Assembly (NCBI RefSeq): GCF_009931435.1
Contig: NZ_CP043414.1
Reading direction: 5' to 3' (one strand)
DNA: 64,000 nt
Source: Escherichia coli
GTDB lineage: Bacteria > Pseudomonadota > Gammaproteobacteria > Enterobacterales > Enterobacteriaceae
How positions within the stretch are numbered: the first letter of the stretch is position 1; every line of letters begins with the position of its first letter. This document shows positions 1-64,000 of this stretch, piece after piece. The notes under the pieces are model-generated. The model had not been told where the DNA came from. It saw only the letters and a list, made by a program, of their open reading frames with translations, and searched no databases. A program made the position numbers and the translations under genes.

Positions 1-2166
1 CTTTAACAAGCACCACCGTATCGTTTAACGGCTGCCCCAGCGTTACGCCATTGGCATGAGCCAATACCCCACCGCTGATTCCGTAATAGAGCTGCTTAAT
101 ATCATCGCTATGGCTGTAACCAATGTTGGCATTGCCGTAGCCACCGCGATAATTCAGCGCGGCGTAGCCTGTACTTCCGCTATTACCATCGCCTCCCCCG
201 GCATAGCCGGTTTGCACGCTATAGCTGAGGTTATTGTCTTCCAGCAACGTACCGTATACGCCCGCAAGGTTGGTCATCCGACCGTTGAGATCGTGTGACA
301 TGCTGTAGCTGGCACTGGCATGTCGCCACTGAGATTTACTGTCAGAACGCAGCCAGTGGCTGAAAGGAATATTGACGTTAAGAGCCAACATCTGATCCCG
401 TCCTTTTTGCCACGCGTTTTTCGTCAGGCTATAGCTGAGCGTCCAGTTGATATCTTCGAAAGCAGTATTTAATCCAGCCTGGAATTGCTCATCGACATTA
501 CTCGTTCCCCAATAAGTTTGATGGCTACCACTCAAATACAGTGTTGATGTGCGTCCGAGTTGCTGAGTAACAGTGAGCTGTAATTTCCCGCGTTTGTTAT
601 AAGCGAGATTGTAATAGTCGGTAAATTTCGGCTTAACCTGAATAACACCATCCTGTGTTTCGATGTTGTAGCCACTCATTCGGCTGTATGTTGTATCAGC
701 AAAATTAAAATACCCGCTGGTCGAGTAACGGTAACCCACTAACTGAAAATTCGTACCTGACTCATTGAGCGATTTGTTATAGAGAAAACGCACCGATTGC
801 CCGTCATGCTGACTGTCATCAGGAAGTGTGGAATTAGCCTGCGTCATATCCACAGACAGAGCGCCCAGTGCCCCCATGTTTTTCCCGATACCGAAATTAA
901 AAGCGCGATAACGATCCGCCAGTTGCGTTCCACCATATATTGTCCAGCCAGCCGGAAGGCCGTGGAGTAATGTACTCTGGAAAAAACGGGGTTTATCCTG
1001 TTGCGCATTTCCACTACGGTATTCTCCTGCCGTAATGGAATAACGTGTATGCCCTTCACGTTGCAAAAGCGGGACTGACGAATAGGGTACGGTAAAAATC
1101 TGCGTGCTGCCGTCAGCCTCTTTAATCGTTACCTGCAAGTCACCACTATTACCTGCGGCATAGATATCGTTGATGGTAAAAGGCCCCGGTGGCACCGTAC
1201 TATTATAAATGTCATACCCATTTTGTTTAATAGTGACCTGTGCAGTACCACGAGCAATACCGTGGATCACCGGGGCAAATCCTCTTTGGCTATCGGGTAA
1301 CATATTGTCATCTGAGGCCAATTGTGCGCCGCGGAAGTTAATACCATCAAAAATATCGCCCTGAGTATAACTATCACCCAGCGTCAGCCGGGAACGCAAC
1401 GGTATTATGTCTCGCTCAAGCCAGGTATTGATATGTTGCCATTTATTTTTGCTACCTGATGAACTGTCGCTACTGTTATAACTCCAGGTGGTATTGTCGC
1501 GTAAACGCCATGCACCAATATTTAACCCACTCTGTAGGTTTAAATATGCATAATGGCTGTTACCACCAATCCGATTCTGTACACTATTTCCGCTGAAATT
1601 ATAATTGAGCAATCCGGCATTAATACCGGGGTCCCATAACTCTGGAGGAATATAACCACGCGCGCGATTACTCATAAATGCCTGAGGGATCGTCAGGTTG
1701 AGTCGCTGCTGACCAACATCTAAATGCGCAGTAGCGTCATGGATCATTGTAGTTAATGGCACGCAGGCATCATCCGCCAGCAAATTCATACCGGAGACAG
1801 AAGCCGTATTCAGCCCCATACTGGCAAGTTGAGCGCGCGTCAGGCAGGGAACAATCCCTTGTTCACTGTCGCCCGTATTAAAGGTGACATCACGCGTTGC
1901 CATATAACCATTATTCAAATAGATATCGACGCGATACGTCCCAGGTGGTAATTCTTGACCATTCTCAAAACGCGATAAATCAGCCACAGCCTGGGGATCA
2001 TCCGCTAAAAAACGCGGGTTAAAATAGAGTTCGGCAGATGACAAAGGTGCCTGTGTGGCAAAAACACAGGCAACAGAGAGCCGAACAAAAAAACCAGCCA
2101 GACGAGGCTTACGAATATGCAAGCATTGTGTGTTTCGCTGGTAAAGTCTTAAATTCAGATATGACA
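1..2166 (-). CDS. fimD: Type 1 fimbrial outer-membrane usher FimD (3' end cut by window edge)
   Basis: Minus-strand translation from the ATG at 2166 reads MSYLNLRLYQRNTQCLHIRK..., matching the FimD N-terminus as I recall it; the reading frame runs out of the window at position 1 (last residues ...NDTVVLVK). Sits immediately downstream of fimC in the canonical fim order. Not in the ORF track because no stop lies inside the window. Confidence 0.9.
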
Positions 2167-2233
2167 TTATTCCTCCGGTTTAAAATTACCCGGCAGTCAA
2201 TTCTTTTTATTCAGGCGAAAAATTCCCCCTGCG

Positions 2234-2959
2234 TTATTCCATTACGCCCGTCATTTTTGGGGTAAGTGCGCCATAATCATTTATTGTTCGGTAAGTAATA
2301 TTGCTTCCTGCATCAGAAGGCAATTTAACCGTGCTTTCGCCCATTGGAGGCACCAAGGCATTTTCAAGAACCCGGGCTCCGGCATTCAACTCTGTTACCG
2401 TCAGGTAATAGGGTGTCGGGTTAATCAGCGTCAGAGAATTCGCGCTACGACGAAATCTTAACTTTTCTGCGGCCTGATCGGGTGGCAACGCTAATTTAGC
2501 CGGGCGATAGTACAATTTAATGCGGCTGATAATTGCGAGCTGTAGCGTATTCTCAGTCAATTTTGATTTATCCATTGACGGAATCGCTTTAACGTTCATC
2601 CAGAATAAACTTTCCCGATCCTGTGGCAATTGGTTATTTGTGGCATCAAGAATACGCAAGGTATTCTCTTTTTTTCCCTTCATCGCAAACAGAGGAGGCG
2701 TCACGATAAAACGACCATCCTTTACACCATCGGCATTTTCTACCCATGATTGAATTAAATAGGTGCTATTTTCATCATTATTTGTCACGGCAAGTTGTAC
2801 TTGTTTTTGCCCTGCCGGATAAATAACGCGAGTCGCACCTAAGGCCACTCCTGCTTCCGCGCGTCCGGCAGCCATCATTGCCATGATCATCAGGATACCT
2901 GCCAGCAAGCAGAATGTTATTTCCTGCAATTTCCTTACATTGACGTTTTTATTACTCAC
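2234..2959 (-). CDS. fimC: Periplasmic pilus chaperone FimC
   Basis: 241-aa ORF, the length expected for FimC, with a signal peptide and PapD-like chaperone sequence, located between fimI and fimD. Confidence 0.92.
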   Translation of the reverse strand: MSNKNVNVRKLQEITFCLLAGILMIMAMMAAGRAEAGVALGATRVIYPAGQKQVQLAVTNNDENSTYLIQSWVENADGVKDGRFIVTPPLFAMKGKKENTLRILDATNNQLPQDRESLFWMNVKAIPSMDKSKLTENTLQLAIISRIKLYYRPAKLALPPDQAAEKLRFRRSANSLTLINPTPYYLTVTELNAGARVLENALVPPMGESTVKLPSDAGSNITYRTINDYGALTPKMTGVME

Positions 2960-2995
2960 TGTCCTGTTCCTGTTATCACATTATCTGCTGAACAA

Positions 2996-3535
2996 TTACT
3001 GATAGGTTAAAGAGAACCAGGCCTGAGCATTGGCGATGCCGCCAGTAACCCGACGCCCGGTAGCACGATATTTGGCGATGAAATGTAACGACGTAGAGCC
3101 TGAGTAAAGTCGTTTCCAGTTTGCTGGAGGACGATTAATCGGTACAAGGTTTCCTTCATCATCAAACAACGCTACGCCAATATTGGTGGCAATCCCTGGC
3201 CCCTCTCCCACGGAAAGCACATCCGGATTTTTACCATCCGCGACACCGTGAAACGCCACACCCACACGTTCACTCACCACCGTGCTACATTCCCGTAAAT
3301 GAATAACAAAAGGCACCGGTGCGCTATCTTCCCCAACCGCATGAAACCGGTTACTGCTGATTTGCCCCATATTGACCGTCATTTGTTTATCACCAGCTTC
3401 AATCCGGCAAGCTTCTGCAATAATGACGCCCTGAAATTGCATATTTCCGCCGGGCAACGTGGTGTTCCATTTATTTCCGGCCAGAGCAAACATTGGCAGC
3501 AACGACGCTAATAGAAATAATCTCTTCCTTTTCAT
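2996..3535 (-). CDS. fimI: Fimbrin-like protein FimI
   Basis: The track ORF 2996..3667 contains an internal start [20 protein letters not shown] (ATG at 3535) that gives a 179-aa product with a signal peptide and fimbrial-subunit C-terminus; lies between fimA and fimC. Confidence 0.85.
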
Positions 3536-3599
3536 CGTTATTTTTATCGCACAAGGGTGGGCATCCCTGCCCGTAATGACGTCCCTGAACCTGGGTAGG

Positions 3600-4148
3600 T
3601 TATTGATACTGAACCTTGAAGGTCGCATCCGCATTAGCAGCACCTGGGGTTGCGGCACCGGTTGCAAAGTAACGCGCCTGGAACGGAATGGTGTTAGTAC
3701 CGTTATTCAGGGTTGATTCTGCACTAAATGTCGCACCGTCCAGCGCCAGCGCAGCACCGGTTCTGTCCAGAATTTGCACACCAACGTTTGTTGCGCTACC
3801 TGCAGCAGAACTCTGCAGAGCCAGTACATCAGTATGCGTAGCATCAATTGCCGTACCTAAGAAGGCAACAGCGGCTTTTGTAGCAACAGTGGTATCGCAA
3901 TCATTCAGCTGAATGTTAAAACCAACGGCAGAGCTGGTTGCTCCAGTCTGCTTCAGGCTAGCGGTACGAACCTGTCCTAACTGAACGGTTTGATCAGCAG
4001 AGCCTGCATCAACTGCGCAAGCGGCGTTAACAACTTCCCCTTTGAAGTGAACGGTCCCACCATTTACCGTCGTAGTATCGGCCAGAGCCGCTGCGGAACT
4101 GAGGGACAGAGCCGACAGAACAACGATCGCCAAAGTTTTAATTTTCAT
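3600..4148 (-). CDS. fimA: Type 1 fimbrial major subunit FimA
   Basis: Internal start [17 protein letters not shown] (ATG at 4148) gives 182 aa ending ...[10 protein letters not shown], the typical FimA pilin signature. Several internal residues differ from the K-12 sequence as I recall it, consistent with known fimA allelic variation. Confidence 0.92.
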
Positions 4149-4266
4149 GCTGCTTTCCTTTAAAAAAACTGTTTCTAAATCGACATGGGCAGTCGTTCTG
4201 TACACTTTGTTTTGAAACGAATTGGACTGCCAACACTGCACAGTTTTCCCCCAAAAGATGAAACAT

Positions 4267-4580
4267 TTGGGGCCATTTTGACTCATAGAGGAAAGCATTA
4301 CGCACGAACTTTCTTAGTTTATTATTTGGATTTATATTCTATTAATACATTATTTTATAGATTTTTATATTGAACACGGTGGTTTTTGGAGAGATGAATG
4401 AGGAAGTTGCTTCGAGACACAGAAACGTTAGCTTTACCTATAGCGGAGGTGATGTGAAATTAATTTATAAGAGAAACAATTTACATATCAAACAGTTAGT
4501 TGCTTTATGTCGTTTTTTTATATTTTTATGCTTGAGAACAAATACAAAACTTTTTTATGATATGGACAGTTTGGCCCCAA
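4267..4580. promoter_or_regulatory. fimS: fimS invertible phase-variation switch (314 bp, 9-bp inverted repeats), apparently in phase-ON orientation
   Basis: TTGGGGCCA at 4267..4275 and its reverse complement TGGCCCCAA at 4572..4580 bound a 314-bp element between fimE and fimA. The promoter-like strand inside it (minus-strand reading ...TTTCACATCACCTCCGCTATAGGTAAAGCTAACG...) points toward fimA. Confidence 0.8.
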
Positions 4581-4627
4581 TTGTCTTATATTTCCTTATC
4601 TTTTCATATTATTATCAATAAGTTACA

Positions 4628-5224
4628 TCAGGCATCTTCTCTTTTTAATTTTTCGTTTATGAGATTATTTCTTTCCCATAATCCGGCAAAACGTGCAGCA
4701 TTACTGGCGGTATAACGCACAGTATGGCGAATATTTCGATGCCCGAGATAATCCTGAATTAAACGGGTATCTGCACCACGCTCCGCCAGTTCATAACCGC
4801 AAGCATGCCTTAACATATGAGGATGAGTCTGCGTCACGGTTCCAGCTTCAATACCGGCATCGCGAATAATGCGATAGGCCTGCTGGCGAGAAAGTCGACT
4901 CCCGCGGCGAGAAATAAATATGGCGTCGGTCTGGTCAGCGCCTTTCCAGTTAATACGTTCCTGGGTCCAGCGCTCCACAGCTTCACGCTCATCAAAACGT
5001 AACGGGTGAACGGTAGAAAATCCGTTCTTCAGTCGGCGAATATTTATTCGACCTTCGTTAAGGTCAAGATCCTGATAATGCAGATCAAGCAGTTCACTAA
5101 TACGCATCCCATGCCGATATGCCAACAAAATTAGGCAATAATCTCTGGCTCCCGTTGCCCCGTAACAAACCGCCTGCATCATGTCCTGAACTTCTTTACC
5201 GGTAAGATAACGACGTTTACTCAC
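4628..5224 (-). CDS. fimE: Tyrosine recombinase FimE (fim switch ON-to-OFF recombinase)
   Basis: 198-aa ORF with tyrosine-recombinase motifs (HxLRH, C-terminal RHT..Y) located immediately next to fimS. Confidence 0.92.
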   Translation of the reverse strand: MSKRRYLTGKEVQDMMQAVCYGATGARDYCLILLAYRHGMRISELLDLHYQDLDLNEGRINIRRLKNGFSTVHPLRFDEREAVERWTQERINWKGADQTDAIFISRRGSRLSRQQAYRIIRDAGIEAGTVTQTHPHMLRHACGYELAERGADTRLIQDYLGHRNIRHTVRYTASNAARFAGLWERNNLINEKLKREDA

Positions 5225-5701
5225 AATAGTAGTACTCCTGACTGAGATATATTTGAATGAATACCTATAGGAAACCTCGATCGGTTAAAATTAGCCCAAT
5301 AGATAAAAAGATAACCGCACAGGAAGTTATGTGGCTATCAGTCAATTACATTAAATATCATACAAAAATAAAATATCACTGATGTGACAACATCTATTTT
5401 CATTGATTTGATTCAATATAACAATAGATTGCAGCGGATTAACTTCCAGTTGCTTAAAAAATAAAGAAAAAAGTGCAGAAACAGGAGAGCTTGAGTGATG
5501 TGTAAATTTATGAATGATTTTGTTTATTTATTTTGAAGAACATAAACCATTGTATTTTGTATGGATATGGTTAACTTAATGTTTATTATGATAATTAAGA
5601 ATCACACTTACAATAACATCAATTAATAAATAGTTAATCATTTTTGATATATCGTAAGAATAATGTATTTTTTAACACCATCCCTGGTATCTCATCTATC
5701 T

Positions 5702-6304
5702 CTATAAAACAGCGTGATGCTGTCGTCCTCTGGCTCTATCCCAGATGCCGTAAAAACGCCCTGCATTGCTGGCGGTATACCAGACAGTATGACGAATATT
5801 GCGATGCCCAAGATAATCCTGGATAAGTCGTGTATCTATTCCCATATTCGCCAAAGCAAAACCACACGAATGGCGTAACATATGCGGATGAATCTCCAGT
5901 GATAACCCAGCATTACCACCAGAAGTCGAGATAATATGGTAAAACTGTTGCCGAGAAAGCGGGTTCCCCTTACGTGATAAAAATACCCACTCGCTCTCAG
6001 CATGCGGATAAGAAGTACGTATACTCAACCAGTTTTTTAAAGCCTGAACTTCTTTGTTCAATAGCGGGTGCGTTGTTGAAAAGCCTTTTTTTAATCGATG
6101 GATATAGATACACTTTGCCTTAAGATCAATATCCGAAATCCTCAATCGGCAAATTTCACTCGCCCGGAAACCATGAATAAAACAAAGCAAAGTCAGACAA
6201 TAATTACGTGCTGCATGAGGCCCGGTATTTGCTGCTTTAAGGAGTGACTCGATTTCACTATGGGTCAGGAAGTTCCTTTTTTTGTTATCAGCCTTATTCT
6301 TCAT
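5702..6304 (-). CDS. fimB: Tyrosine recombinase FimB (fim switch recombinase)
   Basis: 200-aa ORF paralogous to FimE (HPHMLRHSCG, RHTVWYTASN), located upstream of fimE. Confidence 0.92.
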   Translation of the reverse strand: MKNKADNKKRNFLTHSEIESLLKAANTGPHAARNYCLTLLCFIHGFRASEICRLRISDIDLKAKCIYIHRLKKGFSTTHPLLNKEVQALKNWLSIRTSYPHAESEWVFLSRKGNPLSRQQFYHIISTSGGNAGLSLEIHPHMLRHSCGFALANMGIDTRLIQDYLGHRNIRHTVWYTASNAGRFYGIWDRARGRQHHAVL

Positions 6305-7731
6305 CGTTTTCCCTTATAATTACAGACGCGCACTAGCTGTGCTGGGTTAGCAATAATCCAACATTTTAATCCTGATTATGTTTATAAAAGCGAACGTTTG
6401 CTTAATAACTAACGTAAGTGGACCAGTTCTTCTGAGTGAACTTAAATGGAGTAGCGATAGTTACTTATAATAACTTTGCCATACAAACGCCATGCTCTTG
6501 CATGCTATGTACCTTTATATATTTATCAATCTGATACGAATCTAATAATAACCCTCATCATTAATGCAACTAATCTTATCTATATATCATGTGATATGTT
6601 CTGTAACAAGTAAAATCAACATAAAAAATTCAGCAAAATTTAATATTCGTTCAACTAGCCGTCTCACATATGACATTATTAGTCAACTGCATTTGCCACA
6701 AAATGGCTATTTCATGGAACGCAGTAATTTCTTAGCGTCTATTATCATGCTAATTCTTAGGTCCCTAGCGATTATTCCTGCCTGGTTCGTCAGCTTACGC
6801 CATGAGATTGCTACATTCCTTTTTATCCTGGAGATATGGGGGAACGCAGGCGACGCTTTTTCATCTACATTCATTGGTAAATATGGCTTTGGTCACTACG
6901 TCTTAAACCTTCTTCAATCACAGCTATTCGCCGGGCGATACGGCAAACAAACTAAGTGAAGCATCATCCTGAAAACACCAATGCGTACTGAACATCAACA
7001 AGCCTCTCCTGATCGACTTCAGAAGTGACCAGTTACAAGCCACAAACCTAGAAACATATTTCATGATGAGAATTATGCTCAGCCTGATGGCGGGTAAACG
7101 CTTATTTTCACCACGCTCACTGAGTTAGCCAGCAAAGCGCCCCTTGTTTAGAGCGCAAATAAATAACATATAAAACAAATAGTTAATCAAATATCTTTGA
7201 TTTGTGAAGGCCATCATAAGTGTTCGTCTGACTTCACATGGCATCTTCTTCATAGAAAAATATAGACATATTTTGTGACACGAATTGCAAATCTGGTTTT
7301 GTTATATGGATTGTGTGATTTTTGATCTGGTATAACAGGTATAAAGGTGTACCGCAGTAGTCAATGAGACTGAGCATCTCGCAATCTATGACAAACATCA
7401 CTTCAGTCTGAAAGGAATATGAAAATGAGATCAACAGACACTCTATTTTATGACTCAGGATAAAATGGATTGAGTAAGTGATATAGCTTACGAACATTCA
7501 AATCAATTAAACATCAGAAGAGATTTTATACTCAGGTATTTAATCTGGTTCTCTGTTTATTTAAATAATGTGGAAGAGAATTTTCACAGGAGACCTTATA
7601 CAAAAAATATAAAATACAGCTACCCGTTACCAAAGACACTATAAGCCTGGCAAAAATATTACACAACATAAATGCTAATTGTTTATGCGGGCTTTGTATT
7701 GCTTTCTGTATCCTACAAATGAGTGAAATTT
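6305..7731. promoter_or_regulatory. Long AT-rich fimB-nanC divergent intergenic regulatory region
   Basis: About 1.4 kb of AT-rich non-coding sequence between divergently oriented fimB and nanC. In K-12 this region carries the NanR, NagC and IHF sites that control fimB. The two ORFs in the track here have no recognisable product. Confidence 0.6.
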
Positions 7732-8448
7732 ATGAAAAAGGCTAAAATACTTTCTGGCGTATTATTACTGTGCTTTTCGTCACCATTAATTTCTCAAGCT
7801 GCGACACTGGACATACGTGGTGGATATCGTAGTGGAAGCCACGCCTATGAGACTCGACTCAAAGTCAGTGAGGGATGGCAAAATGGATGGTGGGCAAGCA
7901 TGGAAAGTAATACCTGGAATACCATTCATGATAATAAAAAGGAAAATGCCGCACTCAATGATGTTCAGGTTGAAGTTAATTACGCGATTAAACTTGATGA
8001 TCAATGGACGGTGCGCCCGGGAATGTTAACGCATTTTAGCAGCAACGGCACACGCTACGGACCCTACGTAAAACTGTCCTGGGACGCGACAAAAGATCTT
8101 AATTTTGGCATTCGCTATCGTTACGACTGGAAAGCTTACCGACAACAAGACTTATCCGGTGATATGTCTCGTGATAACGTTCATCGTTGGGATGGATATG
8201 TCACTTACCATATTAATAGTGATTTCACCTTCGCATGGCAAACGACGCTATACAGCAAACAAAACGATTATCGCTATGCAAACCATAAGAAATGGGCGAC
8301 GGAAAATGCATTTGTTCTACAATACCATATGACGCCTGATATTACGCCATACATAGAATATGACTACCTTGACCGTCAGGGTGTTTATAACGGCAGAGAT
8401 AATTTATCAGAAAACAGTTATCGCATTGGTGTGTCATTTAAACTGTAG
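7732..8448 (+). CDS. nanC: N-acetylneuraminic-acid-inducible outer-membrane channel NanC
   Basis: 238-aa product from the ATG at 7732 (MKKAKILSGVLLLCFSSPLISQA...), a KdgM-family porin ending in F-K-L. Confidence 0.9.
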   Translation: MKKAKILSGVLLLCFSSPLISQAATLDIRGGYRSGSHAYETRLKVSEGWQNGWWASMESNTWNTIHDNKKENAALNDVQVEVNYAIKLDDQWTVRPGMLTHFSSNGTRYGPYVKLSWDATKDLNFGIRYRYDWKAYRQQDLSGDMSRDNVHRWDGYVTYHINSDFTFAWQTTLYSKQNDYRYANHKKWATENAFVLQYHMTPDITPYIEYDYLDRQGVYNGRDNLSENSYRIGVSFKL

Positions 8449-8467
8449 TAGACAGGAGACAGTCACA

Positions 8468-9574
8468 ATGAATAAAACAATAACGGCGCTTGCTATCATG
8501 ATGGCTTCATTTGCCGCAAACGCGTCTGTATTACCGCAAACTCCGGTGCCTTTTAAAAGTGGTACCGGAGCAATTGATAACGACACTGTCTACATTGGTT
8601 TAGGTAGCGCAGGTACAGCATGGTACAAGCTGGATACACAGGCCAAAGATAAAAAATGGATAGCGTTAGCTGCATTCCCTGGTGGACCGAGAGATCAAGC
8701 AACCTCTGCATTTATTGATGGCAATCTGTATGTGTTTGGCGGCATTGGCAAAAACAGCGAGGGCTTGACTCAGGTATTTAATGACGTACACAAATACAAC
8801 CCCAAAACCAATAGCTGGGTTAAATTGATGTCGCACGCACCGATGGGCATGGCGGGCCATGTGACTTTTGTACACAACGGCAAGGCTTATGTTACTGGCG
8901 GTGTTAACCAGAATATCTTCAATGGCTATTTTGAAGATCTCAACGAAGCTGGAAAAGATCCAACCGCTATAGAGAAAATCAACGCCCACTATTTTGACAA
9001 ACAAGCAGAAGATTATTTCTTCAATAAGTTTCTGTTGTCTTTTGATCCCTCAACACAGCAATGGAGTTACGCTGGCGAATCTCCCTGGTACGGGACGGCT
9101 GGTGCAGCGGTTGTGAATAAAGGCGATAAAACCTGGCTTATTAATGGTGAAGCCAAACCAGGACTACGAACGGATGCCGTATTTGAACTTGATTTCACCG
9201 GTAATAATTTAAAATGGAATAAACTTGCTCCCGTCTCATCACCAGATGGCGTCGCTGGCGGTTTTGCGGGGATAAGCAATGACTCACTTATATTTGCCGG
9301 GGGGGCCGGATTCAAGGGGTCGCGGGAAAATTATCAGAACGGTAAGAACTATGCGCATGAAGGCCTGAAAAAATCATATAGCGCTGATATTCATCTTTGG
9401 CATAACGGGAAATGGGATAAATCGGGCGAATTATCGCAAGGTCGGGCCTACGGAGTATCATTGCCCTGGAATAATAGTCTATTGATTATTGGCGGTGAAA
9501 CTGCAGGCGGCAAAGCGGTGACGGATTCAGTTTTGATCTCTGTGAAGGATAATAAAGTCACAGTACAAAACTAA
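8468..9574 (+). CDS. nanM: N-acetylneuraminate mutarotase NanM (Kelch-repeat protein)
   Basis: Internal start MNKTITALAIMMASFAANA (ATG at 8468) gives a signal peptide followed by Kelch beta-propeller repeats; lies directly downstream of nanC. Confidence 0.9.
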   Translation: MNKTITALAIMMASFAANASVLPQTPVPFKSGTGAIDNDTVYIGLGSAGTAWYKLDTQAKDKKWIALAAFPGGPRDQATSAFIDGNLYVFGGIGKNSEGLTQVFNDVHKYNPKTNSWVKLMSHAPMGMAGHVTFVHNGKAYVTGGVNQNIFNGYFEDLNEAGKDPTAIEKINAHYFDKQAEDYFFNKFLLSFDPSTQQWSYAGESPWYGTAGAAVVNKGDKTWLINGEAKPGLRTDAVFELDFTGNNLKWNKLAPVSSPDGVAGGFAGISNDSLIFAGGAGFKGSRENYQNGKNYAHEGLKKSYSADIHLWHNGKWDKSGELSQGRAYGVSLPWNNSLLIIGGETAGGKAVTDSVLISVKDNKVTVQN

Positions 9575-9638
9575 TGCTTCAGGGCCCCAGTAAAGGGGCT
9601 CTGCTATCAATTTGCCATTTCAATTACGCGAAAATTAT

Positions 9639-10619
9639 ATGAACGCAATAATATCGCCCGATTATTACTATGTTCTTACCGTTGCCGGTCAGTCTAATGC
9701 CATGGCGTATGGCGAAGGACTGCCATTACCGGACAGGGAAGATGCGCCTCATCCCAGGATTAAACAATTAGCGAGATTCGCGCATACGCATCCCGGAGGC
9801 CCCTCATGTCACTTTAACGACATTATTCCACTGACTCACTGCCCACACGATGTTCAGGATATGCAGGGTTATCACCATCCTCTGGCAACGAATCATCAAA
9901 CACAGTACGGCACCGTTGGCCAGGCACTGCATATTGCACGGAAATTACTGCCCTTTATTCCTGATAATGCAGGGGTTCTCATCGTTCCGTGTTGCCGTGG
10001 CGGATCGGCTTTTACCGCGGGCAGCGAAGGGACATATTCAGAACGGCACGGAGCCAGCCATGATGCTTGTCGTTGGGGAACGGATACTCCGCTATACCAG
10101 GATTTAGTCAGCAGAACGCGAGCCGCACTGGCAAAAAATCCGCAGAACAAATTCCTCGGCGTATGCTGGATGCAAGGCGAATTTGACCTAATGACCAGTG
10201 ACTACGCGTCACACCCTCAACACTTTAATCATATGGTTAAAGCCTTTCGTAGGGATCTAAAACAATACCATTCTCAGCTTAATAAAATTACTGACGCGCC
10301 GTGGTTTTGCGGCGATACCACCTGGTACTGGAAAGAAAATTTCCCTCATGCGTATGAAGCTATTTATGGCAATTATCAAAATAATGTTTTAGCCAATATT
10401 ATTTTCGTCGACTTCCAGCAACAAGGTGCAAGAGGACTGACGAACGCGCCTGATGAAGATCCAGACGATTTAAGCACGGGATATTTCGGTTCAGCGTACC
10501 GGTCAGCGGAGAACTGGACGACGTCACTGCGAAGCAGTCATTTCAGCTCAGCAGCCCGTCGGGGGATTATTTCTGACAGATTTGTAGAAGCAATTTTGCA
10601 GTTTTGGCGCGAAAGGTGA
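9639..10619 (+). CDS. nanS: 9-O-acetyl-N-acetylneuraminate esterase NanS
   Basis: 326-aa product from the ATG at 9639 (MNAIISPDYYYVLTVAGQSNAMAYGEG...), an SGNH-type esterase; completes the nanCMS operon. Confidence 0.88.
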   Translation: MNAIISPDYYYVLTVAGQSNAMAYGEGLPLPDREDAPHPRIKQLARFAHTHPGGPSCHFNDIIPLTHCPHDVQDMQGYHHPLATNHQTQYGTVGQALHIARKLLPFIPDNAGVLIVPCCRGGSAFTAGSEGTYSERHGASHDACRWGTDTPLYQDLVSRTRAALAKNPQNKFLGVCWMQGEFDLMTSDYASHPQHFNHMVKAFRRDLKQYHSQLNKITDAPWFCGDTTWYWKENFPHAYEAIYGNYQNNVLANIIFVDFQQQGARGLTNAPDEDPDDLSTGYFGSAYRSAENWTTSLRSSHFSSAARRGIISDRFVEAILQFWRER

Positions 10620-10689
10620 GCGTTCATTAATTTGATTTATTTGCATCCATCAACGCTTTTAACTGCTCCGGCGTGCGGCACTATAATGG

Positions 10690-11440
10690 TTTTCACAACA
10701 AGGAGCCATTTTCTTATACCACTTTCAGAGACCATCCGCTTATGCCACCGCCCTCTACGCAACTGTTTGCAGAGCACCTTCCCACCGAGTGGATACAGCA
10801 CCTCCTGACGCTTTCTGCTCATGCGACTATTTGTCGTCTTAACCTGAGCGCGGATGGCGAAGCGGGGATTAGCCTGCTGGCCCGCAGCGCTGTCACCCAG
10901 GAGCGCCAGCGCGTGGGGGCCCCCTGGTGGAATGGCTCTTCCGCCAGACCGCACAGACATGGGGCGCGGAACGTTACCTGAAGGATGACTGGCACGGCCT
11001 GCAACTTTTTGCCATTGATGGCGCACAGTTCAGGACACCTATGAACCTGAGTTGCGTGAATATTATGGCTCTGCCAACACATCCACTGAGCGGCAGAGCG
11101 CCTACCCGGTCATGCGTCTGGTGGCGTTAATGAATCTGGGAATCACATTCTGCTGAATGCCATGACCGCGGCCTACCGGCGGAGCGATACAGCGTGAGGC
11201 AACTAAAGCGGCGTCAGAAATCAGCTTTAAGTTCGCATTCCAGTTTATCGTGACAGAAATGATAGTGCAGGGAAATACGGCGTCACCAGGAACCATCCCG
11301 AAACGGCTGGAGCATCTGCGGGGTGCTCTGGAAGCGGTGTTCCCACGACTATCAAGGCCGAGGGCTGTTAAGGTATCAAAAACCCGTTATCCGGTGAAAC
11401 ACAGTGCTGCCCCGCTTAAGTGACGGCATTGTGTTTCTGA
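10690..11440 (+). mobile_element. IS4-family transposase remnant (frameshifted and internally deleted pseudogene)
   Basis: Three consecutive reading frames carry pieces resembling IS4 transposase (InsG-like): ...VTQERQRVGAPW, FRQTAQTWG...LQLFAIDGAQFRTP, AYPVMRLVALMNLGITFC, and a C-terminal ...RAVKVSKTRYPVKHSAAPLK. Frames are broken and no intact transposase or clear terminal inverted repeats were seen. Boundaries approximate. Confidence 0.55.
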
Positions 11441-11593
11441 CTGGCCTTAACTTTCCCTGAATCTCTGACGATCCTCACCATTGATATTTTCTTCATTCCT
11501 CACCAGAGAAATAAAAAATCACTATACTCATCAAAATATGATGATCACCTTTATTCAGGTGATCACCTTACTATTTTATACGGAAAATAAATC

Positions 11594-12244
11594 ATGAATA
11601 TCCGTCAATCATTACATGACCGAATCTATGCAGAATACCCTCAACAGGCTAAAGATATATTACTGTATTTCCCCACTTATGAAATTATGCCATCGACCAT
11701 AAAAATGGTTATGATTAATGAGGTGGTAGCTATAACACCGCAAGAAGATTTTTATACACCAGAGTCTGGTTATTTTACGACTGTCGCCCGACAGTTAGCG
11801 CTGGCTGGATTATCGGCAAGTAGTGGCGAAGTCTTACTCAACCATGGTATCTACCTGACCTCCGCACTGAAACTACCTAAAACACAGATCACAGCCACAC
11901 CCGCGGAGATCATTCTCTGGTCACCTATTGTAGAATGGGAGCTCGAACTCTTTGCCAATATAAAAGTTATTTTCGTTGGCGGCGATATCGCGCGAAAATG
12001 CCTTAACATCATCGCGAAAAAGCAAACACGTAAACATGCCATCCCTTCAACTCCGACGTACAAACTGATGAATAGCGAATTAGTCTGGAAAGGAATAAGC
12101 ATACTTCCTGGATATATTCTTACCGGAAAAAACCTGCTCATTGAAAAGTCAAAAATCGAAATGAATGTCGAGCAATTAAGAAAAGGAATTGCGATTTATC
12201 GCAATAGTAACAGTAACCATACGAATAATTCAGTTCATGAATAA
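11594..12244 (+). CDS. Hypothetical protein, low GC; possible uracil-DNA-glycosylase-superfamily fold
   Basis: 216-aa ORF in AT-rich DNA. Four short motifs occur in the order typical of UDG-like folds (VMINEVVAITPQED; GIYLTSALKLP; KVIFVGGDIARK; IPSTPTY). The match is weak and based on pattern only. Confidence 0.4.
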   Translation: MNIRQSLHDRIYAEYPQQAKDILLYFPTYEIMPSTIKMVMINEVVAITPQEDFYTPESGYFTTVARQLALAGLSASSGEVLLNHGIYLTSALKLPKTQITATPAEIILWSPIVEWELELFANIKVIFVGGDIARKCLNIIAKKQTRKHAIPSTPTYKLMNSELVWKGISILPGYILTGKNLLIEKSKIEMNVEQLRKGIAIYRNSNSNHTNNSVHE

Positions 12245-12715
12245 GAGATGAATCATTAATAACAAGAAATCACTGACAAACCACCTGTAAAAGGTCAATC
12301 ATTTTAGTTCAATTTCCTTTGTCATGATTATATTTTTATCGTCCTGACGATACTATTAACAATTACAATATTTATACCCTCCCCTGAACAAACAGAAAAG
12401 AACTCATACATTCGTTTATAATTCTGGTAATCCTGGCATCATACGTTTAAAATTTAAGGTGTTTGTTTTATAATCATGGTTCCAAAGACTATTGGTCACC
12501 AGAAAATGCCAGCCTTTTCGTGCCAGCTATATTTGTCCAGTGTGTTACCCCATCCAAAAATCATCCACATCCTGATGTTATGTTAGATATAGAGAAAACA
12601 GGTTGTACTGTGCAATATGCTAACCGCATAAGCGAATATAATTTCTAAGCTGATATTGTCTGGCTGTTGGGAGCTAAACAATATAAATATCGCCAGTTGC
12701 CAGAACGGTTATATA

Positions 12716-12741
12716 GACCAGGAGCGTTTCGGCTCCTGGTC
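12716..12741. terminator. 10-bp-stem hairpin between convergent genes (putative bidirectional terminator)
   Basis: GACCAGGAGC-gtttcg-GCTCCTGGTC perfect inverted repeat located 17 bp beyond the stop of the UvrD-like gene and between convergent ORFs; flanking T-runs are short. Confidence 0.4.
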
Positions 12742-12757
12742 TGTTTCGGACATATTA

Positions 12758-14872
12758 TTAATCAGCCACTAATAGCGGACTAGGGATACCAGATGATGAA
12801 ACAAACAGCCCTTTTACGGCACGGGTTGCAGCCACATGCAGTAACGCGCGCTCATTAAATAATGCATCACGCTGTTCAACGGGATCATCGGATGCTAATG
12901 CTTTTATTTCCGGCACAACGCCTTCGTTAATCCCCACCAGGAACACATACTGGAACTCAAGCCCTTTAATACGGTGCATCGTTGCAACTCGCACGCCTGG
13001 GCGTGCATCGCTGTCACCGCTATCATTGCCTAAATTAAATGTCTCAATTCCGGCGTCATTGAGTGCTGATGCGTAGCGGTCACAAGCATGTTTAGTACGC
13101 GCAGTAATGCAGATATCCTGAGAACGAACCTGATTCGCCAGCAATGCCTGAATTTGCTTGACGAGTGTTGCAGCCTCTTCTTTGAAATCTGCCGCATGCG
13201 TAATCATGGGCTTTTCCCCGTGCAGTAATGACAAATAATCATTACTGGTATCCGCTTCGCCATCGAGGTTATCAACCTTCACACCAGTTAACAGCCCAAC
13301 AGCAAATTGACGCGTCTCTTCTGTGGTCCGATAGTTAATCTTCAATTTTTTACTGCGACGACCACGGACGTTAATACCACACTGACCAAGAACGACCTTA
13401 TTGCGATAAATACGCTGATGCCCATCCCCGACAATAAACAGATCGTTGGGCGACTCGGGAACCAGGCTGCGAATAAGAGTAAATGCCGGGGCACCGATAT
13501 CTTGAGCTTCATCGACGACAATACTGCTATAAGGTAGTTGGACCTGCTTTTCTTTAAACAGAACAATAGCCTCATGCATGGCATCGCCCATTTCGCGCAG
13601 TTTGGCACGCGCCATTTGTGCTCTGAATTCTTCGAAAACTGGCCAGATTTTCGCCCGTTGAATACGGGATAACGCTGTACCACGTCCAACCCGGCTGACT
13701 TTGAGGTATTCCTCCCGGGTGTAAACCGCATTTGGCTGGACAACGCGTTGCCACTCTTCAGCATAGAAATTGTCAGGTAGCCCCAGTTCGGCAGGTGCCT
13801 GCTGCAAGGCATAGTTCCAGCATTTACGTCGCCCTTCATCGCTGTCGTATACCACGCGGAAATCATAACCGTGGCGTTTTAGTTGGTCGCTCATCCAGGC
13901 ATCAATGTTAACGACGTCAATACGCGCCATCTCTTCTCGCGTACACAACCGCTGGAGATTAGCGCGAATATCTGCCGCCAGGTTACGCGTAAAGGTCGTG
14001 AAAAGTACCTTCTTACCGGGTTTATCTACCAGACGCTGAGATAACCACCGCGCACGGTGCATTGCAACAACCGTTTTCCCTGTACCTGCACCGCCCAGTA
14101 CTCGTACCGGACCATTAGCGGGCGACTCCACCAGTTTTCGCTGGCTCGGGTGCAGAAATACACGCCATTTTTCTAAAGGCGCATTAAGCATCTGCAATAG
14201 TTCCTGTTCATTTTCAACGACATGGAAGCGACGTTTACTTCGTTCAATCGCCTCCATAAAGTCGTTGGTATCAACAGGCTCATCACGATGATCGTTAAAC
14301 TCTTCCAGCACTTCCTGGTAATCCAGCCCTTCTGCCAGCCAGTGCAGAGGTTCCCAGGCTTCTGCTGGCATTATGCTTTCAAGTTGATTAAGCCCGGCTT
14401 CATCGGTAAGCGCCATCACCTGATCAATAAAGACAGGCGGCACACCCAGGGCCAGAATCTGTTCCGCGCTGTAAGCTGCGAAGAGTTTCGGTTTATCAAC
14501 CACCGTTTCCGCTGCCGGTTTGATATAGCTAATATCAATGACCTGAATCGCGCCAGTAACCGGGTGAATCGAACAATCATGCCGCCGCGCCCAGTCATAT
14601 GCTTCGTCGTGTTTATCCACCCACATCAGCATATACAGAGCACCCTGTTCAGGTTTCAGAACAATGCCGCGATAAGTTTGATCGATTCGCACCGAATGGA
14701 CATTTTTACTGCGCGCATCGTGGATCTTTTCATAGTTAAGTCCATTACTGGTCGGGTCCTGACGGAATTTGGAGATGAATTCCTGCACCTTTTTTTGCTG
14801 TGCTTTTGGGATCCGCGCGAATGCGCCCAGAAAACCATCAGAAAGTGCCACCTTGGGCGTTTGCACCGTCAT
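12758..14872 (-). CDS. UvrD/Rep-like superfamily-1 helicase with an extra N-terminal domain of about 200 aa (last gene of the DISARM-like operon)
   Basis: SF1 helicase motifs in order: Walker A GGAGTGKTVVAMHRA, VVDEAQDIG (motif II), FIVGDGHQRIY (motif III), KINYRTTEE (motif IV), ATMHRIKGLEFQYVFLV (motifs V/VI). The N-terminal region (...NVHSVRIDQTYRGIVL...) is not helicase-like. Its start overlaps the stop of the upstream giant gene by 4 bp (ATGA-type coupling). Confidence 0.7.
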   Translation of the reverse strand: MTVQTPKVALSDGFLGAFARIPKAQQKKVQEFISKFRQDPTSNGLNYEKIHDARSKNVHSVRIDQTYRGIVLKPEQGALYMLMWVDKHDEAYDWARRHDCSIHPVTGAIQVIDISYIKPAAETVVDKPKLFAAYSAEQILALGVPPVFIDQVMALTDEAGLNQLESIMPAEAWEPLHWLAEGLDYQEVLEEFNDHRDEPVDTNDFMEAIERSKRRFHVVENEQELLQMLNAPLEKWRVFLHPSQRKLVESPANGPVRVLGGAGTGKTVVAMHRARWLSQRLVDKPGKKVLFTTFTRNLAADIRANLQRLCTREEMARIDVVNIDAWMSDQLKRHGYDFRVVYDSDEGRRKCWNYALQQAPAELGLPDNFYAEEWQRVVQPNAVYTREEYLKVSRVGRGTALSRIQRAKIWPVFEEFRAQMARAKLREMGDAMHEAIVLFKEKQVQLPYSSIVVDEAQDIGAPAFTLIRSLVPESPNDLFIVGDGHQRIYRNKVVLGQCGINVRGRRSKKLKINYRTTEETRQFAVGLLTGVKVDNLDGEADTSNDYLSLLHGEKPMITHAADFKEEAATLVKQIQALLANQVRSQDICITARTKHACDRYASALNDAGIETFNLGNDSGDSDARPGVRVATMHRIKGLEFQYVFLVGINEGVVPEIKALASDDPVEQRDALFNERALLHVAATRAVKGLFVSSSGIPSPLLVAD

Positions 14873-17800
14873 TTGTCACCTCCGGACAGATGTTGCAATG
14901 TATTTTCGTCAATTGGCCCGAATGCAACGTGCCAACCCCTGGTTGTGAATAATGGAATAAATTCTTGATTATCAATAATCAATGCCCATTTTTGTGATGG
15001 CCAGGCGAGATCGGCTTCCGCAATAATTTCACCTTCATCATTTTGCAATTCGTAGCCGAGAGTCGGCGCAGAGAGAGAATGAGACTGAAGCAACGCGATC
15101 TCTTCAGCGCTTAATAAGCCAAACTCAATAATCTCAGCCCAACTTTCATCAGTCTCTGGTACTGCCTCTGGCGTTGCCGTAACTTTAACGTCAACGCTTT
15201 CCTGCGGTAAATGTACGGCTTTACGGCTGGTAAAGGTCATATCCGGCAGGAACTGTAACAGGTTTACCAGTCGCCAGAAGCCATTGAGTCCCGCTTCATA
15301 ACCGTCATCCTGCGTATAGCGATCGTCAAAACAGATATGCAAACGCAGCCAGCTGCGCATTTGTGCGACACTGGTCGTCGGTTTAATGGCTTGTTGTGGC
15401 AACACCGAAGCCAGCTCAATAAATTGCTGCGATGAGTTACAGCTATCGAGTAAACCACCAAAGACAAACGGTTCGTCTGGCAAAAGCTCTGCTAGCCGCC
15501 AGTCTGGCGCGTTTTCCTGCATTTCATAGGCATACTTTTGTTTCGTTCCCGCGTCCTGTGACTTCTTCACATCCAACCACACCCAGGCATGTGCAGCAGC
15601 CATTTTCTGCCATAACTGCGTTCTTCCTCCCGGCTCGGCGAGATAATCCAGCAGCAGTGCAAAACTGTTGCGTTCCCGGAACGACGCTTCAAGGGCCGCA
15701 AAGTTGGTATCGTGAAACAGGTTATAAAACTTAGGCTGTTTCATATCCGGGTTATGCCCAAGCCCCAGGACATCCTGAACATGTTTAAGCCCAGGCTCTT
15801 TGAGATCGGCCCACGTGACTGTCCACACCCAGAAATTACCGCTATCCCGAATCGCCTGGCGTTTTTGCACATCCTCTGCGACGCTATTTTTGTGAAACGC
15901 AAAGCCATCAAGGAAAATAGCTACCGGTTTAATGGCATCAGACTGCATAAGCGGATATAGCACGTAATCCGGGCGACAAGGGATCCCCACAGCCTCTTTA
16001 GCGCCTAAATCCACCTGAGCTTTAAGATGCCAGCTCATCATCGGTTCGCTGCGGGTGTTAATAATCCACCCAGCGCCCTGATGCGCGTAACTGCGACTGA
16101 CAATCAGGTTTTTATTTTCTTGCAGGCAGCTAATAAACCGTTTTTCCAGCTCACTGCCCATCATGGCTTCGAGGGAAATGTTTTTGATGGAATCAATTAC
16201 CCGTATCGAATCTCTTGCCTGCAAAATTTTCGCCAGCAAGAGACGCGCCTGATCGCGGGAGACATACTTCATGCGCCCACGGTCACGGTAAGCGTAAACG
16301 CAACGATAACAACCATCTTTATGCGTATCATGGTTGCAACTGCATTCCACTATCGCCTGATAGGCCAGTTCAAGTAATTTCAGCAAATTGTCGGGAGTGC
16401 GCATCAGCTCTTTAAGAGAACCAGTCCCCCCCGGGACGGTATCGTAAATCACCAGATACTGCCGCCAGGATTCGCCTTCATTTTCCGGCTCGCGGTACAC
16501 AACGCCTTTCAGGTGATCGACATTCCCCTTGAAGTAATGTTTAAGGCCGAGCTGGATCGCCGCCCCAAGAGAAGCCTCCACGACACGGTCATTACTGTAA
16601 CTGCTTACCGGGAGCAGAATTCGCAACGCTTCTGACTCCAGCTGGCGATAGAGATAGAGATAATCTTCGAACTTCGCCTTTTCCGGTTCCGTGCGATATT
16701 TGCAGCTCAAATCATGACGTGGTTCATGATCGCGAGGACGCTGTACCATGCCGCACCCCAGGCAAACTTTAAACCCGGTTCGCTTCTTCGCTTCTCCGGC
16801 AATCATCAACTCATTGGCATCATCCGCCATTTTGCCGAAGTTGATATCCCGCAGGGTGACTTTGCTTAAAAATTCAAAACCAAACGGAACTTCGCCTTCC
16901 TCAATCGCGTATGCCGCCGATACATCTTCTTTTTCGAAACTAACCAATAGCTGACGCTGGAAGAAAGCAGGTTCACGGCTGTCGCTCTCGTCGCTGATCT
17001 GGCTATCACGTGCGCTGGCGCGGGCATACACCTGGCGAAGTTTCAGCAGCGTGGTTTTTTGTCCGGCGTCGGCCCACCCCGGTGTGCCACATTTCGGGCA
17101 ATATTTATGCTGGTCGCCCGTCTGGTCGATATTTTCGCTGTAGTTACAGTGGCTACAGATACGCCAGTTCTCCGGCTCAGAGACCTTCAGGTCTATCTGC
17201 TCAATTTCAACTTTATGCCCACCGGCATAGAAATTATTCAGCGGAGCCAGCTCAGCCAGCGCCGTTGATGCCGGGCGTTCATATTCGAAAGTGGTGTTTT
17301 GATATTCACGCGCTTCCCCGCCTTCTTTACGCCGCCAGAGCACAGAACGTAACGTAATACCGGCTTCCGGGAAGGCGTAGTTAGGCAGCAGACCTTCATC
17401 CGTGAGGAAATTCAGCGTCTGCTTATTGTTGATTTGATTGACTAGCGCCATCAGCGCCTGCCGTTCTGAAGTTAACTCGCGCATATCGCTGTCAAAGTTT
17501 TGATCGCGCGGCGCGTTCTCCAGCTTATCGATACTGCGCTTGAGTTTATCGATGCGTGAACGCAGAGATTTGCGATCTTCCACCAGCAGTTTTAACGCCT
17601 CTTCGATACGCTGCACCAGAGAGCGTTGTCCTGGCGCGCCCTGAAGATAAGACAACAACTGTTGGCGAGTTTCTGCGGCAAGATCGGGGAAGATCGCCGT
17701 AAATTGTGCAGCAATCTCCGCATGATGCTGTTCGATATATCTCAGTAAGTTATACGGAAAACCCGATTTACGCCCGAACTCCAGCTCATCCAGCATCTGT

Positions 17801-20800
17801 TTGACGTTTTTACAGATAGCGGATTCTGGTACACCGGTTTTCACCCAGTTATCCATACAAAAAGCTGCCAGCTGGCGTTCGAGAATAGCCGTTGCATTGA
17901 GGAAGACGCCAGGAGCCTGCACCTGGCCCTGCATCATCTCCAGCGGTTCTTCAAAGAAAAACTGATCGTGCGGGTTCCCTTCTGCCACGGTAATGTTTAA
18001 CGCGTTACCATCTTTACGACCGGCGCGACCAATACGCTGCAAGTAGTTGGCCTGAGCAGGTGGGACAGAACAGAGTAAAACGGTGGAAAGATCCCCAACG
18101 TCAATACCCATCTCCAGCGTCGGTGTTGCCGACAACAGGTTGATATTCCACGGTTGGTTGCCACGGTAGAACGATTTTTCGGTGGCTTCGCGATCTTCAC
18201 GGCTAAGCAGCCCCGTGTGTTCTGCGCCCTGCACGCGCGCGATGTCCATGTTCTCCCAACGCCAGGTCGCCATATTGTCGACTTCCTGGTAACGACCTTC
18301 ACAACGTAAAGAGAGACAAGGCGCATTACGCCACTGCCAGCCTTGATCGGCCGGAGCCCGGACAACCTCACGGCAACATGAGCAATTAAGCTGAACGACG
18401 TCACGGCTCACCACCAGCGCCGAAGGCACCAGTCCCCAGGCTTCACGCCCTTTGGTGTCAAAATCTTTTACTACTCCGGCTATTTTCAACGCCGTAAACA
18501 GGCGTCGTAACACTGTTTCCGCAACGCTACTGATAAACAGATTATTGCCGTTACTCAGCGTGCGATTGATCCAATGCTGATACCAACTGGGGTTAGACTT
18601 CGCGCCAATCAGGCGATGGAAACCATTAATTTTTTCAAACGACGCATAAGCCGGTTTACGCGTTTTCGGACCGATAGAAGGCATATAGCGCGATGTACGC
18701 TCTTTTTGCGTCATCATAAAGGTCGTGCCATCACGGCGATAACTTTCGAACGCCGGATGCATAACGGCCCCGGCCTGGCGTTGATACCAGATAACCCCCA
18801 GCGCCAGGTGCGCTACCTGCTCGACGCTCACACCGGACATCTCATCACCCAGCTCTTCACAAAGCTGTTGATGCAGGGCGGTAATTGCCGGATTAAAGCG
18901 TTCTTTATCCACTCCGGCAACGGCATAACCGGTGGCTTCCAGCGTACGTCCGATACGCGCGCGCAGGGTAAATTCGCTGTACACCTCCCAGTCGAGGCGC
19001 AGGGAAACCAGCTCCGGCAGATCGGAGTTCTCCGCCAGTTTGCCTTCATTTTTCAGTGTCTGATAATCATTCAGCCACTGCATATTTGGTGCGATGAAGT
19101 TCGCTGCAAAATGAGCATCGTCCGGTGAACGTTCACGCGTTTGTTGGCAAACACGCGCCGCGAACGCATCCAGCGGTAATGTCTCTTTTTCGCCAAGAAC
19201 ACTGGCGATTTGCCCACGAATCATCAGCGGCCAGGTTCGGGCAGTAAAAAAGCTGGCACGATGCGCGGCGTCTTGTACCGAGTCAGAAAACGTAATCAGC
19301 TTTTTATGTTCGTTGAACTGGCTGCCATAAAGCTGGTGAATCATCACCGCCGACAAACTGGCAGCCCGTGACCCCAGAATCGAAATCCCCTGTTTGCTGT
19401 TGCAGTACGGGCATTCATTAGCAAACTCCAGCTCGTCCTTACGCTCTTTGAGCATATCCGGGATCAGTACCTGCAACAGTTCCGTATGACCGCAATGTCC
19501 ACACTGGACGCTGGACTGTCGGTTCAGTTTCAGACAGGTAGGGCACAGTTTCTGGTGTGCGCCACTGACCGCTTTTTCGTTGTTATCCGGGAAAGCAAGG
19601 ACGATGGAGCGCCCTTTTTCAAAGAACTGGCGATAAATGCCGTCGAGGTCTGTTTCCAGCTGAACGCTTTGCCCATGACGCAGGCTGGCCCAGCCAGTTG
19701 CGTGGCAGTCACGGCAGTGGATAACCGGCAAATAGTGTTCGCGGTCTTCCACCGCCACATCATCGGCAAACACCAGTCTCGGCGTTTTCGCCACGCTGGC
19801 GACCAGACGACGCATCTCACGAAGCCACAACTGGGAGCGCAGTTGCACAAACGGCAGCACCGGGCGCGCTTTCTTCGCCTGGAGACGTTTTTGCCGATCG
19901 TGTTCCATTTCCGGTACTTCGAGACGTGCCTGTGCGATCAGCGCCAGAATGCTTTGCAGCACGCGTCGGGCATGGTCGGCGCTTTCTGCCAGCATAACCT
20001 GGAGATTTTCCAGACACTCTCGTTCAGAGAGGATCCCGCCTTGCAGATCATGGAGTAAGACATGCATCACGCTGTGGCGGCGTAACAGTGACCCCAGCGC
20101 AATACGCTTTTCACGCCCGTCGTCGCTCTCCAGATCGTCCGGGAGTTGCAAGTCGCTGTCGGGGAACCACAAAGGGATTTGCCCGTTAAGATACGCTACC
20201 GGGGTAGCGTAACTCTGCGGGTCCAGGGCCGAAGCGACCTCCTGCCCCGGATACTGACTGTACGCAATGGCGTAATCCTGCAAGTACTCCGCTGCCGTGT
20301 AGCGATCTTCGCGAATAACGGCGTCATCGGTAAACGGCTGGTCAAAGATTGTTTTTGCGTAATCGAGCAGTTGCCCCAGTTCGTCGCCGACGGTCGCTGA
20401 TGTCCCGACACAGGCGAATCGTTGGTTATCCACACCTATGTGATGCTTCAGACGTCGCACCAGACAGGCCAGATCCGACCCTTGCGCGCCATCAAACGTA
20501 TGCAATTCATCCACGACCAGGTAGCGCAATGAACCGGGCTGGTTGTAACGCCAGAGCGGCTGATCGCCAGGGCGCATCAGCAGGTAGTCGAGCATTTTGT
20601 AGTTGGTCAACAGGATGTCCGGCGGGCTTTCGCGCAGCGTGTGCTTGCAGGTAATGACCTTTTCTGCCGACATTTTTTTGCTGGGTTCGATTTCGCTGTC
20701 GCCGACAAACAGGCCGACGGTCACCTTGCCATGCAGTTGTGGATCGCTGGCGATGGTTTTGGCGAAACGGCTGGCCTGATCGGTTGCCAGGGCGTTCATC

Positions 20801-21210
20801 GGGTAGATGATAATCGCTTTAACCCCGGCTTGTGACGCGCCCGCGCAGTGGTTGAGCAGCGGGAACATAAAACATTCTGTTTTACCGGAGCCGGTACCGG
20901 TAGCGACCAGTGTCGGCTGTGGCGCGTCGCTTCCCAGACGCTGAAATGCCCGGGCCTGATGCGCGTGCGGCGGGAACGGCAGCGTCAGATTAGGGAAAAA
21001 ATTCAGCGGTAAGTCACTTTTACGAAACGGCAACTGGGCGGAAAGGTATGGTCCTTTCAGCAGCGTTTCCGGCTGGGCCAGAAATTGCTCCAGCATTGAG
21101 ACATTATCGTTATTCTCACCGTTAAACAGCGGGCTGTTTAGCGGGAACGCCGCCCGTAAAAAGGCGGCAACGCTGTCGGCGACCTGCCGACTGACAACGG
21201 ACGGCAACAT
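14869..21210 (-). CDS. Giant 2113-aa fusion protein: N-terminal DEAH-box SF2 helicase, DUF1998-type zinc ribbon, and a C-terminal restriction-endonuclease-like (Vsr/DUF559-like) module (DrmA+DrmB-like or DruE-like)
   Basis: Helicase motifs GTGSGKTECFMFPLL (I), VVDELHTFDGAQG (II), VGTSATV (III), QRIGRAGRKDG (VI). Cys clusters CSHCNYSE...YCPKCG and ECSCNHDTHKDGCYRCVYAY are typical of DUF1998. C-terminal segment RPDYVLYP...VAIFLDGFAFH...D..KRQAIRDSGNFWVW resembles a PD-(D/E)xK Vsr-like nuclease. Start overlaps the methyltransferase stop. Confidence 0.7.
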   Translation of the reverse strand: MLPSVVSRQVADSVAAFLRAAFPLNSPLFNGENNDNVSMLEQFLAQPETLLKGPYLSAQLPFRKSDLPLNFFPNLTLPFPPHAHQARAFQRLGSDAPQPTLVATGTGSGKTECFMFPLLNHCAGASQAGVKAIIIYPMNALATDQASRFAKTIASDPQLHGKVTVGLFVGDSEIEPSKKMSAEKVITCKHTLRESPPDILLTNYKMLDYLLMRPGDQPLWRYNQPGSLRYLVVDELHTFDGAQGSDLACLVRRLKHHIGVDNQRFACVGTSATVGDELGQLLDYAKTIFDQPFTDDAVIREDRYTAAEYLQDYAIAYSQYPGQEVASALDPQSYATPVAYLNGQIPLWFPDSDLQLPDDLESDDGREKRIALGSLLRRHSVMHVLLHDLQGGILSERECLENLQVMLAESADHARRVLQSILALIAQARLEVPEMEHDRQKRLQAKKARPVLPFVQLRSQLWLREMRRLVASVAKTPRLVFADDVAVEDREHYLPVIHCRDCHATGWASLRHGQSVQLETDLDGIYRQFFEKGRSIVLAFPDNNEKAVSGAHQKLCPTCLKLNRQSSVQCGHCGHTELLQVLIPDMLKERKDELEFANECPYCNSKQGISILGSRAASLSAVMIHQLYGSQFNEHKKLITFSDSVQDAAHRASFFTARTWPLMIRGQIASVLGEKETLPLDAFAARVCQQTRERSPDDAHFAANFIAPNMQWLNDYQTLKNEGKLAENSDLPELVSLRLDWEVYSEFTLRARIGRTLEATGYAVAGVDKERFNPAITALHQQLCEELGDEMSGVSVEQVAHLALGVIWYQRQAGAVMHPAFESYRRDGTTFMMTQKERTSRYMPSIGPKTRKPAYASFEKINGFHRLIGAKSNPSWYQHWINRTLSNGNNLFISSVAETVLRRLFTALKIAGVVKDFDTKGREAWGLVPSALVVSRDVVQLNCSCCREVVRAPADQGWQWRNAPCLSLRCEGRYQEVDNMATWRWENMDIARVQGAEHTGLLSREDREATEKSFYRGNQPWNINLLSATPTLEMGIDVGDLSTVLLCSVPPAQANYLQRIGRAGRKDGNALNITVAEGNPHDQFFFEEPLEMMQGQVQAPGVFLNATAILERQLAAFCMDNWVKTGVPESAICKNVKQMLDELEFGRKSGFPYNLLRYIEQHHAEIAAQFTAIFPDLAAETRQQLLSYLQGAPGQRSLVQRIEEALKLLVEDRKSLRSRIDKLKRSIDKLENAPRDQNFDSDMRELTSERQALMALVNQINNKQTLNFLTDEGLLPNYAFPEAGITLRSVLWRRKEGGEAREYQNTTFEYERPASTALAELAPLNNFYAGGHKVEIEQIDLKVSEPENWRICSHCNYSENIDQTGDQHKYCPKCGTPGWADAGQKTTLLKLRQVYARASARDSQISDESDSREPAFFQRQLLVSFEKEDVSAAYAIEEGEVPFGFEFLSKVTLRDINFGKMADDANELMIAGEAKKRTGFKVCLGCGMVQRPRDHEPRHDLSCKYRTEPEKAKFEDYLYLYRQLESEALRILLPVSSYSNDRVVEASLGAAIQLGLKHYFKGNVDHLKGVVYREPENEGESWRQYLVIYDTVPGGTGSLKELMRTPDNLLKLLELAYQAIVECSCNHDTHKDGCYRCVYAYRDRGRMKYVSRDQARLLLAKILQARDSIRVIDSIKNISLEAMMGSELEKRFISCLQENKNLIVSRSYAHQGAGWIINTRSEPMMSWHLKAQVDLGAKEAVGIPCRPDYVLYPLMQSDAIKPVAIFLDGFAFHKNSVAEDVQKRQAIRDSGNFWVWTVTWADLKEPGLKHVQDVLGLGHNPDMKQPKFYNLFHDTNFAALEASFRERNSFALLLDYLAEPGGRTQLWQKMAAAHAWVWLDVKKSQDAGTKQKYAYEMQENAPDWRLAELLPDEPFVFGGLLDSCNSSQQFIELASVLPQQAIKPTTSVAQMRSWLRLHICFDDRYTQDDGYEAGLNGFWRLVNLLQFLPDMTFTSRKAVHLPQESVDVKVTATPEAVPETDESWAEIIEFGLLSAEEIALLQSHSLSAPTLGYELQNDEGEIIAEADLAWPSQKWALIIDNQEFIPLFTTRGWHVAFGPIDENTLQHLSGGDK

Positions 21211-24200
21211 CAGGCGCTCTCCTTATCTTGTGCAAAGAACGCCCAGGCCACTTTGTAGTCGTCTTCGCGATCCGGCTTGATAAACGGTGCCTGCCAGGTG
21301 ACGGTACGGCGCTCGCCTTCGTCGCTGCGGGTATAGTCATCAAAGGTGACGCTGACGGTACCGGTTTGCAAATGTTTGACATCATCCCAACCGATGGCTT
21401 GATCGGTGCAGTCACCGCCGGTCCACTCCGGGCTGTCGACGTTAAAGACAAAGCCGTTTTTCAGGTCAGCTTTACGCGCGGTGCGAGGCAAGCCAACGCC
21501 CACCAACCCTTTGCTTGGGGTAAAGATGATGCGGCCGTTTTGGTCGTACCAGGTGTCCGCTTCGTACTGACGCATCACCGGGAACTGTACACGGTAAATG
21601 GTAAGCAGCTCTTCGAGGGTTAACCCCAGCGCCTGTGCCACCAGAACGTCGATTTCCACCAGCGCCTGACGACGACTGTAGTCGGAGCGTAAGGCACAGT
21701 TACGCTGCCACTCTGGGGTCAGATTGGCGAAGAAATCTTGTGGGAGCTGCGGGAGATCGCGGCTCCAGCGTTGGGTATTGAAGTCTGGGGTGTAGCAGGA
21801 TTGCCAAAGGCCAGCATATACATCATTTACAGAATTTAATGATAATACTAAGCAGTATAATAATGCCTTTTGTCTCGGATTGAATAATACGTATGAGAAA
21901 CCATCAAGCATCTGATGTAAGTTTGCCTTGCCAGTAGATTTACAAATAAAATCAAAAGGTAAAGAAAAACACATACCTGAATGTTCGAGTAACTGATTCT
22001 GTGAGCTATAGCAGTAAGAACGTACTGCGTTCATGTGACTTATTTCTGGCGGATAAATAGCACTAATTAGTGTACGTTCCCCCGATTGAGCCAACATGGC
22101 TCTGATAGCTAAGCGATAATAATCTGTTACCTTCTTCGGTTCATCTTCAGCCAGTTCAGTCCATGTAACGCATGGAGTACGTTTGGCATACTCCTGTGCA
22201 TCACAGGCTGGAATATAGTTAGTGCGCGGCAAATAGTCGTCGGGCAGAGTTAGCAAGTCTAGGTTATCGTATGCTTTATTCGTGTCACAAACCGCTCTAG
22301 GCGTATTGTAGAAAGGATTGCCAACAAAAAAATGAGGGCCAGACAAAACCCATTGTGATGCTTCTTCCGGGAACTGTGTATGTCGCTCAATTGTACCATC
22401 GCTTTGCTGATTAGTTTCATGCCACATTTCTAGAGAATAATATTGCCCCTGCAAATCACCTAATCGCCTAGGTTGTTTCGCAAACTTTTCAAGTACTGTA
22501 ACTAATTGTGTAGCATGCAACGCAGGAAGACGGGCTTCCTGGGCAGGAGTTCCGACAACATCATAAAGACGCGCAAAAAGACCCAACTGTTTTAAATTTA
22601 TAGGCACGACTCGATCGAAATGTCCCTGGAAATTCCATTTAACTTTTACTTTGCCATCGATTTCAGTTTCTTCTTTTATCCCCGGGACAATGCCTTCCCC
22701 TTTATGTTCAAAACACGCGTCAATAGTTTGAGGAATAAATAAATTTGCTATATTTGAGAATGCCACTATCTGAGAATAGGGGCCATATACATTGATGCTA
22801 AATCTAGTGTGATTATCTACTTCAGCAAATATTTTAACTTCATTGGCAAATTGAAAATGCGCCCTCAACCTCGGGTACACTGCCGCACGCAACTGCCCAC
22901 CTTTCGGGTCATCATAAATCCCTTCCGGGTGCAGGAAGCCTGCCACGCCTTTCTCTGCCCCTAAGCGCCATGCCTGCGGCAGGAAGCATTTATACAAGTT
23001 GGTCTGCACCCCGCGCAGTACCGGGTAGTTTTGCTGCGCATTGAGGAAGTTTTGCATCCCTTCACAGCCTTCATACTCGCTGCGCCAGGCCGCTTCCAGC
23101 GCTGGGATCTGGTTAAAGGTATCAACACGCAACGTTGCCAGCTTCGATGCACTCAGCTTACGCAGCACAAATTCCGGCTCGTAATCACCCAGCACGCCCG
23201 CTTCCTGCCATTCCACTTTTAGCCACGGCGGGTTTCCGAGCATCAGGTCAAAACCGCCGCGCTCGGCAAACAAGTCGCAGAACTCCAGATCCCAGTGGAA
23301 GAAACGGTGCTGCTTTCTCAGGGCATCGACAATCGCCAGACGCGGCAAATGGCGGAACAGCACATCGGTTTTCAGACGACCAGCAACGGAAAACAGCGAA
23401 GACTCTTCTCGCAGCAGGCCTTCTTCGGCAAACAGATCGCCAGTGGTGTGATCCGCAACTTCAGTGACTTTTTCCGTGATTACAATCCCGTCGAGCAGGG
23501 TTTCAATCTCAAACAACCAGGTACCGCGATCCGGTAGCTCATCAGCTTTGTCGATCGGCCAGAACCACAGCGCGCACCAGTAGTCCATCACCCAACGCAG
23601 CTTCTGGTAGGCGCTGTTATCTTCAAGACGACCGCTAAAGGTTTCATCTTTACTGCTCAGCGAAGAACGTGTCTGCTCGCTGTTTTCTGCCGGCCACACC
23701 GGGTAGCTGTCGGCGGTTTTCAGACGTTCTGCTTTAAGTTGCTGGCGATAGGTGTTCCACAGTGCTTCCACCTTTTCGCTGATACGCTGCACATCAGCAA
23801 TCTCATGCCCGGCAAAGCTTTTAATAAACTCTTTGCGCCAGCTGTCCAGCGCTTTGAAGTCATCCGGATAACGCTGCTTAACAGTTTTATCGCTGTAATT
23901 AGCCATACCGCCGTCGGGCAGCAGGAAGTGGAAAATCTGCGTCTCTTCACGCGGCGTGTTCATCGCCAGTTCGACCGGCTCGCTGTTAAGCCAGCTCGGA
24001 TCTTTGACTTTTTTGTAGGTCAGTTCGCTCTTGTTGAACACCTGACGGCGCGCGCCCACCAGCGAGTTACCGCAGTGCAGCTGGTAACCAAACCACGGTA
24101 CAAAGGCATCGCCACTGATGGCGTTCAGCCACAGTGACACTTCCGCCAGCTCCACCGCCACCGGGTTTAAGTCCACGCCGAAAACGTTGTTGTCGGCAAT

Positions 24201-26144
24201 GTACATTTTCACCCGCTGTAACTCCTGGGTGTAACGATCCTGCGGAATACGTCGACCTTCCGCCTGCTGTTTGTGGAACAGATACGCTTCCGCCAGCTGG
24301 TTGATGGCTTCGTTAAGGAACGCCGCGCTGCCCATCGCCGGTTCGCACACGGTGAGGTTTAAGATGGCATCAGCTTTGGCGTGCGGATCGCTAATGGGAT
24401 CAATCTGCTCCTTAAACAACTCTTTCAGGGCATATTTAACCAGTGAGCGGGTCAGCACTTCCGGGGTGTAATAAGAGGCAGATTTCTCACGGTCGCGTCC
24501 GGCCATACGGTAGATAAAACTGCCTTTGCGGTGAATGCGCAGGCTGCCGTCTTTCTCGTAGACCTTCTCGTCTTCGTGGTATTTGCCAATCTCATCCTTA
24601 CTGACGAAGTAACCCGTCTCCAGCTCGTTAAACTCTTCTCCGGCTTTCTTCACCTCGTAGAGATCTTCGCTGGCGAAGAATCCGCGATAGGAGAGCAGTG
24701 CCTCATACACCGCACCCAACTGGTTGATACCCAACTGGCGATAAGAAATACGTCCGCGGCGGTTAAAGCGCTCTTTGCCCGGGCGGCTTAACGACATCGC
24801 CTGGATAATCTGTTGCAGGGTTTCGTTACGGAATACCACGCGGTTAAGAATGCGCGTGTTGTTGGCATCAAACAGATGACTTTCCAGACGCGGGACGCTG
24901 AACTGATGACTATGGATGGTGATCCGGTCGCCGCTCTCCAGGTCACTCTGCATTTTCACGCCGCCGTTGTAGCCTTCGCGCACCAGTTTAAACAGCATAT
25001 TCAGGCTGTCGTGGAAGTAGCGCCCGTTGCGATCTTCTTCGCTGGTCAGCGGGATCATCTCCAGATCGCGCAACGTTTCCAGGCTGTAACCTTGCAGATA
25101 GGTTTTGGCGGTCATCGGCGCATAACCCAGCTCCGGGCGCGCTTCAATGTAGAACAGGAACAGCAGGCGGTACATGTAACGCAGACATTCGCGGCTCAGT
25201 TCATCCGGGTCCACCGCACGGTTACCGGTATAGTTTGCCAGGCCACGGTCGATCAGGTAATGCATCGCTTCGTTGCCCAGCAGCTCAATGCTTTCGCGCA
25301 GGGCATATTTCAGATCTTCCGACACGCCAAACGCATGTTTGTGCGAATTGTCATCCAGCGAGTCAAGATAAGGTGCCCCACTGCCCGGCAGCAGAGAATC
25401 TTTATGTAGCAACACCGCCGTCGCTTTCAGCGTATCCGTTTCACGACGACTTAAAATCTCTTCAAAATCAAAACGCAGCAGACGGTTTTGCGCCCACTTA
25501 GTACGGTCCAGCAGCAATAGCTGACGGTTACCGAGCAATAGCACAAAACGCGGAGGTTCATTTTGGGTGAAGACCGCCGTAGAGAGCAGATCTTGCCAGC
25601 TGCGATATTCACCGTTGGCTTTTTTGCGCAGGCTGTCGCGCTTATGTTTGTCGGTATCCGCCGGGAATTGCGCGGTCAGTAAAGAGAGCGCCAGCGGATC
25701 CAGCGTTCCCTCTTCCTGATCGTGTGCTTCGACAATCCACAGCCACGGGCTACCGTCAGTGCTGTTGTAACGCGCCAGTACCGGCAGCGGTGTATCGTCA
25801 TCCAGCATTTGGATCTGCGGCGTAATTTCGTAACCCAGCGCCTTTAACAATGGCTGCCAGCGATTACGTTGATCGGCCAGACGTTGCGGGATCTGACGCT
25901 GTTTTTCGTGCTCGGCAAGTTTGCGGAAAAACTCAGTCGCCAGACTGTTAAACTGGTTCCACGGAGCGCGGTATCCCGGCTCTACGTCTTTGCCCTGTTC
26001 ACGAGCGGCACGCTCCGCTTCACGCGCTGCATTTTCCTGGGCTATCCAGGGTTCCAGCACATCGCGGATATCACTGGTGAAAACCTCACCCAAATAGTGG
26101 TTAGAGTAAAATTCGTTTTCGTTATTAATACCGACCAGCGCCAT
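21210..26144 (-). CDS. Very large (1644 aa) gamma-class N6-adenine DNA methyltransferase (DrmMI/PglX-like)
   Basis: AdoMet-binding motif I (...LNLTVCEPAMGSAAFLNEAINQ) followed later by the catalytic motif IV LMLGNPPWLKVEW (NPPW), which is the gamma-class order. It has long N- and C-terminal extensions and sits 2 bp downstream of the SNF2 gene. Confidence 0.75.
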   Translation of the reverse strand: MALVGINNENEFYSNHYLGEVFTSDIRDVLEPWIAQENAAREAERAAREQGKDVEPGYRAPWNQFNSLATEFFRKLAEHEKQRQIPQRLADQRNRWQPLLKALGYEITPQIQMLDDDTPLPVLARYNSTDGSPWLWIVEAHDQEEGTLDPLALSLLTAQFPADTDKHKRDSLRKKANGEYRSWQDLLSTAVFTQNEPPRFVLLLGNRQLLLLDRTKWAQNRLLRFDFEEILSRRETDTLKATAVLLHKDSLLPGSGAPYLDSLDDNSHKHAFGVSEDLKYALRESIELLGNEAMHYLIDRGLANYTGNRAVDPDELSRECLRYMYRLLFLFYIEARPELGYAPMTAKTYLQGYSLETLRDLEMIPLTSEEDRNGRYFHDSLNMLFKLVREGYNGGVKMQSDLESGDRITIHSHQFSVPRLESHLFDANNTRILNRVVFRNETLQQIIQAMSLSRPGKERFNRRGRISYRQLGINQLGAVYEALLSYRGFFASEDLYEVKKAGEEFNELETGYFVSKDEIGKYHEDEKVYEKDGSLRIHRKGSFIYRMAGRDREKSASYYTPEVLTRSLVKYALKELFKEQIDPISDPHAKADAILNLTVCEPAMGSAAFLNEAINQLAEAYLFHKQQAEGRRIPQDRYTQELQRVKMYIADNNVFGVDLNPVAVELAEVSLWLNAISGDAFVPWFGYQLHCGNSLVGARRQVFNKSELTYKKVKDPSWLNSEPVELAMNTPREETQIFHFLLPDGGMANYSDKTVKQRYPDDFKALDSWRKEFIKSFAGHEIADVQRISEKVEALWNTYRQQLKAERLKTADSYPVWPAENSEQTRSSLSSKDETFSGRLEDNSAYQKLRWVMDYWCALWFWPIDKADELPDRGTWLFEIETLLDGIVITEKVTEVADHTTGDLFAEEGLLREESSLFSVAGRLKTDVLFRHLPRLAIVDALRKQHRFFHWDLEFCDLFAERGGFDLMLGNPPWLKVEWQEAGVLGDYEPEFVLRKLSASKLATLRVDTFNQIPALEAAWRSEYEGCEGMQNFLNAQQNYPVLRGVQTNLYKCFLPQAWRLGAEKGVAGFLHPEGIYDDPKGGQLRAAVYPRLRAHFQFANEVKIFAEVDNHTRFSINVYGPYSQIVAFSNIANLFIPQTIDACFEHKGEGIVPGIKEETEIDGKVKVKWNFQGHFDRVVPINLKQLGLFARLYDVVGTPAQEARLPALHATQLVTVLEKFAKQPRRLGDLQGQYYSLEMWHETNQQSDGTIERHTQFPEEASQWVLSGPHFFVGNPFYNTPRAVCDTNKAYDNLDLLTLPDDYLPRTNYIPACDAQEYAKRTPCVTWTELAEDEPKKVTDYYRLAIRAMLAQSGERTLISAIYPPEISHMNAVRSYCYSSQNQLLEHSGMCFSLPFDFICKSTGKANLHQMLDGFSYVLFNPRQKALLYCLVLSLNSVNDVYAGLWQSCYTPDFNTQRWSRDLPQLPQDFFANLTPEWQRNCALRSDYSRRQALVEIDVLVAQALGLTLEELLTIYRVQFPVMRQYEADTWYDQNGRIIFTPSKGLVGVGLPRTARKADLKNGFVFNVDSPEWTGGDCTDQAIGWDDVKHLQTGTVSVTFDDYTRSDEGERRTVTWQAPFIKPDREDDYKVAWAFFAQDKESA

Positions 26145-26146
26145 GA

Positions 26147-29005
26147 TTAACCCTCCGCTCCGGTGATAACAGCAATTACCTGAATGTAGGGTTCTTTTTC
26201 AGTCGTCATGGTGTCCTCAATCCATTCAATATAGCTGTCAAAATTGTGTTCGATTTCGCGTTGTCTCTGCTCTTTACGGCTCTGCTTAACTGACAATTGC
26301 TGTTTGTTATCGGCAAAATCCAGCTCAAGTTGGCTCAACTGCCGCCCACGCAAAACGTCCAGCTTTTGCAGATGCTCATTCAGTTGCTGGTTAATGTGCG
26401 TTTCAAACGCATTCCGATCATGGATGAATACCTCCCGGGCATGAGCAATAGCCGCTTCCAGTAAATCCTGCTGGCGCTGGTGATTACGATCTTTACCGCC
26501 GCTGTTAGTCAGCTTGTTACTCAACTGCGGATGACGTTGTAAAAACTCAGCAAATGGCTGACTGCCGATTAGCGATTCACGGTTAAAGCTCACCACTATC
26601 CACGGGTTCACCATCGGATGTGATTTACGGTTCGGGAATAACCCGGAAAGAATGAAGTGATCTTCATCGGGTTCAAGCAGGTATGGCAGACGGATAACCG
26701 GTGCCTGATGACGACCAAAAGCCGAAGAGATTTTATCGTCCAGCCACTGCACTACCGGGTTGATTTGCCAGAGATACTGCACATCGGGCCAGGCATGTTG
26801 CTCACCGCGAGCGCGTGCAATCGCGTCGGTGATGACGGTTTTATCCTGACTTAAATAGAGCTGCCAGTTCTCCGGGGCGATTTCAGGCGGTAGCTGGTTG
26901 AAGCGGCGGCGTAACTCCTCCGGTGCCACCAGCGACAAGGTATTATCAGGCAAGGTTTCATACTGGATAGTTTGACCACTGGCTTTCAGGTAACCCAATG
27001 CTCTTTCGCAGTACGCCTGTTCGCTGGCAAACAAGCTGGTGTCTGTTTCGGTAACCATTGAGGCATCGCTGGAAACCGCACTGCATATTTCGCCAAACAG
27101 ATCATGTTCGGCGCTTTCCGAGACGTTGCTGTTCAGCAGTTGATCAAACAGGCTGGCACCATCATCCTGCATCATGAACTCTGCAACCTGCTCTTCTTCC
27201 TCTTCCTGGGTAAATTTGCCGGTAAACTCCGAACTGTCCCCAATGTTCTTCTGCGCCTGTTCGTCTTTGTTGATCAACACTTCCAGTACGCGCATATCGC
27301 CATTGATCTGCGGTTCGCTGGCCTCGGTAAGCAGATAGCGGATTTGAGGCTGATGTTTTTGCCCATAGCGGTCAATACGCCCGTTACGTTGCTGGAATAC
27401 CATCAACGACCACGGAATATCAAAGTGAATCATTTTGTGGCTAAGGTGATGCAGGTTGATCCCTTCAGATGCCACATCCGAACAAACCAGAAGACGCAAC
27501 GGCGACTGCGTTTTACCAAAGGCTTCTACGGTTTCCATCAACACCGTATCGCCCTGATCGCCGCGCAGCGTGGCGATCTGATCATCTTTCAATTTCAGAT
27601 CCGCTCGCAGTTGCTGTTCGAGGAACTCCAGCGTTTTAATGCTTTCGGTGAAGATCACCAGGCGATCTTCCGTGTTATTGGCTTTCCAGGCGAGGTCTTT
27701 TCGGATGGTGTCGAGCAGCAACTGGTATTTGCTAAACTGGCTGGCATCAATGTTATTCAGCGCCAACAGCAATGACTCCAGTTCGTTGATCTGGCTCTGG
27801 CTATTATGATCTTTACGGCTCTCAAGACGCTTCAGACGATTAGCCACTACGCTGGCACACGCCATCGGGCTGGAAAATAGCGCTTTTTCGAGGGTTATCT
27901 TGAACAGACGACCTTTGTTAGACTGGGCCTGTTCATCGTCATCATCACGGAACTGACTCTCAACCAGGCGACGGTATGCTTCTTCTTCGGCACCGGATGC
28001 CAGGCGAGTCAGTTTGACAATATTGCGCTCGGGGAACTCGCCAGACATCTGATCTTTCACGTCTTTTTTGAAGCGACGGACAACCAGATTTTTATCGGCA
28101 AAGTCGGCGTATTCATACTCTTTCGGGTTGGCGATCGCCGTCGGGTCAAGCATGTTCATCAGGCTGGCAAAACTTTCAGCTTTACCATCATGCGGCGTTG
28201 CTGAAAGCATAATCAGCGTATCGCTGCGCCCGGCGAGCAGTTTTGCCAGTTTACTGCGTAACGAACTGGTTCCACGTTCTGCGACGTTATGGGCCTCATC
28301 AATGACAATAATATCCCACCAGGCATTTTCCAGATGGTGACGATATTCAATATCTTGTTTCAGCGTATCGATGGAGATAATGGTCTTGTCAAAATAGTGG
28401 AACGGGTTGTGGTTGGTAGGGATGCGGTTACGCACTTTTTGTAAACCAGCAGAATCCAGGCGGGTCAATGGGATCGCAAAACGGCTCCAGAACTCCTTCT
28501 GGAATTGTGTCAGCATCGATTTAACCGCCAGAACCAGAATACGTTTTCCGCGCCCACGACGGATCAGTTCCGAAACCAGAATACCCGCTTCCAGCGTTTT
28601 ACCCAGACCGACAGCGTCGGCAATGAGTATCCGCTGACGCGGTTGTGCCAGCGCCATCCGCGTAGGATCGAGCTGAAACGGCATGGAATCCATCGCCGCC
28701 AGATGTCCAAAATGGACTTTACTGTCTGTCGGTACGCGTTGGCGTAACTGACTTTCAATATACAACTGTGCCGCCTGATAATTGGCGGATTCATCTTCCA
28801 CCAAATGCGTTTTTGCGGGATCAAGGATCTCTACTTTTTGTTCCAGTTTGGTCAGAAATAACCCTTCTTTACCGCGCACCAGCTCTGAAATACCATCGCA
28901 GGTCAGCAAATACCCACCATCACCACTGTCATCCGCCCGGCGAATACGCCATTCGGCATCACGAATAACCACCCGCATACCAGGTGCATAATTTTGCTTA
29001 TTCAT
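26147..29005 (-). CDS. SNF2/RAD54-family helicase (DrmD-like), first gene of the DISARM-like operon
   Basis: ADAVGLGKTLEAG (motif I), IVIDEAHNV (DEAH), LMLSATPHDG (motif III), C-terminal QQRNGRIDRYGQK (motif VI). Preceded by a 223-bp intergenic region containing inverted repeats. Confidence 0.75.
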   Translation of the reverse strand: MNKQNYAPGMRVVIRDAEWRIRRADDSGDGGYLLTCDGISELVRGKEGLFLTKLEQKVEILDPAKTHLVEDESANYQAAQLYIESQLRQRVPTDSKVHFGHLAAMDSMPFQLDPTRMALAQPRQRILIADAVGLGKTLEAGILVSELIRRGRGKRILVLAVKSMLTQFQKEFWSRFAIPLTRLDSAGLQKVRNRIPTNHNPFHYFDKTIISIDTLKQDIEYRHHLENAWWDIIVIDEAHNVAERGTSSLRSKLAKLLAGRSDTLIMLSATPHDGKAESFASLMNMLDPTAIANPKEYEYADFADKNLVVRRFKKDVKDQMSGEFPERNIVKLTRLASGAEEEAYRRLVESQFRDDDDEQAQSNKGRLFKITLEKALFSSPMACASVVANRLKRLESRKDHNSQSQINELESLLLALNNIDASQFSKYQLLLDTIRKDLAWKANNTEDRLVIFTESIKTLEFLEQQLRADLKLKDDQIATLRGDQGDTVLMETVEAFGKTQSPLRLLVCSDVASEGINLHHLSHKMIHFDIPWSLMVFQQRNGRIDRYGQKHQPQIRYLLTEASEPQINGDMRVLEVLINKDEQAQKNIGDSSEFTGKFTQEEEEEQVAEFMMQDDGASLFDQLLNSNVSESAEHDLFGEICSAVSSDASMVTETDTSLFASEQAYCERALGYLKASGQTIQYETLPDNTLSLVAPEELRRRFNQLPPEIAPENWQLYLSQDKTVITDAIARARGEQHAWPDVQYLWQINPVVQWLDDKISSAFGRHQAPVIRLPYLLEPDEDHFILSGLFPNRKSHPMVNPWIVVSFNRESLIGSQPFAEFLQRHPQLSNKLTNSGGKDRNHQRQQDLLEAAIAHAREVFIHDRNAFETHINQQLNEHLQKLDVLRGRQLSQLELDFADNKQQLSVKQSRKEQRQREIEHNFDSYIEWIEDTMTTEKEPYIQVIAVITGAEG

Positions 29006-29228
29006 CGGTTTTTCTGTCTATTTGGGGCAGTGGCGGTAACGTCATCCTGAAAAATGTGGCGCGGCACACTGCGATAAAAAAGAGGGCCTTAAAGATATCA
29101 TGAAGGCCCCCGGCAAAGTGACAAAATGGGAGGGAATGCGCATAAATTGCGCATGATTTTCAAACAAAAATTATTAAAAAGTGAGCTGGGTCAACTCCCC
29201 TGGAAGATATCCCCAGGGGAGCAATTAT
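29006..29228. promoter_or_regulatory. Intergenic region between druE-like and the SNF2 gene with two perfect inverted repeats (putative terminator and operator/promoter)
   Basis: CTCCCCTGG-aagatatc-CCAGGGGAG at 29195..29221 lies 8 bp beyond the druE-like stop. ATGCGCA-taaat-TGCGCAT at 29136..29154 is a second palindrome. AT-rich sequence follows toward the SNF2 start. Confidence 0.45.
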
Positions 29229-32200
29229 TTATCCAGCGATAACATAACTCCTAAGGTCATTACCCGGGGCAACAGCTCGCGCTCGCGTGTTTGCCAGCCG
29301 TTCAACTTGCTGCGGTACTCGCAGAGCAAAATCAAAGAAGGTGTCTTCAATACAGCGCCAGTAGCTAAGCCCCATGTCGAGCAGGACATAATGCTGACTG
29401 CCATCGCTGAAGGTGACTGTCAGTTCTCGTCCATGCTCCGTACTCTGGTTATCCCCCGTTAACCAGCTAATTGCTCCCGGCCACGCAGGCCCCAGATATC
29501 CTTCTTCAAGTAAAGTGGTCACAACCTGCTGACGATCTTCCTCATTAAGCCACGCGTTATAGAGAGCGTCGTGTTGGCGAGAGTTGTAATCCAATTTTTT
29601 GACGCAAACAGTGAGGCTGGCACGTTCCGCCATTCCCTGTTCAACCAGCTCAGTTAAGATTTCACCTAACAAACGCGCCGTGAATGGGCTATTAAGATAA
29701 CGATCGCTGTACTCAACATGCGTTATCTCTTTGTGGCGGGTAAATGCCTGCTTCCAGCCAGCGTGCTGTTGCGTGACTAACGACCAGAAACGCGAACCAA
29801 ACCCTTCCAGCGGCCCGTCCAGTTGCTCGCAGAGGTTGATGCGCACCGCCCCGGTGGGTAAGGCGGGCAGTAAATCTTCTGCACTTAAGGTCTGACCCGA
29901 GAAGGTTTTTCCGGACGTTCCTTTAAGTGTCACTACTGGTGAGGACGCACTTTGTCCCCATAATTCACCAGGTGCAACGGTAGCGCTGTCGTCTGCGGCC
30001 CACTGTTGGCTTTGCCCTTCGCGAGTCACCTGCGCAAGCCAGCGCCCCTTTCCTTGCATGAGTTGCGCAGTGGCAATGGATTTCACTTGTAAGCGCCCTC
30101 CCGGCATCGCCGCCAACGCGGAAAGCTGATGTCTGGAGCTATCAGTTAAGTTTGCCAACGGCGTGGCCACCAGCAACTCAACATGCCCACCGGAGGAGGC
30201 AAACTGGAGCAACTCTTTAAATAATGGCCATTGGGCAAAATCCCACTGTTCCTGCGGCCCCGCAAGAACCAGCGAGCAGGAGTCATAAATCTCGCTGTTC
30301 AGGCATTGCGCAATACGTAAACTCAGCGGGTTAGTTTCAACCCGGCTACCATCGCCGAAGTACTGATATTCTGGCGCGAGGTTAAGTCGCTGCAACCGTA
30401 CATTGGTAAGCAGGGTTAATGCATGGTGACGATCTAATCTGTTGACATAATGCTGACTGTCGTAGCTGAGCAAGCAGTGGTGACAGAATTTATCGCAACT
30501 GCAATCGAGCAATTTTCTGGCGTAATTAAAGACATCAGCCCAATGGTCGATCAATTGCACTGCATAACCTGCACCACCCGCATTATTGTCGTAAATGAAG
30601 ATGGAATATCCGGTATAGCCATTGATATCGCGCGCTTGCTGCGTCGTCACGCCCAGCTCAGTATTTTCGATACCCAATTTATGCGCTAACCCTTCACGCA
30701 AAGCGACCGCAAGGGATCGCGCGGCAACCTCATCACGGATCAACAGGCCATTATCATCATTGAGTTGCAGCTCAACCATATCTGTACGACTGCTATACCC
30801 CAACCACAGATCTTTATGCACATGACCGTGGCACAATTTATTGCTCCCCTGACGATCGTTACTGCCCCCTCGCAACAGGTAATGCGTATTTTCCCGCTCT
30901 GGGTTCTTTAGATTTTCAGGGGTACGCTGGGGTTGAGTTTGAGATTCTGCCCGACCACATGAGAGGCAAATTGCGTAGCCGTGCCCAAATTCCCCTTCAC
31001 TGAAGTGGAACAATTCCCCACTATGGCTAAAACGGTAACGTCCTAGCCCAGCATCGGGTAAAGAAACCCACACCGAAGACGGTACAAGAACACGTGGATC
31101 TTTCCAGGGAAGTTGTGCAGGCATGGATACATCATTATGTGCCTGATAACGAATATCTGTCGCAAAACCAACAGGCTGTAAATAACGCTTCACATCAAGT
31201 TGCTGTATATCCGCTTTGCAGTGACTACATTCGACAGGATGGGTAGCACTGGTTGCCCCCGCACCACATTTACGGCAATGCCAGAACCACGGAATATGAT
31301 GATCGCCTGACAGCTCCTGCCCGCTGGCAAGTACCTTGCCAAGCATAATGCCCGAGGAACGATATACTTTTCCGCCCAATACCACATCTGCACCAGGCGC
31401 ATACTCGCGTAATGCTGTAGGTAGATCACGGCTGGGCAATTTTTCAATACGACGAGAAAAGCTTTCTCCCCCTTCATTAGGGTCAGCCTGAGTAGCTTTT
31501 ATTGCGCGACGTTTTTCCAGCTCATCTGCCGTCAGATAATTGAAATTGACGACACCAACCGGGAAACCATGCCCCGGCAGGAACGCTTCACTAATGAGTT
31601 TAGAAAACAGATATGCACCGCGATAATCACGAAGCTGATAAGCGATGGCTTTACCTGCTGGCGTTTCTTCCCACGCGCTGTTATCCGCTTTCAACGCTTC
31701 GATATTTTCCAACAGTATCGCAAGTTGGCTTCTCCAGCGGATATCAACCTGCTGCATCATTGCTTGTGTGCGGGTCAAGAGCTGGGTTGCCGTCAATGAC
31801 ATCAGGACGGTTCCCTGAGTAAGGCGTTTAAGTTTATCCGCTAGCTGATCGGCCTGGTTATTTAACCAATGGAGAAAACGAAGACACTGGCTCTCATCAC
31901 CTTCAAAGAACCATTTGCAACTCAGTTTTGTCGCATCAGGAACTTCAGCTCGTAAAAACAGACCTAAAACCAGGGCATTAACATGTCGTTGAACAATACT
32001 GCTGCTCCCAAAACGAACCCGTGGCGCACTGGCAGTAGTGTTGAACGCCCAGAGGGGGTCTTTGAATACCTCCATTCCATGCGCCGTGTTTTTACATAAC
32101 GTAATGGCAGCAGATGCACTCTCTCCACGTCGACCCGCGCGGCCTGCACGCTGCAAATAATTTGCCGGAGCTGGAGGAACGTTGTTCATTGCCACCAAAC

Positions 32201-35200
32201 TCATACCACCAATGTCCACCCCCATCTCCATGGTCGTGGAGCAGTTCAGCACATTAACTTTGCCTGACTTAAATTGTTTTTCATTAAACTGGTTCTGCTC
32301 AGGCGTTCTCTGCGCAGAGTGTTCCTCCAGACGATACCAGCTATCTTTCAGGGCCAGTCGGTCGCTGCGAGTAGACCATAATCCTTCCTCGCGGGCATGT
32401 TGAATCAGCGCATTACTTTCCAGCCACTCCAGACGTTCTTCTCGGGCGATTTCTCCACCACCAGACAAACGCCAGTGACGTACAGGAAGCTCAGGCATTT
32501 CAATCAACACTGCTTTTTCAGGTGCAATTTCTTTGCTACCCGGCAAATACGGAGAGTATCCCAGTAACGTGACGTCTAACGCACGTCGAGTATAGGGGCA
32601 ACGCCACACTTGCTTTGGACTGTAAAATTCAGCTTGTTGTTTAATATCCAGCTGATAACCCGACTCAAACTGACGTAAGCAGGGTCGAATTGCATCCCAG
32701 ACCTCAATCATTAAGTGGTTAACTAACGATTTCCAGTGAGCCTGCTCAGGTTGTATTGCCGGAAAGACTGCAATTAATAGCTTAATGACCCGGTTATAAT
32801 GGCGATCGCGTATTTGTGGCCAAAGTTGATCACGTTTCTGCCCTTTGTTTTTTTTATCTGGACCCTGCAGCATTTTTACCGGGAAACGAGCCCCCATCCA
32901 GCGAGGGTATTGCTCGTTTTCGTAAAAAACGGCACTGTTTTCACGTATAAAGAAATCAAGAGTAATCTTCAATAAATTACGCCATTCCGCTAATTGCTTA
33001 TCGGGATCGGGTAATAATGTCTTCCAGTCCTGCGGGCAGGTTGTAACTTTATCAATAAATGGATAGTGAATGGCTACCAGACCCAGACTTTCGAGGGTCC
33101 AGGCATTTTTAGGGCGGCGACCAAACTCACTGTATAAACAAAAATCTGCAAACTGTTGTTTAGTAAGATCAAGCCCAGACAATTCTTTAAAACTGCCTCT
33201 CATTCTATCGGCAAGGTCCACACTGCCAACCAGCTGTTCAGACAGTGTTTGCCATGACATGGTTTTCTTCTGCTGATTGCCAGAGTTAGCCTGGAGTATT
33301 TGCATCGCTTCAGCATGATCCGGGCTTAAGGAACTCACCATCGGCTCGATAATTTTAAGTGCCTGAATGTCCGCCGGGCTAAGCTCTTCATTAGCAACCA
33401 TCGCTTTTTTCAGCGCGTCAATAGAGTTTTTTAAAGGAAGGATAGAAAACTGGGCAATAAAACTCTCTAACAATGCGCAGTGTGCCGGGCTGAGCTTTGC
33501 TGATGGCTCATTAATATTGGCCAGCTCCTGGTAGCAAAGAGCTCGCAACGTCGCTTTATCGGCATCCTGCTGTAAGCGGGCAGAAATGCGGGCAGTGCCC
33601 TGACGTGAATCCGTAAAGGTGAGCAGACGTCGACCATTAAACGGTCCTAACTGCTCTTCTCTTGTCTGCGGTAATGGTGAAAACTCCAGCAGAGTAGGAA
33701 TAATTTCATTTAAAAAAAAGGGCGCGCCAAGTCGAAGCGGACGGAATAAAGGATTATTTTTTCGTTGGGTGTCACCACAGCAAACACAAGCAAAGGAATT
33801 ATTACGTCCCTCACCTCGAGATTCCGGTCTTAACAGGTTTATTTCATAGTGCTTTTGCGCTTCACTATCAATTTTCCCCGCCGTCGTTTCTTCCAGTGAA
33901 ATGATATATTTTTCACCATCGCTCGCAATCAGACGATCAAATTGAGAGTTATTGTCTAATTCGTCGTTGTCTTCATCTTCAGAATAAACATCTACATCAA
34001 GAGCAAACTCATCCACTTCGGCAGCGGCGGGTTGCGCTACCAACCAGTTCGTTCCATCACCGCGCATCTCCTCTTTGGCAGACAAATAAGCTGAACCACA
34101 CCCGGAGCAACGTAAAACTTCAAATACCGGCGCACCACAGTCACAATATTGGCGCTGCTCAAACCATACCTGACCAAATGGCCAGTCACTCTGATTTAAT
34201 TCATGTGCTTTATGTGAGCATTGTTTGTTTGAACATGCCCATAGACCCGCCAGTGTTCTGATAAATCCATGCATACGTAATGGCGTAAAAGCCAGTTCAC
34301 CTTCTCGCGATCTTGCCATTAGATCGAGGAGTTGCAGTAGCTCACGGTGATTAATATCTGGCCAGGTTCTTCTGGCAACATTGAGCAACTCACTCAAACG
34401 TACTGCCTGCCGTCCGGGATGAGTTAACGCCTGACGCAATTGCTGGGCCACACGGTAATGACAAAGCTGTTGGTAAAGATCCTGAGGGCTCAGAGATTTA
34501 AGAGAAGTTAAAGATGTGGGGTATTCATGACGAATCAGCGACTCCGATACCCGCGGTATTTGTCGATAACCGCGAACCACTTTGACATCACGTTCTGTAA
34601 CGCCCGCGAGATCAGCGACAAATTTAGCAAGCTCCTTATTACCTTCAGGAGAGTCTTCACCAATAGTGGCAGAGGTCGCGATAATCTGCACAGGTTTATC
34701 TGTGCCGGGTCCAACATTGAAAGCCTGCATAACACGACGTAAAAGCAGCGCTAACTCAGCAGCCTGAGAACCAATATAACTATGGGCTTCATCCAGGACG
34801 ATATACTTTAACATCCCCTGAGACTTTTCGATGATTGGGGCATCTTTACGACGAATCAGCATATATTCCAGCATGGTGGTATTCGTCACCATGATGGAAG
34901 GTGGTGCTTCGTAAATGGCTTCCCGACTCAAAGCTTGTTCAGGTACTTTCAACTGATCTTCCTGAATTTCGTATTTGGTATGCCGGGTTTCGCCATTATA
35001 TAGCGCGAAGCGTATTTTCCCCTTAAATCCGCGCGTCCATTCGCGAAGCCGCTCCTGTTGACTGTTAATTAATGCATTTAACGGATACAAGAAAATAGCT
35101 TGTGTCCCTGTTAGTGACTGGCGGGTCGATTTTTGCTGACGAATAAGATCTTCCAGAACCGGTACCATAAAGCATTCTGTTTTCCCGGATCCCGTACCGC

Positions 35201-35552
35201 TGCTCACTAACAAGGATTTTTTGTCTTCCAGAATTGTTCGCCACGCAGTGAGTTGATGACGAAATGGCACTGGCGCTTTGCTCAATGCATCAACCAGCGG
35301 GCTGGAGATCAGCTTGTCCCGCAAATCCTCCATTGTTTCATCCGCAGGCATCCAGCCGAATGTACTTTCGAATACCGGGTCTGCAAGCAGTGACCCCTCC
35401 TGACCGGGAGGCTGAAAATATTGTGATTCCAGATAATGAGTCAACGACTTGCTCCGCAATGCCAACTGACTTACCACCGACCTCACCGCACGCTGATGAA
35501 GCTGATTTAGAAGTGGCGCATAATGCAGTTGCTGAACGTCCATCAATGACAT
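29229..35552 (-). CDS. druE: Giant 2107-aa DEAH helicase/DUF1998 protein, DruE-like (Druantia signature protein)
   Basis: SGTGSGKTECFMVPVL (I), VLDEAHSYIGSQ (II), ATSATI (III), QRAGRAGRRGES (VI), then Cys/His clusters CLSCGRAE...CHGHVHKD and DCSCDKFCHHCLLSY (DUF1998-like). Same architecture as the 2113-aa protein. Start overlaps the stop of the upstream 1119-aa gene by 10 bp. Confidence 0.6.
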   Translation of the reverse strand: MSLMDVQQLHYAPLLNQLHQRAVRSVVSQLALRSKSLTHYLESQYFQPPGQEGSLLADPVFESTFGWMPADETMEDLRDKLISSPLVDALSKAPVPFRHQLTAWRTILEDKKSLLVSSGTGSGKTECFMVPVLEDLIRQQKSTRQSLTGTQAIFLYPLNALINSQQERLREWTRGFKGKIRFALYNGETRHTKYEIQEDQLKVPEQALSREAIYEAPPSIMVTNTTMLEYMLIRRKDAPIIEKSQGMLKYIVLDEAHSYIGSQAAELALLLRRVMQAFNVGPGTDKPVQIIATSATIGEDSPEGNKELAKFVADLAGVTERDVKVVRGYRQIPRVSESLIRHEYPTSLTSLKSLSPQDLYQQLCHYRVAQQLRQALTHPGRQAVRLSELLNVARRTWPDINHRELLQLLDLMARSREGELAFTPLRMHGFIRTLAGLWACSNKQCSHKAHELNQSDWPFGQVWFEQRQYCDCGAPVFEVLRCSGCGSAYLSAKEEMRGDGTNWLVAQPAAAEVDEFALDVDVYSEDEDNDELDNNSQFDRLIASDGEKYIISLEETTAGKIDSEAQKHYEINLLRPESRGEGRNNSFACVCCGDTQRKNNPLFRPLRLGAPFFLNEIIPTLLEFSPLPQTREEQLGPFNGRRLLTFTDSRQGTARISARLQQDADKATLRALCYQELANINEPSAKLSPAHCALLESFIAQFSILPLKNSIDALKKAMVANEELSPADIQALKIIEPMVSSLSPDHAEAMQILQANSGNQQKKTMSWQTLSEQLVGSVDLADRMRGSFKELSGLDLTKQQFADFCLYSEFGRRPKNAWTLESLGLVAIHYPFIDKVTTCPQDWKTLLPDPDKQLAEWRNLLKITLDFFIRENSAVFYENEQYPRWMGARFPVKMLQGPDKKNKGQKRDQLWPQIRDRHYNRVIKLLIAVFPAIQPEQAHWKSLVNHLMIEVWDAIRPCLRQFESGYQLDIKQQAEFYSPKQVWRCPYTRRALDVTLLGYSPYLPGSKEIAPEKAVLIEMPELPVRHWRLSGGGEIAREERLEWLESNALIQHAREEGLWSTRSDRLALKDSWYRLEEHSAQRTPEQNQFNEKQFKSGKVNVLNCSTTMEMGVDIGGMSLVAMNNVPPAPANYLQRAGRAGRRGESASAAITLCKNTAHGMEVFKDPLWAFNTTASAPRVRFGSSSIVQRHVNALVLGLFLRAEVPDATKLSCKWFFEGDESQCLRFLHWLNNQADQLADKLKRLTQGTVLMSLTATQLLTRTQAMMQQVDIRWRSQLAILLENIEALKADNSAWEETPAGKAIAYQLRDYRGAYLFSKLISEAFLPGHGFPVGVVNFNYLTADELEKRRAIKATQADPNEGGESFSRRIEKLPSRDLPTALREYAPGADVVLGGKVYRSSGIMLGKVLASGQELSGDHHIPWFWHCRKCGAGATSATHPVECSHCKADIQQLDVKRYLQPVGFATDIRYQAHNDVSMPAQLPWKDPRVLVPSSVWVSLPDAGLGRYRFSHSGELFHFSEGEFGHGYAICLSCGRAESQTQPQRTPENLKNPERENTHYLLRGGSNDRQGSNKLCHGHVHKDLWLGYSSRTDMVELQLNDDNGLLIRDEVAARSLAVALREGLAHKLGIENTELGVTTQQARDINGYTGYSIFIYDNNAGGAGYAVQLIDHWADVFNYARKLLDCSCDKFCHHCLLSYDSQHYVNRLDRHHALTLLTNVRLQRLNLAPEYQYFGDGSRVETNPLSLRIAQCLNSEIYDSCSLVLAGPQEQWDFAQWPLFKELLQFASSGGHVELLVATPLANLTDSSRHQLSALAAMPGGRLQVKSIATAQLMQGKGRWLAQVTREGQSQQWAADDSATVAPGELWGQSASSPVVTLKGTSGKTFSGQTLSAEDLLPALPTGAVRINLCEQLDGPLEGFGSRFWSLVTQQHAGWKQAFTRHKEITHVEYSDRYLNSPFTARLLGEILTELVEQGMAERASLTVCVKKLDYNSRQHDALYNAWLNEEDRQQVVTTLLEEGYLGPAWPGAISWLTGDNQSTEHGRELTVTFSDGSQHYVLLDMGLSYWRCIEDTFFDFALRVPQQVERLANTRARAVAPGNDLRSYVIAG

Positions 35553-38500
35553 ACTCCTGCTTGTTCAAAATAATATTGATAGATTACCCCTAATTGCTGT
35601 GGGGCTTGCTGATAGTGAAATTCAAAAAGCGCAGACAGTTGATGTATCAGGTTATTATCTTTTTGGGTTAACAGCGCTGCGACTAACATCAAATTAAAAC
35701 GTTTTTCAAGCCGTGAGTGATATTTATCTTCAATCCAAAGCTTATTAAAAACAGATTTTAACTCTGGAGTAATAGCACTAGACCAAAGTTCTTTAGGGAA
35801 GATACTGATACGCCCAAAGCTGTCGGGGTTCCTTAATAGCATCTGTTTAGCTTCATTAAACTGCTCACGACTAACAGTTGGCAATACATCACAACCGGTT
35901 GGTAGGCTCTCACTATATGTAAGTAACATATTCGCAATGGGAGCCAGCCGACGATCGATATGTGCACGATGGTTCATAAAAGCAATAAAGGGTTGCAATA
36001 TATGTAATGCTAATGTTTTATCGTTAATCTGTTTTTCCAGATAAGTCCAACATTTTTGGAAAACATCTTTCCAGATTGAAACGGGAATCCATCCCCATGA
36101 AAAGGGTAATTCTTCCTGTATATCATAAATCGTATCGCTATCACCAGAAAGACATGATGATATTAACAATTGAACAACCACGCGGTAATTACTCGAAATA
36201 CCTCTGAACAAGTCCAGATCCAGCAAGGATAAGCCATTATTCATTTTGTACTTCTTAATATACTCTGTTAATAAACAGCAATAATTTTGCAATGGGTTGT
36301 TATCTATTTCAAAAATTAGCTCATTAAAATTTTTTTTGCGCTGTTCTGGGTCTGCTTCGCATAGAGCATTTAGTAATAAATCATTTGTCTGCAATACAGG
36401 TAGCATCCATTTAATTACTGGTGCAATGCGAGCTGTACCATCAAGTTTTCCCACAATTAACCATGGACTATCCTGAACATTCAGAGCTGAAAGATCATAA
36501 GCAAATTCATCTTTTTTTAGCAATGATTTGTGTAAGCCAGGATCCTTAAGAGAAATAGCATCAACAACCAGTTCGTCTATTCTATTTGCAGGAAAAACAA
36601 CAGAATTTTTTATATCAACCAGCAACCCTTGATCGTGTTCAATAAAACTACCATCGTAGCGTTTAATATTGAGTGTTGCTTTATCCTTTCCAAATCTGTC
36701 AGAGTAAAAATCAACACATAATGTACTATTGCTGTTCCATGCACATGCCAGCATAGCATTTAGCAAATTATAGTTCTCATAAAGTGAAATTTGTTGTAAT
36801 TTGTCATTGCGTCCTGATAAAAGAGGAAGGTCGGCATGTAAATAACGGAATTTTTCAGCTACTGGATTTTCATCCAATAACTCGATATTAAGATATCCTC
36901 TTCCAGCACATGATATGGTTAATAACTCAGCATCTATTCCATGCAAATGTGCTATAGATGCCACACCATCAAAATGAACAGAACCATCATTAGTTACAAA
37001 TCGGCCACCGCTAACCGGCTTAGGTAATAATAGTTTAAGATTAGAACCATCTTTCCAGGAGACCCGTAAATCAACGGTATTTTCCAGCATCTGCGATGAA
37101 TTATAATAAATAGCACACTCGTTTTGTGAATAATCGGACTTAAGTGTTACTTTTTCATTGTTTGAATATTTATCAATTCTAGTATCCGTTATACCAGAAA
37201 GCATAATAATGCCTTGCTGAGCACTCTCAGGTATAATATTAATATCGAAGTCTGCTGGTAAAACTACAACTTTACCGCTAAATAAAACCTCATCATTAAC
37301 TATTCGCCGGACTTCTATCTGTCCTTTTGGCATTTCTGATGCGACAGAATACCAGGCATTGTTACCTGAACGAATGGAACGCCAAAAAAGTTCTTTCTCC
37401 GGTACAATGCCATATTGCAGATCCTTTTTCCAACCGATCTTCGGCCAGGCTCGATGGACAGGATAATCCGATTTAACCAGTTCAACTTCTGTCGATTTAA
37501 TATAATATTCAATCGCAGAATCATAAAGTTGCTGGGTGCGAATTGTACAAACAGCACCATCATGTAAAACAACGCTAAATACTCCACTTATTTTAGTTAA
37601 GCTGCGTTCACTGTTTTTCAGCAACCTTGGGATATCAAACTCACCTTCTCCACTAATATCTAAATGGCTATTTTTCGGTAGCGAAATAAACAGAGCATTT
37701 AGCCTGGAACTCACAGACCCCATACCGACAAGTTTTAGCTGCGATTCACTCTCATTCATCGCTTCAAAAACCCAGGGGAGTTCTTCAGTAAGTTCATAAC
37801 CGCCTTTTGGAATTGTGTGGCCTAACAGAATTGGACCTTCATGAAGCGACAACGAGATTTCGGCCATTGCATCTGCACCAGAGAGCTTTTGCATCGCAAT
37901 AGGTAATAACTCGACCCGCCAATCTTGCTGCTCATAACGGCTTAGCATTGCCAACCTTGCCCCGCCATTTCTCCATTTTCCTGAAATGATGAGTCGGGTC
38001 TGCTCCGGCTGAATATGGCATTCAAACAAAGAGGTTAACTGTTCTGTACGCATTGTGGCCGGGAATCGGAACCGGGCATCACAATACCAACTGTCATCAA
38101 CATCGACCCAGATTCTTTCAACCTGAAGACTACTTGCACTGCGTATTTCAGAAGATTGAGAAAGTAATCGCCTTACAATCTCTGCAGCATTCGCTTCGGG
38201 GAGAACGAGTGGAAGTTGAAGATGCCAGTCTGGAGAGAGCTTACGTAATGCAGAAACGGGATCACTGCTTTGAGGTGGATGCTCACTAAGTAATCGGCAG
38301 AGAGTCTCGCAGAATTCACCGGCTATTTCATAGACCAGTTCGTTTTGCATTGTGACAGGAATCGTATCGCCTAATTCTTGTGCAATTTTAGCGGCAGGAT
38401 ATTGAGATGCTTGCCCACGAAGCGCCTGATATATCCTTCTGAAATAGGTAATCAAATAACCGCTCTCATTTTCAATCATGCGGATAGGTAAACCACCTTC

Positions 38501-38902
38501 ACAAGCCAGTGTATGCAGATAACCCGAAGCTTGCCCCAGGTTTCTTATCTTTCTTTTCCAGTAGCGAATGCCATCATTAACCAGCTTCTGTCGATGAACA
38601 TACGGAACTTTCCAGTCAATAGAATCTAAAATTGTGTCCCATTTAGGGTGTCCGACCGTATGAGTCCGGCGGATAAACTCTGCGGCATATATGCTAAATA
38701 GAACATCGCTATAGGAAATGAATATCGTTCTTGGATAACTACGAGGGGCATATGTACGCAGTAGTTCTGCCAAACTTTCGTACTCTGTATCAGTACAACG
38801 GTAAGCATATAACGCCCGTCCATCAGCTCCGGATAATGAACGGCGACTAAAAAACATGTTAAGCCATTGCAAAAGTGGGTTAACTGGAGTTTTCACAAGC
38901 AA
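35543..38902 (-). CDS. druH: 1119-aa protein of unknown function, DruH-like partner of DruE
   Basis: Large low-GC ORF with no recognisable catalytic motif, translationally coupled to the DruE-like gene. The pairing and size agree with the two-gene Druantia type III layout as I recall it; assignment is by context only. Confidence 0.5.
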   Translation of the reverse strand: MLVKTPVNPLLQWLNMFFSRRSLSGADGRALYAYRCTDTEYESLAELLRTYAPRSYPRTIFISYSDVLFSIYAAEFIRRTHTVGHPKWDTILDSIDWKVPYVHRQKLVNDGIRYWKRKIRNLGQASGYLHTLACEGGLPIRMIENESGYLITYFRRIYQALRGQASQYPAAKIAQELGDTIPVTMQNELVYEIAGEFCETLCRLLSEHPPQSSDPVSALRKLSPDWHLQLPLVLPEANAAEIVRRLLSQSSEIRSASSLQVERIWVDVDDSWYCDARFRFPATMRTEQLTSLFECHIQPEQTRLIISGKWRNGGARLAMLSRYEQQDWRVELLPIAMQKLSGADAMAEISLSLHEGPILLGHTIPKGGYELTEELPWVFEAMNESESQLKLVGMGSVSSRLNALFISLPKNSHLDISGEGEFDIPRLLKNSERSLTKISGVFSVVLHDGAVCTIRTQQLYDSAIEYYIKSTEVELVKSDYPVHRAWPKIGWKKDLQYGIVPEKELFWRSIRSGNNAWYSVASEMPKGQIEVRRIVNDEVLFSGKVVVLPADFDINIIPESAQQGIIMLSGITDTRIDKYSNNEKVTLKSDYSQNECAIYYNSSQMLENTVDLRVSWKDGSNLKLLLPKPVSGGRFVTNDGSVHFDGVASIAHLHGIDAELLTISCAGRGYLNIELLDENPVAEKFRYLHADLPLLSGRNDKLQQISLYENYNLLNAMLACAWNSNSTLCVDFYSDRFGKDKATLNIKRYDGSFIEHDQGLLVDIKNSVVFPANRIDELVVDAISLKDPGLHKSLLKKDEFAYDLSALNVQDSPWLIVGKLDGTARIAPVIKWMLPVLQTNDLLLNALCEADPEQRKKNFNELIFEIDNNPLQNYCCLLTEYIKKYKMNNGLSLLDLDLFRGISSNYRVVVQLLISSCLSGDSDTIYDIQEELPFSWGWIPVSIWKDVFQKCWTYLEKQINDKTLALHILQPFIAFMNHRAHIDRRLAPIANMLLTYSESLPTGCDVLPTVSREQFNEAKQMLLRNPDSFGRISIFPKELWSSAITPELKSVFNKLWIEDKYHSRLEKRFNLMLVAALLTQKDNNLIHQLSALFEFHYQQAPQQLGVIYQYYFEQAGVCH

Positions 38903-39113
38903 CCTGCCTTCCTTTGATACAATTCGTAACAGGTTACTATCATCATAAAAAAGCTCAACCCGATGAACTCGCTAAAAATGAGACAAATCATTTATATCTC
39001 GAAAAAACTTGTTACAATCATGAGCGCTACACCGAACTTAACCATATAAATTATGTGCGTTTTGTTTATTTTTTAAACAATTACAACTATCCATTATTTA
39101 CACAGGTATCAAA

Positions 39114-40766
39114 ATGTTAGCGCAGCTTTTTGAGCAGTTGTTTCAATCGATAGACTCTACACTGATCACCAATATTTTCATCTGGGCTGTTATATTCGTA
39201 TTTTTATCAGCGTGGTGGTGTGACAAAAAAAATATACATAGTAAGTTTAGAGAATATGCTCCAACCTTAATGGGGGCATTAGGTATTCTGGGTACTTTCA
39301 TTGGTATTATTATTGGGTTACTCAATTTTAATACTGAAAGTATTGATACCAGCATCCCCGTATTATTAGGCGGCCTAAAAACAGCATTCATTACAAGCAT
39401 TGTAGGTATGTTTTTTGCCATTTTATTTAATGGAATGGATGCTTTCTTTTTTGCCAATAAACGAAGTGCGTTAGCAGAAAATAACCCTGAATCTGTTACA
39501 CCTGAACATATCTATCATGAATTAAAAGAGCAGAACCAGACTCTGACTAAATTAGTCTTGGGTATTAACGGTGATAGTGAAGGTTCTCTTATTGCTCAAA
39601 TAAAATTACTACGTACTGAGATTAGCGATTCCTCGCAGGCACAATTAGCTAATCACACTCATTTCAGTAATAAGCTTTGGGAACAACTTGAACAATTTGC
39701 AGATCTAATGGCAAAAGGTGCTACAGAACAAATTATTGATGCTTTACGACAAGTCATTATTGATTTTAATGAAAATTTAACTGAACAGTTTGGTGAAAAC
39801 TTTAAAGCACTTGATGCCTCTGTAAAAAAACTTGTTGAGTGGCAGGAAAATTATAAAACGCAAGTTGAGCTGATGTCAGAACAATATCAACAAAGTGTCG
39901 AGTCTCTGGTTGAAACAAAAACTGCGGTTGCCGGGATTTGGGAAGAATGTAAAGAAATTCCTCTGGCTATGTCTGAACTGCGTGAAGTGCTTCAGGTGAA
40001 CCAACATCAAATCAGCGAACTCTCCCGCCATTTAGAAACCTTTGTCGCTATCCGCGATAAAGCTACAACCGTATTACCTGAAATACAGAACAAAATGGCT
40101 GAAGTGGGTGAACTGCTGAAATCCGGAGCTGCAAATGTTAGTGCATCTCTTGAGCAAACCAGCCAGCAAATACTTCTTAATGCAGATTCAATGCGCGTGG
40201 CCCTGGATGAAGGTACCGAAGGATTCAGACAATCGGTTACCCAAACACAACAAGCATTTGCCTCGATGGCACATGATGTCAGCAATTCCTCCGAAACTCT
40301 AACCAGCACGTTAGGTGAAACAATTACTGAAATGAAACAAAGTGGTGAAGAATTCCTGAAGTCACTAGAGTCGCACTCGAAAGAATTGCATAGAAATATG
40401 GAACAAAATACGACTAATGTAATTGATATGTTCAGTAAGACTGGTGAAAAGATTAACCATCAACTATCCAGTAATGCCGATAATATGTTTGATTCAATCC
40501 AGACATCATTTGATAAGGCAAGTGCAGGGCTGACTTCTCAAGTCAGAGAATCAATTGAAAAATTTGCTCTATCCATCAACGAGCAGTTACATGCTTTTGA
40601 GCAAGCAACTGAACGTGAGATGAACCGTGAAATGCAATCATTAGGTAATGCTCTGCTTTCAATCAGCAAAGGTTTTGTCGGTAACTATGAAAAACTTATT
40701 AAAGATTACCAAATAATTATGGGACAGTTACAAGCATTAATTTCTGCTAATAAACATCGAGGGTAA
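39114..40766 (+). CDS. zorA: ZorA-like MotA/ExbB/TolQ-family membrane protein with a long coiled-coil tail (Zorya)
   Basis: N-terminal hydrophobic helices (IFIWAVIFVFLSAWW; MGALGILGTFIGIIIGLL; FITSIVGMFFAILFNG) followed by about 400 aa of polar, heptad-like low-complexity sequence. Immediately followed by a MotB/OmpA-like gene and an HNH gene. Confidence 0.65.
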   Translation: MLAQLFEQLFQSIDSTLITNIFIWAVIFVFLSAWWCDKKNIHSKFREYAPTLMGALGILGTFIGIIIGLLNFNTESIDTSIPVLLGGLKTAFITSIVGMFFAILFNGMDAFFFANKRSALAENNPESVTPEHIYHELKEQNQTLTKLVLGINGDSEGSLIAQIKLLRTEISDSSQAQLANHTHFSNKLWEQLEQFADLMAKGATEQIIDALRQVIIDFNENLTEQFGENFKALDASVKKLVEWQENYKTQVELMSEQYQQSVESLVETKTAVAGIWEECKEIPLAMSELREVLQVNQHQISELSRHLETFVAIRDKATTVLPEIQNKMAEVGELLKSGAANVSASLEQTSQQILLNADSMRVALDEGTEGFRQSVTQTQQAFASMAHDVSNSSETLTSTLGETITEMKQSGEEFLKSLESHSKELHRNMEQNTTNVIDMFSKTGEKINHQLSSNADNMFDSIQTSFDKASAGLTSQVRESIEKFALSINEQLHAFEQATEREMNREMQSLGNALLSISKGFVGNYEKLIKDYQIIMGQLQALISANKHRG

Positions 40767-40772
40767 TCGATC

Positions 40773-41480
40773 ATGGATAAGATTATAGGGAAACAATTAC
40801 CTAAAAAAGATCAAGATAATGAACACTGGGTATCCATGTCAGACCTAATGGCAGGGCTGATGATGGTTTTTATGTTCATATCTATTGCTTATATGCACTA
40901 CGTACGTATTGAAAAAGAAAAAATTAAAGAAGTTGCCGTAGCCTACGAGAATGCTCAGTTACAGCTTTATAATGCTCTGGATATTGAGTTTGCAAAGGAT
41001 TTACAAGACTGGGATGCAGAGATCGATAAACAGACTCTGGAGGTTCGATTTAAATCACCGGATGTTTTATTTGGCTTAGGAAGCACAGAGCTAAAACCAA
41101 AGTTTAAACTCATTCTTGACGACTTCTTTCCTCGCTACCTAAAAGTTCTAGATAATTATCAGGACCATATTACTGAAGTCCGCATTGAAGGTCACACAAG
41201 TACTGACTGGACAGGAACAACGAATCCTGATATTGCTTATTTTAATAATATGGCACTATCACAAGGTCGTACACGTGCAGTATTACAATACGTTTATGAC
41301 ATAAAAAATATCGCGACACACCAACAATGGGTTAAAAGTAAATTTGCCGCAGTAGGTTATTCATCTGCACATCCCATTCTTGATAAAACCGGCAAGGAGG
41401 ATCCTAATCGCTCTCGTCGTGTCACCTTCAAAGTTGTAACAAATGCCGAATTGCAGATTAGAAAGATTATTCAGGAGTAA
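40773..41480 (+). CDS. zorB: ZorB-like MotB/OmpA-family peptidoglycan-binding protein (Zorya)
   Basis: Single N-terminal transmembrane helix carrying an Asp (SMSDLMAGLMMVFMFISIAY), with a C-terminal OmpA-like motif (NMALSQGRTRAVLQYV...SRRVTF). Separated from zorA by 6 bp. Confidence 0.65.
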   Translation: MDKIIGKQLPKKDQDNEHWVSMSDLMAGLMMVFMFISIAYMHYVRIEKEKIKEVAVAYENAQLQLYNALDIEFAKDLQDWDAEIDKQTLEVRFKSPDVLFGLGSTELKPKFKLILDDFFPRYLKVLDNYQDHITEVRIEGHTSTDWTGTTNPDIAYFNNMALSQGRTRAVLQYVYDIKNIATHQQWVKSKFAAVGYSSAHPILDKTGKEDPNRSRRVTFKVVTNAELQIRKIIQE

Positions 41481-41483
41481 GAG

Positions 41484-42587
41484 ATGAAATTATCTATCGA
41501 CATTTCAGAACTTATTCAATTAGGGAAGAAAATGTTACCAGAAGGAGTCGATTTTTTTCTGGATGAATCCCCTATTGACTTTGATCCTATAGATATTGAG
41601 TTATCCACGGGTAAAGAAGTTAGTATCGAAGATCTTGACCCTGGTAGCGGGCTTATCTCTTATCATGGCCGCCAGGTTCTTTTATATATTCGGGACCATT
41701 CAGGGCGTTATGATGCGGCTATCGTAGATGGCGAAAAAGGAAAACGTTTTCATATTGCCTGGTGCAGAACTCTTGATGAAATGCGCCATAAAAATCGATT
41801 TGAAAGGTATCATGCAACTAACCGCATAGATGGTTTATTCGAAATTGATGATGGTTCAGGTCGGAGCCAGGATGTTGATTTACGGGTATGTATGAATTGC
41901 CTCGAACGACTTAATTATAAAGGAAGTATTGATAAACAACGAAAAAGAGAGATTTTTAAATCATTCTCATTAAATGAGTTTTTTTCAGATTATAGTACCT
42001 GTTTTCGTCATATGCCTAAGGGTATCTATGACAAAACAAATAGTGGGTATGTCGAAAACTGGAAAGATATATCTAAATCAATACGAGAAAAGGCAAATTA
42101 TGTTTGTAATGATTGTGGCGTGAATTTATCAACCGCCAAAAACTTGTGCCATGTCCATCATAAAAATGGCATCAAATATGATAATCACCATGAAAACCTT
42201 CTTGTTCTGTGCAAGGATTGCCATCGAAAACAGCCCCTCCACGAAGGTATATTCGTTACCCAAGCTGAGATGGCTATCATTCAACGTTTACGTTCCCAAC
42301 AAGGGTTATTAAAAGCAGAATCCTGGAATGAAATATATGACCTGACTGATCCATCAGTGCATGGTGATATTAATATGATGCAACATAAAGGCTTTCAACC
42401 TCCTGTTCCTGGGTTAGATCTTCAAAACTCAGAACATGAAATTATTGCAACCGTAGAAGCTGCATGGCCAGGCCTTAAAATTGCAGTTAACCTTACTCCC
42501 GCCGAAGTCGAAGGATGGAGAATATATACCGTGGGTGAGCTGGTTAAAGAAATACAAACAGGAGCCTTTACGTCAGCAACGTTGTAA
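41484..42587 (+). CDS. zorE: ZorE-like HNH endonuclease (Zorya type II effector)
   Basis: HNH motif CNDCGVNLSTAKNLCHVHHKNGIKYDNHHENLLVLCKDCH. Lies 3 bp downstream of zorB, completing a ZorA-ZorB-HNH trio. Confidence 0.6.
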   Translation: MKLSIDISELIQLGKKMLPEGVDFFLDESPIDFDPIDIELSTGKEVSIEDLDPGSGLISYHGRQVLLYIRDHSGRYDAAIVDGEKGKRFHIAWCRTLDEMRHKNRFERYHATNRIDGLFEIDDGSGRSQDVDLRVCMNCLERLNYKGSIDKQRKREIFKSFSLNEFFSDYSTCFRHMPKGIYDKTNSGYVENWKDISKSIREKANYVCNDCGVNLSTAKNLCHVHHKNGIKYDNHHENLLVLCKDCHRKQPLHEGIFVTQAEMAIIQRLRSQQGLLKAESWNEIYDLTDPSVHGDINMMQHKGFQPPVPGLDLQNSEHEIIATVEAAWPGLKIAVNLTPAEVEGWRIYTVGELVKEIQTGAFTSATL

Positions 42588-42796
42588 ATTCCGAAACTCC
42601 GTGAAAGTTAAGACTTTCACGGAAGATAAATAAAATTCTCCTGATTTGTGACTCAAATTATAAAAGTCGTTTATGGCATAACTTGTCTGTTTTTTTGGTG
42701 TAATAGGTATAAAGGCATATGCTATGGTTAGCCTTATATTTAAAACTTTCCTCATACGGGTGAAGGTTAAAGCTTGGTAGATAGGTTACAGTCACA

Positions 42797-43406
42797 ATGA
42801 ATAAAGCAATAACGGTGCTTGCTATAATGATGGCTTCATTTTCCGTAAATGCGTATGTATTACCGGAAACGCCTGTGCCATTTAAAAGTGGTACCGGAGC
42901 AATTGATAACAACACTGTCTACATTGGTTTAGGTAGCGCAGGTACGGCATGGTACAAGCTGGAGAAACAGACCAAAGATAAAAAAATGGACAGCGTTAGC
43001 TGCATTTCCTGGTGGACCGAGAGATCAAGCAACTTCTGCATTTATTGATGGCAATCTGTATGTGTTTGACGGCATTGGCAAAAACAGTGAGGGCTTGACT
43101 CAGGTATTTAATGACGTTCACAAATACAACCTCAAAACCAATAGCTGGGTTAAATTGATGTCGCACGCGCCGATGGGCATGGCGGGTCATGTGACATTTG
43201 TACACAACGGCAAGGCTTATGTTACTGGCGGTGTTAACCAGAATATCTTCAATGGCTATTTTGAAGATCTTAACGAAGCTGGAAAAGATTCAGCGTACCG
43301 GTCACCGGAGAACTGGATGACGGTACTGCGAAGCAGTCATTTCAGTCGGGGGATGATTGTAGACAAATTTGTTGACGCTATTTTGCGGTTTTGGCGTGAA
43401 GGGTGA
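42797..43406 (+). pseudogene. Degenerate nanM'-nanS' fusion remnant: diverged second copy of the nanM 5' part joined to the nanS 3' end, with a frameshift
   Basis: MNKAITVLAIMMASFSVNAYVLPETPVPFKSGTGAIDNN... parallels the NanM N-terminus and frameshifts after ...QTKDKK. The second frame continues NanM-like (...GKNSEGLTQVFNDVHKYN...EDLNEAGKD) and then jumps directly into the NanS C-terminus (SAYRSPENWMTVLRSSHFS...FWREG). The following roughly 55 bp are near-identical to 10620..10677 after the intact nanS. Confidence 0.8.
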
Positions 43407-43413
43407 GCGTTCA

Positions 43414-44064
43414 TTAATTTGATTTATTTGCATCCATCAACGCTTTTAACTGCTCCGGCGAAAACGGTGGTTTGCGTCGGTGCAACATCGCATGGCAATT
43501 AGGGCACACAGGAAGCAAATCATTAACTGGATCCAGCTGGTAATTCTCTTTAATGGCTGAAAGCGGCACCAGGTGATGCACATGGATAAAGCCTTCAGCG
43601 ATATCACCATAGATCTTCACCAGATCAACGCCGCATACGTTGCACTGGCATCCATGATGTTCGACCGCTTTATCTCGGGCCTTTTTATCGCGTTCATAGC
43701 GGTTTACTGTCACCTTTATCGCCGCACCTTCAACGTATGTCTCCTGCGACGGCAACTCATCCGGGAACAGAACGTCGGCTATGGGAGCCGCAGCGGCTTT
43801 ATCCTGATGAATATGAAATCCCTGCTCTATGAGTAGTTTGACGCATTTAGATTTTATTCCGCCGGTGAAATCCGCAGGGGTAAATTGCGTCCCCGTCATC
43901 AATGTCGCTGCGATGCCAGCAATCGCCTTCGAGGGGTAACGTCGGCCATGATATTCAATCTCATACAACCGCGCAGGCTGGAACTGATGAGTTTCTCCCG
44001 CATCCCATAAATGGATAGCTTCGATGATATACCGCCGCGGAAGATGATCAGGGAGTTTATTCAT
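43414..44064 (-). CDS. HNH endonuclease family protein (McrA-like C-terminus)
   Basis: C-terminal CQCNVCGVDLVKIYGDIAEGFIHVHHLVPLSAIKENYQLDPVNDLLPVCPNCHAMLH is an HNH/zinc motif; the N-terminal domain is of unknown function. Confidence 0.6.
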   Translation of the reverse strand: MNKLPDHLPRRYIIEAIHLWDAGETHQFQPARLYEIEYHGRRYPSKAIAGIAATLMTGTQFTPADFTGGIKSKCVKLLIEQGFHIHQDKAAAAPIADVLFPDELPSQETYVEGAAIKVTVNRYERDKKARDKAVEHHGCQCNVCGVDLVKIYGDIAEGFIHVHHLVPLSAIKENYQLDPVNDLLPVCPNCHAMLHRRKPPFSPEQLKALMDANKSN

Positions 44065-44143
44065 GGAGAATGTCCTTATACGTTCTCAGAACAGGCAGCA
44101 AAAAAACAAATGAGATCAAGGTAATATATCTTCACTTGCAGGC

Positions 44144-45073
44144 TTGAACAGCAGAAAATTTGCGAGCATGATCGCAATTATTTCACTGCCAGGGATATCA
44201 ATGGCTTCCAGTAAATCGCTACAGCAGGCAATTGCCAATATAAAAATCTGGCACAAGGGTGAACAGCGCGCGCCGCATAAGCCATTGTTATTGCTATACG
44301 TATTAGCGGGATACCTGAATGGACATCCGCGCCTTTTCGATTATGGCTCGGAAATCTACGAACCTCTGCACAGTTTACTGGAACGTTTTGGGCCACAGCG
44401 TTCACAGTACCGACCTGATATGCCGTTCTGGCGATTACAAGGCGACGGATTCTGGCAATTACACAATGCCGAACTTTGCTCAACAGCAGGGAGTAGCCGA
44501 CAACCGCCAGTGAAGGAACTGACCGAACACCGCGTTGCAGGCGGTTTCGATGAACAGCACTATGCCCTGGTAATCGGCAATAAAAAACTCATCAATACCC
44601 TGGCGCAACAGATACTCGAAGCGCACTTCACCGAGAGCATTCAGGAAGAAATTGCTGACGAGCTGGGTTTTGATCTCCAGCAAATCCGTAAACAGCGCGA
44701 CCCGTTATTTCGCAAACTTGTATTGCGCGCATATAACTACCAGTGCGCGATATGTGGCTTTAATATGCGCCACGATGACACCACCGTCGCACTGGAAGCA
44801 GCGCATATAAAATGGAAACAGCACGGCGGTCCTTGTGAAATTCCTAATGGCCTGGCGCTTTGTGCAATACACCATAAAGCCTTTGATAAAGGATCGATTG
44901 GCCTGGATGAAAATATGCGGGTACTGGTCTCGGATGCGGTAAACGGCGGAGGGATCGTTGAGAAACTATTCTGGGATTTTGACGGGAAAACTATTGCGTT
45001 ACCACAGGTGCGTAAAAATTACCCTTTTGAGGGGTTTGTGGAGTGGCATCGAAAAGAGGTTTTTAGGGGGTGA
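44144..45073 (+). CDS. HNH-motif nuclease-like protein, divergent from the preceding HNH gene
   Basis: C-terminal CAICGFNMRHDDTTVALEAAHIKWKQHGGPCEIPNGLALCAIHHKAFDKG (HNH-like). Shares a 79-bp divergent intergenic region with the 43414..44064 gene. The true start may be an internal Met. Confidence 0.55.
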   Translation: MNSRKFASMIAIISLPGISMASSKSLQQAIANIKIWHKGEQRAPHKPLLLLYVLAGYLNGHPRLFDYGSEIYEPLHSLLERFGPQRSQYRPDMPFWRLQGDGFWQLHNAELCSTAGSSRQPPVKELTEHRVAGGFDEQHYALVIGNKKLINTLAQQILEAHFTESIQEEIADELGFDLQQIRKQRDPLFRKLVLRAYNYQCAICGFNMRHDDTTVALEAAHIKWKQHGGPCEIPNGLALCAIHHKAFDKGSIGLDENMRVLVSDAVNGGGIVEKLFWDFDGKTIALPQVRKNYPFEGFVEWHRKEVFRG

Positions 45074-45695
45074 GGTTGATAACTATCGCAGTATGTTCAA
45101 TATTGCTGACATAATCAGTGCAGGATCTTGCCGCTAGTTTACAACTCGCCTTCGATAGCGGCGCAAAACGAGTTCTGTTGCCGATATCCTCGGCTATGGA
45201 TATTCCAACAGTTCCGGCAGAGTTGTTTACCAAGTTTCAGGTAAGTTTTTACTCAGAACCGGTTGATGCGGTTTATAAGGCGCTGGATGTGAATTAACAC
45301 ATTCCTCAGCTTATTTACAAAAGGATTATTCCCATTTGATATAATATCAGTGCCAATTTACTTTTTTCAATGGAATATATCTCGGCTAAATAACAATAAA
45401 ACTTATCGCTAATGGATTAAATAAACAATTTTCTAATTTATTTCACCACCTTTGATATAGAAATTGATGGTGTTGTCGCTGCCATTGCTTATGGTGATGA
45501 TAAAATCCACGTTTCTGGATCGGTGCGTAGAAAATCATCACTTCCTTGATATTTTGATGCGATATGATCATACCGTTCCGTAGTACCAATTTCAACTTCA
45601 GGCTAAACCCCAACATTAAAAAAATTAGAGTTATTCACTGATTATATTATCAATAATATAATCAGTGAATAACATGGACTATATAATAAATTGCT

Positions 45696-47744
45696 CTAAT
45701 CATTTCCCTTACGAATATATGGGCCAAAAGCCCAAGAATCATAATAAGGGTGATGGACTAATTTTTCATTAAATCGAACACTATAAGTTAATTTTTTTAT
45801 ATTTTTACGTACAGCATTAATACTGGGCAAAGAGGAAAGATAATCTATAAACTTATCGATAGTGATTTTCCCTTCGCAACACTCAAACCCATCAATGATA
45901 TTTTTCGCCATTTTTCCATTTTCATTTGTTTGATATATCACTCCAGGTATTCGTTGAAAAAAACTAGATAATGCATATTTGTCCGCTACATATGTATCAT
46001 CCACATGATATTTCCCACCGAGCATAGTTGTAGTAACAATAAGCTTATACACACCTTTGGGTTGCCATGTTGATGGTAGTTCGAATTCTTTAATGATCAC
46101 ATCAAGATGATTAAGATAATGTTCAGAAATTCGATTTATTTGTTGAAAATAAGAACGCATAAATTTATTATTATGATCATGTATTAATGAGCTATCTCCA
46201 ACGATGTTACACACTTGCTGATAGTACTTACCATAATATATTGGTTGACCATTTGATTTTAGTTCTGTAAAAATCAAACAATCATCCAGGAGAATCACGC
46301 AATCGCACTGATAATTAGCATGAGCATCAATTGGAGAAGCTTTAATCCCCGCATCACGAACTTGTTTTATAAATTGTTGCTCATGAAATCGCCCTTTACT
46401 TGCTTGAGAAATTTTTTTGGAACCAAATAATGACATTAGAGAGCGAGTCACTGAGCTATTTGCTATTAATGCAGGCATTAAGCATAAACCGTCCATACAG
46501 GGAATAAATGGGCAATCATTAAGATCATGTGATTTTGAATTGAAGGTAAAATAATCTATCAGTTTTTTTGCTGCATCTGCTGCAATCCCCTTACGTTGAA
46601 AGAATGATAACCAACTCTCACGGCTTTTTATGACCAGCCAGCGATCCAACTGTAGGGGTATAGGTTTTGTCGATGAAAATCTTTTGCTCATTTCTTCTTT
46701 AGATAACTCGACTAAACATTGATAAGCGTGCACCCAATTAAATAATGATATATTCCCATATTCTTCATGAAGGTCATCAGGAGACATATTTTCCAACTCG
46801 CTTAAATGAAATGAGCTAAAAACGCCATCAGAATTTAAGTAAGATGGCATATGATCCTTTACCCAACTATTTAGATGAAAATGTTTGTTACTAAATTCAT
46901 GAACTTCGCTATATAGATGTGACGCTCTCATCATTAGTCTATTTCTTGCAATCTCATAATCTCGGTATAAACAAAAACTATCAACCTCAAGAGAGTAAAT
47001 GTTATTATCCAATTTTGTAAATACTGCACTACTTAGTCTGAAAAAGTCTCTTACTCTGCTTAATGAGTCAAAAACATTCCACTCATTAAGGTACCCTCCC
47101 ATTGAAAGCAAGGTTTGTTTATTCACACAAGAAGTTAGTTTCAATGGCCCATGAGTCCGTAAATAAGAAAATATTCTTCCGGTGTAATTGGCTACCTCAT
47201 CAAATGCCCTATCGATAACTCGAAAATATTCGATATCAGGTTCAGCATGAATATTAATATTTTCAGAAACGATAAATAATGGAAAAATCCTCTTCATTTT
47301 TTTAGGATCATTGACCACAACCAAGGATGATAATGATGATAAAAACATCTCACAAAACATGATGAGATTAAGTATTAATGCATGTGATTTTTTTGTATTT
47401 TTACGCCAAATACCAGCACATTTTGCAGCCCCAAAGAAAGAATTATTTATATCATGCATAATTTTACATTGACTCTCGAACTCAGAGATTAGTTCAATGT
47501 TATCAGGAAATGAGTTTACTAGCTCATTAATACATTTTTTGAATGTATTGTTATACTCAACTTCAGTCTGAACTGAAAATCTATTATAATAGATGGAAGA
47601 TATTCTCAGCACATCCAAGGCGATATCTATACTAATATCATCTCTTTTTATGTACTCACAAAAAAAAGAACAAAACTGTTTCGGGTCGTTAGCAAGATTA
47701 CTAATTCTAGTGGTATCATAAACTTTTTCCATTTTTCCATACAT
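45696..47744 (-). CDS. Hypothetical 682-aa protein, very low GC, adjacent to leuX
   Basis: Long uninterrupted ORF in strongly AT-rich DNA with no recognisable motif by eye. Its position next to the tRNA and its composition suggest horizontal acquisition. Confidence 0.5.
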   Translation of the reverse strand: MYGKMEKVYDTTRISNLANDPKQFCSFFCEYIKRDDISIDIALDVLRISSIYYNRFSVQTEVEYNNTFKKCINELVNSFPDNIELISEFESQCKIMHDINNSFFGAAKCAGIWRKNTKKSHALILNLIMFCEMFLSSLSSLVVVNDPKKMKRIFPLFIVSENINIHAEPDIEYFRVIDRAFDEVANYTGRIFSYLRTHGPLKLTSCVNKQTLLSMGGYLNEWNVFDSLSRVRDFFRLSSAVFTKLDNNIYSLEVDSFCLYRDYEIARNRLMMRASHLYSEVHEFSNKHFHLNSWVKDHMPSYLNSDGVFSSFHLSELENMSPDDLHEEYGNISLFNWVHAYQCLVELSKEEMSKRFSSTKPIPLQLDRWLVIKSRESWLSFFQRKGIAADAAKKLIDYFTFNSKSHDLNDCPFIPCMDGLCLMPALIANSSVTRSLMSLFGSKKISQASKGRFHEQQFIKQVRDAGIKASPIDAHANYQCDCVILLDDCLIFTELKSNGQPIYYGKYYQQVCNIVGDSSLIHDHNNKFMRSYFQQINRISEHYLNHLDVIIKEFELPSTWQPKGVYKLIVTTTMLGGKYHVDDTYVADKYALSSFFQRIPGVIYQTNENGKMAKNIIDGFECCEGKITIDKFIDYLSSLPSINAVRKNIKKLTYSVRFNEKLVHHPYYDSWAFGPYIRKGND

Positions 47745-48421
47745 CCTATTGTCTAAATTACTATAAAATTAGCCACTTAACTAATAATTATAAATTTCAT
47801 CTTTTGCACCTTGCATTTTTATAACCAATGAAATCTACAACAAGCAACTGATGGATAATCCGATATTGGTCGCATTTAATGGCATGGTAGCAAAGTTTTC
47901 ATCACATACCTCCTTTGCACCAGAATAAACGCCAGAGACCTGAAATTGCGAGTACACTACAGAAATTGTACTGCCGGTCCCATCAGCATAAAACCATAGT
48001 TACACAGGTAATCATCATTATTCACCAAGATAATAAATATTATTCGGTAGAATAGCGTTCTCAGGTGGTCAGTAAAATTGTCTTCAACAAGATGTCTGCG
48101 CATCTCGTCTGCTAGCCCTACATAACTGCTCTCGACCGAAACTATTTATTGAATGTTCACCAAGGTGGGCGTGGAGACAAAATGACGTCTTTTGATATTA
48201 GCTACCTGAGCCACATGGTCAAAACGTTCAAGTAGCATAGCGAAACCACCCTGCCCACGTAATGTGGACGATGCAGCTTCCAGCCAGAGCAAACTTGGGA
48301 CCATCGACTACCAAATGAAGAATACTGAACTGCTTTTCTGGCAGGCCTATATACTGCACGGATATGGGTGATTTCAGACACAAAAAAAGCCGCTCTTGAG
48401 CGACTCGATTTGCATACGGTG

Positions 48422-48506
48422 TGGTGCCGAAGGCCGGACTCGAACCGGCACGTATTTCTACGGTTGATTTTGAATCAACTGCGTCTACCGATTTCGCCAC
48501 TTCGGC
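48422..48506 (-). tRNA. leuX: tRNA-Leu (anticodon CAA), leuX
   Basis: The minus-strand sequence GCCGAAGTGGCGAAATCGGTAGACGCAGTTGATTCAAAATCAACCGTAGAAATACGTGCCGGTTCGAGTCCGGCCTTCGGCACCA forms the acceptor stem, carries a CAA anticodon in a TTCAAAA loop, has a long variable arm and ends in CCA. Confidence 0.95.
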
Positions 48507-48701
48507 ACTGAAGAGGTATGCGGAAAACGTTGTGGATTATACCTGTCACGCGCCACCATGCAAGCGCCAGCTTGCTCGCACCTCGCTAAGTGCTGAAATT
48601 TTCAGCATTGCATTCCGCGATGTGTAACCTTTGTCACACTCCAGGCACCCCGCCCTACCATGCTCTACACTTCCCAGACAACACCAGAGAAGGACAAAAA
48701 T

Positions 48702-49721
48702 ATGTCGATGATAAAAAGCTATGCCGCAAAAGAGGCTGGCGGCAAACTGGAAGTTTATGAGTACGATCCCGGTGAACTGAAACCACAAGATGTCGAAGTG
48801 CAGGTGGATTACTGCGGGATCTGCCATTCCGATCTGTCGATGATCGACAACGAATGGGGATTTTCACAGTATCCGCTGGTTGCCGGGCATGAGGTGATTG
48901 GGCGCGTGGTGGCGCTCGGGAGCGCCGCGCAGGATAAAGGTTTGCAGGTCGGTCAGCGTGTCGGGATTGGCTGGACGGCGCGTAGCTGTGGTCACTGCGA
49001 CGCCTGTATTAGCGGTAATCAGATCAACTGTGAGCAAGGTGCGGTGCCGACGATTATGAATCGTGGCGGCTTTGCTGAGAAGTTGCGTGCGGACTGGCAA
49101 TGGGTGATTCCACTGCCAGAAAATATCGACATTGAATCTGCCGGGCCACTGTTGTGCGGCGGTATCACGGTCTTTAAACCACTGTTGATGCACCATATCA
49201 CTGCCACCAGCCGCGTTGGGGTAATTGGTATTGGCGGGCTGGGGCATATCGCTATAAAACTTCTGCACGCAATGGGATGCGAGGTGACGGCCTTTAGTTC
49301 GAATCCGGCGAAAGAGCAGGAGGTGCTGGCGATGGGTGCCGATAAAGTGGTGAATAGCCGCGATCCGCAGGCACTGAAAGCACTGGTGGGGCAGTTTGAT
49401 CTCATTATCAACACCGTCAACGTCAGCCTCGACTGGCAGCCTTATTTTGAGGCGCTGACGTATGGCGGTAATTTCCATACAGTCGGCGCGGTCCTCACGC
49501 CGCTGTCTGTTCCGGCCTTTACGTTAATTGCGGGCGACCGCAGCGTCTCTGGTTCAGCAACAGGTACACCTTATGAGCTGCGTAAGCTGATGCGCTTTGC
49601 CGCCCGCAGCAAGGTTGCACCGACTACCGAACTGTTCCCAATGTCGAAAATTAACGACGCCATTCAGCATGTACGCGATGGTAAAGCGCGCTACCGAGTG
49701 GTCCTGAAAGCAGATTTTTGA
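48702..49721 (+). CDS. ahr: NADPH-dependent aldehyde reductase Ahr (YjgB), zinc alcohol-dehydrogenase family
   Basis: 339-aa product from the ATG at 48702 ([14 protein letters not shown]...) with the zinc-ADH motif GHEVIGRV and the catalytic-zinc region CGICHSDL. Confidence 0.9.
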
Positions 49722-49724
49722 AAA

Positions 49725-50288
49725 TCATTCGCAGCGCTGATCTGAGGCGCTGCCCTCTTTCGCACATATTCTGTTTTGTCTTATCGCCAGCACAGCCTGC
49801 CGACATTGTTCGGTGACATTGGCAATATCATGGTTGATATCAATGCGCACAATATCCTGTTCATCTGCTTGTGGACGCTCCAGCGCCTCAAACTGACTTT
49901 TTAGTAACGCTACCGGCATAAAATGCCCAGCCCGACGCTGCATTCTCGCGAGAATAGTTTCATAATCGCCATCTAACCAGAGGAAATGAACATGGGGGCT
50001 ACCCTTGCGTAAAATATCACGATACTGTTTTTTTAATGATGAACAGACAATAAATCCTGTTTCATTCTTTTTATAAAGACTGTATGAAGCATCATTTAAG
50101 CGTTCCAGCCAGGGAAGTCGATCTTCATCAGATAATGGAATGCCTTGCGACATTTTATCTATATTTTTGGCTGGATGAAGATCGTCACCATCAATAAATT
50201 TCGCAGACAATAACGCGGCAACCTTGCTACCAATTAATGTTTTACCACTCCCTGATACGCCCATCAAAATAAAGCTTTCACCCGCCAT
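49725..50288 (-). CDS. idnK: Thermosensitive gluconokinase IdnK
   Basis: 187-aa ORF with a P-loop (GVSGSGKT) of gluconate-kinase type, divergent from idnD. Confidence 0.9.
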   Translation of the reverse strand: MAGESFILMGVSGSGKTLIGSKVAALLSAKFIDGDDLHPAKNIDKMSQGIPLSDEDRLPWLERLNDASYSLYKKNETGFIVCSSLKKQYRDILRKGSPHVHFLWLDGDYETILARMQRRAGHFMPVALLKSQFEALERPQADEQDIVRIDINHDIANVTEQCRQAVLAIRQNRICAKEGSASDQRCE

Positions 50289-50504
50289 TTAAAATCTCCT
50301 GAATCATCTTACCTGCGGCGATACTACGCCTGGCGGCATAATAATTTCACGTTTTTTTATTTCTGTTGATAAGAATTACAAGGCACATCACGTTATGCGT
50401 AACATAGTAATGTAACAATTTTCTGACGTGATCTTCATCACAAATAATGACAATTAAAACCGCTTAAATGCTTCCGAGGTGTCTACCTGACCAGTGAGGA
50501 ATTT

Positions 50505-51536
50505 ATGCAAGTGAAAACACAGTCCTGCGTTGTTGCGGGCAAGAAAACTGTTGCCGTTACCGAGCAGACGATAGATTGGAATAATAATGGAACATTAGTA
50601 CAAATAACCCGAGGTGGAATTTGCGGTTCCGATTTACATTATTATCAGGAAGGAAAAGTAGGTAATTTCATGATAAAGGCACCGATGGTGTTAGGTCATG
50701 AAGTTATCGGTAAAGTTATTCATAGCGACTCATCAGAATTACATGAAGGGCAAACGGTAGCCATTAATCCGTCTAAACCTTGCGGTCACTGCAAATACTG
50801 CATTGAACATAACGAGAATCAGTGTACAGAGATGCGTTTTTTTGGCAGTGCCATGTATTTCCCTCATGTTGATGGTGGCTTTACCCGTTATAAAATGGTC
50901 GAAACGTCGCAATGTGTCCCTTATCCGGCCAAAGCTGACGAAAAGGTTATGGCTTTTGCCGAACCTTTAGCCGTCGCGATTCATGCCGCACATCAGGCCG
51001 GCGAGTTACAGGGCAAGCGAGTATTTATTTCCGGTGTTGGGCCCATTGGCTGCCTGATTGTCAGTGCTGTGAAAACACTGGGGGCCTCGGAAATTGTCTG
51101 TGCCGATGTGAGTCCCCGTTCCCTTTTGCTGGCCAAAGAGATGGGGGCGGATGTGCTCGTAAACCCACAAAACGACGACATGGATCACTGGAAAGCGGAA
51201 AAAGGCTATTTCGATGTCAGCTTTGAAGTGTCCGGTCATCCTTCATCAGTGAATACCTGTCTGGAGGTCACTCGTGCACGCGGCGTAATGGTGCAGGTAG
51301 GTATGGGAGGCGCGATGGCAGAATTCCCAATGATGACGTTGATTGGTAAGGAGATTTCACTCAAAGGCTCTTTCCGTTTTACCAGCGAATTTAATACCGC
51401 AGTGTCATGGCTGGCGAATGGCGTTATCAATCCACTGCCTTTACTGAGTGCTGAATATCCCTTCACTGACCTGGAAGAGGCGCTACGTTTCGCCGGTGAT
51501 AAAACCCAGGCAGCAAAAGTCCAGCTTGTTTTCTAA
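50505..51536 (+). CDS. idnD: L-idonate 5-dehydrogenase IdnD
   Basis: 343-aa zinc-dependent MDR dehydrogenase (GICGSDLHY, GHEVIG), first gene of idnDOTR. Confidence 0.9.
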   Translation: MQVKTQSCVVAGKKTVAVTEQTIDWNNNGTLVQITRGGICGSDLHYYQEGKVGNFMIKAPMVLGHEVIGKVIHSDSSELHEGQTVAINPSKPCGHCKYCIEHNENQCTEMRFFGSAMYFPHVDGGFTRYKMVETSQCVPYPAKADEKVMAFAEPLAVAIHAAHQAGELQGKRVFISGVGPIGCLIVSAVKTLGASEIVCADVSPRSLLLAKEMGADVLVNPQNDDMDHWKAEKGYFDVSFEVSGHPSSVNTCLEVTRARGVMVQVGMGGAMAEFPMMTLIGKEISLKGSFRFTSEFNTAVSWLANGVINPLPLLSAEYPFTDLEEALRFAGDKTQAAKVQLVF

Positions 51537-51559
51537 GAGATAAATAAAGGAATAATACA

Positions 51560-52324
51560 ATGAACGATCTATTTTCACTGGCAGGAAAAAATATCTTGAT
51601 TACCGGTTCAGCACAGGGCATTGGCTTTTTACTGGCAACCGGCCTGGGTAAATATGGCGCACAAATAATTATTAATGATATTACTGCCGAACGCGCAGAA
51701 CTTGCTGTAAAAAAACTCCACCAGGAGGGTATTCAGGCCGTTGCCGCACCTTTTAATGTTACTCATAAACATGAAATTGATGCCGCCGTTGAACATATCG
51801 AAAAGGACATCGGCCCCATTGATGTGCTGGTGAATAACGCCGGTATCCAGCGCCGTCATCCTTTTACTGAGTTCCCTGAACAAGAGTGGAATGATGTGAT
51901 CGCAGTAAACCAGACCGCCGTGTTCCTGGTGTCGCAAGCGGTAACTCGTCACATGGTTGAACGCAAGGCAGGTAAAGTTATTAATATTTGCTCGATGCAA
52001 AGCGAACTGGGACGTGACACCATCACCCCTTATGCCGCATCGAAAGGGGCGGTAAAAATGCTCACCCGCGGCATGTGCGTCGAGCTGGCGCGCCACAATA
52101 TTCAGGTCAACGGTATTGCGCCGGGCTATTTCAAAACAGAAATGACTAAAGCACTGGTTGAGGACGAAGCCTTCACCGCCTGGTTGTGCAAACGGACCCC
52201 CGCCGCACGCTGGGGAGATCCGCAGGAACTGATTGGTGCTGCGGTGTTCCTTTCTTCAAAAGCCTCTGATTTCGTAAACGGCCACCTGTTGTTTGTTGAT
52301 GGCGGCATGTTAGTGGCTGTTTAA
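51560..52324 (+). CDS. idnO: 5-keto-D-gluconate 5-reductase IdnO (short-chain dehydrogenase)
   Basis: 254-aa SDR with TGSAQGIG Rossmann motif and catalytic Y-x3-K (YAASKGAVK). Confidence 0.9.
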   Translation: MNDLFSLAGKNILITGSAQGIGFLLATGLGKYGAQIIINDITAERAELAVKKLHQEGIQAVAAPFNVTHKHEIDAAVEHIEKDIGPIDVLVNNAGIQRRHPFTEFPEQEWNDVIAVNQTAVFLVSQAVTRHMVERKAGKVINICSMQSELGRDTITPYAASKGAVKMLTRGMCVELARHNIQVNGIAPGYFKTEMTKALVEDEAFTAWLCKRTPAARWGDPQELIGAAVFLSSKASDFVNGHLLFVDGGMLVAV

Positions 52325-52388
52325 CACCTACTACCCTACGTGCAGCGCGAAAGCGCTGCTTTTCTGGCACTAATAAGAGATAAAGACT

Positions 52389-53708
52389 ATGCCATTAATC
52401 ATTATTGCGGCAGGCGTCGCGCTGCTTCTTATCCTGATGATCGGCTTTAAAGTTAACGGCTTTATTGCCCTCGTTCTGGTAGCTGCCGTCGTCGGATTTG
52501 CCGAAGGGATGGATGCACAGGCCGTCCTGCACTCTATACAAAATGGTATCGGCAGCACGCTCGGCGGGCTGGCAATGATCCTCGGTTTCGGGGCCATGTT
52601 AGGCAAGCTGATTTCTGATACGGGTGCGGCACAACGTATCGCCACTACGCTGATTGCTACTTTTGGTAAAAAACGCGTGCAATGGGCGCTAGTGATCACC
52701 GGTCTGGTTGTGGGCCTCGCCATGTTTTTTGAAGTGGGTTTTGTCCTGCTGTTGCCGTTGGTATTTACCATCGTAGCATCATCAGGATTACCCCTGTTGT
52801 ATGTTGGCGTACCAATGGTAGCAGCGCTCTCTGTAACCCACTGTTTTCTGCCGCCACATCCAGGGCCTACTGCCATCGCGACTATCTTTGAGGCTAATCT
52901 CGGAACGACTTTACTGTATGGATTTATCATTACCATTCCGACAGTTATTGTCGCAGGACCGCTGTTTTCTAAACTGCTAACTCGCTTTGAGAAAGCACCA
53001 CCGGAAGGCTTATTTAATCCTCATCTGTTTAGCGAAGAGGAGATGCCCTCCTTCTGGAACAGTATTTTCGCTGCCGTGATCCCGGTCATCCTGATGGCTA
53101 TCGCCGCCGTTTGTGAAATTACGTTACCGAAAACTAACACCGCGCGCCTCTTCTTTGAATTTGTCGGTAACCCTGCCGTTGCGCTGTTTATTGCCATTGT
53201 TATTGCGATTTTCACACTGGGCCGACGTAATGGACGCACCATCGAGCAAATCATGGATATCATTGGGGATTCTATAGGCGCTATCGCGATGATTGTGTTT
53301 ATTATCGCTGGCGGCGGCGCGTTTAAGCAGGTATTAGTAGATAGCGGTGTCGGGCAGTATATTTCACACTTAATGACCGGAACTACACTTTCGCCGTTAT
53401 TGATGTGCTGGACTGTTGCGGCGCTGTTGCGTATCGCTCTGGGCTCTGCCACCGTCGCGGCCATTACCACCGCGGGTGTGGTGTTGCCGATTATCAACGT
53501 TACCCATGCCGATCCCGCTTTAATGGTACTGGCAACCGGTGCGGGCAGCGTGATCGCGTCACACGTAAACGACCCTGGCTTCTGGCTATTTAAAGGGTAT
53601 TTTAATCTGACGGTTGGTGAAACGTTGCGTGCCTGGACGGTGATGGAAACCCTTATTTCTATTATGGGTTTGCTGGGCGTGTTAGCCATTAACGCCGTAT
53701 TGCACTGA
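52389..53708 (+). CDS. idnT: L-idonate/5-ketogluconate/gluconate transporter IdnT (GntP family)
   Basis: 439-aa polytopic membrane protein of the GntP permease family, in the idn operon. Confidence 0.9.
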   Translation: MPLIIIAAGVALLLILMIGFKVNGFIALVLVAAVVGFAEGMDAQAVLHSIQNGIGSTLGGLAMILGFGAMLGKLISDTGAAQRIATTLIATFGKKRVQWALVITGLVVGLAMFFEVGFVLLLPLVFTIVASSGLPLLYVGVPMVAALSVTHCFLPPHPGPTAIATIFEANLGTTLLYGFIITIPTVIVAGPLFSKLLTRFEKAPPEGLFNPHLFSEEEMPSFWNSIFAAVIPVILMAIAAVCEITLPKTNTARLFFEFVGNPAVALFIAIVIAIFTLGRRNGRTIEQIMDIIGDSIGAIAMIVFIIAGGGAFKQVLVDSGVGQYISHLMTGTTLSPLLMCWTVAALLRIALGSATVAAITTAGVVLPIINVTHADPALMVLATGAGSVIASHVNDPGFWLFKGYFNLTVGETLRAWTVMETLISIMGLLGVLAINAVLH

Positions 53709-53774
53709 AAGAATAAAATATTGTGATGTAGTTTCGGGGGAAGATTGAAGATTCCCCCGACGTTGGGAGAAGTT

Positions 53775-54773
53775 ATGCGCAATCACAGAATTTCTTTACA
53801 GGATATCGCTACGCTGGCTGGCGTAACAAAAATGACCGTGAGTCGTTATATCCGCTCGCCGAAAAAGGTGGCAAAGGAAACAGGCGAGCGCATCGCCAAA
53901 ATTATGGAAGAGATCAATTATATCCCTAATCGCGCTCCCGGCATGTTGTTGAATGCACAAAGTTATACCCTCGGTATCTTGATTCCGTCATTTCAAAATC
54001 AACTCTTCGCTGACATTCTCGCGGGAATAGAATCCGTCACCTCTGAGCATAATTATCAGACCCTTATTGCTAATTACAATTACGATCGCGATTCCGAAGA
54101 AGAGTCGGTGATTAACCTGCTCTCTTATAACATTGACGGGATTATTCTTTCGGAAAAATATCACACCATCAGGACGGTGAAATTTCTGCGTTCAGCCACC
54201 ATTCCGGTCGTGGAATTGATGGATGTACAGGGAGAACGGCTGGATATGGAGGTCGGTTTTGATAATCGGCAGGCCGCTTTTGACATGGTGTGTACCATGC
54301 TGGATAAGCGAGTCAGGCGCAAAATTCTGTATCTCGGTTCCAAAGATGACACCCGCGATGAACAGCGTTATCAGGGGTATTGCGATGCGATGATGCTGCA
54401 TAATCTTTCCCCGTTACGCATGAATCCACGCGCCATCTCATCCATTCATTTAGGAATGCAATTAATGCGTGATGCCCTTAGCGCAACCCCGGATTTAGAC
54501 GGTGTATTTTGCACCAATGACGATATTGCGATGGGTGCGCTTCTGCTGTGCCGCGAGCGAAACCTCGCCGTGCCAGAACAAATTTCCATTGCGGGTTTTC
54601 ATGGGCTGGAGATTGGCAGGCAAATGATCCCAAGCCTCGCCAGCGTAATTACTCCCCGTTTTGATATTGGTCGGATGGCCGCCCAAATGTTGCTGAGCAA
54701 AATTAAAAATAACGATCACAACCACAACACTGTTGACCTCGGGTATCAGATTTATCACGGTAACACGCTTTAG
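53775..54773 (+). CDS. idnR: LacI-family transcriptional regulator IdnR
   Basis: 332-aa product from the ATG at 53775 ([26 protein letters not shown]...) with an N-terminal HTH and a periplasmic-binding-protein-like sugar-binding domain. Confidence 0.9.
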
Positions 54774-54850
54774 GTTATTTTCTCTTCATTACACGTATTC
54801 TCTTTGCCGGACGTTGCCTATACTCCAGGCAGGAAACTGGAGGATATCTC

Positions 54851-56353
54851 ATGAGCGAACCCCTGTTAATTGCCCGCACGCCGGACACAGAACTGTTTTT
54901 ACTGCCGGGAATGGCTAACCGTCACGGGCTGATTACTGGCGCAACGGGGACGGGTAAAACCGTTACGCTGCAAAAACTGGCAGAGTCATTGTCGGAAATC
55001 GGTGTTCCGGTGTTTATGGCCGATGTGAAAGGTGATTTAACGGGAGTAGCGGAGGAAGGTACATCTTCGGAAAAACTGCTCGCAAGGCTTAAAAATATCG
55101 GCGTCAATGACTGGCAACCACATGCTAATCCGGTGGTGGTGTGGGATATCTTTGGCGAGAAAGGCCATCCGGTGCGGGCGACGGTTTCAGACCTGGGGCC
55201 GCTGTTGCTGGCGCGACTGTTGAATCTCAACGATGTGCAATCTGGCGTGCTGAATATTATCTTCCGCATTGCTGACGATCAGGGGCTGTTGCTGCTCGAC
55301 TTTAAAGATTTGCGGGCGATTACCCAGTACATCGGCGATAACGCCAAATCCTTCCAGAATCAGTACGGTAATATCAGTAGCGCATCGGTTGGTGCCATCC
55401 AGCGCGGGCTGTTATCGCTGGAACAGCAAGGCGCAGCACACTTCTTTGGTGAGCCGATGCTGGATATCAAAGACTGGATGCGTAGCGATACCAACGGTAA
55501 AGGCGTTATCAATATCCTCAGCGCCGAGAAGCTTTATCAGATGCCGAAACTGTACTCCGCCAGCCTGCTGTGGATGCTTTCAGAGTTATATGAACAATTG
55601 CCTGAAGCGGGCGATCTGGAGAAACCAAAACTGGTGTTTTTCTTCGACGAAGCACATCTGCTGTTTAACGATGCACCGCAGGTACTGCTGGATAAGATTG
55701 AGCAGGTGATAAGGCTTATTCGCTCAAAAGGCGTGGGCGTCTGGTTCGTTTCGCAAAACCCGTCAGATATTCCGGATAATGTGCTCGGGCAGCTCGGTAA
55801 TCGCGTTCAACACGCTTTGCGGGCTTTTACGCCCAAAGATCAGAAAGCAGTAAAAGCTGCGGCGCAAACCATGCGGGCCAATCCGGCGTTTGATACCGAA
55901 AAGGCGATTCAGGAACTGGGGACCGGCGAGGCGTTAATCTCGTTTCTCGATGCGAAAGGAAGCCCTTCAGTGGTGGAACGGGCGATGGTGATTGCCCCCT
56001 GTTCACGAATGGGGCCGGTGACGGAAGATGAGCGTAACGGCCTGATTAATCACTCCCCGGTGTATGGCAAGTACGAGGATGACGTGGACCGGGAATCCGC
56101 CTATGAAATGTTGCAAAAAGGCTTTCAGGCCAGTACCGAGCAGCAAAATAATCCTCCCGCGAAAGGGAAAGAGGTGGCGGTGGATGACGGTATTCTTGGT
56201 GGATTGAAGGATATTTTGTTTGGCACTACCGGACCACGCGGCGGGAAGAAAGATGGTGTGGTGCAAACAATGGCGAAAAGCGCCGCCCGCCAGGTGACGA
56301 ATCAGATTGTGCGTGGTGTGCTGGGGAGTTTGCTGGGGGGGAGAAGAAGGTAA
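54851..56353 (+). CDS. yjgR: DUF853-family NTPase YjgR (HerA-like ATPase)
   Basis: 500-aa ORF with Walker A GATGTGKT and a Walker B region (VFFFDEAH). Confidence 0.88.
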
Positions 56354-56371
56354 GTCAGGTGCGATTTGTCT

Positions 56372-56410
56372 TTGCCTGATGCGACGCTGGCGCGCCTTAT
56401 CATGCCTACA
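56372..56410. repeat. REP (repetitive extragenic palindromic) element
   Basis: TGCCTGATGCGACGCTGGCGCGCCTTATCATGCCTAC-type palindromic unit in the yjgR/lptG convergent intergenic region. Confidence 0.6.
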
Positions 56411-56513
56411 CTACTGCAATATATTGAATTTTCATGATTTTTCAGGCATGAACGAAGCACACTTTGCTAACAATAATAAAGGGAGCTTTCGCTCCCTTTA
56501 TTCGTTCATCAGG

Positions 56514-57596
56514 TTACGATTTTCTCATTAACAGCCACAGGCTGATTAAGAAGAAGCTGGCGCTTGGCAGCAACGCGCCGATAATCGGCGGGATGCCGTA
56601 AACCAACGTCAGCGGGCCGAAGATCTGGTCCAGTACGTAGAAGACAAAACCGAAGCTGATACCGGTGACCACACGCACGCCCATCGGTACGCTACGCAGT
56701 GGGCCAAAGATAAACGACAGCGCCATCAGCATCATCACCGCCACGGATAGCGGCTGGAAGATTTTGCTCCACATGTTGAGCTGATAACGTCCGGCATCCT
56801 GACCGCTCGACTTCAGATACTTCACATAGTTGTGCAAACCACTGATGGAGAGGGCATCCGGGTCCAGTGCCACCACGCCCAGTTTGTCCGGCGTGAGGTT
56901 GGTTTTCCAGGTACCGCTCACCGTCTGTGAACCAGTGATCTGTTTCGGATTGGTCAGATCAGATTCATCAACCTGCGACAGACGCCAGACTTTATGTTCC
57001 GGGTCAAACTTCGCGGTAGCGGCATAGCGTACAGATTGCAGACGACGATTCTCATTAAAGGCATAGATACTGATGCCACCTAACTCTTCGTCACCTTTAA
57101 CCCGCTCAATGTAGACGAAGTTGTTGCCATCTTTTGCCCATAAGCCTTGCTGGGTAGAGAGCAACGAGCCACCGTACATCGCCTGCGCACGGTAGTTACG
57201 CGCCATCTGCTCGCCCTGCGGTGCGACCCATTCGCCAATCGCCATCGTCAACAAGACCAGCGGAATGGCGGTTTTCATCACCGACAGCGCCACCTGCATA
57301 CGGGTAAAACCAGAAGCCTGCATGACCACCAGTTCGCTGCGCTGTGCCAGCATCCCCAACCCAAGTAATGCACCCAGCAGGGCCGCCATCGGGAAGAAGA
57401 TTTGCACATCTTTCGGCACGCTCAGCAAGGTATACATTCCTGCGCCTAACGCGTCGTAACTCCCCTGCCCGGCTTTTTTCAGCTGATCGACAAACTTGAT
57501 AATGCCCGACAGCGACACCAGCATGAACAGCGTCATCATGATGGTGGTGAAAATAGTTTTACCGATATAGCGGTCAAGTACGCCAAAAGGTTGCAT
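56514..57596 (-). CDS. lptG: LPS export ABC transporter permease LptG
   Basis: 360-aa product from the ATG at 57596 (MQPFGVLDRYIGKTIF...), a YjgP/YjgQ-family permease. The track ORF starts one codon earlier at a GTG. Confidence 0.9.
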   Translation of the reverse strand: MQPFGVLDRYIGKTIFTTIMMTLFMLVSLSGIIKFVDQLKKAGQGSYDALGAGMYTLLSVPKDVQIFFPMAALLGALLGLGMLAQRSELVVMQASGFTRMQVALSVMKTAIPLVLLTMAIGEWVAPQGEQMARNYRAQAMYGGSLLSTQQGLWAKDGNNFVYIERVKGDEELGGISIYAFNENRRLQSVRYAATAKFDPEHKVWRLSQVDESDLTNPKQITGSQTVSGTWKTNLTPDKLGVVALDPDALSISGLHNYVKYLKSSGQDAGRYQLNMWSKIFQPLSVAVMMLMALSFIFGPLRSVPMGVRVVTGISFGFVFYVLDQIFGPLTLVYGIPPIIGALLPSASFFLISLWLLMRKS

Positions 57597-58696
57597 CACA
57601 CCGCTCCTTTACGCGAAAAACTGGCGCGCAGGCGGCGGACCGGCACGGTGTCCCAAAGGTTGAGAACAATCGCCAAAGCCAGATAAATCAGGTTTACGGT
57701 CCACATCCACAGCGTCGGGTCCAGCTTACCTTTACCGCCGTTCGATTTCAGGGAGGTCTGGATCAGGAAGAACAACAGATACAGCAGCATGGCTGGCAGC
57801 ATCGACAGTACGCGCCCCTGACGCGGGTTAACCACGCTCAGCGGAACGACCATAAGCGCCATCATAAACACGGTGAATACCAACGTGATACGCCAGTTCA
57901 GTTCTGCGCGGGCACGATCGGTGTCAGTGTTCCACAATGTGCGCATGTCCATCTGGTCGGTATCGTTCGGGTCGAGCGCCACCGCCTGGTGACCAATGAT
58001 CGCCTGATAATCCTGGAAGTCCGTAATGCGGAAATCGCGTAACAGTGCAGTGCCTTCGAAGCGCGTTCCCTGGTTGAGAGTGACGACCTGGGAGCCGTCG
58101 CGCAGCTGGGTTAAATGTCCGGAATCGGCCACCACCACAGAAGGACGTGCATTACCTTTTGGTCGAATTTGCGCGAGGAACACATCTTTGAAATCGCTGC
58201 CGTCAACGCTTTCGATGAACAGCACCGAGCTGCCATTAGTCGCTTGCTGGAATTGCCCTTGCGCCAGCGCCGCCATGCCAGGGTTCGCTTTCGCTTCTGC
58301 TAACACTTCATCCTGATGTCGCGATGACCACGGTCCCGCCCACATCACGTTAACCGCCGCGACGATTGCCGTGAATACCGCAAGGATCATTGCCGCTTTC
58401 ACCAGAACCGCTTTGCTCAAGCCGCAGGCATGCATTACCGTAATTTCACTTTCGGTATACAGTTTGCCCAGCGTCATCAGCAGCCCGAGGAACAGGCTTA
58501 ATGGCAGGATAAGCTGCGCCATTTCCGGCACGCCCAACCCGAGAAGGGAGAGCACCAGATTCGCCGGAATATCGCCGTCAACCGCTGCGCCGAGGATCCT
58601 CACTAACTTTTGACAGAAGAAGATCAAAAGCAAGATGAAGAGTATCGCCAGCTGGCTTTTGAGCGTCTCCCGCACCAGATATCTTATGATTATCAC
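57596..58696 (-). CDS. lptF: LPS export ABC transporter permease LptF
   Basis: 366-aa ORF (MIIIRYLVRETLKSQ...); its TGA stop overlaps the lptG ATG (ATGA). Confidence 0.9.
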   Translation of the reverse strand: MIIIRYLVRETLKSQLAILFILLLIFFCQKLVRILGAAVDGDIPANLVLSLLGLGVPEMAQLILPLSLFLGLLMTLGKLYTESEITVMHACGLSKAVLVKAAMILAVFTAIVAAVNVMWAGPWSSRHQDEVLAEAKANPGMAALAQGQFQQATNGSSVLFIESVDGSDFKDVFLAQIRPKGNARPSVVVADSGHLTQLRDGSQVVTLNQGTRFEGTALLRDFRITDFQDYQAIIGHQAVALDPNDTDQMDMRTLWNTDTDRARAELNWRITLVFTVFMMALMVVPLSVVNPRQGRVLSMLPAMLLYLLFFLIQTSLKSNGGKGKLDPTLWMWTVNLIYLALAIVLNLWDTVPVRRLRASFSRKGAV

Positions 58697-58959
58697 TTTA
58701 AATACGCCCGTAAAAACTCGTCTTTTGCAGGATTTTAGCTTGTTTCATGGCTTAAACGTCATTTATTCTCTTGAGTCGTCGAAATCGTCGCTAAGATAAT
58801 TATACTCAACGGATTCACCTCTCAGATTTTGTTCTGACGTGCCAATGCCGTAATAACGTTAAGATTAACACGAAGTCATCGCAACAGCGGACATGAGTTA
58901 CGAAAGCTTGCAATTCTATCTGTAGCCACCGCCGTTGTCTTTAAGATTCAGGAGCGTAG

Positions 58960-60474
<1,515 letters not shown>

Positions 60475-60480
60475 TTGCAT

Positions 60481-60600
60481 CAGGCTGTGTTGTTATTGTC
60501 GGATGCGGCGTGAATGCCTTATCCGACCTACACAGAGTACCGGACCCGTAGGCCTGATAAGACGCGACAGCGTCGCATCAGGCAATTCGGCGTTTATCTG
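60481..60600. repeat. REP element cluster between pepA and holC
   Basis: Tandem palindromic units (...GTCGGATGCGGCGTGAATGCCTTATCCGACCTAC... and ...GGCCTGATAAGACGCGACAGCGTCGCATCAGGC...) typical of enterobacterial REP/BIME sequences. Confidence 0.6.
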
Positions 60601-60635
60601 ATGTGTATTTAAATCCACCACAAGAAGCCCCATTT

Positions 60636-61079
60636 ATGAAAAACGCGACGTTCTATCTTCTGGACAATGACACCACCGTCGATGGCTTAAGCGCCGTTGA
60701 GCAACTGGTGTGTGAAATTGCCGCAGAACGTTGGCGCAGCGGTAAGCGCGTGCTCATCGCTTGTGAAGATGAAAAGCAGGCTTACCGACTGGATGAAGCC
60801 CTGTGGGCGCGTCCGGCAGAAAGCTTTGTTCCGCATAATTTAGCGGGAGAAGGACCGCGCGGCGGTGCGCCGGTGGAGATCGCCTGGCCACAAAAGCGTA
60901 GCAGCAGCCCGCGCGATATATTGATTAGTCTGCGAACAAGCTTTGCAGATTTTGCCACCGCTTTCACAGAAGTGGTAGACTTCGTTCCTTATGAAGATTC
61001 TCTGAAACAACTGGCGCGCGAACGCTATAAAGCCTACCGCGTGGCTGGTTTCAACCTGAATACGGCAACCTGGAAATAA
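60636..61079 (+). CDS. holC: DNA polymerase III chi subunit HolC
   Basis: 147-aa product from the ATG at 60636 ([24 protein letters not shown]...); its stop overlaps the valS start. Confidence 0.92.
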
Positions 61080-63934
61080 TGGAAAAGACATACAACCCAC
61101 AAGATATCGAACAGCCGCTTTACGAGCACTGGGAAAAGCAGGGCTACTTTAAGCCTAATGGCGATGAAAGCCAGGAAAGTTTCTGCATCATGATCCCGCC
61201 GCCGAACGTCACCGGCAGTTTGCATATGGGTCACGCCTTCCAGCAAACCATCATGGATACCATGATCCGCTATCAGCGTATGCAGGGTAAAAATACCCTG
61301 TGGCAGGTCGGTACTGACCACGCCGGGATCGCTACCCAGATGGTAGTTGAGCGCAAGATTGCCGCAGAAGAAGGTAAAACCCGTCACGACTACGGCCGCG
61401 AAGCTTTCATCGACAAAATCTGGGAATGGAAAGCGGAATCCGGCGGCACCATTACCCGTCAGATGCGTCGTCTCGGTAACTCCGTCGACTGGGAGCGCGA
61501 ACGCTTCACGATGGACGAAGGCCTGTCCAATGCGGTGAAAGAAGTTTTCGTTCGTCTGTATAAAGAAGACCTGATTTACCGTGGTAAACGCCTGGTAAAC
61601 TGGGACCCGAAACTGCGTACCGCAATCTCTGACCTGGAAGTGGAAAACCGCGAATCGAAAGGTTCGATGTGGCACATCCGCTATCCGCTGGCTGACGGCG
61701 CGAAAACCGCAGACGGTAAAGATTATCTGGTGGTTGCGACTACCCGTCCGGAAACCCTGCTGGGCGATACCGGCGTGGCCGTTAACCCGGAAGATCCGCG
61801 TTACAAAGATCTGATTGGCAAATATGTCATTCTGCCGCTGGTTAACCGTCGTATTCCGATTGTTGGCGACGAACACGCCGATATGGAAAAAGGCACTGGC
61901 TGCGTGAAGATCACCCCGGCGCACGACTTTAACGACTATGAAGTCGGTAAACGTCACGCCCTGCCGATGATCAACATCCTGACCTTTGACGGTGATATCC
62001 GTGAAAGCGCCCAGGTGTTCGATACCAAAGGTAACGAATCTGACGTTTATTCCAGCGAAATCCCGGCAGAGTTCCAGAAACTCGAGCGTTTTGCTGCGCG
62101 TAAAGCGGTCGTTGCCGCGGTTGACGCACTCGGCCTGCTGGAAGAAATTAAACCGCACGACCTGACCGTTCCTTACGGCGACCGTGGCGGCGTGGTTATC
62201 GAACCGATGCTGACCGACCAGTGGTACGTACGTGCCGACGTGCTGGCGAAACCGGCGGTTGAAGCGGTTGAGAACGGCGACATTCAGTTCGTACCGAAGC
62301 AGTACGAAAACATGTACTTCTCCTGGATGCGCGATATTCAGGACTGGTGTATCTCTCGTCAGCTGTGGTGGGGTCACCGTATCCCGGCATGGTACGACGA
62401 CGCGGGTAACGTTTATGTTGGCCGCAACGAAGACGAAGTGCGTAAAGAAAATAACCTCGGTGCTGATGTTGCCCTGCGTCAGGACGAAGACGTTCTCGAC
62501 ACCTGGTTCTCCTCCGCACTGTGGACCTTCTCTACCCTTGGCTGGCCGGAAAACACCGACGCACTGCGCCAGTTCCACCCAACCAGCGTGATGGTATCTG
62601 GTTTCGACATCATCTTCTTCTGGATTGCCCGCATGATCATGATGACCATGCACTTCATCAAAGATGAAAATGGCAAACCGCAGGTGCCGTTCCACACCGT
62701 TTACATGACCGGCCTGATTCGTGATGACGAAGGCCAGAAGATGTCCAAATCCAAGGGTAACGTGATTGACCCGCTGGATATGGTTGACGGTATTTCGCTG
62801 CCGGAACTGCTGGAAAAACGTACCGGCAATATGATGCAGCCGCAGCTGGCGGACAAAATCCGTAAGCGCACCGAGAAGCAGTTCCCGAACGGCATTGAGC
62901 CGCACGGTACTGACGCGCTGCGCTTCACCCTGGCGGCGCTGGCTTCTACCGGTCGTGACATCAACTGGGATATGAAGCGTCTGGAAGGCTACCGTAACTT
63001 CTGTAACAAGCTGTGGAACGCCAGCCGCTTTGTGCTGATGAACACAGAAGGTCAGGATTGCGGCTTCAACGGCGGCGAAATGACGCTGTCGCTGGCGGAC
63101 CGCTGGATTCTGGCGGAGTTCAACCAGACTATCAAAGCGTACCGCGAAGCGCTGGACAGCTTCCGCTTCGATATCGCCGCCGGCATTCTGTATGAATTCA
63201 CCTGGAACCAGTTCTGTGACTGGTATCTGGAGCTGACCAAGCCGGTAATGAACGGTGGAACAGAAGCCGAACTGCGCGGTACTCGCCATACGCTGGTGAC
63301 TGTACTGGAAGGTCTGCTGCGCCTCGCGCATCCGATCATTCCGTTCATCACCGAAACCATCTGGCAGCGTGTGAAAGTACTTTGCGGAATCACTGCCGAC
63401 ACCATCATGCTGCAGCCGTTCCCGCAGTACGATGCGTCTCAGGTCGATGAAGCCGCACTGGCCGACACCGAGTGGCTGAAGCAGGCGATCGTTGCGGTAC
63501 GTAACATCCGTGCAGAAATGAACATCGCACCGGGTAAACCGCTGGAGCTGCTGCTGCGTGGTTGCAGCGCGGATGCAGAACGTCGCGTAAATGAAAACCG
63601 TGGCTTCCTGCAAACGCTGGCGCGTCTGGAAAGCATCACCGTGCTGCCTGCCGATGACAAAGGTCCGGTTTCTGTTACTAAGATCGTCGATGGTGCAGAA
63701 CTGCTGATCCCGATGGCAGGCCTCATTAACAAAGAAGATGAGCTGGCGCGTCTGGCAAAAGAAGTGGCGAAGATCGAAGGCGAAATTAGCCGTATCGAGA
63801 ACAAACTGGCGAATGAAGGCTTTGTAGCGCGCGCACCAGAAGCGGTCATCGCGAAAGAGCGTGAGAAGCTGGAAGGTTATGCGGAAGCGAAAGCGAAACT
63901 GATTGAACAGCAGGCTGTTATCGCCGCGCTGTAA
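61079..63934 (+). CDS. valS: Valine--tRNA ligase ValS
   Basis: 951-aa class I aminoacyl-tRNA synthetase with HIGH-type motif ([14 protein letters not shown]) and KMSKS; C-terminal coiled coil. Confidence 0.95.
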
Positions 63935-63955
63935 TCAACACCGTGATGAAAACGA

Positions 63956-63984
63956 AGGCCGGAGCATGCTCCGGCCTTTTTTAT
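63956..63984 (+). terminator. Rho-independent terminator downstream of valS
   Basis: GGCCGGAGC-atg-CTCCGGCC hairpin immediately followed by TTTTTTAT, 22 bp after the valS stop. Confidence 0.8.
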
Positions 63985-64000
63985 CTCTTACAGAAATGGT

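Follow-up and report, generated by a model that had tools for sequence, protein, structure and literature searches.

[quoted passage not shown]

Introduction

The first report of the type II Zorya system of E. coli ATCC 8739 came from Doron et al. (2018). Mariano et al. (2025; PMC11890865) used the ATCC 8739 system in their experiments, in which it defended against T7 and CS16F and deletion of any of its genes abolished protection against T7. In the same study, ZorB's peptidoglycan-binding domain and ZorA's extension into the cytoplasm were needed against all phages tested, and defence required ZorB residue D24 (PMC11890865). The nickase activity of ZorE and a model for its recruitment come from this work, as do the identification of D21 in Sulfuricurvum kujiense ZorB as the ion-conducting aspartate of the solved structure and the finding that a periplasmic collar of ZorA, not a MotB plug helix, closes the Zorya channel (PMC11890865). 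Anti-phage defence by Zorya II has also been demonstrated in a native host, EDL933.

Zorya II is known to keep company with other defence systems. An array of ARMADA II together with Druantia III and Zorya II has been published (bioRxiv 10.1101/2025.09.22.677730; 10.1101/2025.09.15.676423), with a count of 426 of 3792 complete E. coli genomes for the nine-gene array, and the type adjoining tRNA-Leu is O-island 172 (OI-172), described in EDL933. Experiments have shown synergy between the systems for EDL933 OI-172 and for the Zorya II-Druantia III pair of ECOR19, and synergy of Zorya II with Druantia III (druH) was reported together with mutagenesis of ZorE (PMC13192584).

Results

A compact zorA2-zorB2-zorE operon

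We analysed a 64,000-nucleotide stretch of E. coli DNA (contig NZ_CP043414.1), referred to as a whole as the window. Positions 39114-42587 almost certainly hold an intact, canonical E. coli type II Zorya anti-phage operon, zorA2-zorB2-zorE. Three contiguous, co-directional ORFs lie on the + strand in the order A-B-E, each with an ATG start: zorA2 (39114-40766; 550 aa), encoding a MotA/ExbB-like ion-channel subunit; zorB2 (40773-41480; 235 aa), encoding a MotB-like subunit; and zorE (41484-42587; 367 aa), encoding the predicted effector nickase. A 6-bp gap (TCGATC) separates zorA2 from zorB2 and a 3-bp gap (GAG) separates zorB2 from zorE, exactly the ORF positions and 3- to 6-bp spacings that an initial annotation, made from the sequence alone, had given. 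Its description of the locus as low in GC holds as well: the three genes have 38.1% GC, against 51.7% in the chromosomal backbone (48.6-64 kb) and 47.3% in the whole window.

Upstream, a 211-bp intergenic region (38903-39113) separates zorA2 from the divergent druH and is the presumed promoter region for both operons; Li et al. described zorABE and druHE as divergently transcribed. This region is 99.1% identical to its ATCC 8739 counterpart, and sigma-70-like sites lie on its + strand at 38914-38943 and 38991-39018. Promoter and terminator scans of the locus gave nothing above shuffled background, the number of sigma-70-like sites included.

All three products match type II PADLOC profiles over their full length: ZorA2 with E 1.3e-301 (query 1-550 against profile 1-545/545), ZorB2 with E 1.5e-104 and ZorE2 with E 9.2e-177. 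They also exceed the cut-offs of the corresponding NCBIfam equivalogs, namely NF041792 (ZorA2; 1137.7 bits against 700, aligned 1-550/550), NF041787 (ZorB2; 443 bits against 400) and NF041791 (ZorE; 694 bits against 600). The profile search that the initial annotation had proposed, with ZorA, ZorB and ZorE models, thus placed the proteins in ZorA2, ZorB2 and ZorE and upheld its Zorya type II call. Its wording, Zorya II-like, understates the case, since the trio shares ~99% identity with the reference system of ATCC 8739.

Domains and functional residues of the three subunits

ZorA2 has a membrane core of three hydrophobic segments (aa 12-114; nt 39147-39455, + strand), within which aa 51-110 match Pfam MotA_ExbB (E 1.6e-6). 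The core is followed by a cytoplasmic helical tail of 436 aa (aa 115-550; nt 39456-40763, + strand) that contains four prolines and matches the amphipathic-helix families Apolipoprotein and ApoLp-III in Pfam. ZorA of the S. kujiense structure (PDB 8VVI) aligns with E 3.6e-37, the tails being alignable up to aa 383. The protein is therefore the polytopic, long-tailed MotA/ExbB relative that had been described, and the lack of MotA/ExbB homology that would have spoken against the call did not materialise.

ZorB2 is a single-pass protein. Its one transmembrane helix (aa 20-44, + strand) includes D24 (codon 40842-40844), and an OmpA-type peptidoglycan-binding domain spans aa 99-213 (nt 41067-41411, + strand; Pfam OmpA E 3e-8). 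The match to ZorB of 8VVI has E 1e-52 and aligns D24 with D21. The residues required by published mutagenesis, D24 and the peptidoglycan-binding residues H141, S143, R215 and R230, are all present with the same numbering. The conserved Asp and OmpA motif of the initial annotation are thus both found, but the Asp lies in the transmembrane helix and not in a plug region, D24 being the counterpart of the ion-conducting D21.

In ZorE, an N-terminal domain termed DUF8245 in PMC13192584 precedes an HNH nuclease core (~aa 185-262; nt 42036-42269) and a C-terminal domain modelled as Vsr-like (aa 262-367; nt 42267-42584), all on the + strand. Residues 208-247 carry the HNH signature C-x2-C...HH...N...C-x2-C-H, and PHROG HNH families match aa 185-262 (best E 1.4e-9). 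None of the Pfam HNH models was significant on ZorE (HNH_3 E 0.08), and we base the HNH assignment not on Pfam but on the motif, on profiles from PHROG, PADLOC and NCBIfam and on published mutagenesis. The catalytic His, H226 (codon 42159-42161), is present together with H90, Y189, K231, N234, H235, H247 and H253, and no ZorE residue that mutagenesis has marked as required, H90, Y189, H226 and K231 among them, is missing; the third gene is accordingly the HNH endonuclease that had been proposed, and both residues singled out for checking, the ZorB Asp and this His, are in place. A PDB sequence search returned nothing for full-length ZorE or its C-terminal domain. ZorE is the sole accessory gene of the operon, and none of ZorC, ZorD, ZorF and ZorG was found among the neighbour genes scanned by profile.

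The operon closes a three-system defence array

The divergent neighbour druH (35543-38902, - strand) matches PADLOC DruH3 over its full length (E=0) and is 99.1% identical to its ATCC 8739 counterpart. It is followed by druE (29229-35552, - strand), which encodes the YprA-family helicase-nuclease of Druantia type III (PADLOC DruE3 E=0; 99.4% identity to ATCC 8739). Beyond these, armA-armB-armC-armD (12758-29005, - strand) form an ARMADA type II system whose best PADLOC matches agree with the published composition: DrmD-like for ArmA (26147-29005), type IIG MTase / DrmMI-like for ArmB (21210-26144), DruE-like YprA helicase for ArmC (14869-21210) and GajB-like for ArmD (12758-14872). The arm genes are collinear with those of ATCC 8739 at 99.5% identity, except for ArmB, which reaches merely 89.8%.

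Read along the window, the order is ArmD-ArmC-ArmB-ArmA-DruE-DruH on the - strand and then ZorA-ZorB-ZorE on the + strand, collinear with ATCC 8739; zorABE is divergent from druHE, followed by co-directional armABCD, as in arrays of the OI-172 type. The three defence systems that the initial annotation saw back to back are thus the published ARMADA II / Druantia III / Zorya II array, and its two flanks, DruH directly upstream and divergent and a nanM'-nanS' remnant directly downstream, are as it described them. The operon recurs in 590 of 5426 complete E. coli genomes, with zorA2/zorB2/zorE as its PGAP/RefSeq annotation, and the arrangement from DruE to leuX is collinear as a whole in 137 genomes.

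The fusion remnant directly 3' of zorE (42767-43460, + strand) has two parts. The first (42767-43289) shares 93.5% identity with the 5' portion of the intact nanM (8438-8959) and the second (43289-43460) shares 85% with the nanS 3' end (10490-10673); RefSeq labels it a frameshifted, partial N-acetylneuraminate epimerase. Between nanS and leuX there is no integrase-like ORF of at least 120 aa. When 10-49 kb was searched for att direct repeats derived from a tRNA, nan duplications alone came up, which is consistent with an immobilised island.

Near-identity to ATCC 8739 and alternative readings

At the amino-acid level, ZorA2 is 98.9% identical to the ATCC 8739 protein (WP_000880884.1), ZorB2 99.15% (WP_000357805.1) and ZorE 98.9% (WP_000777276.1), with equal lengths throughout. 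The differences amount to 6, 2 and 4 substitutions, respectively, or 12 in 1152 residues, none at a residue known to matter. These figures bear on whether the operon might be a decayed or inactive copy, passively carried in an immobilised island. The nanM'-nanS' fusion is a sign of decay, the integrase-like ORF and tRNA-derived repeat are missing as described above, and in some genomes zorB carries an IS2 insertion (H11). Here, all three ORFs keep the lengths of the reference, no substitution touches a required residue, and the presumed promoter-bearing intergenic region is 99.1% conserved. On the intact ORFs and conserved residues we rejected pseudogenisation, which we regard as very improbable.

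Even less probable, in our judgement, is that ZorA and ZorB are a housekeeping 5:2 motor paralog (flagellar MotAB, ExbBD or TolQR) that happens to lie beside an unrelated HNH gene and has no defence role. MotA_ExbB and OmpA folds and Pfam domains are common to such motors, and weak NCBIfam matches to MotB (36.2 bits against a cut-off of 300), MotS (39.7 against 264), MotD (27.1 against 283) and TssL were obtained. None of the flagellar, Tol, Exb or type VI secretion NCBIfam models reached its cut-off on the trio, the 36-40 bits of the better matches contrasting with cut-offs of 264-300; for the ZorA2, ZorB2 and ZorE equivalogs, the thresholds are all exceeded. Moreover, MotA, ExbB and TolQ lack the 436-aa ZorA tail; the tight spacing, low GC and defence-island setting, with neighbours that are not flagellar, Ton or Tol genes, argue the same way, and anti-phage activity has been demonstrated for near-identical genes. 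The profile scores thus dispose of the flagellar or Tol/Exb paralogy that the initial annotation had named as a possible refutation.

We give no credence to another Zorya subtype, whether type I, type III or new: type I and III profiles are also significant (ZorA1 best E 5e-14, ZorA3 3.5e-07; ZorB1 best E 2.3e-56, ZorB3 1.4e-08) and ArmA gives a weak ZorD1 helicase-domain match (E 3.8e-15), but profile comparison rules this out, with type II ahead by hundreds of orders of magnitude for ZorA and by ~48 for ZorB, an operon that has ZorE as its third gene in place of ZorC, ZorD, ZorF or ZorG, and an ArmA that best matches DrmD and BrxHII and belongs to ARMADA II.

A C-terminal domain shared by ZorE and ArmC

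The C-terminal ~100 aa of ZorE model as a Vsr-like PD-(D/E)xK fold; the published label is solely a "nuclease-like extension" in Druantia-associated ZorE. Conserved in this domain are D289, E325, W328 and K332, which correspond to domain positions D28, E64, W67 and K71. Judged by sequence similarity, this domain is homologous to the extreme C-terminus of ArmC, the helicase of the neighbouring ARMADA II. We draw this link because pairwise BLASTP (E 3e-9) and a local phmmer search (E 2.3e-6) connect the two and the PADLOC ZorE2 profile also matches ArmC (E 5.7e-9). Pfam gave no match on the final 300 aa of ArmC. A word-indexed protein search with the ZorE domain returned 8 fragments only, and an exhaustive representative protein search recovered no ArmC-type proteins at a library-wide E <= 0.001. 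Similarity between the ZorE domain and the C-terminus of DruE was also looked for, and none was found.

The shared module might be a common docking or DNA-recognition device that links ZorE mechanistically to ARMADA II and Druantia III. [quoted passage not shown]

Discussion

Much of what this locus represents is already known and published: the Zorya II system, its structure, the activity of its effector, its co-location with Druantia III and ARMADA II, and the insertion at tRNA-Leu. The link between the C-terminal domains of ZorE and ArmC is one small new point of analysis, and it could steer domain-swap work on how the three systems cooperate. The window holds a complete tripartite defence island that is probably functional, and annotating such islands aids prediction of a strain's phage resistance, for example against T7-like phages. 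The initial annotation also shows that Zorya II is recognisable from raw sequence.

How the operon would act can be outlined from publications on near-identical proteins. Five ZorA and two ZorB would form an ion-driven 5:2 motor in the inner membrane, kin of the flagellar stator MotAB; we infer this assembly because the proteins are homologous to those of 8VVI, a solved 5:2 complex. When a phage perturbs the envelope, the OmpA-like domain of ZorB would engage peptidoglycan, ion flow past D24 may then turn or rearrange the pentameric helical tail of ZorA, and this change would recruit and concentrate the HNH nickase ZorE at the infection site. There, ZorE is predicted to nick phage DNA, and host DNA too, with protection mainly against T7-like podoviruses as the likely outcome. 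Against some phages, Druantia can use ZorE without ZorAB. Parts of the published mechanism, the envelope trigger and the rotation of the tail among them, are a model, and host strains differ in whether defence is abortive or direct. For the present operon, stoichiometry, trigger, nicking and phage range are all inferred from the literature.

Set against known systems, the operon grades from remote kinship to near-identity. MotAB and ExbBD / TolQR share with it the MotA_ExbB channel domain, the MotB-type transmembrane Asp and the OmpA-like peptidoglycan anchor, but they lack the long cytoplasmic tail and a nuclease partner. Zorya type I (ZorABCD; E. coli ZorAB of the PDB 8QYD series, Shewanella 8VVN) works on the same 5:2 motor principle and likewise combines a long ZorA tail with a peptidoglycan-binding ZorB; its ZorA is larger, ZorC and ZorD (Mrr-like nuclease/helicase) take the place of ZorE as effectors, and sequence similarity is weak (E 4.5e-5 for ZorA, 5.5e-6 for ZorB). 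The type II ZorAB of S. kujiense, solved by cryo-EM (PDB 8VVI), is a distant ortholog with homologous ZorA core and tail, ZorB and peptidoglycan-binding domain; its ZorA has 378 aa against 550 aa here, which makes the E. coli tail ~170 residues longer. O-island 172 of EDL933 (O157:H7; z5894-z5902) has, by published description, the same nine genes, with zorABE divergent from druHE and then armABCD, although EDL933, like ECOR19 with its Zorya II / Druantia III pair, differs in strain background from the source strain of our sequence. Closest of all is ATCC 8739 Zorya II, with the same gene order, spacing, lengths (550/235/367), validated residues, divergent druH and upstream ARMADA II; its array adjoins cadCBA at a tRNA-Phe site, whereas the one described here lies between the fim/nan region and tRNA-Leu(CAA).

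Profile and structure comparisons support a type II Zorya operon

We identified three ATG-initiated genes on the plus strand at 39114-42587, zorA2 (39114-40766; 550 aa), zorB2 (40773-41480; 235 aa) and zorE (41484-42587; 367 aa), with 6 bp (TCGATC) between the first two and 3 bp (GAG) between the last two. The initial annotation had these coordinates and spacings exactly right, and the low GC content it described was borne out (38.1% for the trio versus 49.4% for the neighbouring ARMADA/Druantia block and 51.7% for the chromosomal backbone at 48.6-64 kb).

All three products gave full-length matches to PADLOC type II profiles: ZorA2 (E = 1.3e-301; residues 1-550 on profile positions 1-545 of 545), ZorB2 (E = 1.5e-104) and ZorE2 (E = 9.2e-177), with much weaker scores for type I and III ZorA and ZorB profiles. 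The curated cut-offs of the NCBIfam equivalog models were likewise all exceeded (ZorA2, 1137.7 versus 700; ZorB2, 443 versus 400 bits; ZorE, 694 versus 600). MotB, MotS, MotD, TssL and OmpA-type NCBIfam models scored only 20-43 bits, well short of their cut-offs (140-615).

The MotA/ExbB homology proposed for the 550-aa protein was present as a Pfam MotA_ExbB match (aa 51-110; E = 1.6e-6), with amphipathic-helix families matching along the tail, and the OmpA-type motif proposed for ZorB was recovered by Pfam OmpA (aa 99-213; E = 3e-8). ZorE had no significant Pfam match; PHROG HNH families covered aa 185-262, in agreement with the annotated HNH endonuclease, and both the conserved Asp (ZorB D24) and the HNH His (ZorE H226) were found. 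Both motor proteins were homologous to chains of 8VVI, a cryo-EM structure of the 5:2 type II ZorAB complex of Sulfuricurvum kujiense: ZorA with E = 3.6e-37, through the tail to aa 383, and ZorB with E = 1e-52, aligning D24 with the ion-conducting D21 (PMC11890865). One detail needed amending: D24, annotated as a plug-region Asp, instead lies within the transmembrane helix of ZorB, and the Zorya channel is shut not by a MotB-type plug helix but by periplasmic loops of ZorA that form a collar (PMC11890865). Together, these sequence comparisons support the earlier interpretation of the trio as type II Zorya.

The operon lies in a published defence array

Left of the array are fim genes (to 6.3 kb, with the fimE and fimB invertases at 4628-6304) and intact nanC-nanM-nanS (7.7-10.7 kb). 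ArmD, ArmC, ArmB and ArmA (12758-29005), DruE (29229-35552) and DruH (35543-38902) follow on the minus strand, and the Zorya operon diverges from druHE. On the right, tRNA-Leu(CAA) (48422-48506, minus strand) precedes ahr, idn genes, lptFG, pepA and valS (from 48.6 kb). This is the published ARMADA II/Druantia III/Zorya II array, O-island 172 of EDL933, present in 426 of 3792 complete genomes (bioRxiv 10.1101/2025.09.22.677730) and also carried, often in immobilised form, by tRNA-Phe- and tRNA-Leu-targeting elements (bioRxiv 10.1101/2025.09.15.676423). Since the setting matches this array, the earlier description of three back-to-back defence systems is correct, and both preprints already document it. 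We detected no integrase-like ORF of at least 120 aa and no tRNA-derived direct repeat between nanS and tRNA-Leu (10700-48421), and the island appears immobilised, like many described tRNA-Leu copies of the array.

Nan sequence flanks the 32-kb ARMADA/Druantia/Zorya block on both sides, the right-hand nanM'-nanS' (42767-43460) being a diverged deletion fusion (junction at 43289) 93.5% and 85% identical to the intact copy (8438-10673). Because ATCC 8739 also has a nanM fragment 3' of zorE (29605-29853 of L002), though its array occupies another chromosomal site beside cadC, the fragment seems to be carried along with the array, not left behind as a scar at this site.

Beyond the remnant is a divergent pair of HNH proteins, probably two more modification-dependent nucleases. 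One (43414-44064, minus strand; 216 aa) joins a type IV restriction-like N-terminal region to HNH, and its gene overlaps nanS' by ~46 bp at the 3' end; the other (44144-45073, plus strand) is a phosphorothioated-DNA-binding restriction endonuclease (NF045808; 436 bits versus a cut-off of 180). Between these restriction genes and tRNA-Leu, a 682-aa ORF (45696-47744, minus strand; GC 33-35%) had zero matches in Pfam, PADLOC, NCBIfam and PHROGs. Thousands of E. coli sequences conserve this ORF, a candidate uncharacterised defence gene, and its homologs (41-75%) extend to Salmonella, Izhakiella (one carrying the UniRef name NERD domain-containing protein), Xenorhabdus, Pectobacterium and Pantoea.

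By megablast, the 3.5-kb operon occurred in 590 of 5426 complete E. coli genomes (529 at ≥80% coverage; best identity 99.1%), with RefSeq/PGAP names zorA2, zorB2 and zorE. The druE-to-tRNA-Leu stretch (19.6 kb) was collinear in 137 genomes (best identity 99.3%). Among the same 5426 genomes, best identity was 99.3% for the island (29000-48600) versus 98.6% for core genes lptG to valS (56514-63934); judged by these values, conservation is higher in the island than in the backbone, and the source strain is from a lineage without a close representative in this collection. In a RefSeq genome (NZ_CM148325.1; L001, 4116-10430), PGAP labels DruE 'motility-regulating DEAH-box RNA helicase' and DruH 'STY4851/ECs_5259 family protein'; because neither name reveals Druantia III, keyword searches could miss both genes.

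The ZorE C-terminal domain resembles the end of ArmC

ArmC was a further match to the PADLOC ZorE2 profile, its extreme C-terminal residues 2021-2096 aligning to profile positions 282-357 (E = 5.7e-9), and a BLASTP comparison of the last 243 aa of ArmC with ZorE aa 251-367 aligned 57 aa at 40% identity (E = 3e-9); the DruE C-terminus showed no similarity to this region. ZorE aa 262-367, used as the query in an exhaustive HMMER scan, recovered 111 representative proteins, mostly ZorE-sized (~360-390 aa) with the domain C-terminal, the remainder being short proteins or fragments. An AF2 model of the domain (42-sequence alignment) had a mean pLDDT of 86.6, about 95 in the core. The region has been described as a nuclease-like extension without an assignable family (Wu et al., PMC13192584), and ARMADA II helicases as carrying C-terminal Vsr-type domains, some predicted inactive (YprA preprint). 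In the papers examined, we found no statement of homology between the two.

Comparison with the characterised ATCC 8739 system

Literature on these ~99% identical proteins suggests a mechanism in which ZorA5B2 would act as an ion-driven motor. Phage entry would perturb the envelope, leading ZorB to bind peptidoglycan; ion flow past ZorB D24 would rotate or rearrange the pentameric ZorA tail; and ZorE would be drawn to the infection site, accumulate there and nick DNA. Whether immunity is direct or acts at the population level would depend on host and phage. Both the trigger and the tail movement remain at the model stage in the literature.

We compared the window with the E. coli ATCC 8739 locus (NC_010468.1, 4239557-4269380). 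ZorA2 (98.9% identity; 6 substitutions), ZorB2 (99.15%; 2) and ZorE (98.9%; 4) are unchanged in length, and the 211-bp druH-zorA intergenic region is 99.1% identical. ArmB (21210-26144, minus strand) is only 89.8% identical, whereas all other array proteins reach 98.9-99.6%; this probably reflects specificity switching of the ARMADA II methyltransferase, consistent with reported armB hypervariability.

The ATCC 8739 system defends against T7 and CS16F, and deletion of any single gene abolishes T7 protection (Mariano et al. 2025, PMC11890865). [quoted passage not shown] ZorB D24 and the peptidoglycan-binding H141, S143, R215 and R230 are needed as well; upon infection ZorAB recruits ZorE, a nickase that depends on Mg/Mn (PMC11890865). 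Residues analysed in ZorE comprise H90, E99, Y109, Y189, H226, K231, N234, H235, N238, L239, H247 and H253 (Wu et al. 2026, PMC13192584). All of these ZorB and ZorE residues, catalytic and binding residues included, are kept at the same position in the window proteins, and the complete operon is therefore intact and most likely functional. The observation is confirmed, and nothing of consequence about the operon is new.

Follow-up and report, generated by a model that had tools for sequence, protein, structure and literature searches.

Two divergent HNH nuclease genes, one of the EcoWI type, in the nanS-leuX variable region of Escherichia coli

In a 64,000-nucleotide stretch of Escherichia coli DNA (contig NZ_CP043414.1, hereafter the window), two HNH-nuclease genes lie in divergent orientation in the nanS-leuX defence hotspot. 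We think it probable that each encodes a modification-dependent HNH restriction endonuclease that consists of a single chain and acts autonomously. The plus-strand product carries a sulfur-binding domain (SBD) and is of a type already known from EcoWI, while the minus-strand product combines a ScoMcrA-type head domain with an HNH nuclease, a widespread architecture. In these respects the finding is largely ordinary.

RESULTS

Genomic setting of the gene pair

The minus-strand gene (head-HNH, 43414..44064) encodes a protein of 216 aa and the plus-strand gene (SBD-HNH, 44201..45073) one of 290 aa; both ORFs are present at these coordinates, intact and divergent. RefSeq lists the head-HNH product as 'HNH endonuclease' (WP_001403934.1), an annotation taken from a 99.4%-identical locus. 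Among 5426 complete E. coli genomes, near-identical DNA with at least 80% coverage was found in 1238 for head-HNH and in 1706 for SBD-HNH, so neither feature is a chance ORF.

The pair sits in the nanS-leuX variable region, between nanS and the leuX tRNA, directly after the right-hand copy of a nanM/nanS direct repeat (42742..43460) that bounds an upstream defence island, whose systems include Druantia III and Zorya II. This copy was delimited by a repeat search (families D1–D4) and by junction alignment: segments 8413–8950 and 10490–10673 on the left match 42742–43280 and 43289–43460 on the right. The 3′-terminal 47 nt of head-HNH belong to the right-hand copy, and the left-hand copy retains the final ∼16 codons of that gene. 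An earlier note on this DNA had placed the two genes just outside a repeat-bounded island, and the mapped repeats bear this out. No second leuX att copy was detected within the 64-kb window. Apart from the pair, the interval 42600–45700 contains solely nanM/nanS remnants, a 25-codon ORF and a pseudogene fragment.

The plus-strand gene encodes an EcoWI-like protein

The 290-aa protein matches NF045808, the NCBIfam model for phosphorothioate (PT)-dependent SBD-HNH restriction endonucleases of the EcoWI/SprMcrA type, with 435.9 bits (cut-off 180 bits) and over profile positions 2–284 of 284, in line with its RefSeq product name. Its C-terminal nuclease domain (44744..44908, plus strand; residues 201–255 when counted along a 309-aa ORF with an upstream start) matches PF13391 HNH_2 with 39.3 bits against a cut-off of 21 (E = 5.9e-10). 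All HNH motifs are present, namely CAICG (182), AAH (200–202), PNG (215–217) and IHH (223–225), and the catalytic set is H-N-H rather than the weak H-N-R reported for SprMcrA (PMC7461809). The earlier note had left this protein, the better supported of the two, uncharacterised.

The SBD spans residues ∼4–140 (44210..44620, plus strand) and was recognized by phmmer through its similarity to the SBD of ScoMcrA (5ZMO, E = 1.5e-6; residues 95–230 of 5ZMM). In ScoMcrA, the sulfur pocket is formed by H116, R117 (K in most homologues), Y164 and P165 (PMC6224610). The equivalents in the 290-aa protein are H26, K27, M74 and P75, within the motifs PHKP at 25 and MPFW at 74. M74 stands in the place of Y164, a residue that a mere 7 of 23 homologues retain; the Y164M substitution gives stronger binding (PMC6224610).

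EcoWI, from E. coli W, is an SBD-HNH, PT-dependent type IIM/IV restriction endonuclease described by Lutz et al. 2020 (PMC7461809). It cuts GpsAAC/GpsTTC at N7/N6, cleaves PT-DNA in vitro on its own and in vivo leaves dnd+ plasmids unable to transform (PMC7461809). A search of published papers and supplements for an EcoWI accession or sequence found none, and the E. coli W genome was used instead. The protein encoded there at the same locus, WP_000168572.1, is identical to the 290-aa protein at 280 of 290 positions (96.6%), the ten substitutions being T108N, H110Y, R111H, I125T, G156R, L173N, H208Q, K255R, F276Y and G278V. Presumably WP_000168572.1 is EcoWI, judging from the enzyme name, the locus and the mass (33.31 kDa computed, 33.4 kDa reported for EcoWI; PMC7461809). 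Through this protein, the likeness to EcoWI extends to an SBD joined with HNH_2, the length of 290 aa and the location by nanM/nanS.

Given this level of identity, the 290-aa protein is most likely a phosphorothioate-dependent SBD-HNH restriction endonuclease and an allele of EcoWI. Judging from its studied homologue, it would act as a homodimer whose SBD docks on Rp-phosphorothioate links of incoming DNA (GpsAAC/GpsTTC in the case of EcoWI). The HNH_2 domain would then use Mg2+ to cut the two strands at a distance of a few bases, and plasmids and phages from dnd+ hosts would be destroyed.

Start codon and upstream region of SBD-HNH

The plus-strand ORF can be read from TTG 44144 (309 aa) or from ATG 44201 (290 aa), and the latter is most likely the true start. 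RefSeq gives the gene a length of 873 bp, the NF045808 match sets in at residue 25 when the 309-aa ORF is used, and in homologues from Citrobacter, Klebsiella and an ICE the start is never more than three codons away from the aligned ATG 44201. A TTG start would moreover place a conserved non-coding palindrome inside the ORF. These four observations argue for ATG 44201 and make 44144–44200 an unlikely extension of the gene. It follows that the intergenic region measures 136 bp (44065..44200), in keeping with an alignment of the E. coli, Citrobacter and K. aerogenes intergenic sequences; the divergent transcription described in the earlier note thus stands, but its 79-bp spacing does not.

The palindrome (TTGCGAGCATGATCGCAA, 18 bp, 44160..44177) precedes the start codon of SBD-HNH by 24 nt. 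Across five lineages it is invariant save for one central C/G change, and two of these lineages have no adjacent head-HNH gene. A conserved CTTGA is found upstream of it, with a −35-like TTGAAC at 44144–44149, and the palindrome also scored as a terminator-like hairpin. We regard it as a candidate operator or 5′-UTR hairpin. On the other side of the region, an SD-like AAGGA precedes the head-HNH ATG by 7 nt. A promoter scan of the intergenic region returned no strong sigma-70 site.

The minus-strand gene encodes a head-HNH protein

The 216-aa protein has its domains strung one after another, like the 290-aa protein, and consists of a ScoMcrA_N head (residues 1–90; 43795..44064, minus strand), a disordered linker of ∼30 residues and an McrA-type zinc-finger HNH domain (residues ∼121–200; 43465..43704, minus strand). 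The latter matches PF01844 with 23.4 bits (cut-off 21.4) and combines a CxxC…CxxC zinc finger with the H-N-H catalytic set. C141, C144, H163, H164, C187, N189, C190, H191 and H195 do not vary among 26 homologues, which reach down to 46% identity, and the HNH, zinc-binding cysteines included, is thus predicted to be catalytically competent. Both proteins have an HNH domain above the Pfam gathering score, in line with the HNH-type motifs that the earlier note had seen in them. Neither of the outcomes that it had named as counting against its proposal, matches to non-nuclease families and degenerate catalytic residues, was encountered in either protein.

The name ScoMcrA_N (PF26345) comes from precomputed annotations of homologues, in which it accompanies PF01844. 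The Pfam models that we searched, a set without a head-domain model, yielded no Pfam, SRA or EVE match in the N-terminal region. The search of the N-termini that the earlier note had suggested has thus identified ScoMcrA_N in one protein and the SBD in the other, and SRA in neither. As for the 216-aa protein, the intact McrA-type HNH on which that note had built its type IV reading is confirmed; the modification-reading domain that such a reading calls for (SRA, EVE/PUA, NEco, wH or SBD) was not found, the N-terminus being ScoMcrA_N instead. The head is the sole candidate module for recognition of DNA or of a modification. The 2018 structure paper on ScoMcrA describes the function of its head domain as unknown (PMC6224610).

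The company that the head keeps in other proteins is informative. The domain falls into 2956 clusters at 50% identity, in 107 of which it is fused to another domain: HNH (42), HNH_2 (21), EVE (12), NOV_C (11) and, more rarely, AAA_5/McrB-like (5), DUF3427 (4), SRA (2), MrcB_N (2) and AspBHI_N (1). Modification-dependent restriction enzymes draw on these same domains. The HNH cassette of the 216-aa protein (residues ∼95–215) is likewise found in other genomes, at 50–59% identity, fused to DUF3427, EVE, DpnI_C or Mrr_N. Modular modification-dependent families such as SRA-HNH TagI, EVE-HNH VcaM4I and wH-HNH/PUA-wH-HNH (PMC6212794, PMC7897488, PMC11037411) resemble it in these fusions and in their plan of one chain with a sensor and an HNH but no cognate methyltransferase; unlike ScoMcrA_N, however, their sensors have known ligands (5mC/5hmC, 6mA). 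The 216-aa protein, too, appears to be a stand-alone nuclease. No methyltransferase or immunity gene is present in 42600–45700, none recurs beside head-HNH across 15 distinct contexts, and the adjacent genes vary. On architecture only, we infer that the protein is a type IV-like enzyme, whose head would direct it to some non-host DNA feature. E. coli carries Dam and Dcm methylation, which the protein would have to tolerate because its host is E. coli.

Could the 216-aa protein be functionally equivalent to E. coli McrA, that is, a type IV enzyme dependent on 5-methylcytosine or 5-hydroxymethylcytosine? JGI labels many homologues '5-methylcytosine-specific restriction protein A', and there are weak matches to the PADLOC mREase_IV models. 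These source annotations were transferred by similarity, however, and the likeness is limited to the nuclease domain. The 5mC-reading N-terminus of EcoKMcrA (the McrA of K-12, PDB 6GHC) is absent, with ScoMcrA_N in its place, and EcoKMcrA is encoded by prophage e14, whereas the 216-aa gene lies in nanS-leuX. We therefore consider such an equivalence unlikely. EcoBLMcrX was tried as the identity of the protein and rejected; it corresponds to ECD_02034, a member of the BceYI/NhoI family at a different locus.

It is also conceivable that the gene has no part in defence. It might be a selfish HNH gene or one in decay, or might encode a nuclease for housekeeping or regulation and merely happen to lie in a variable region. 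A literature search found no experimental work on the head-HNH family or the head domain, and the HNH score only just exceeds the Pfam threshold. Moreover, head-HNH is deleted in K-12, whose small protein YthB is a fused remnant of the gene and all that is left of it, and in E. coli W; we know of no phenotype resulting from its absence in either strain. On the other hand, the gene in the window is full-length, intact copies are found in the 1238 genomes noted above, and the catalytic and zinc residues have stayed invariant in homologues as distant as 46% identity. Neighbours in other genomes are overwhelmingly defence or mobile genes (type I R-M, GmrSD_N, NACHT, PLD-helicase, DarTG, AbiE, a P4-like satellite hotspot), and the partners of the head are those of restriction enzymes. 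These data make a role outside defence highly improbable.

One pair or two autonomous genes

The earlier note had called the two proteins unrelated. In fact both are ββα-Me (HNH) nucleases, and their N-termini match adjacent domains of a single protein. ScoMcrA of Streptomyces coelicolor is a single chain of 561 residues with the order head-SBD-SRA-HNH (PDB 5ZMM; PMC6224610). The head of the 216-aa protein corresponds to its residues 29–93 and the SBD of the 290-aa protein to residues 95–230, and the HNH of the former is of the same PF01844 type. Here, by contrast, head and SBD are split between two proteins that have a nuclease domain each (PF01844 and PF13391, respectively), and neither protein has an SRA match; the four domains of the ScoMcrA family are thus not united in one polypeptide.

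This correspondence raises the possibility of a 'split ScoMcrA', in which head-HNH and SBD-HNH cooperate on phosphorothioated DNA, for instance within a hetero-oligomer or by nicking one after the other, or in which the head recognizes another feature found alongside PT. Besides the consecutive placement of the two domains in ScoMcrA, there is a PADLOC model, PDLC03662, to which both proteins align, at profile positions next to each other. E. coli, Citrobacter and K. aerogenes share the divergent pair as a conserved unit, set in three distinct genomic surroundings, and an ICE carries a diverged version of both genes (51% and 58% identity to those described here), 4 kb apart. The linkage of the pair exceeds what autonomy alone predicts. 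The linked cases are all from Enterobacteriaceae, however, and may represent one ancestral cassette.

Several observations speak against cooperation. EcoWI is fully active alone, both in vitro and in vivo (PMC7461809), and E. coli W keeps SBD-HNH with head-HNH reduced to a 105-bp remnant. The converse is seen in strain 204446, where head-HNH is kept and SBD-HNH is reduced to a 150-bp remnant. Among E. coli-type loci from gut metagenomes, a truncated SBD-HNH lies beside 31 of 72 intact head-HNH genes; the metagenome scan, with 80 loci nearly all from E. coli, Citrobacter or Klebsiella, informs on decay, not diversity. Co-intact pairs show no excess, with both genes near-complete in 325 of the 5426 E. 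coli genomes versus 389 expected under independence, in a count that ignores phylogeny. No SBD-HNH gene was found within ∼8 kb of head-HNH in 11 of the 15 distinct contexts, the two being linked in the other 4, and the upstream palindrome accompanies SBD-HNH regardless of head-HNH. Rather than being kept or lost together, then, either gene persists alone, and often outlives the decay of the other. We doubt, for these reasons, that the two proteins cooperate, and regard their genes as two autonomous units, often but not obligatorily combined into a cassette in Enterobacteriaceae, rather than as a two-component machine.

Other neighbours of the two genes were recorded as well. A Mrr_N-HNH gene follows SBD-HNH in Klebsiella and Citrobacter. 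In C. freundii, head-HNH lies directly beside a dnd-related cluster, which is a further point in favour of cooperation on PT-DNA; it comprises dnd_rel_methyl (691 bits), DndA-like, dnd_assoc_4 and DndD-like genes, and the 675-aa protein that follows head-HNH is a dnd-related methyltransferase. Among the 108 loci searched, such dnd-like genes occur in C. freundii only. A 682-aa ORF near the pair in the window (45696–47744) was compared with the 675-aa protein and rejected as its homologue (E = 0.32). A scan of viral contigs with the head profile retrieved three redundant E. coli-like loci.

Overall, PT-related genes are the commonest class of neighbours of head-HNH (5 of 15 contexts). It can thus be imagined that the ScoMcrA_N head is a reader tied to phosphorothioate biology, with head-HNH as a second PT-linked class of nuclease that complements or backs up SBD-HNH. 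The suggestion, to which we assign a small probability, stems from the head-SBD fusion in ScoMcrA, the SBD-HNH neighbours in E. coli, Citrobacter and Klebsiella, the ICE pair and the C. freundii cluster.

DISCUSSION

The core of the earlier reading, additional defence genes with modified DNA as their target, is supported by our analysis, and SBD-HNH is its better-supported half. As two probably autonomous enzymes, the products of the pair would add two further layers to a region already dense in defence genes, among them a type IIG/DISARM-like methylase module, Druantia III and Zorya II. Head-HNH is an architecture met very often, and roughly one in four complete E. coli genomes has the gene in intact form. 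Its repeated placement by PT-reading and PT-writing genes provides a concrete, testable hypothesis about its target. The SBD-HNH layer would be directed against sulfur-modified DNA from dnd+ donors and would thereby limit gene flow from such strains.

A divergent pair of HNH genes

The earlier note described a divergent pair of HNH nuclease genes here, and this is borne out: 43414-45073 of this E. coli chromosome contains two ORFs on opposite strands, with both HNH domains above the Pfam thresholds. The minus-strand gene (43414-44064, PF01844) encodes a 216-aa protein, head-HNH. The plus-strand ORF, as first read, starts at a TTG and encodes 309 aa (44144-45073) with an HNH_2 domain (PF13391); we call it SBD-HNH, for its sulfur-binding domain (SBD). 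A 3.1-kb region with both genes is found in other complete E. coli genomes at 98-99% identity, and RefSeq names the products there 'HNH endonuclease' (216 aa) and 'phosphorothioated DNA-binding restriction endonuclease' (plus-strand gene).

The SBD-HNH start codon is almost certainly the ATG at 44201, giving 290 aa, because the RefSeq gene is 873 bp long, the match to the NCBIfam profile NF045808 begins at residue 25 of the 309-aa ORF, homologues in Citrobacter, K. aerogenes and an integrative conjugative element (ICE) start three or fewer codons from this ATG, and a conserved non-coding palindrome occupies 44160-44177. This shortens the gene and widens the intergenic region from the 79 bp first noted to 136 bp. 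The palindrome, TTGCGAGCATGATCGCAA (18 bp), lies 24 nt 5' of the start codon. In five lineages in which the flanking intergenic sequence has diverged, one central base varies and the rest is invariant. A conserved CTTGA, resembling a -35 element, lies upstream (44144-44149). The palindrome may act as an operator for the SBD-HNH gene or form a hairpin in its 5'-UTR.

SBD-HNH and EcoWI

SBD-HNH scores 435.9 bits on NF045808 (PT-DNA_restrict), for which the cut-off is 180. Over its first ~140 residues it aligns with the SBD of ScoMcrA (5ZMO, E 1.5e-6; 5ZMM residues 95-230), a head-SBD-SRA-HNH protein of Streptomyces coelicolor, and its HNH_2 motifs are complete. The sulfur pocket of ScoMcrA, H116, R117, Y164 and P165, corresponds to H26, K27, M74 and P75. 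Most homologues carry K instead of R117, only a minority keep Y164, and Y164M makes binding even stronger (PMC6224610).

WP_000168572.1 of E. coli W (290 aa) is 96.6% identical (280/290) to the SBD-HNH of the window, and its gene occupies the same locus, adjoining nanM and a nanS remnant. Its computed mass is 33.31 kDa, compared to 33.4 kDa published for EcoWI, the phosphorothioate (PT)-dependent restriction enzyme of that strain (PMC7461809). As we found no accession for EcoWI in the papers on the enzyme, we infer from name, locus and mass that WP_000168572.1 is EcoWI. EcoWI is a dimer that, in Mg2+, cleaves GpsAAC/GpsTTC at N7/N6, and it completely blocks transformation by dnd+ plasmids (PMC7461809).

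Head-HNH and its domain partners

Residues 24-87 of head-HNH align with the N-terminal 'head' of ScoMcrA (residues 29-93; whole-sequence E 3.5e-5), and residues 123-198 with the HNH domain of E. coli McrA (6GHC, E 6e-4); precomputed Pfam annotation assigns the head to PF26345 (ScoMcrA_N). The ScoMcrA structure paper describes the head as small and flexibly attached and gives it no function (PMC6224610), and our literature search found no later work on the domain. Across 26 homologues (identity down to 46%), zinc residues C141, C144, C187 and C190 and catalytic residues H163/H164, N189 and H191/H195 are invariant, as are Y43, P44, K46, A47, G50, A52, P63, F66, G69, C74 and L78 in the head. The earlier proposal of a defence role holds in substance: judged by sequence, the plus-strand gene represents an allele of an enzyme already characterised, and the 216-aa protein belongs to a recognised architecture with a predicted function.

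A profile search with the head domain (E 0.001 or better) yielded 2956 clusters at 50% identity, in proteins of 93-1567 residues with the domain N-terminal or internal. When 107 of these proteins were scanned against Pfam, the partners were HNH (42), HNH_2 (21), EVE (12), NOV_C (11), McrB-like AAA_5 (5), DUF3427 (4), nSTAND3 (4), SRA (2), MrcB_N (2) and AspBHI_N (1). In 59 other genomes, the HNH cassette of head-HNH (residues ~95-215, 50-59% identity) follows different N-terminal regions, which include DUF3427, EVE, DpnI_C and Mrr_N. Such partner swapping by head and cassette is the mix-and-match design by which modification-dependent restriction enzymes are built, and because of this pattern the head would be the targeting module of head-HNH, a reading that falls short of proof.

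PT-related genes are the commonest neighbour class of head-HNH, in 5 of 15 distinct neighbourhoods (SBD links plus C. freundii). A PT-linked role for the head is conceivable but unlikely, given so few neighbourhoods and the general tendency of defence genes to cluster. The C. freundii homologue, 55% identical to that of the window, sits inside a P4-like satellite hotspot (L093-L095, 8001-16651), directly upstream of a dnd-related cluster. This cluster encodes a 'DNA phosphorothioation-associated putative methyltransferase' (dnd_rel_methyl; TIGR04096, 691 bits, cut-off 150), other PT-associated products (a DndA-like desulfurase, a dnd_assoc_4 protein and a DndD-like ATPase), Sp-CxC and an SNF2 helicase.

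Genomic setting

The tRNA-Leu(CAA) gene leuX (48422-48506) is 3.3 kb away from the pair; in K-12 the corresponding region holds nanCMS...yjhR. Upstream of the pair is a ~32-kb island bounded by nanM/nanS direct repeats (left copies 8413-8950 and 10490-10673; right copies 42742-43280 and 43289-43460). The right repeat overlaps the 3' end of the head-HNH gene by 47 nt, and the left repeat keeps the last ~16 codons of that gene (10627-10673), which places the island junction at ~10674. The left nanM-nanS copy is intact and the right one deleted, with 86-96% identity between them (8413-10673 versus 42742-43460). The island contains Druantia III, Zorya II and a minus-strand four-gene block (12758-29005) with DISARM- or Druantia-like parts, matched by no single PADLOC system: a GajB/UvrD-like helicase (704 aa), a second DruE-like DEAD/MZB helicase (2113 aa) whose C-terminus weakly matches ZorE, an Eco57I/DrmMI-like type IIG methylase-nuclease (1644 aa) and a DrmD-like SNF2 protein (952 aa).

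Between the pair and leuX lies a minus-strand ORF of 682 aa (45696-47744), a RefSeq 'hypothetical protein' with no match in Pfam, NCBIfam or PADLOC. A plus-strand fragment of 59 codons (45118-45297), which RefSeq labels 'peptidase' or a frameshifted pseudogene, is similar to the C-terminal part of a Lon-type protease domain (Lon_C, E 0.28) and may be left over from a BrxL-like gene. The K-12 small protein YthB (MNKLPAHLSRQNCKIAS...) opens with the start codon of head-HNH and its first ~8 codons, which run on into a short ORF that lies antisense to the 3' end of nanS (window 43337-43414 and 44036-44064; K-12 locus L082, 4820-4918). The fusion follows deletion of the K-12 equivalent of window 43410-44035, and YthB is therefore a remnant of the head-HNH gene.

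In K. aerogenes, Raoultella, Citrobacter portucalensis and Enterobacter (L089/L090 6260-7821; L020, L021, L011), a winged-helix Mrr_N-HNH gene lies 3' of SBD-HNH on the same strand, its nuclease cassette ~55% identical to that of head-HNH, with a type I R-M system after it; K. aerogenes thereby has three different sensor-HNH genes clustered together. The ICE (L084-L088, L105-L107; TraI_2, TraG_N, TraU, ArdC), beside ahr/idnK at the leuX site, carries diverged paralogues of both genes with AbiE or DarTG.

One system or two

Head-HNH and SBD-HNH might be linked as one system: head and SBD are consecutive domains in ScoMcrA, and a single PADLOC type IV model (PDLC03662) matches both proteins at adjacent positions. 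The same divergent adjacent pair recurs in Citrobacter (head-HNH 69%, SBD-HNH 81% identical), near a type II R-M system and tnaA, and in K. aerogenes (65%, 79%), beside the Mrr_N-HNH gene and type I R-M system; the ICE copies, 58% and 51% identical to those of the window, are 4 kb apart. However, EcoWI is active by itself (PMC7461809), and either gene can decay beside the other. Head-HNH is reduced to a 105-bp remnant in E. coli W, SBD-HNH is a 150-bp remnant beside intact head-HNH in strain 204446, and 31 of the 72 intact E. coli-type head-HNH genes on gut-metagenome contigs lie opposite a truncated SBD-HNH. Of 5426 complete genomes, 1238 have a near-complete head-HNH and 1706 a near-complete SBD-HNH; 325 have both, versus 389 expected if independent, a count that ignores phylogeny. 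Beyond these lineages, in 11 of the 15 neighbourhoods (K. pneumoniae, Atlantibacter, Escherichia sp., Pseudescherichia, Aeoliella, an Elusimicrobia MAG, Shewanella, C. freundii, Pantoea and two metagenomic contexts), head-HNH occurs without any SBD gene within ~8 kb, and the palindrome stays with SBD-HNH whether or not head-HNH adjoins it. We conclude that the pair is probably a cassette of enterobacterial ancestry whose two enzymes work autonomously; nothing at the locus falls outside known kinds of system.

Follow-up and report, generated by a model that had tools for sequence, protein, structure and literature searches.

A solitary predicted nuclease beside leuX in Escherichia coli, probably remotely related to the nuclease module of Upx, as a candidate one-gene anti-phage protein

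Upx was reportedly described as a one-gene system by Gao et al. in 2020. Experiments have shown it to be an anti-phage nuclease that acts as a single gene and responds to a phage protein (PMC13099982; bioRxiv 10.64898/2026.04.30.721860), with a median length of 1,245 amino acids (supplement, bioRxiv 10.64898/2026.04.30.721860). The SeUpx protein is divided into an NTD (residues 1–515), an MD (516–714) and a CTD (715–1272), and a FokI-like geometry of the active site has been remarked for Upx (PMC13099982). Another solitary nuclease, ZwsA (Zowangsin) of P. aeruginosa, is an island-borne, stand-alone NERD RNA endonuclease with the architecture VHS-DUF647-NERD-S4, in which a NERD core (E535, D567, E580, K582) is preceded by helical N-terminal domains and followed by a small domain that binds RNA at the C-terminus (bioRxiv 10.64898/2026.04.06.716636).

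Here, we analysed a gene next to leuX in a window of 64,000 nucleotides of E. coli DNA. The original prediction of a long, intact, low-GC reading frame, set between the HNH genes and leuX with about 680 bp of non-coding sequence before the tRNA, was borne out: the frame runs uninterrupted over 45696..47744 on the minus strand with a GC content of 32.9% (0.29–0.36 along the ORF versus about 0.50–0.55 for flanking core genes), and the spacer measures 677 bp (Table 1). The predicted length of 682 amino acids holds when counted from the first ATG; the true start, however, is probably the second ATG (M5, at 47732), 12 nt inside that frame, giving 678 amino acids, because an M5-equivalent start is present in 6/6 full-length orthologues tested and 678 amino acids is the call in most NCBI records. 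Residue numbers refer to the 678-residue protein unless otherwise indicated. In the leader between leuX and the gene we found no ORF of at least 60 amino acids except a 90-residue frame (48228..48500) lying for the most part within leuX, and an Rfam search of the leader gave no match; neither a small partner ORF nor a regulatory RNA was thus found in this region, and the leaders of orthologues are also short and unrelated. A duplicated leuX 3′ end that could mark an island boundary was not present within the window.

Table 1. Features of the gene, its predicted protein and its surroundings in the window (residues in 678-residue numbering unless indicated).
Feature	Coordinates	Strand	Remarks
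CDS of the 678-residue protein	45696..47732	-	probable start M5; stop codon 45696..45698
Residues 1–326, all-helical N-terminal domain	46755..47732	-	poorly conserved; confident helical model
Residues 327–441, conserved pre-core module	46410..46754	-	motif S401-x-D403-L-x-D406-C-P408-F-I
Residues 442–600, predicted PD-(D/E)xK (NERD-like) nuclease core	45933..46409	-	also holds Q531, R534, D584
Predicted catalytic codon E451	46380..46382	-	
Predicted catalytic codon D477	46302..46304	-	
Predicted catalytic codon E490	46263..46265	-	
Predicted catalytic codon K492	46257..46259	-	
Residues 601–678, small alpha/beta C-terminal extension	45699..45932	-	E608–612, H625–642, E645–666
T8 homopolymer tract	47660..47667	-	around codons 22–25 (682-residue numbering)
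Intrinsic-terminator-like hairpin	45630..45673	-	20-bp stem and T-run, 23 nt past the stop codon
Non-coding leader, leuX to ORF	47745..48421	-	677 bp
leuX, tRNA-Leu(CAA)	48422..48506	-	same strand as ORF; own terminator at 48387..48406
HNH gene	43414..44064	-	
HNH gene	44144..45073	+	

Direct searches with the protein found nothing in Pfam, NCBIfam, PHROGs or the PDB sequences, and a literature search on the E. coli protein accessions found no mention. A PADLOC run, one of the checks suggested at the outset, called no system and returned only a weak match, at E = 0.0014, which covers the nuclease core of the candidate PDC-M29B. The gene had been called an orphan, which proved wrong: its family numbers 227 or more clusters when grouped at 50% identity (E ≤ 1e-3) in Enterobacterales and Bacillales, with collinear members of about 650 amino acids that are all annotated as hypothetical. 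Full-length collinear homologues at 75–41% identity were retrieved. The distribution is patchy, with copies outside E. coli in Salmonella, Bacillus, Paenibacillus and Pantoea, and the orthologue in Izhakiella carries the UniRef name ‘NERD domain-containing protein’. The GC content lies at 30–33% in six of the seven copies measured, the sole outlier being the Izhakiella copy at 53.5%.

Contrary to the first impression that the protein holds no recognisable motif, it contains an invariant D...ExK nuclease signature. Across 109 sequences with a mean identity of ~19%, residues P408, G447, D477, E490 and K492 are invariant, and D403, D406, E451 (97%), Q531 and D584 are nearly so, as is R534 in a subset of 65 sequences. 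The AF2 model is confident (pLDDT 93.2, pTM 0.92) and displays the restriction-endonuclease-like alpha-beta-beta-beta-alpha-beta core of the PD-(D/E)xK superfamily, together with its conserved E...D...E-x-K catalytic set. By these sequence signatures, the C-terminal half belongs to the PD-(D/E)xK nucleases, is NERD-like and has all parts of the predicted site (E451, D477, E490-x-K492 and Q531). The NERD family itself (PF08378) gave no hit to the protein at E ≤ 10; 12 of 65 relatives hit it weakly (best 2.1e-5), while 10 of the 65 hit the PADLOC CARF_PDDEXK model and 2 hit Card1_endonuc. The family profile matches the catalytic core of Can2 (PDB 7bdv) at the active site; this match, and those to CARF-PDDEXK models for which coordinates were given, are confined to the nuclease core.

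The NERD-like core raises the question of whether the protein could be an RNA-targeting endonuclease like ZwsA, cleaving RNA-phage genomes or transcripts. Set side by side by published description and motif spacing alone, the two proteins share a helical N-terminus, a NERD core and a small C-terminal domain, which in our protein is an alpha/beta extension; the D-13-E-x-K spacing is identical, and the E-to-D spacing of ZwsA (32) falls within the range of the family (25–35). However, the catalytic lysine of ZwsA sits some 90 residues farther along the chain, and no aligned family member has one near position 582. Moreover, no RNA-binding domain was detected in the protein, nor S4 or any other RNA-binding Pfam domain in the 65 relatives, and Upx, its closest solved relative, prefers ssDNA. 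We consider a ZwsA-like activity quite unlikely.

The structural comparison led instead to Upx. A Foldseek search with the AF2 model gave Upx (9wuf) as the best PDB match (E = 6.4e-6, probability 1.0) and the sole match below 1e-3; Upx was also the best structural match for residues 1–440 alone, and the similarity in fold reaches beyond the catalytic core. The match is remote, with an identity of 7–12% and an r.m.s.d. of 7–22 Å. Using hhalign, residues 327–574 of the family aligned with residues 937–1210 of Upx at a probability of 89.5%, below 95% (E = 2e-6), and in this alignment the catalytic motifs coincide, as does the Q/R helix that follows them; the Upx side of this comparison is a 1237-residue homologue from a Bosea plasmid rather than full-length SeUpx. 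The pre-core module aligns with about residues 937–1080 of this homologue, which ends about 27 residues past the aligned core (1210 of 1237), whereas our protein carries about 100 residues after the nuclease core that Upx does not have. These alignments and models suggest that the nuclease module is probably a remote homologue of its C-terminal counterpart in Upx, to which it is structurally closest.

The protein nevertheless cannot be classed as Upx: the Upx model does not match it, and it is only half as long. It had no hit to the PADLOC Upx model PDLC02221 at E ≤ 1, and 65 relatives had none at E ≤ 0.01, while the distant true Upx from Bosea, used as a positive control, scores 8.5e-77. In the precomputed Pfam column, PF28173.1 is assigned to 29/29 Upx hits and PF28173 to 0/90 hits of our family, 89 of which carry ‘-’ and the remaining one PF06071. 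Comparison of the N-terminal profile with the Upx profile yielded no significant sequence match. A look-alike motif, ‘DL..P(L/F)I...L.vlPS’, occurs in the N-terminal region of Upx and is not relied on here.

Residues 1–326 show a mean column conservation of 0.15–0.31, and we propose that they form a sensor or regulatory domain. A fold search with residues 1–440 found no specific PDB fold besides Upx, and no CARF or Rossmann-like match. Alternatively, the helical domain might bind DNA, making the protein a nuclease of the restriction type that recognises foreign DNA itself, by its modification (type IV-like) or by its structure, and cleaves non-self DNA constitutively; this would still be defence, by another mechanism. 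One relative matches Pfam Mrr_cat, and the immediate neighbours in the window are an HNH gene whose PADLOC hits are type IV-like and a gene for a phosphorothioate (PT)-DNA-dependent restriction endonuclease; the locus resembles an immigration-control region. Yet neither Pfam nor the fold search of residues 1–440 revealed an SRA, SBD, winged helix or other modification-reading or DNA-binding domain, the gene has no methyltransferase or NTPase partner, and Upx, the structural relative that matches best over the full length, is reportedly activated by phage proteins. We regard direct restriction as rather unlikely.

Further neighbours in the window are Zorya II, Druantia III and a BrxL remnant. 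In other genomes, relatives adjoin a type I R-M system and a gene for a Cap4-like nuclease, belong to Tn7 cargo, where Gabija and an SLFN-like gene are adjacent, lie at the edge of an ICE near YjhX toxin and AbiJ_NTD4 genes, or occur next to an integrase or near CcdA/TacA antitoxin genes; several homologues, for example in Izhakiella and Bacillus velezensis, stand alone among core genes. The neighbours differ in 10/10 non-E. coli contexts examined, which led us to reject a system formed by the gene and one of its neighbours. The gene is solitary and needs no conserved partner.

Such settings could also suit a nuclease that works for a mobile element or for the host rather than in immunity, in competition between elements, in recombination or repair, or as a toxin-like addiction module left from an old leuX island. 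The locus is an integration hotspot where P4-like satellites and islands insert beside the gene, its relatives are found at an ICE edge, beside an integrase and in Tn7 cargo, and its fold matches include PD-(D/E)xK enzymes of other kinds, among them Holliday junction resolvases, NucS and MGME1. We judge this unlikely, however: the family is tied to no single type of element and has no conserved antitoxin-like small partner, repair nucleases are normally core genes rather than accessory genes present in 6% of genomes at 33% GC, and the combination of a conserved nuclease with an N-terminal domain that evolves fast is a pattern typical of defence sensors.

We found the ORF together with a 656-bp upstream region in about 331–332 of 5,426 complete E. 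coli genomes (6%); leader and ORF always occur together in E. coli (332 genomes). Elements integrating at leuX, such as the UTI89 island and the P4-like satellite of strain WEC, enter between the leader and leuX. A phage origin was rejected, since 4/4 IMG/VR matches proved to be chromosomal DNA of E. coli, namely leuX regions next to an integrated element. We favour as the best reading that the gene was acquired horizontally and retained in the defence-gene hotspot beside leuX.

The surrounding DNA is rich in remnants (the BrxL C-terminus, a PLD-like fragment, a truncated HNH gene and nanM/nanS fragments), which is what would be expected if the ORF itself were a decaying relic of an eroded defence island, intact in appearance and unexpressed or functionless. 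The APEC O1 copy shifts frame at the T8 tract, after which PGAP calls a 587-residue product from M96; the UTI89 record is frameshifted too, with an identical 587-residue product, and no convincing promoter candidate was found near the start of the ORF. Against this, the 678-residue frame is intact in most records (3,303 member sequences fall in one cluster at 90% identity), the catalytic residues do not vary between phyla, a terminator of its own follows the gene, and the comparison of E. coli with Salmonella gives a dN/dS of 0.106 for the entire gene and about 0.10 for the N-terminal domain and the core alike, hence low along the whole length. As judged by these substitution rates, the gene encodes a real protein under purifying selection, and a relic is very unlikely.

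With an intact predicted PD-(D/E)xK centre and a probable distant relative in Upx, the protein is therefore a good candidate for a one-gene anti-phage system. The suggestion that it is a single-gene defence or abortive-infection protein has been strengthened by the predicted active site, the match to Upx, the solitary gene and the position of distant relatives next to type I R-M, Gabija, an ICE edge and antitoxin genes, although PADLOC calls no system and the APEC O1 and UTI89 copies are frameshifted; the proposed AlphaFold-type check contributed a confident model, its best fold match being the remote one described above. We estimate a probability of about 0.55 that the protein is a self-contained sensor-nuclease defence protein of the Upx type. 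In an uninfected cell, the helical domain would hold the nuclease inactive or free of substrate. Upon infection, a phage-derived cue, either a protein (compare the terminase ATPase for Upx) or a replication intermediate, would engage the variable domain, and the Mg2+-dependent nuclease would then degrade phage and/or host nucleic acid, ending the infection, perhaps by sacrificing the cell.

More tentatively, at somewhat less than even odds, the gene may be the founding member, from E. coli, of a widespread and as yet unnamed ‘mini-Upx’ family of immune nucleases in Enterobacterales and Bacillales, in which the Upx C-terminal nuclease module would be combined with a fast-evolving helical sensor of its own and an extra C-terminal domain. 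Having its own sensor, mini-Upx would therefore respond to a phage cue different from that of terminase-sensing full-length Upx, and it would represent a new one-gene defence system that today's tools for detecting defence genes overlook, although about 6% of E. coli genomes carry it. If the protein is defensive, it would be a compact 2-kb one-gene system, missed by the libraries tested, in clinically important E. coli and Salmonella, and would explain one more gene of the leuX hotspot, beside Zorya II and Druantia III. It would also mean that the Upx nuclease module exists at half size with a different sensor, which would aid in dissecting how sensing is coupled to cleavage. If it is not defensive, the family remains a conserved group of nucleases that lacks annotation and is worth naming.

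Among known systems, the protein has its catalytic core in common with NERD and with the CARF-associated nucleases (Can2, Card1 and VC1899); it falls below all thresholds, however, possesses neither CARF nor another cyclic-nucleotide sensor, and has a helical N-terminus of its own. Cleavage domains of the FokI type (FokI 2fok, BspD6I) are also among the closest, but the protein has no FokI-like DNA-recognition domains and no methyltransferase partner. It resembles Shedu (SduA) and Hna as defence proteins in which a PD-(D/E)xK effector is restrained by other domains, although their N-terminal domains differ (a DUF4263 context and a helicase, respectively) and there is no sequence match. With Upx it shares a single, partner-less polypeptide, a C-terminal PD-(D/E)xK core (D...ExK) and a defence-island setting, yet it has 678 residues and one predicted nuclease core, as opposed to the ~1,250-residue NTD-MD-CTD protein with two nuclease centres. 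The Upx NTD, which holds an atypical second nuclease and is modelled to bind terminase, may have no counterpart here; because about half of Upx is missing, possibly including this modelled terminase-binding region, the Upx mechanism does not simply transfer to the smaller protein.

The AT-rich gene beside leuX lies on the minus strand exactly where the original prediction had placed a 682-aa ORF in low-GC DNA, with a GC content of 0.29–0.36 compared with about 0.50–0.55 in adjacent core genes, and the approximately 680 bp of non-coding sequence described before the tRNA proved to be a leader of 677 bp in which we found no credible ORF and no Rfam match. The window represents the E. coli leuX region, with ahr, idnK, idnD and idnO to the right of leuX. 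The second ATG (M5, at 47732) is the probable start, because all six full-length orthologues tested begin at the equivalent position and most NCBI records call a product of 678 aa; residue numbers here follow this numbering. The ORF has its own terminator.

Features of the leuX region and of three related loci (window coordinates unless another locus is named)
Feature	Coordinates	Strand	Remarks
Insertion into nan region	10674..43289		roughly 32 kb
Type IIG R-M-like gene, DrmD-like helicase and second DruE-like gene, jointly	14869..29005
Second DruE-like helicase	14869..21210	-	2113 aa
Druantia III DruE	29229..35552
Druantia III DruH	35543..38902
Zorya II ZorA, ZorB, ZorE	39114..42587		PADLOC
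Frameshifted nanM fragments	42797..43406
HNH protein	43414..44064	-	216 aa; weak type IV restriction matches
Phosphorothioated-DNA-binding (PT-DNA-dependent) restriction endonuclease	44144..45073	+	NF045808, E=5.5e-131
BrxL remnant	45118..45297	+	last 59 codons; TIGR02653 positions 617–675, E=3.8e-24
PLD-like gene remnant	45367..45580		about 85% identical to gene end next to brxL elsewhere
Terminator of ORF	45630..45673	-	20-bp-stem hairpin and T-run
ORF	45696..47744	-	682 aa from first ATG
leuX, tRNA-Leu(CAA)	48422..48506	-	right-hand neighbour of ORF leader
P4-like satellite at leuX, E. coli WEC (L022)	19694..31207		directly upstream of ORF leader
Pantoea homologue (L004)	10001..13792		41% identity; 1.7 kb from leuX, tRNA-Leu(CAA)
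ORF copy in IMG/VR UViG_2617271340_000008 (L019)	8001..10268		internal duplication of about 220 bp

The gene had also been described as an orphan, which it is not. A word-indexed search returned copies from E. coli (99% identity) and Salmonella (75%), and homologues collinear over their full length from Izhakiella, Xenorhabdus, Pectobacterium and Pantoea (56–41%). An exhaustive HMMER search of 1.84 billion representatives yielded 227 clusters at E≤1e-3, of which 114 passed E≤1e-10; nearly all have 600–730 aa and align over their whole length. Those with a named source belong to Pantoea/Mixta, Bacillus safensis, B. velezensis, B. amyloliquefaciens and Paenibacillus, and are annotated ‘hypothetical protein’ throughout. 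We regard the shared low GC across host genera as the signature of a horizontally moving gene, because six of the seven copies measured have 30–33% GC despite their differing hosts, the sole exception being the Izhakiella copy (53.5%).

The ORF is a real gene under selection, with a Nei-Gojobori dN/dS of 0.106 between E. coli and Salmonella that hardly differs between the N-terminal domain (0.104) and the core (0.100). That it is a decaying relic is highly improbable: the APEC O1 and UTI89 records are frameshifted in a T8 tract (47660..47667), but the dN/dS argues against decay. The APEC O1 frame change falls near codons 22–25, and PGAP annotates a 587-aa product from M96, identical to that of UTI89; it could reflect lineage-specific inactivation, phase variation or sequencing error. 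Separately, the duplication in the IMG/VR copy gives overlapping matches to window 47051..47273, and could stem from misassembly or reflect a genuine disruption.

The protein has no match in NCBIfam, PHROGs or PDB sequences, and its single Pfam match is at chance level (PHB_depo_C, E=0.16). Nevertheless, the earlier impression that it lacks a recognisable motif had to be revised, as a D...ExK nuclease signature is invariant across an alignment of 109 family members with about 19% mean identity. P408, G447, D477, E490 and K492 are invariant in this alignment, D403, D406, E451, Q531 and D584 nearly so, as is R534 in a 65-sequence subset; conservation peaks across residues 390–600, and residues 1–360 are poorly conserved. 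E451...D477...E490-x-K492 reads as a textbook PD-(D/E)xK nuclease signature, and the predicted catalytic site is intact. Weak matches among 65 relatives to Pfam NERD (12/65), Card1_endonuc (2/65) and Mrr_cat (1/65) and to PADLOC CARF_PDDEXK (10/65) and PDC-M29B (7/65), together with a weak match of the family profile to the Can2 active site in the PDB, support this reading.

There are rival readings of such a nuclease. A restriction-type enzyme reading DNA directly is unlikely, and a nuclease for mobile elements or repair is more doubtful still. Less probable again is an RNA-targeting NERD nuclease resembling ZwsA (Zowangsin), the stand-alone endonuclease of P. aeruginosa, whose D-13-ExK spacing is identical, the two having been compared by motif spacing alone.

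A confident AlphaFold2 model built from the 109-sequence alignment (pLDDT 93.2, pTM 0.92) predicts a helical region that starts at residue 1 and extends to around residue 355, a small alpha/beta module bearing the S-x-D-L-x-D-C-P-F-I motif, a canonical nuclease core from residue 446 to about 600, and an alpha/beta C-terminal extension of about 80 residues. Searching the PDB with Foldseek gave a single significant match, to the one-gene anti-phage nuclease Upx in its cryo-EM structure of 2026 (9wuf; E=6.4e-6, probability 1.0, 655 alignment columns). At the profile level, hhalign placed leuX-family residues 327–574 onto residues 937–1210 of a 10-sequence Upx alignment (probability 89.5%, E=2e-6), with KG-x-F-E, the D strand, the E-C/L-K strand and the subsequent Q..R helix in register; the core alone reached 92.4% against one Upx sequence, and the N-terminal profile alone had no significant match to Upx. 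These profile comparisons suggest that the families are remotely homologous, and in our reading they share a C-terminal nuclease module.

By the family’s own markers, however, the leuX protein falls outside Upx. The PADLOC Upx model matched neither it nor any of the 65 relatives, whereas a distant true Upx used as positive control (Bosea vestrisii plasmid, 1237 aa) scored 8.5e-77 on that model and 3.8e-45 against 9wuf; likewise, precomputed Pfam PF28173 is found on 29/29 retrieved Upx homologues and on 0/90 leuX-family matches. As a side observation, the leuX-family motif ‘S-x-D-L-x-D-C-P-F-I ... L-x-x-x-P-S’ resembles an Upx stretch, ‘tDL..fPLIe..dgL.vLsPs’, below significance (E=0.075; alignments A4 and A5, comparing the family’s N-terminal profile with the Upx profile). 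This stretch lies in the N-terminal region of an Upx homologue (residues ~186–237), and another stretch related to it precedes the C-terminal core of Upx, hinting at a repeat within that protein.

The ORF is the final gene before leuX, and the defence neighbourhood originally described was recovered as a region dense in defence genes, among them Druantia III, Zorya II, HNH and PT-DNA restriction genes. Of 5,426 complete E. coli genomes, about 331 carry the ORF together with its leader; some of these strains, APEC O1 for one, have no Zorya/Druantia block, and the ORF therefore does not depend on it. Separating the leader from leuX are an inserted island in UTI89 and, in E. coli WEC, an inserted P4-like satellite with Gabija-like genes, so the ORF is resident flank and not their cargo. 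The WEC satellite encodes an integrase, psu, a capsid-size gene, a delta-like gene and a primase-helicase, its cargo being an ATP-dependent nuclease and helicase pair.

The interval from the PT-DNA restriction gene to the ORF contains a remnant of the BREX protease BrxL, marking the former end of a BREX system. Elsewhere in E. coli, for example in NZ_CP156718, brxL is followed by a phospholipase-D-like gene, most of which the ORF seems to have displaced; the two remnants show defence-gene turnover at this spot. The HNH and PT restriction genes form a divergent pair, with no dnd or ssp modification genes nearby, and the HNH gene is a fragment in APEC O1, UTI89 and WEC. Compared with E. coli regions holding only nan genes, HNH, the PT restriction enzyme and the ORF, the Druantia III/Zorya II/helicase-methylase block is an insertion that left nanM fragments. 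Within it, the second DruE-like helicase, distinct from Druantia III DruE, matches the ZorE C-terminal region over its C-terminal ~75 residues (PADLOC ZorE2, E=5.7e-9) and forms a block, possibly a DISARM-related system, with the 1644-aa type IIG R-M-like gene and the 952-aa DrmD-like helicase.

Ten contexts outside E. coli have no neighbour in common, and the leuX gene stands alone. Relatives lie alongside a type I R-M system and a Cap4-like nuclease, in Tn7 cargo that also includes Gabija and an SLFN-like gene, in Salmonella at the edge of an ICE with YjhX toxin and AbiJ_NTD4 genes close by, alongside an integrase and Vsr, near CcdA and TacA antitoxin genes, and alone among core genes in Izhakiella and Bacillus. 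The Pantoea homologue is itself close to tRNA-Leu(CAA), and the leuX association therefore recurs across genera; an Hcp-Ntox44 toxin module separates the two. Guilt by association over these ten contexts, as opposed to a statistical test, is suggestive of a defence role for the family.

We favour, at a probability of roughly 55%, a stand-alone sensor-nuclease acting in defence, in which the conserved nuclease would be kept in check by the variable helical N-terminal domain until a phage-derived cue set it free, and degradation of nucleic acid would block infection. For the single-gene defence candidate originally proposed, our analysis shows a real, stand-alone gene under selection with an intact predicted catalytic site, and supports a remote relationship to Upx; we infer the defence role itself, along with gating, trigger, substrate and cell outcome.

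SeUpx guards E. coli against phage PhiV-1 and needs E1176/K1178; in vitro it is a Mg2+-dependent 3'-5' ssDNA exonuclease under inter-domain regulation, activated by phage gp16 (PMC13099982). In a second study, co-expression with the ATPase domains of phage large terminases made Upx homologues toxic (bioRxiv 10.64898/2026.04.30.721860). By analogy, this literature supports a sensor-plus-nuclease logic for the leuX protein, although mechanistic details cannot be carried over, since about half of Upx is missing from it. Upx proteins, built of NTD, MD and CTD, have a median length of 1,245 aa, whereas the leuX protein has 678 aa and, in our reading, an N-terminal domain of its own as well as about 100 additional residues at the C-terminus. 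The leuX protein, present in important pathogens, is a solid and testable defence candidate of a known kind, the one-gene PD-(D/E)xK defence protein of Upx type; what is new is the family, unnamed, recognised by no library tested and of differing architecture, a natural ‘half-Upx’ that is not conceptually unexpected.
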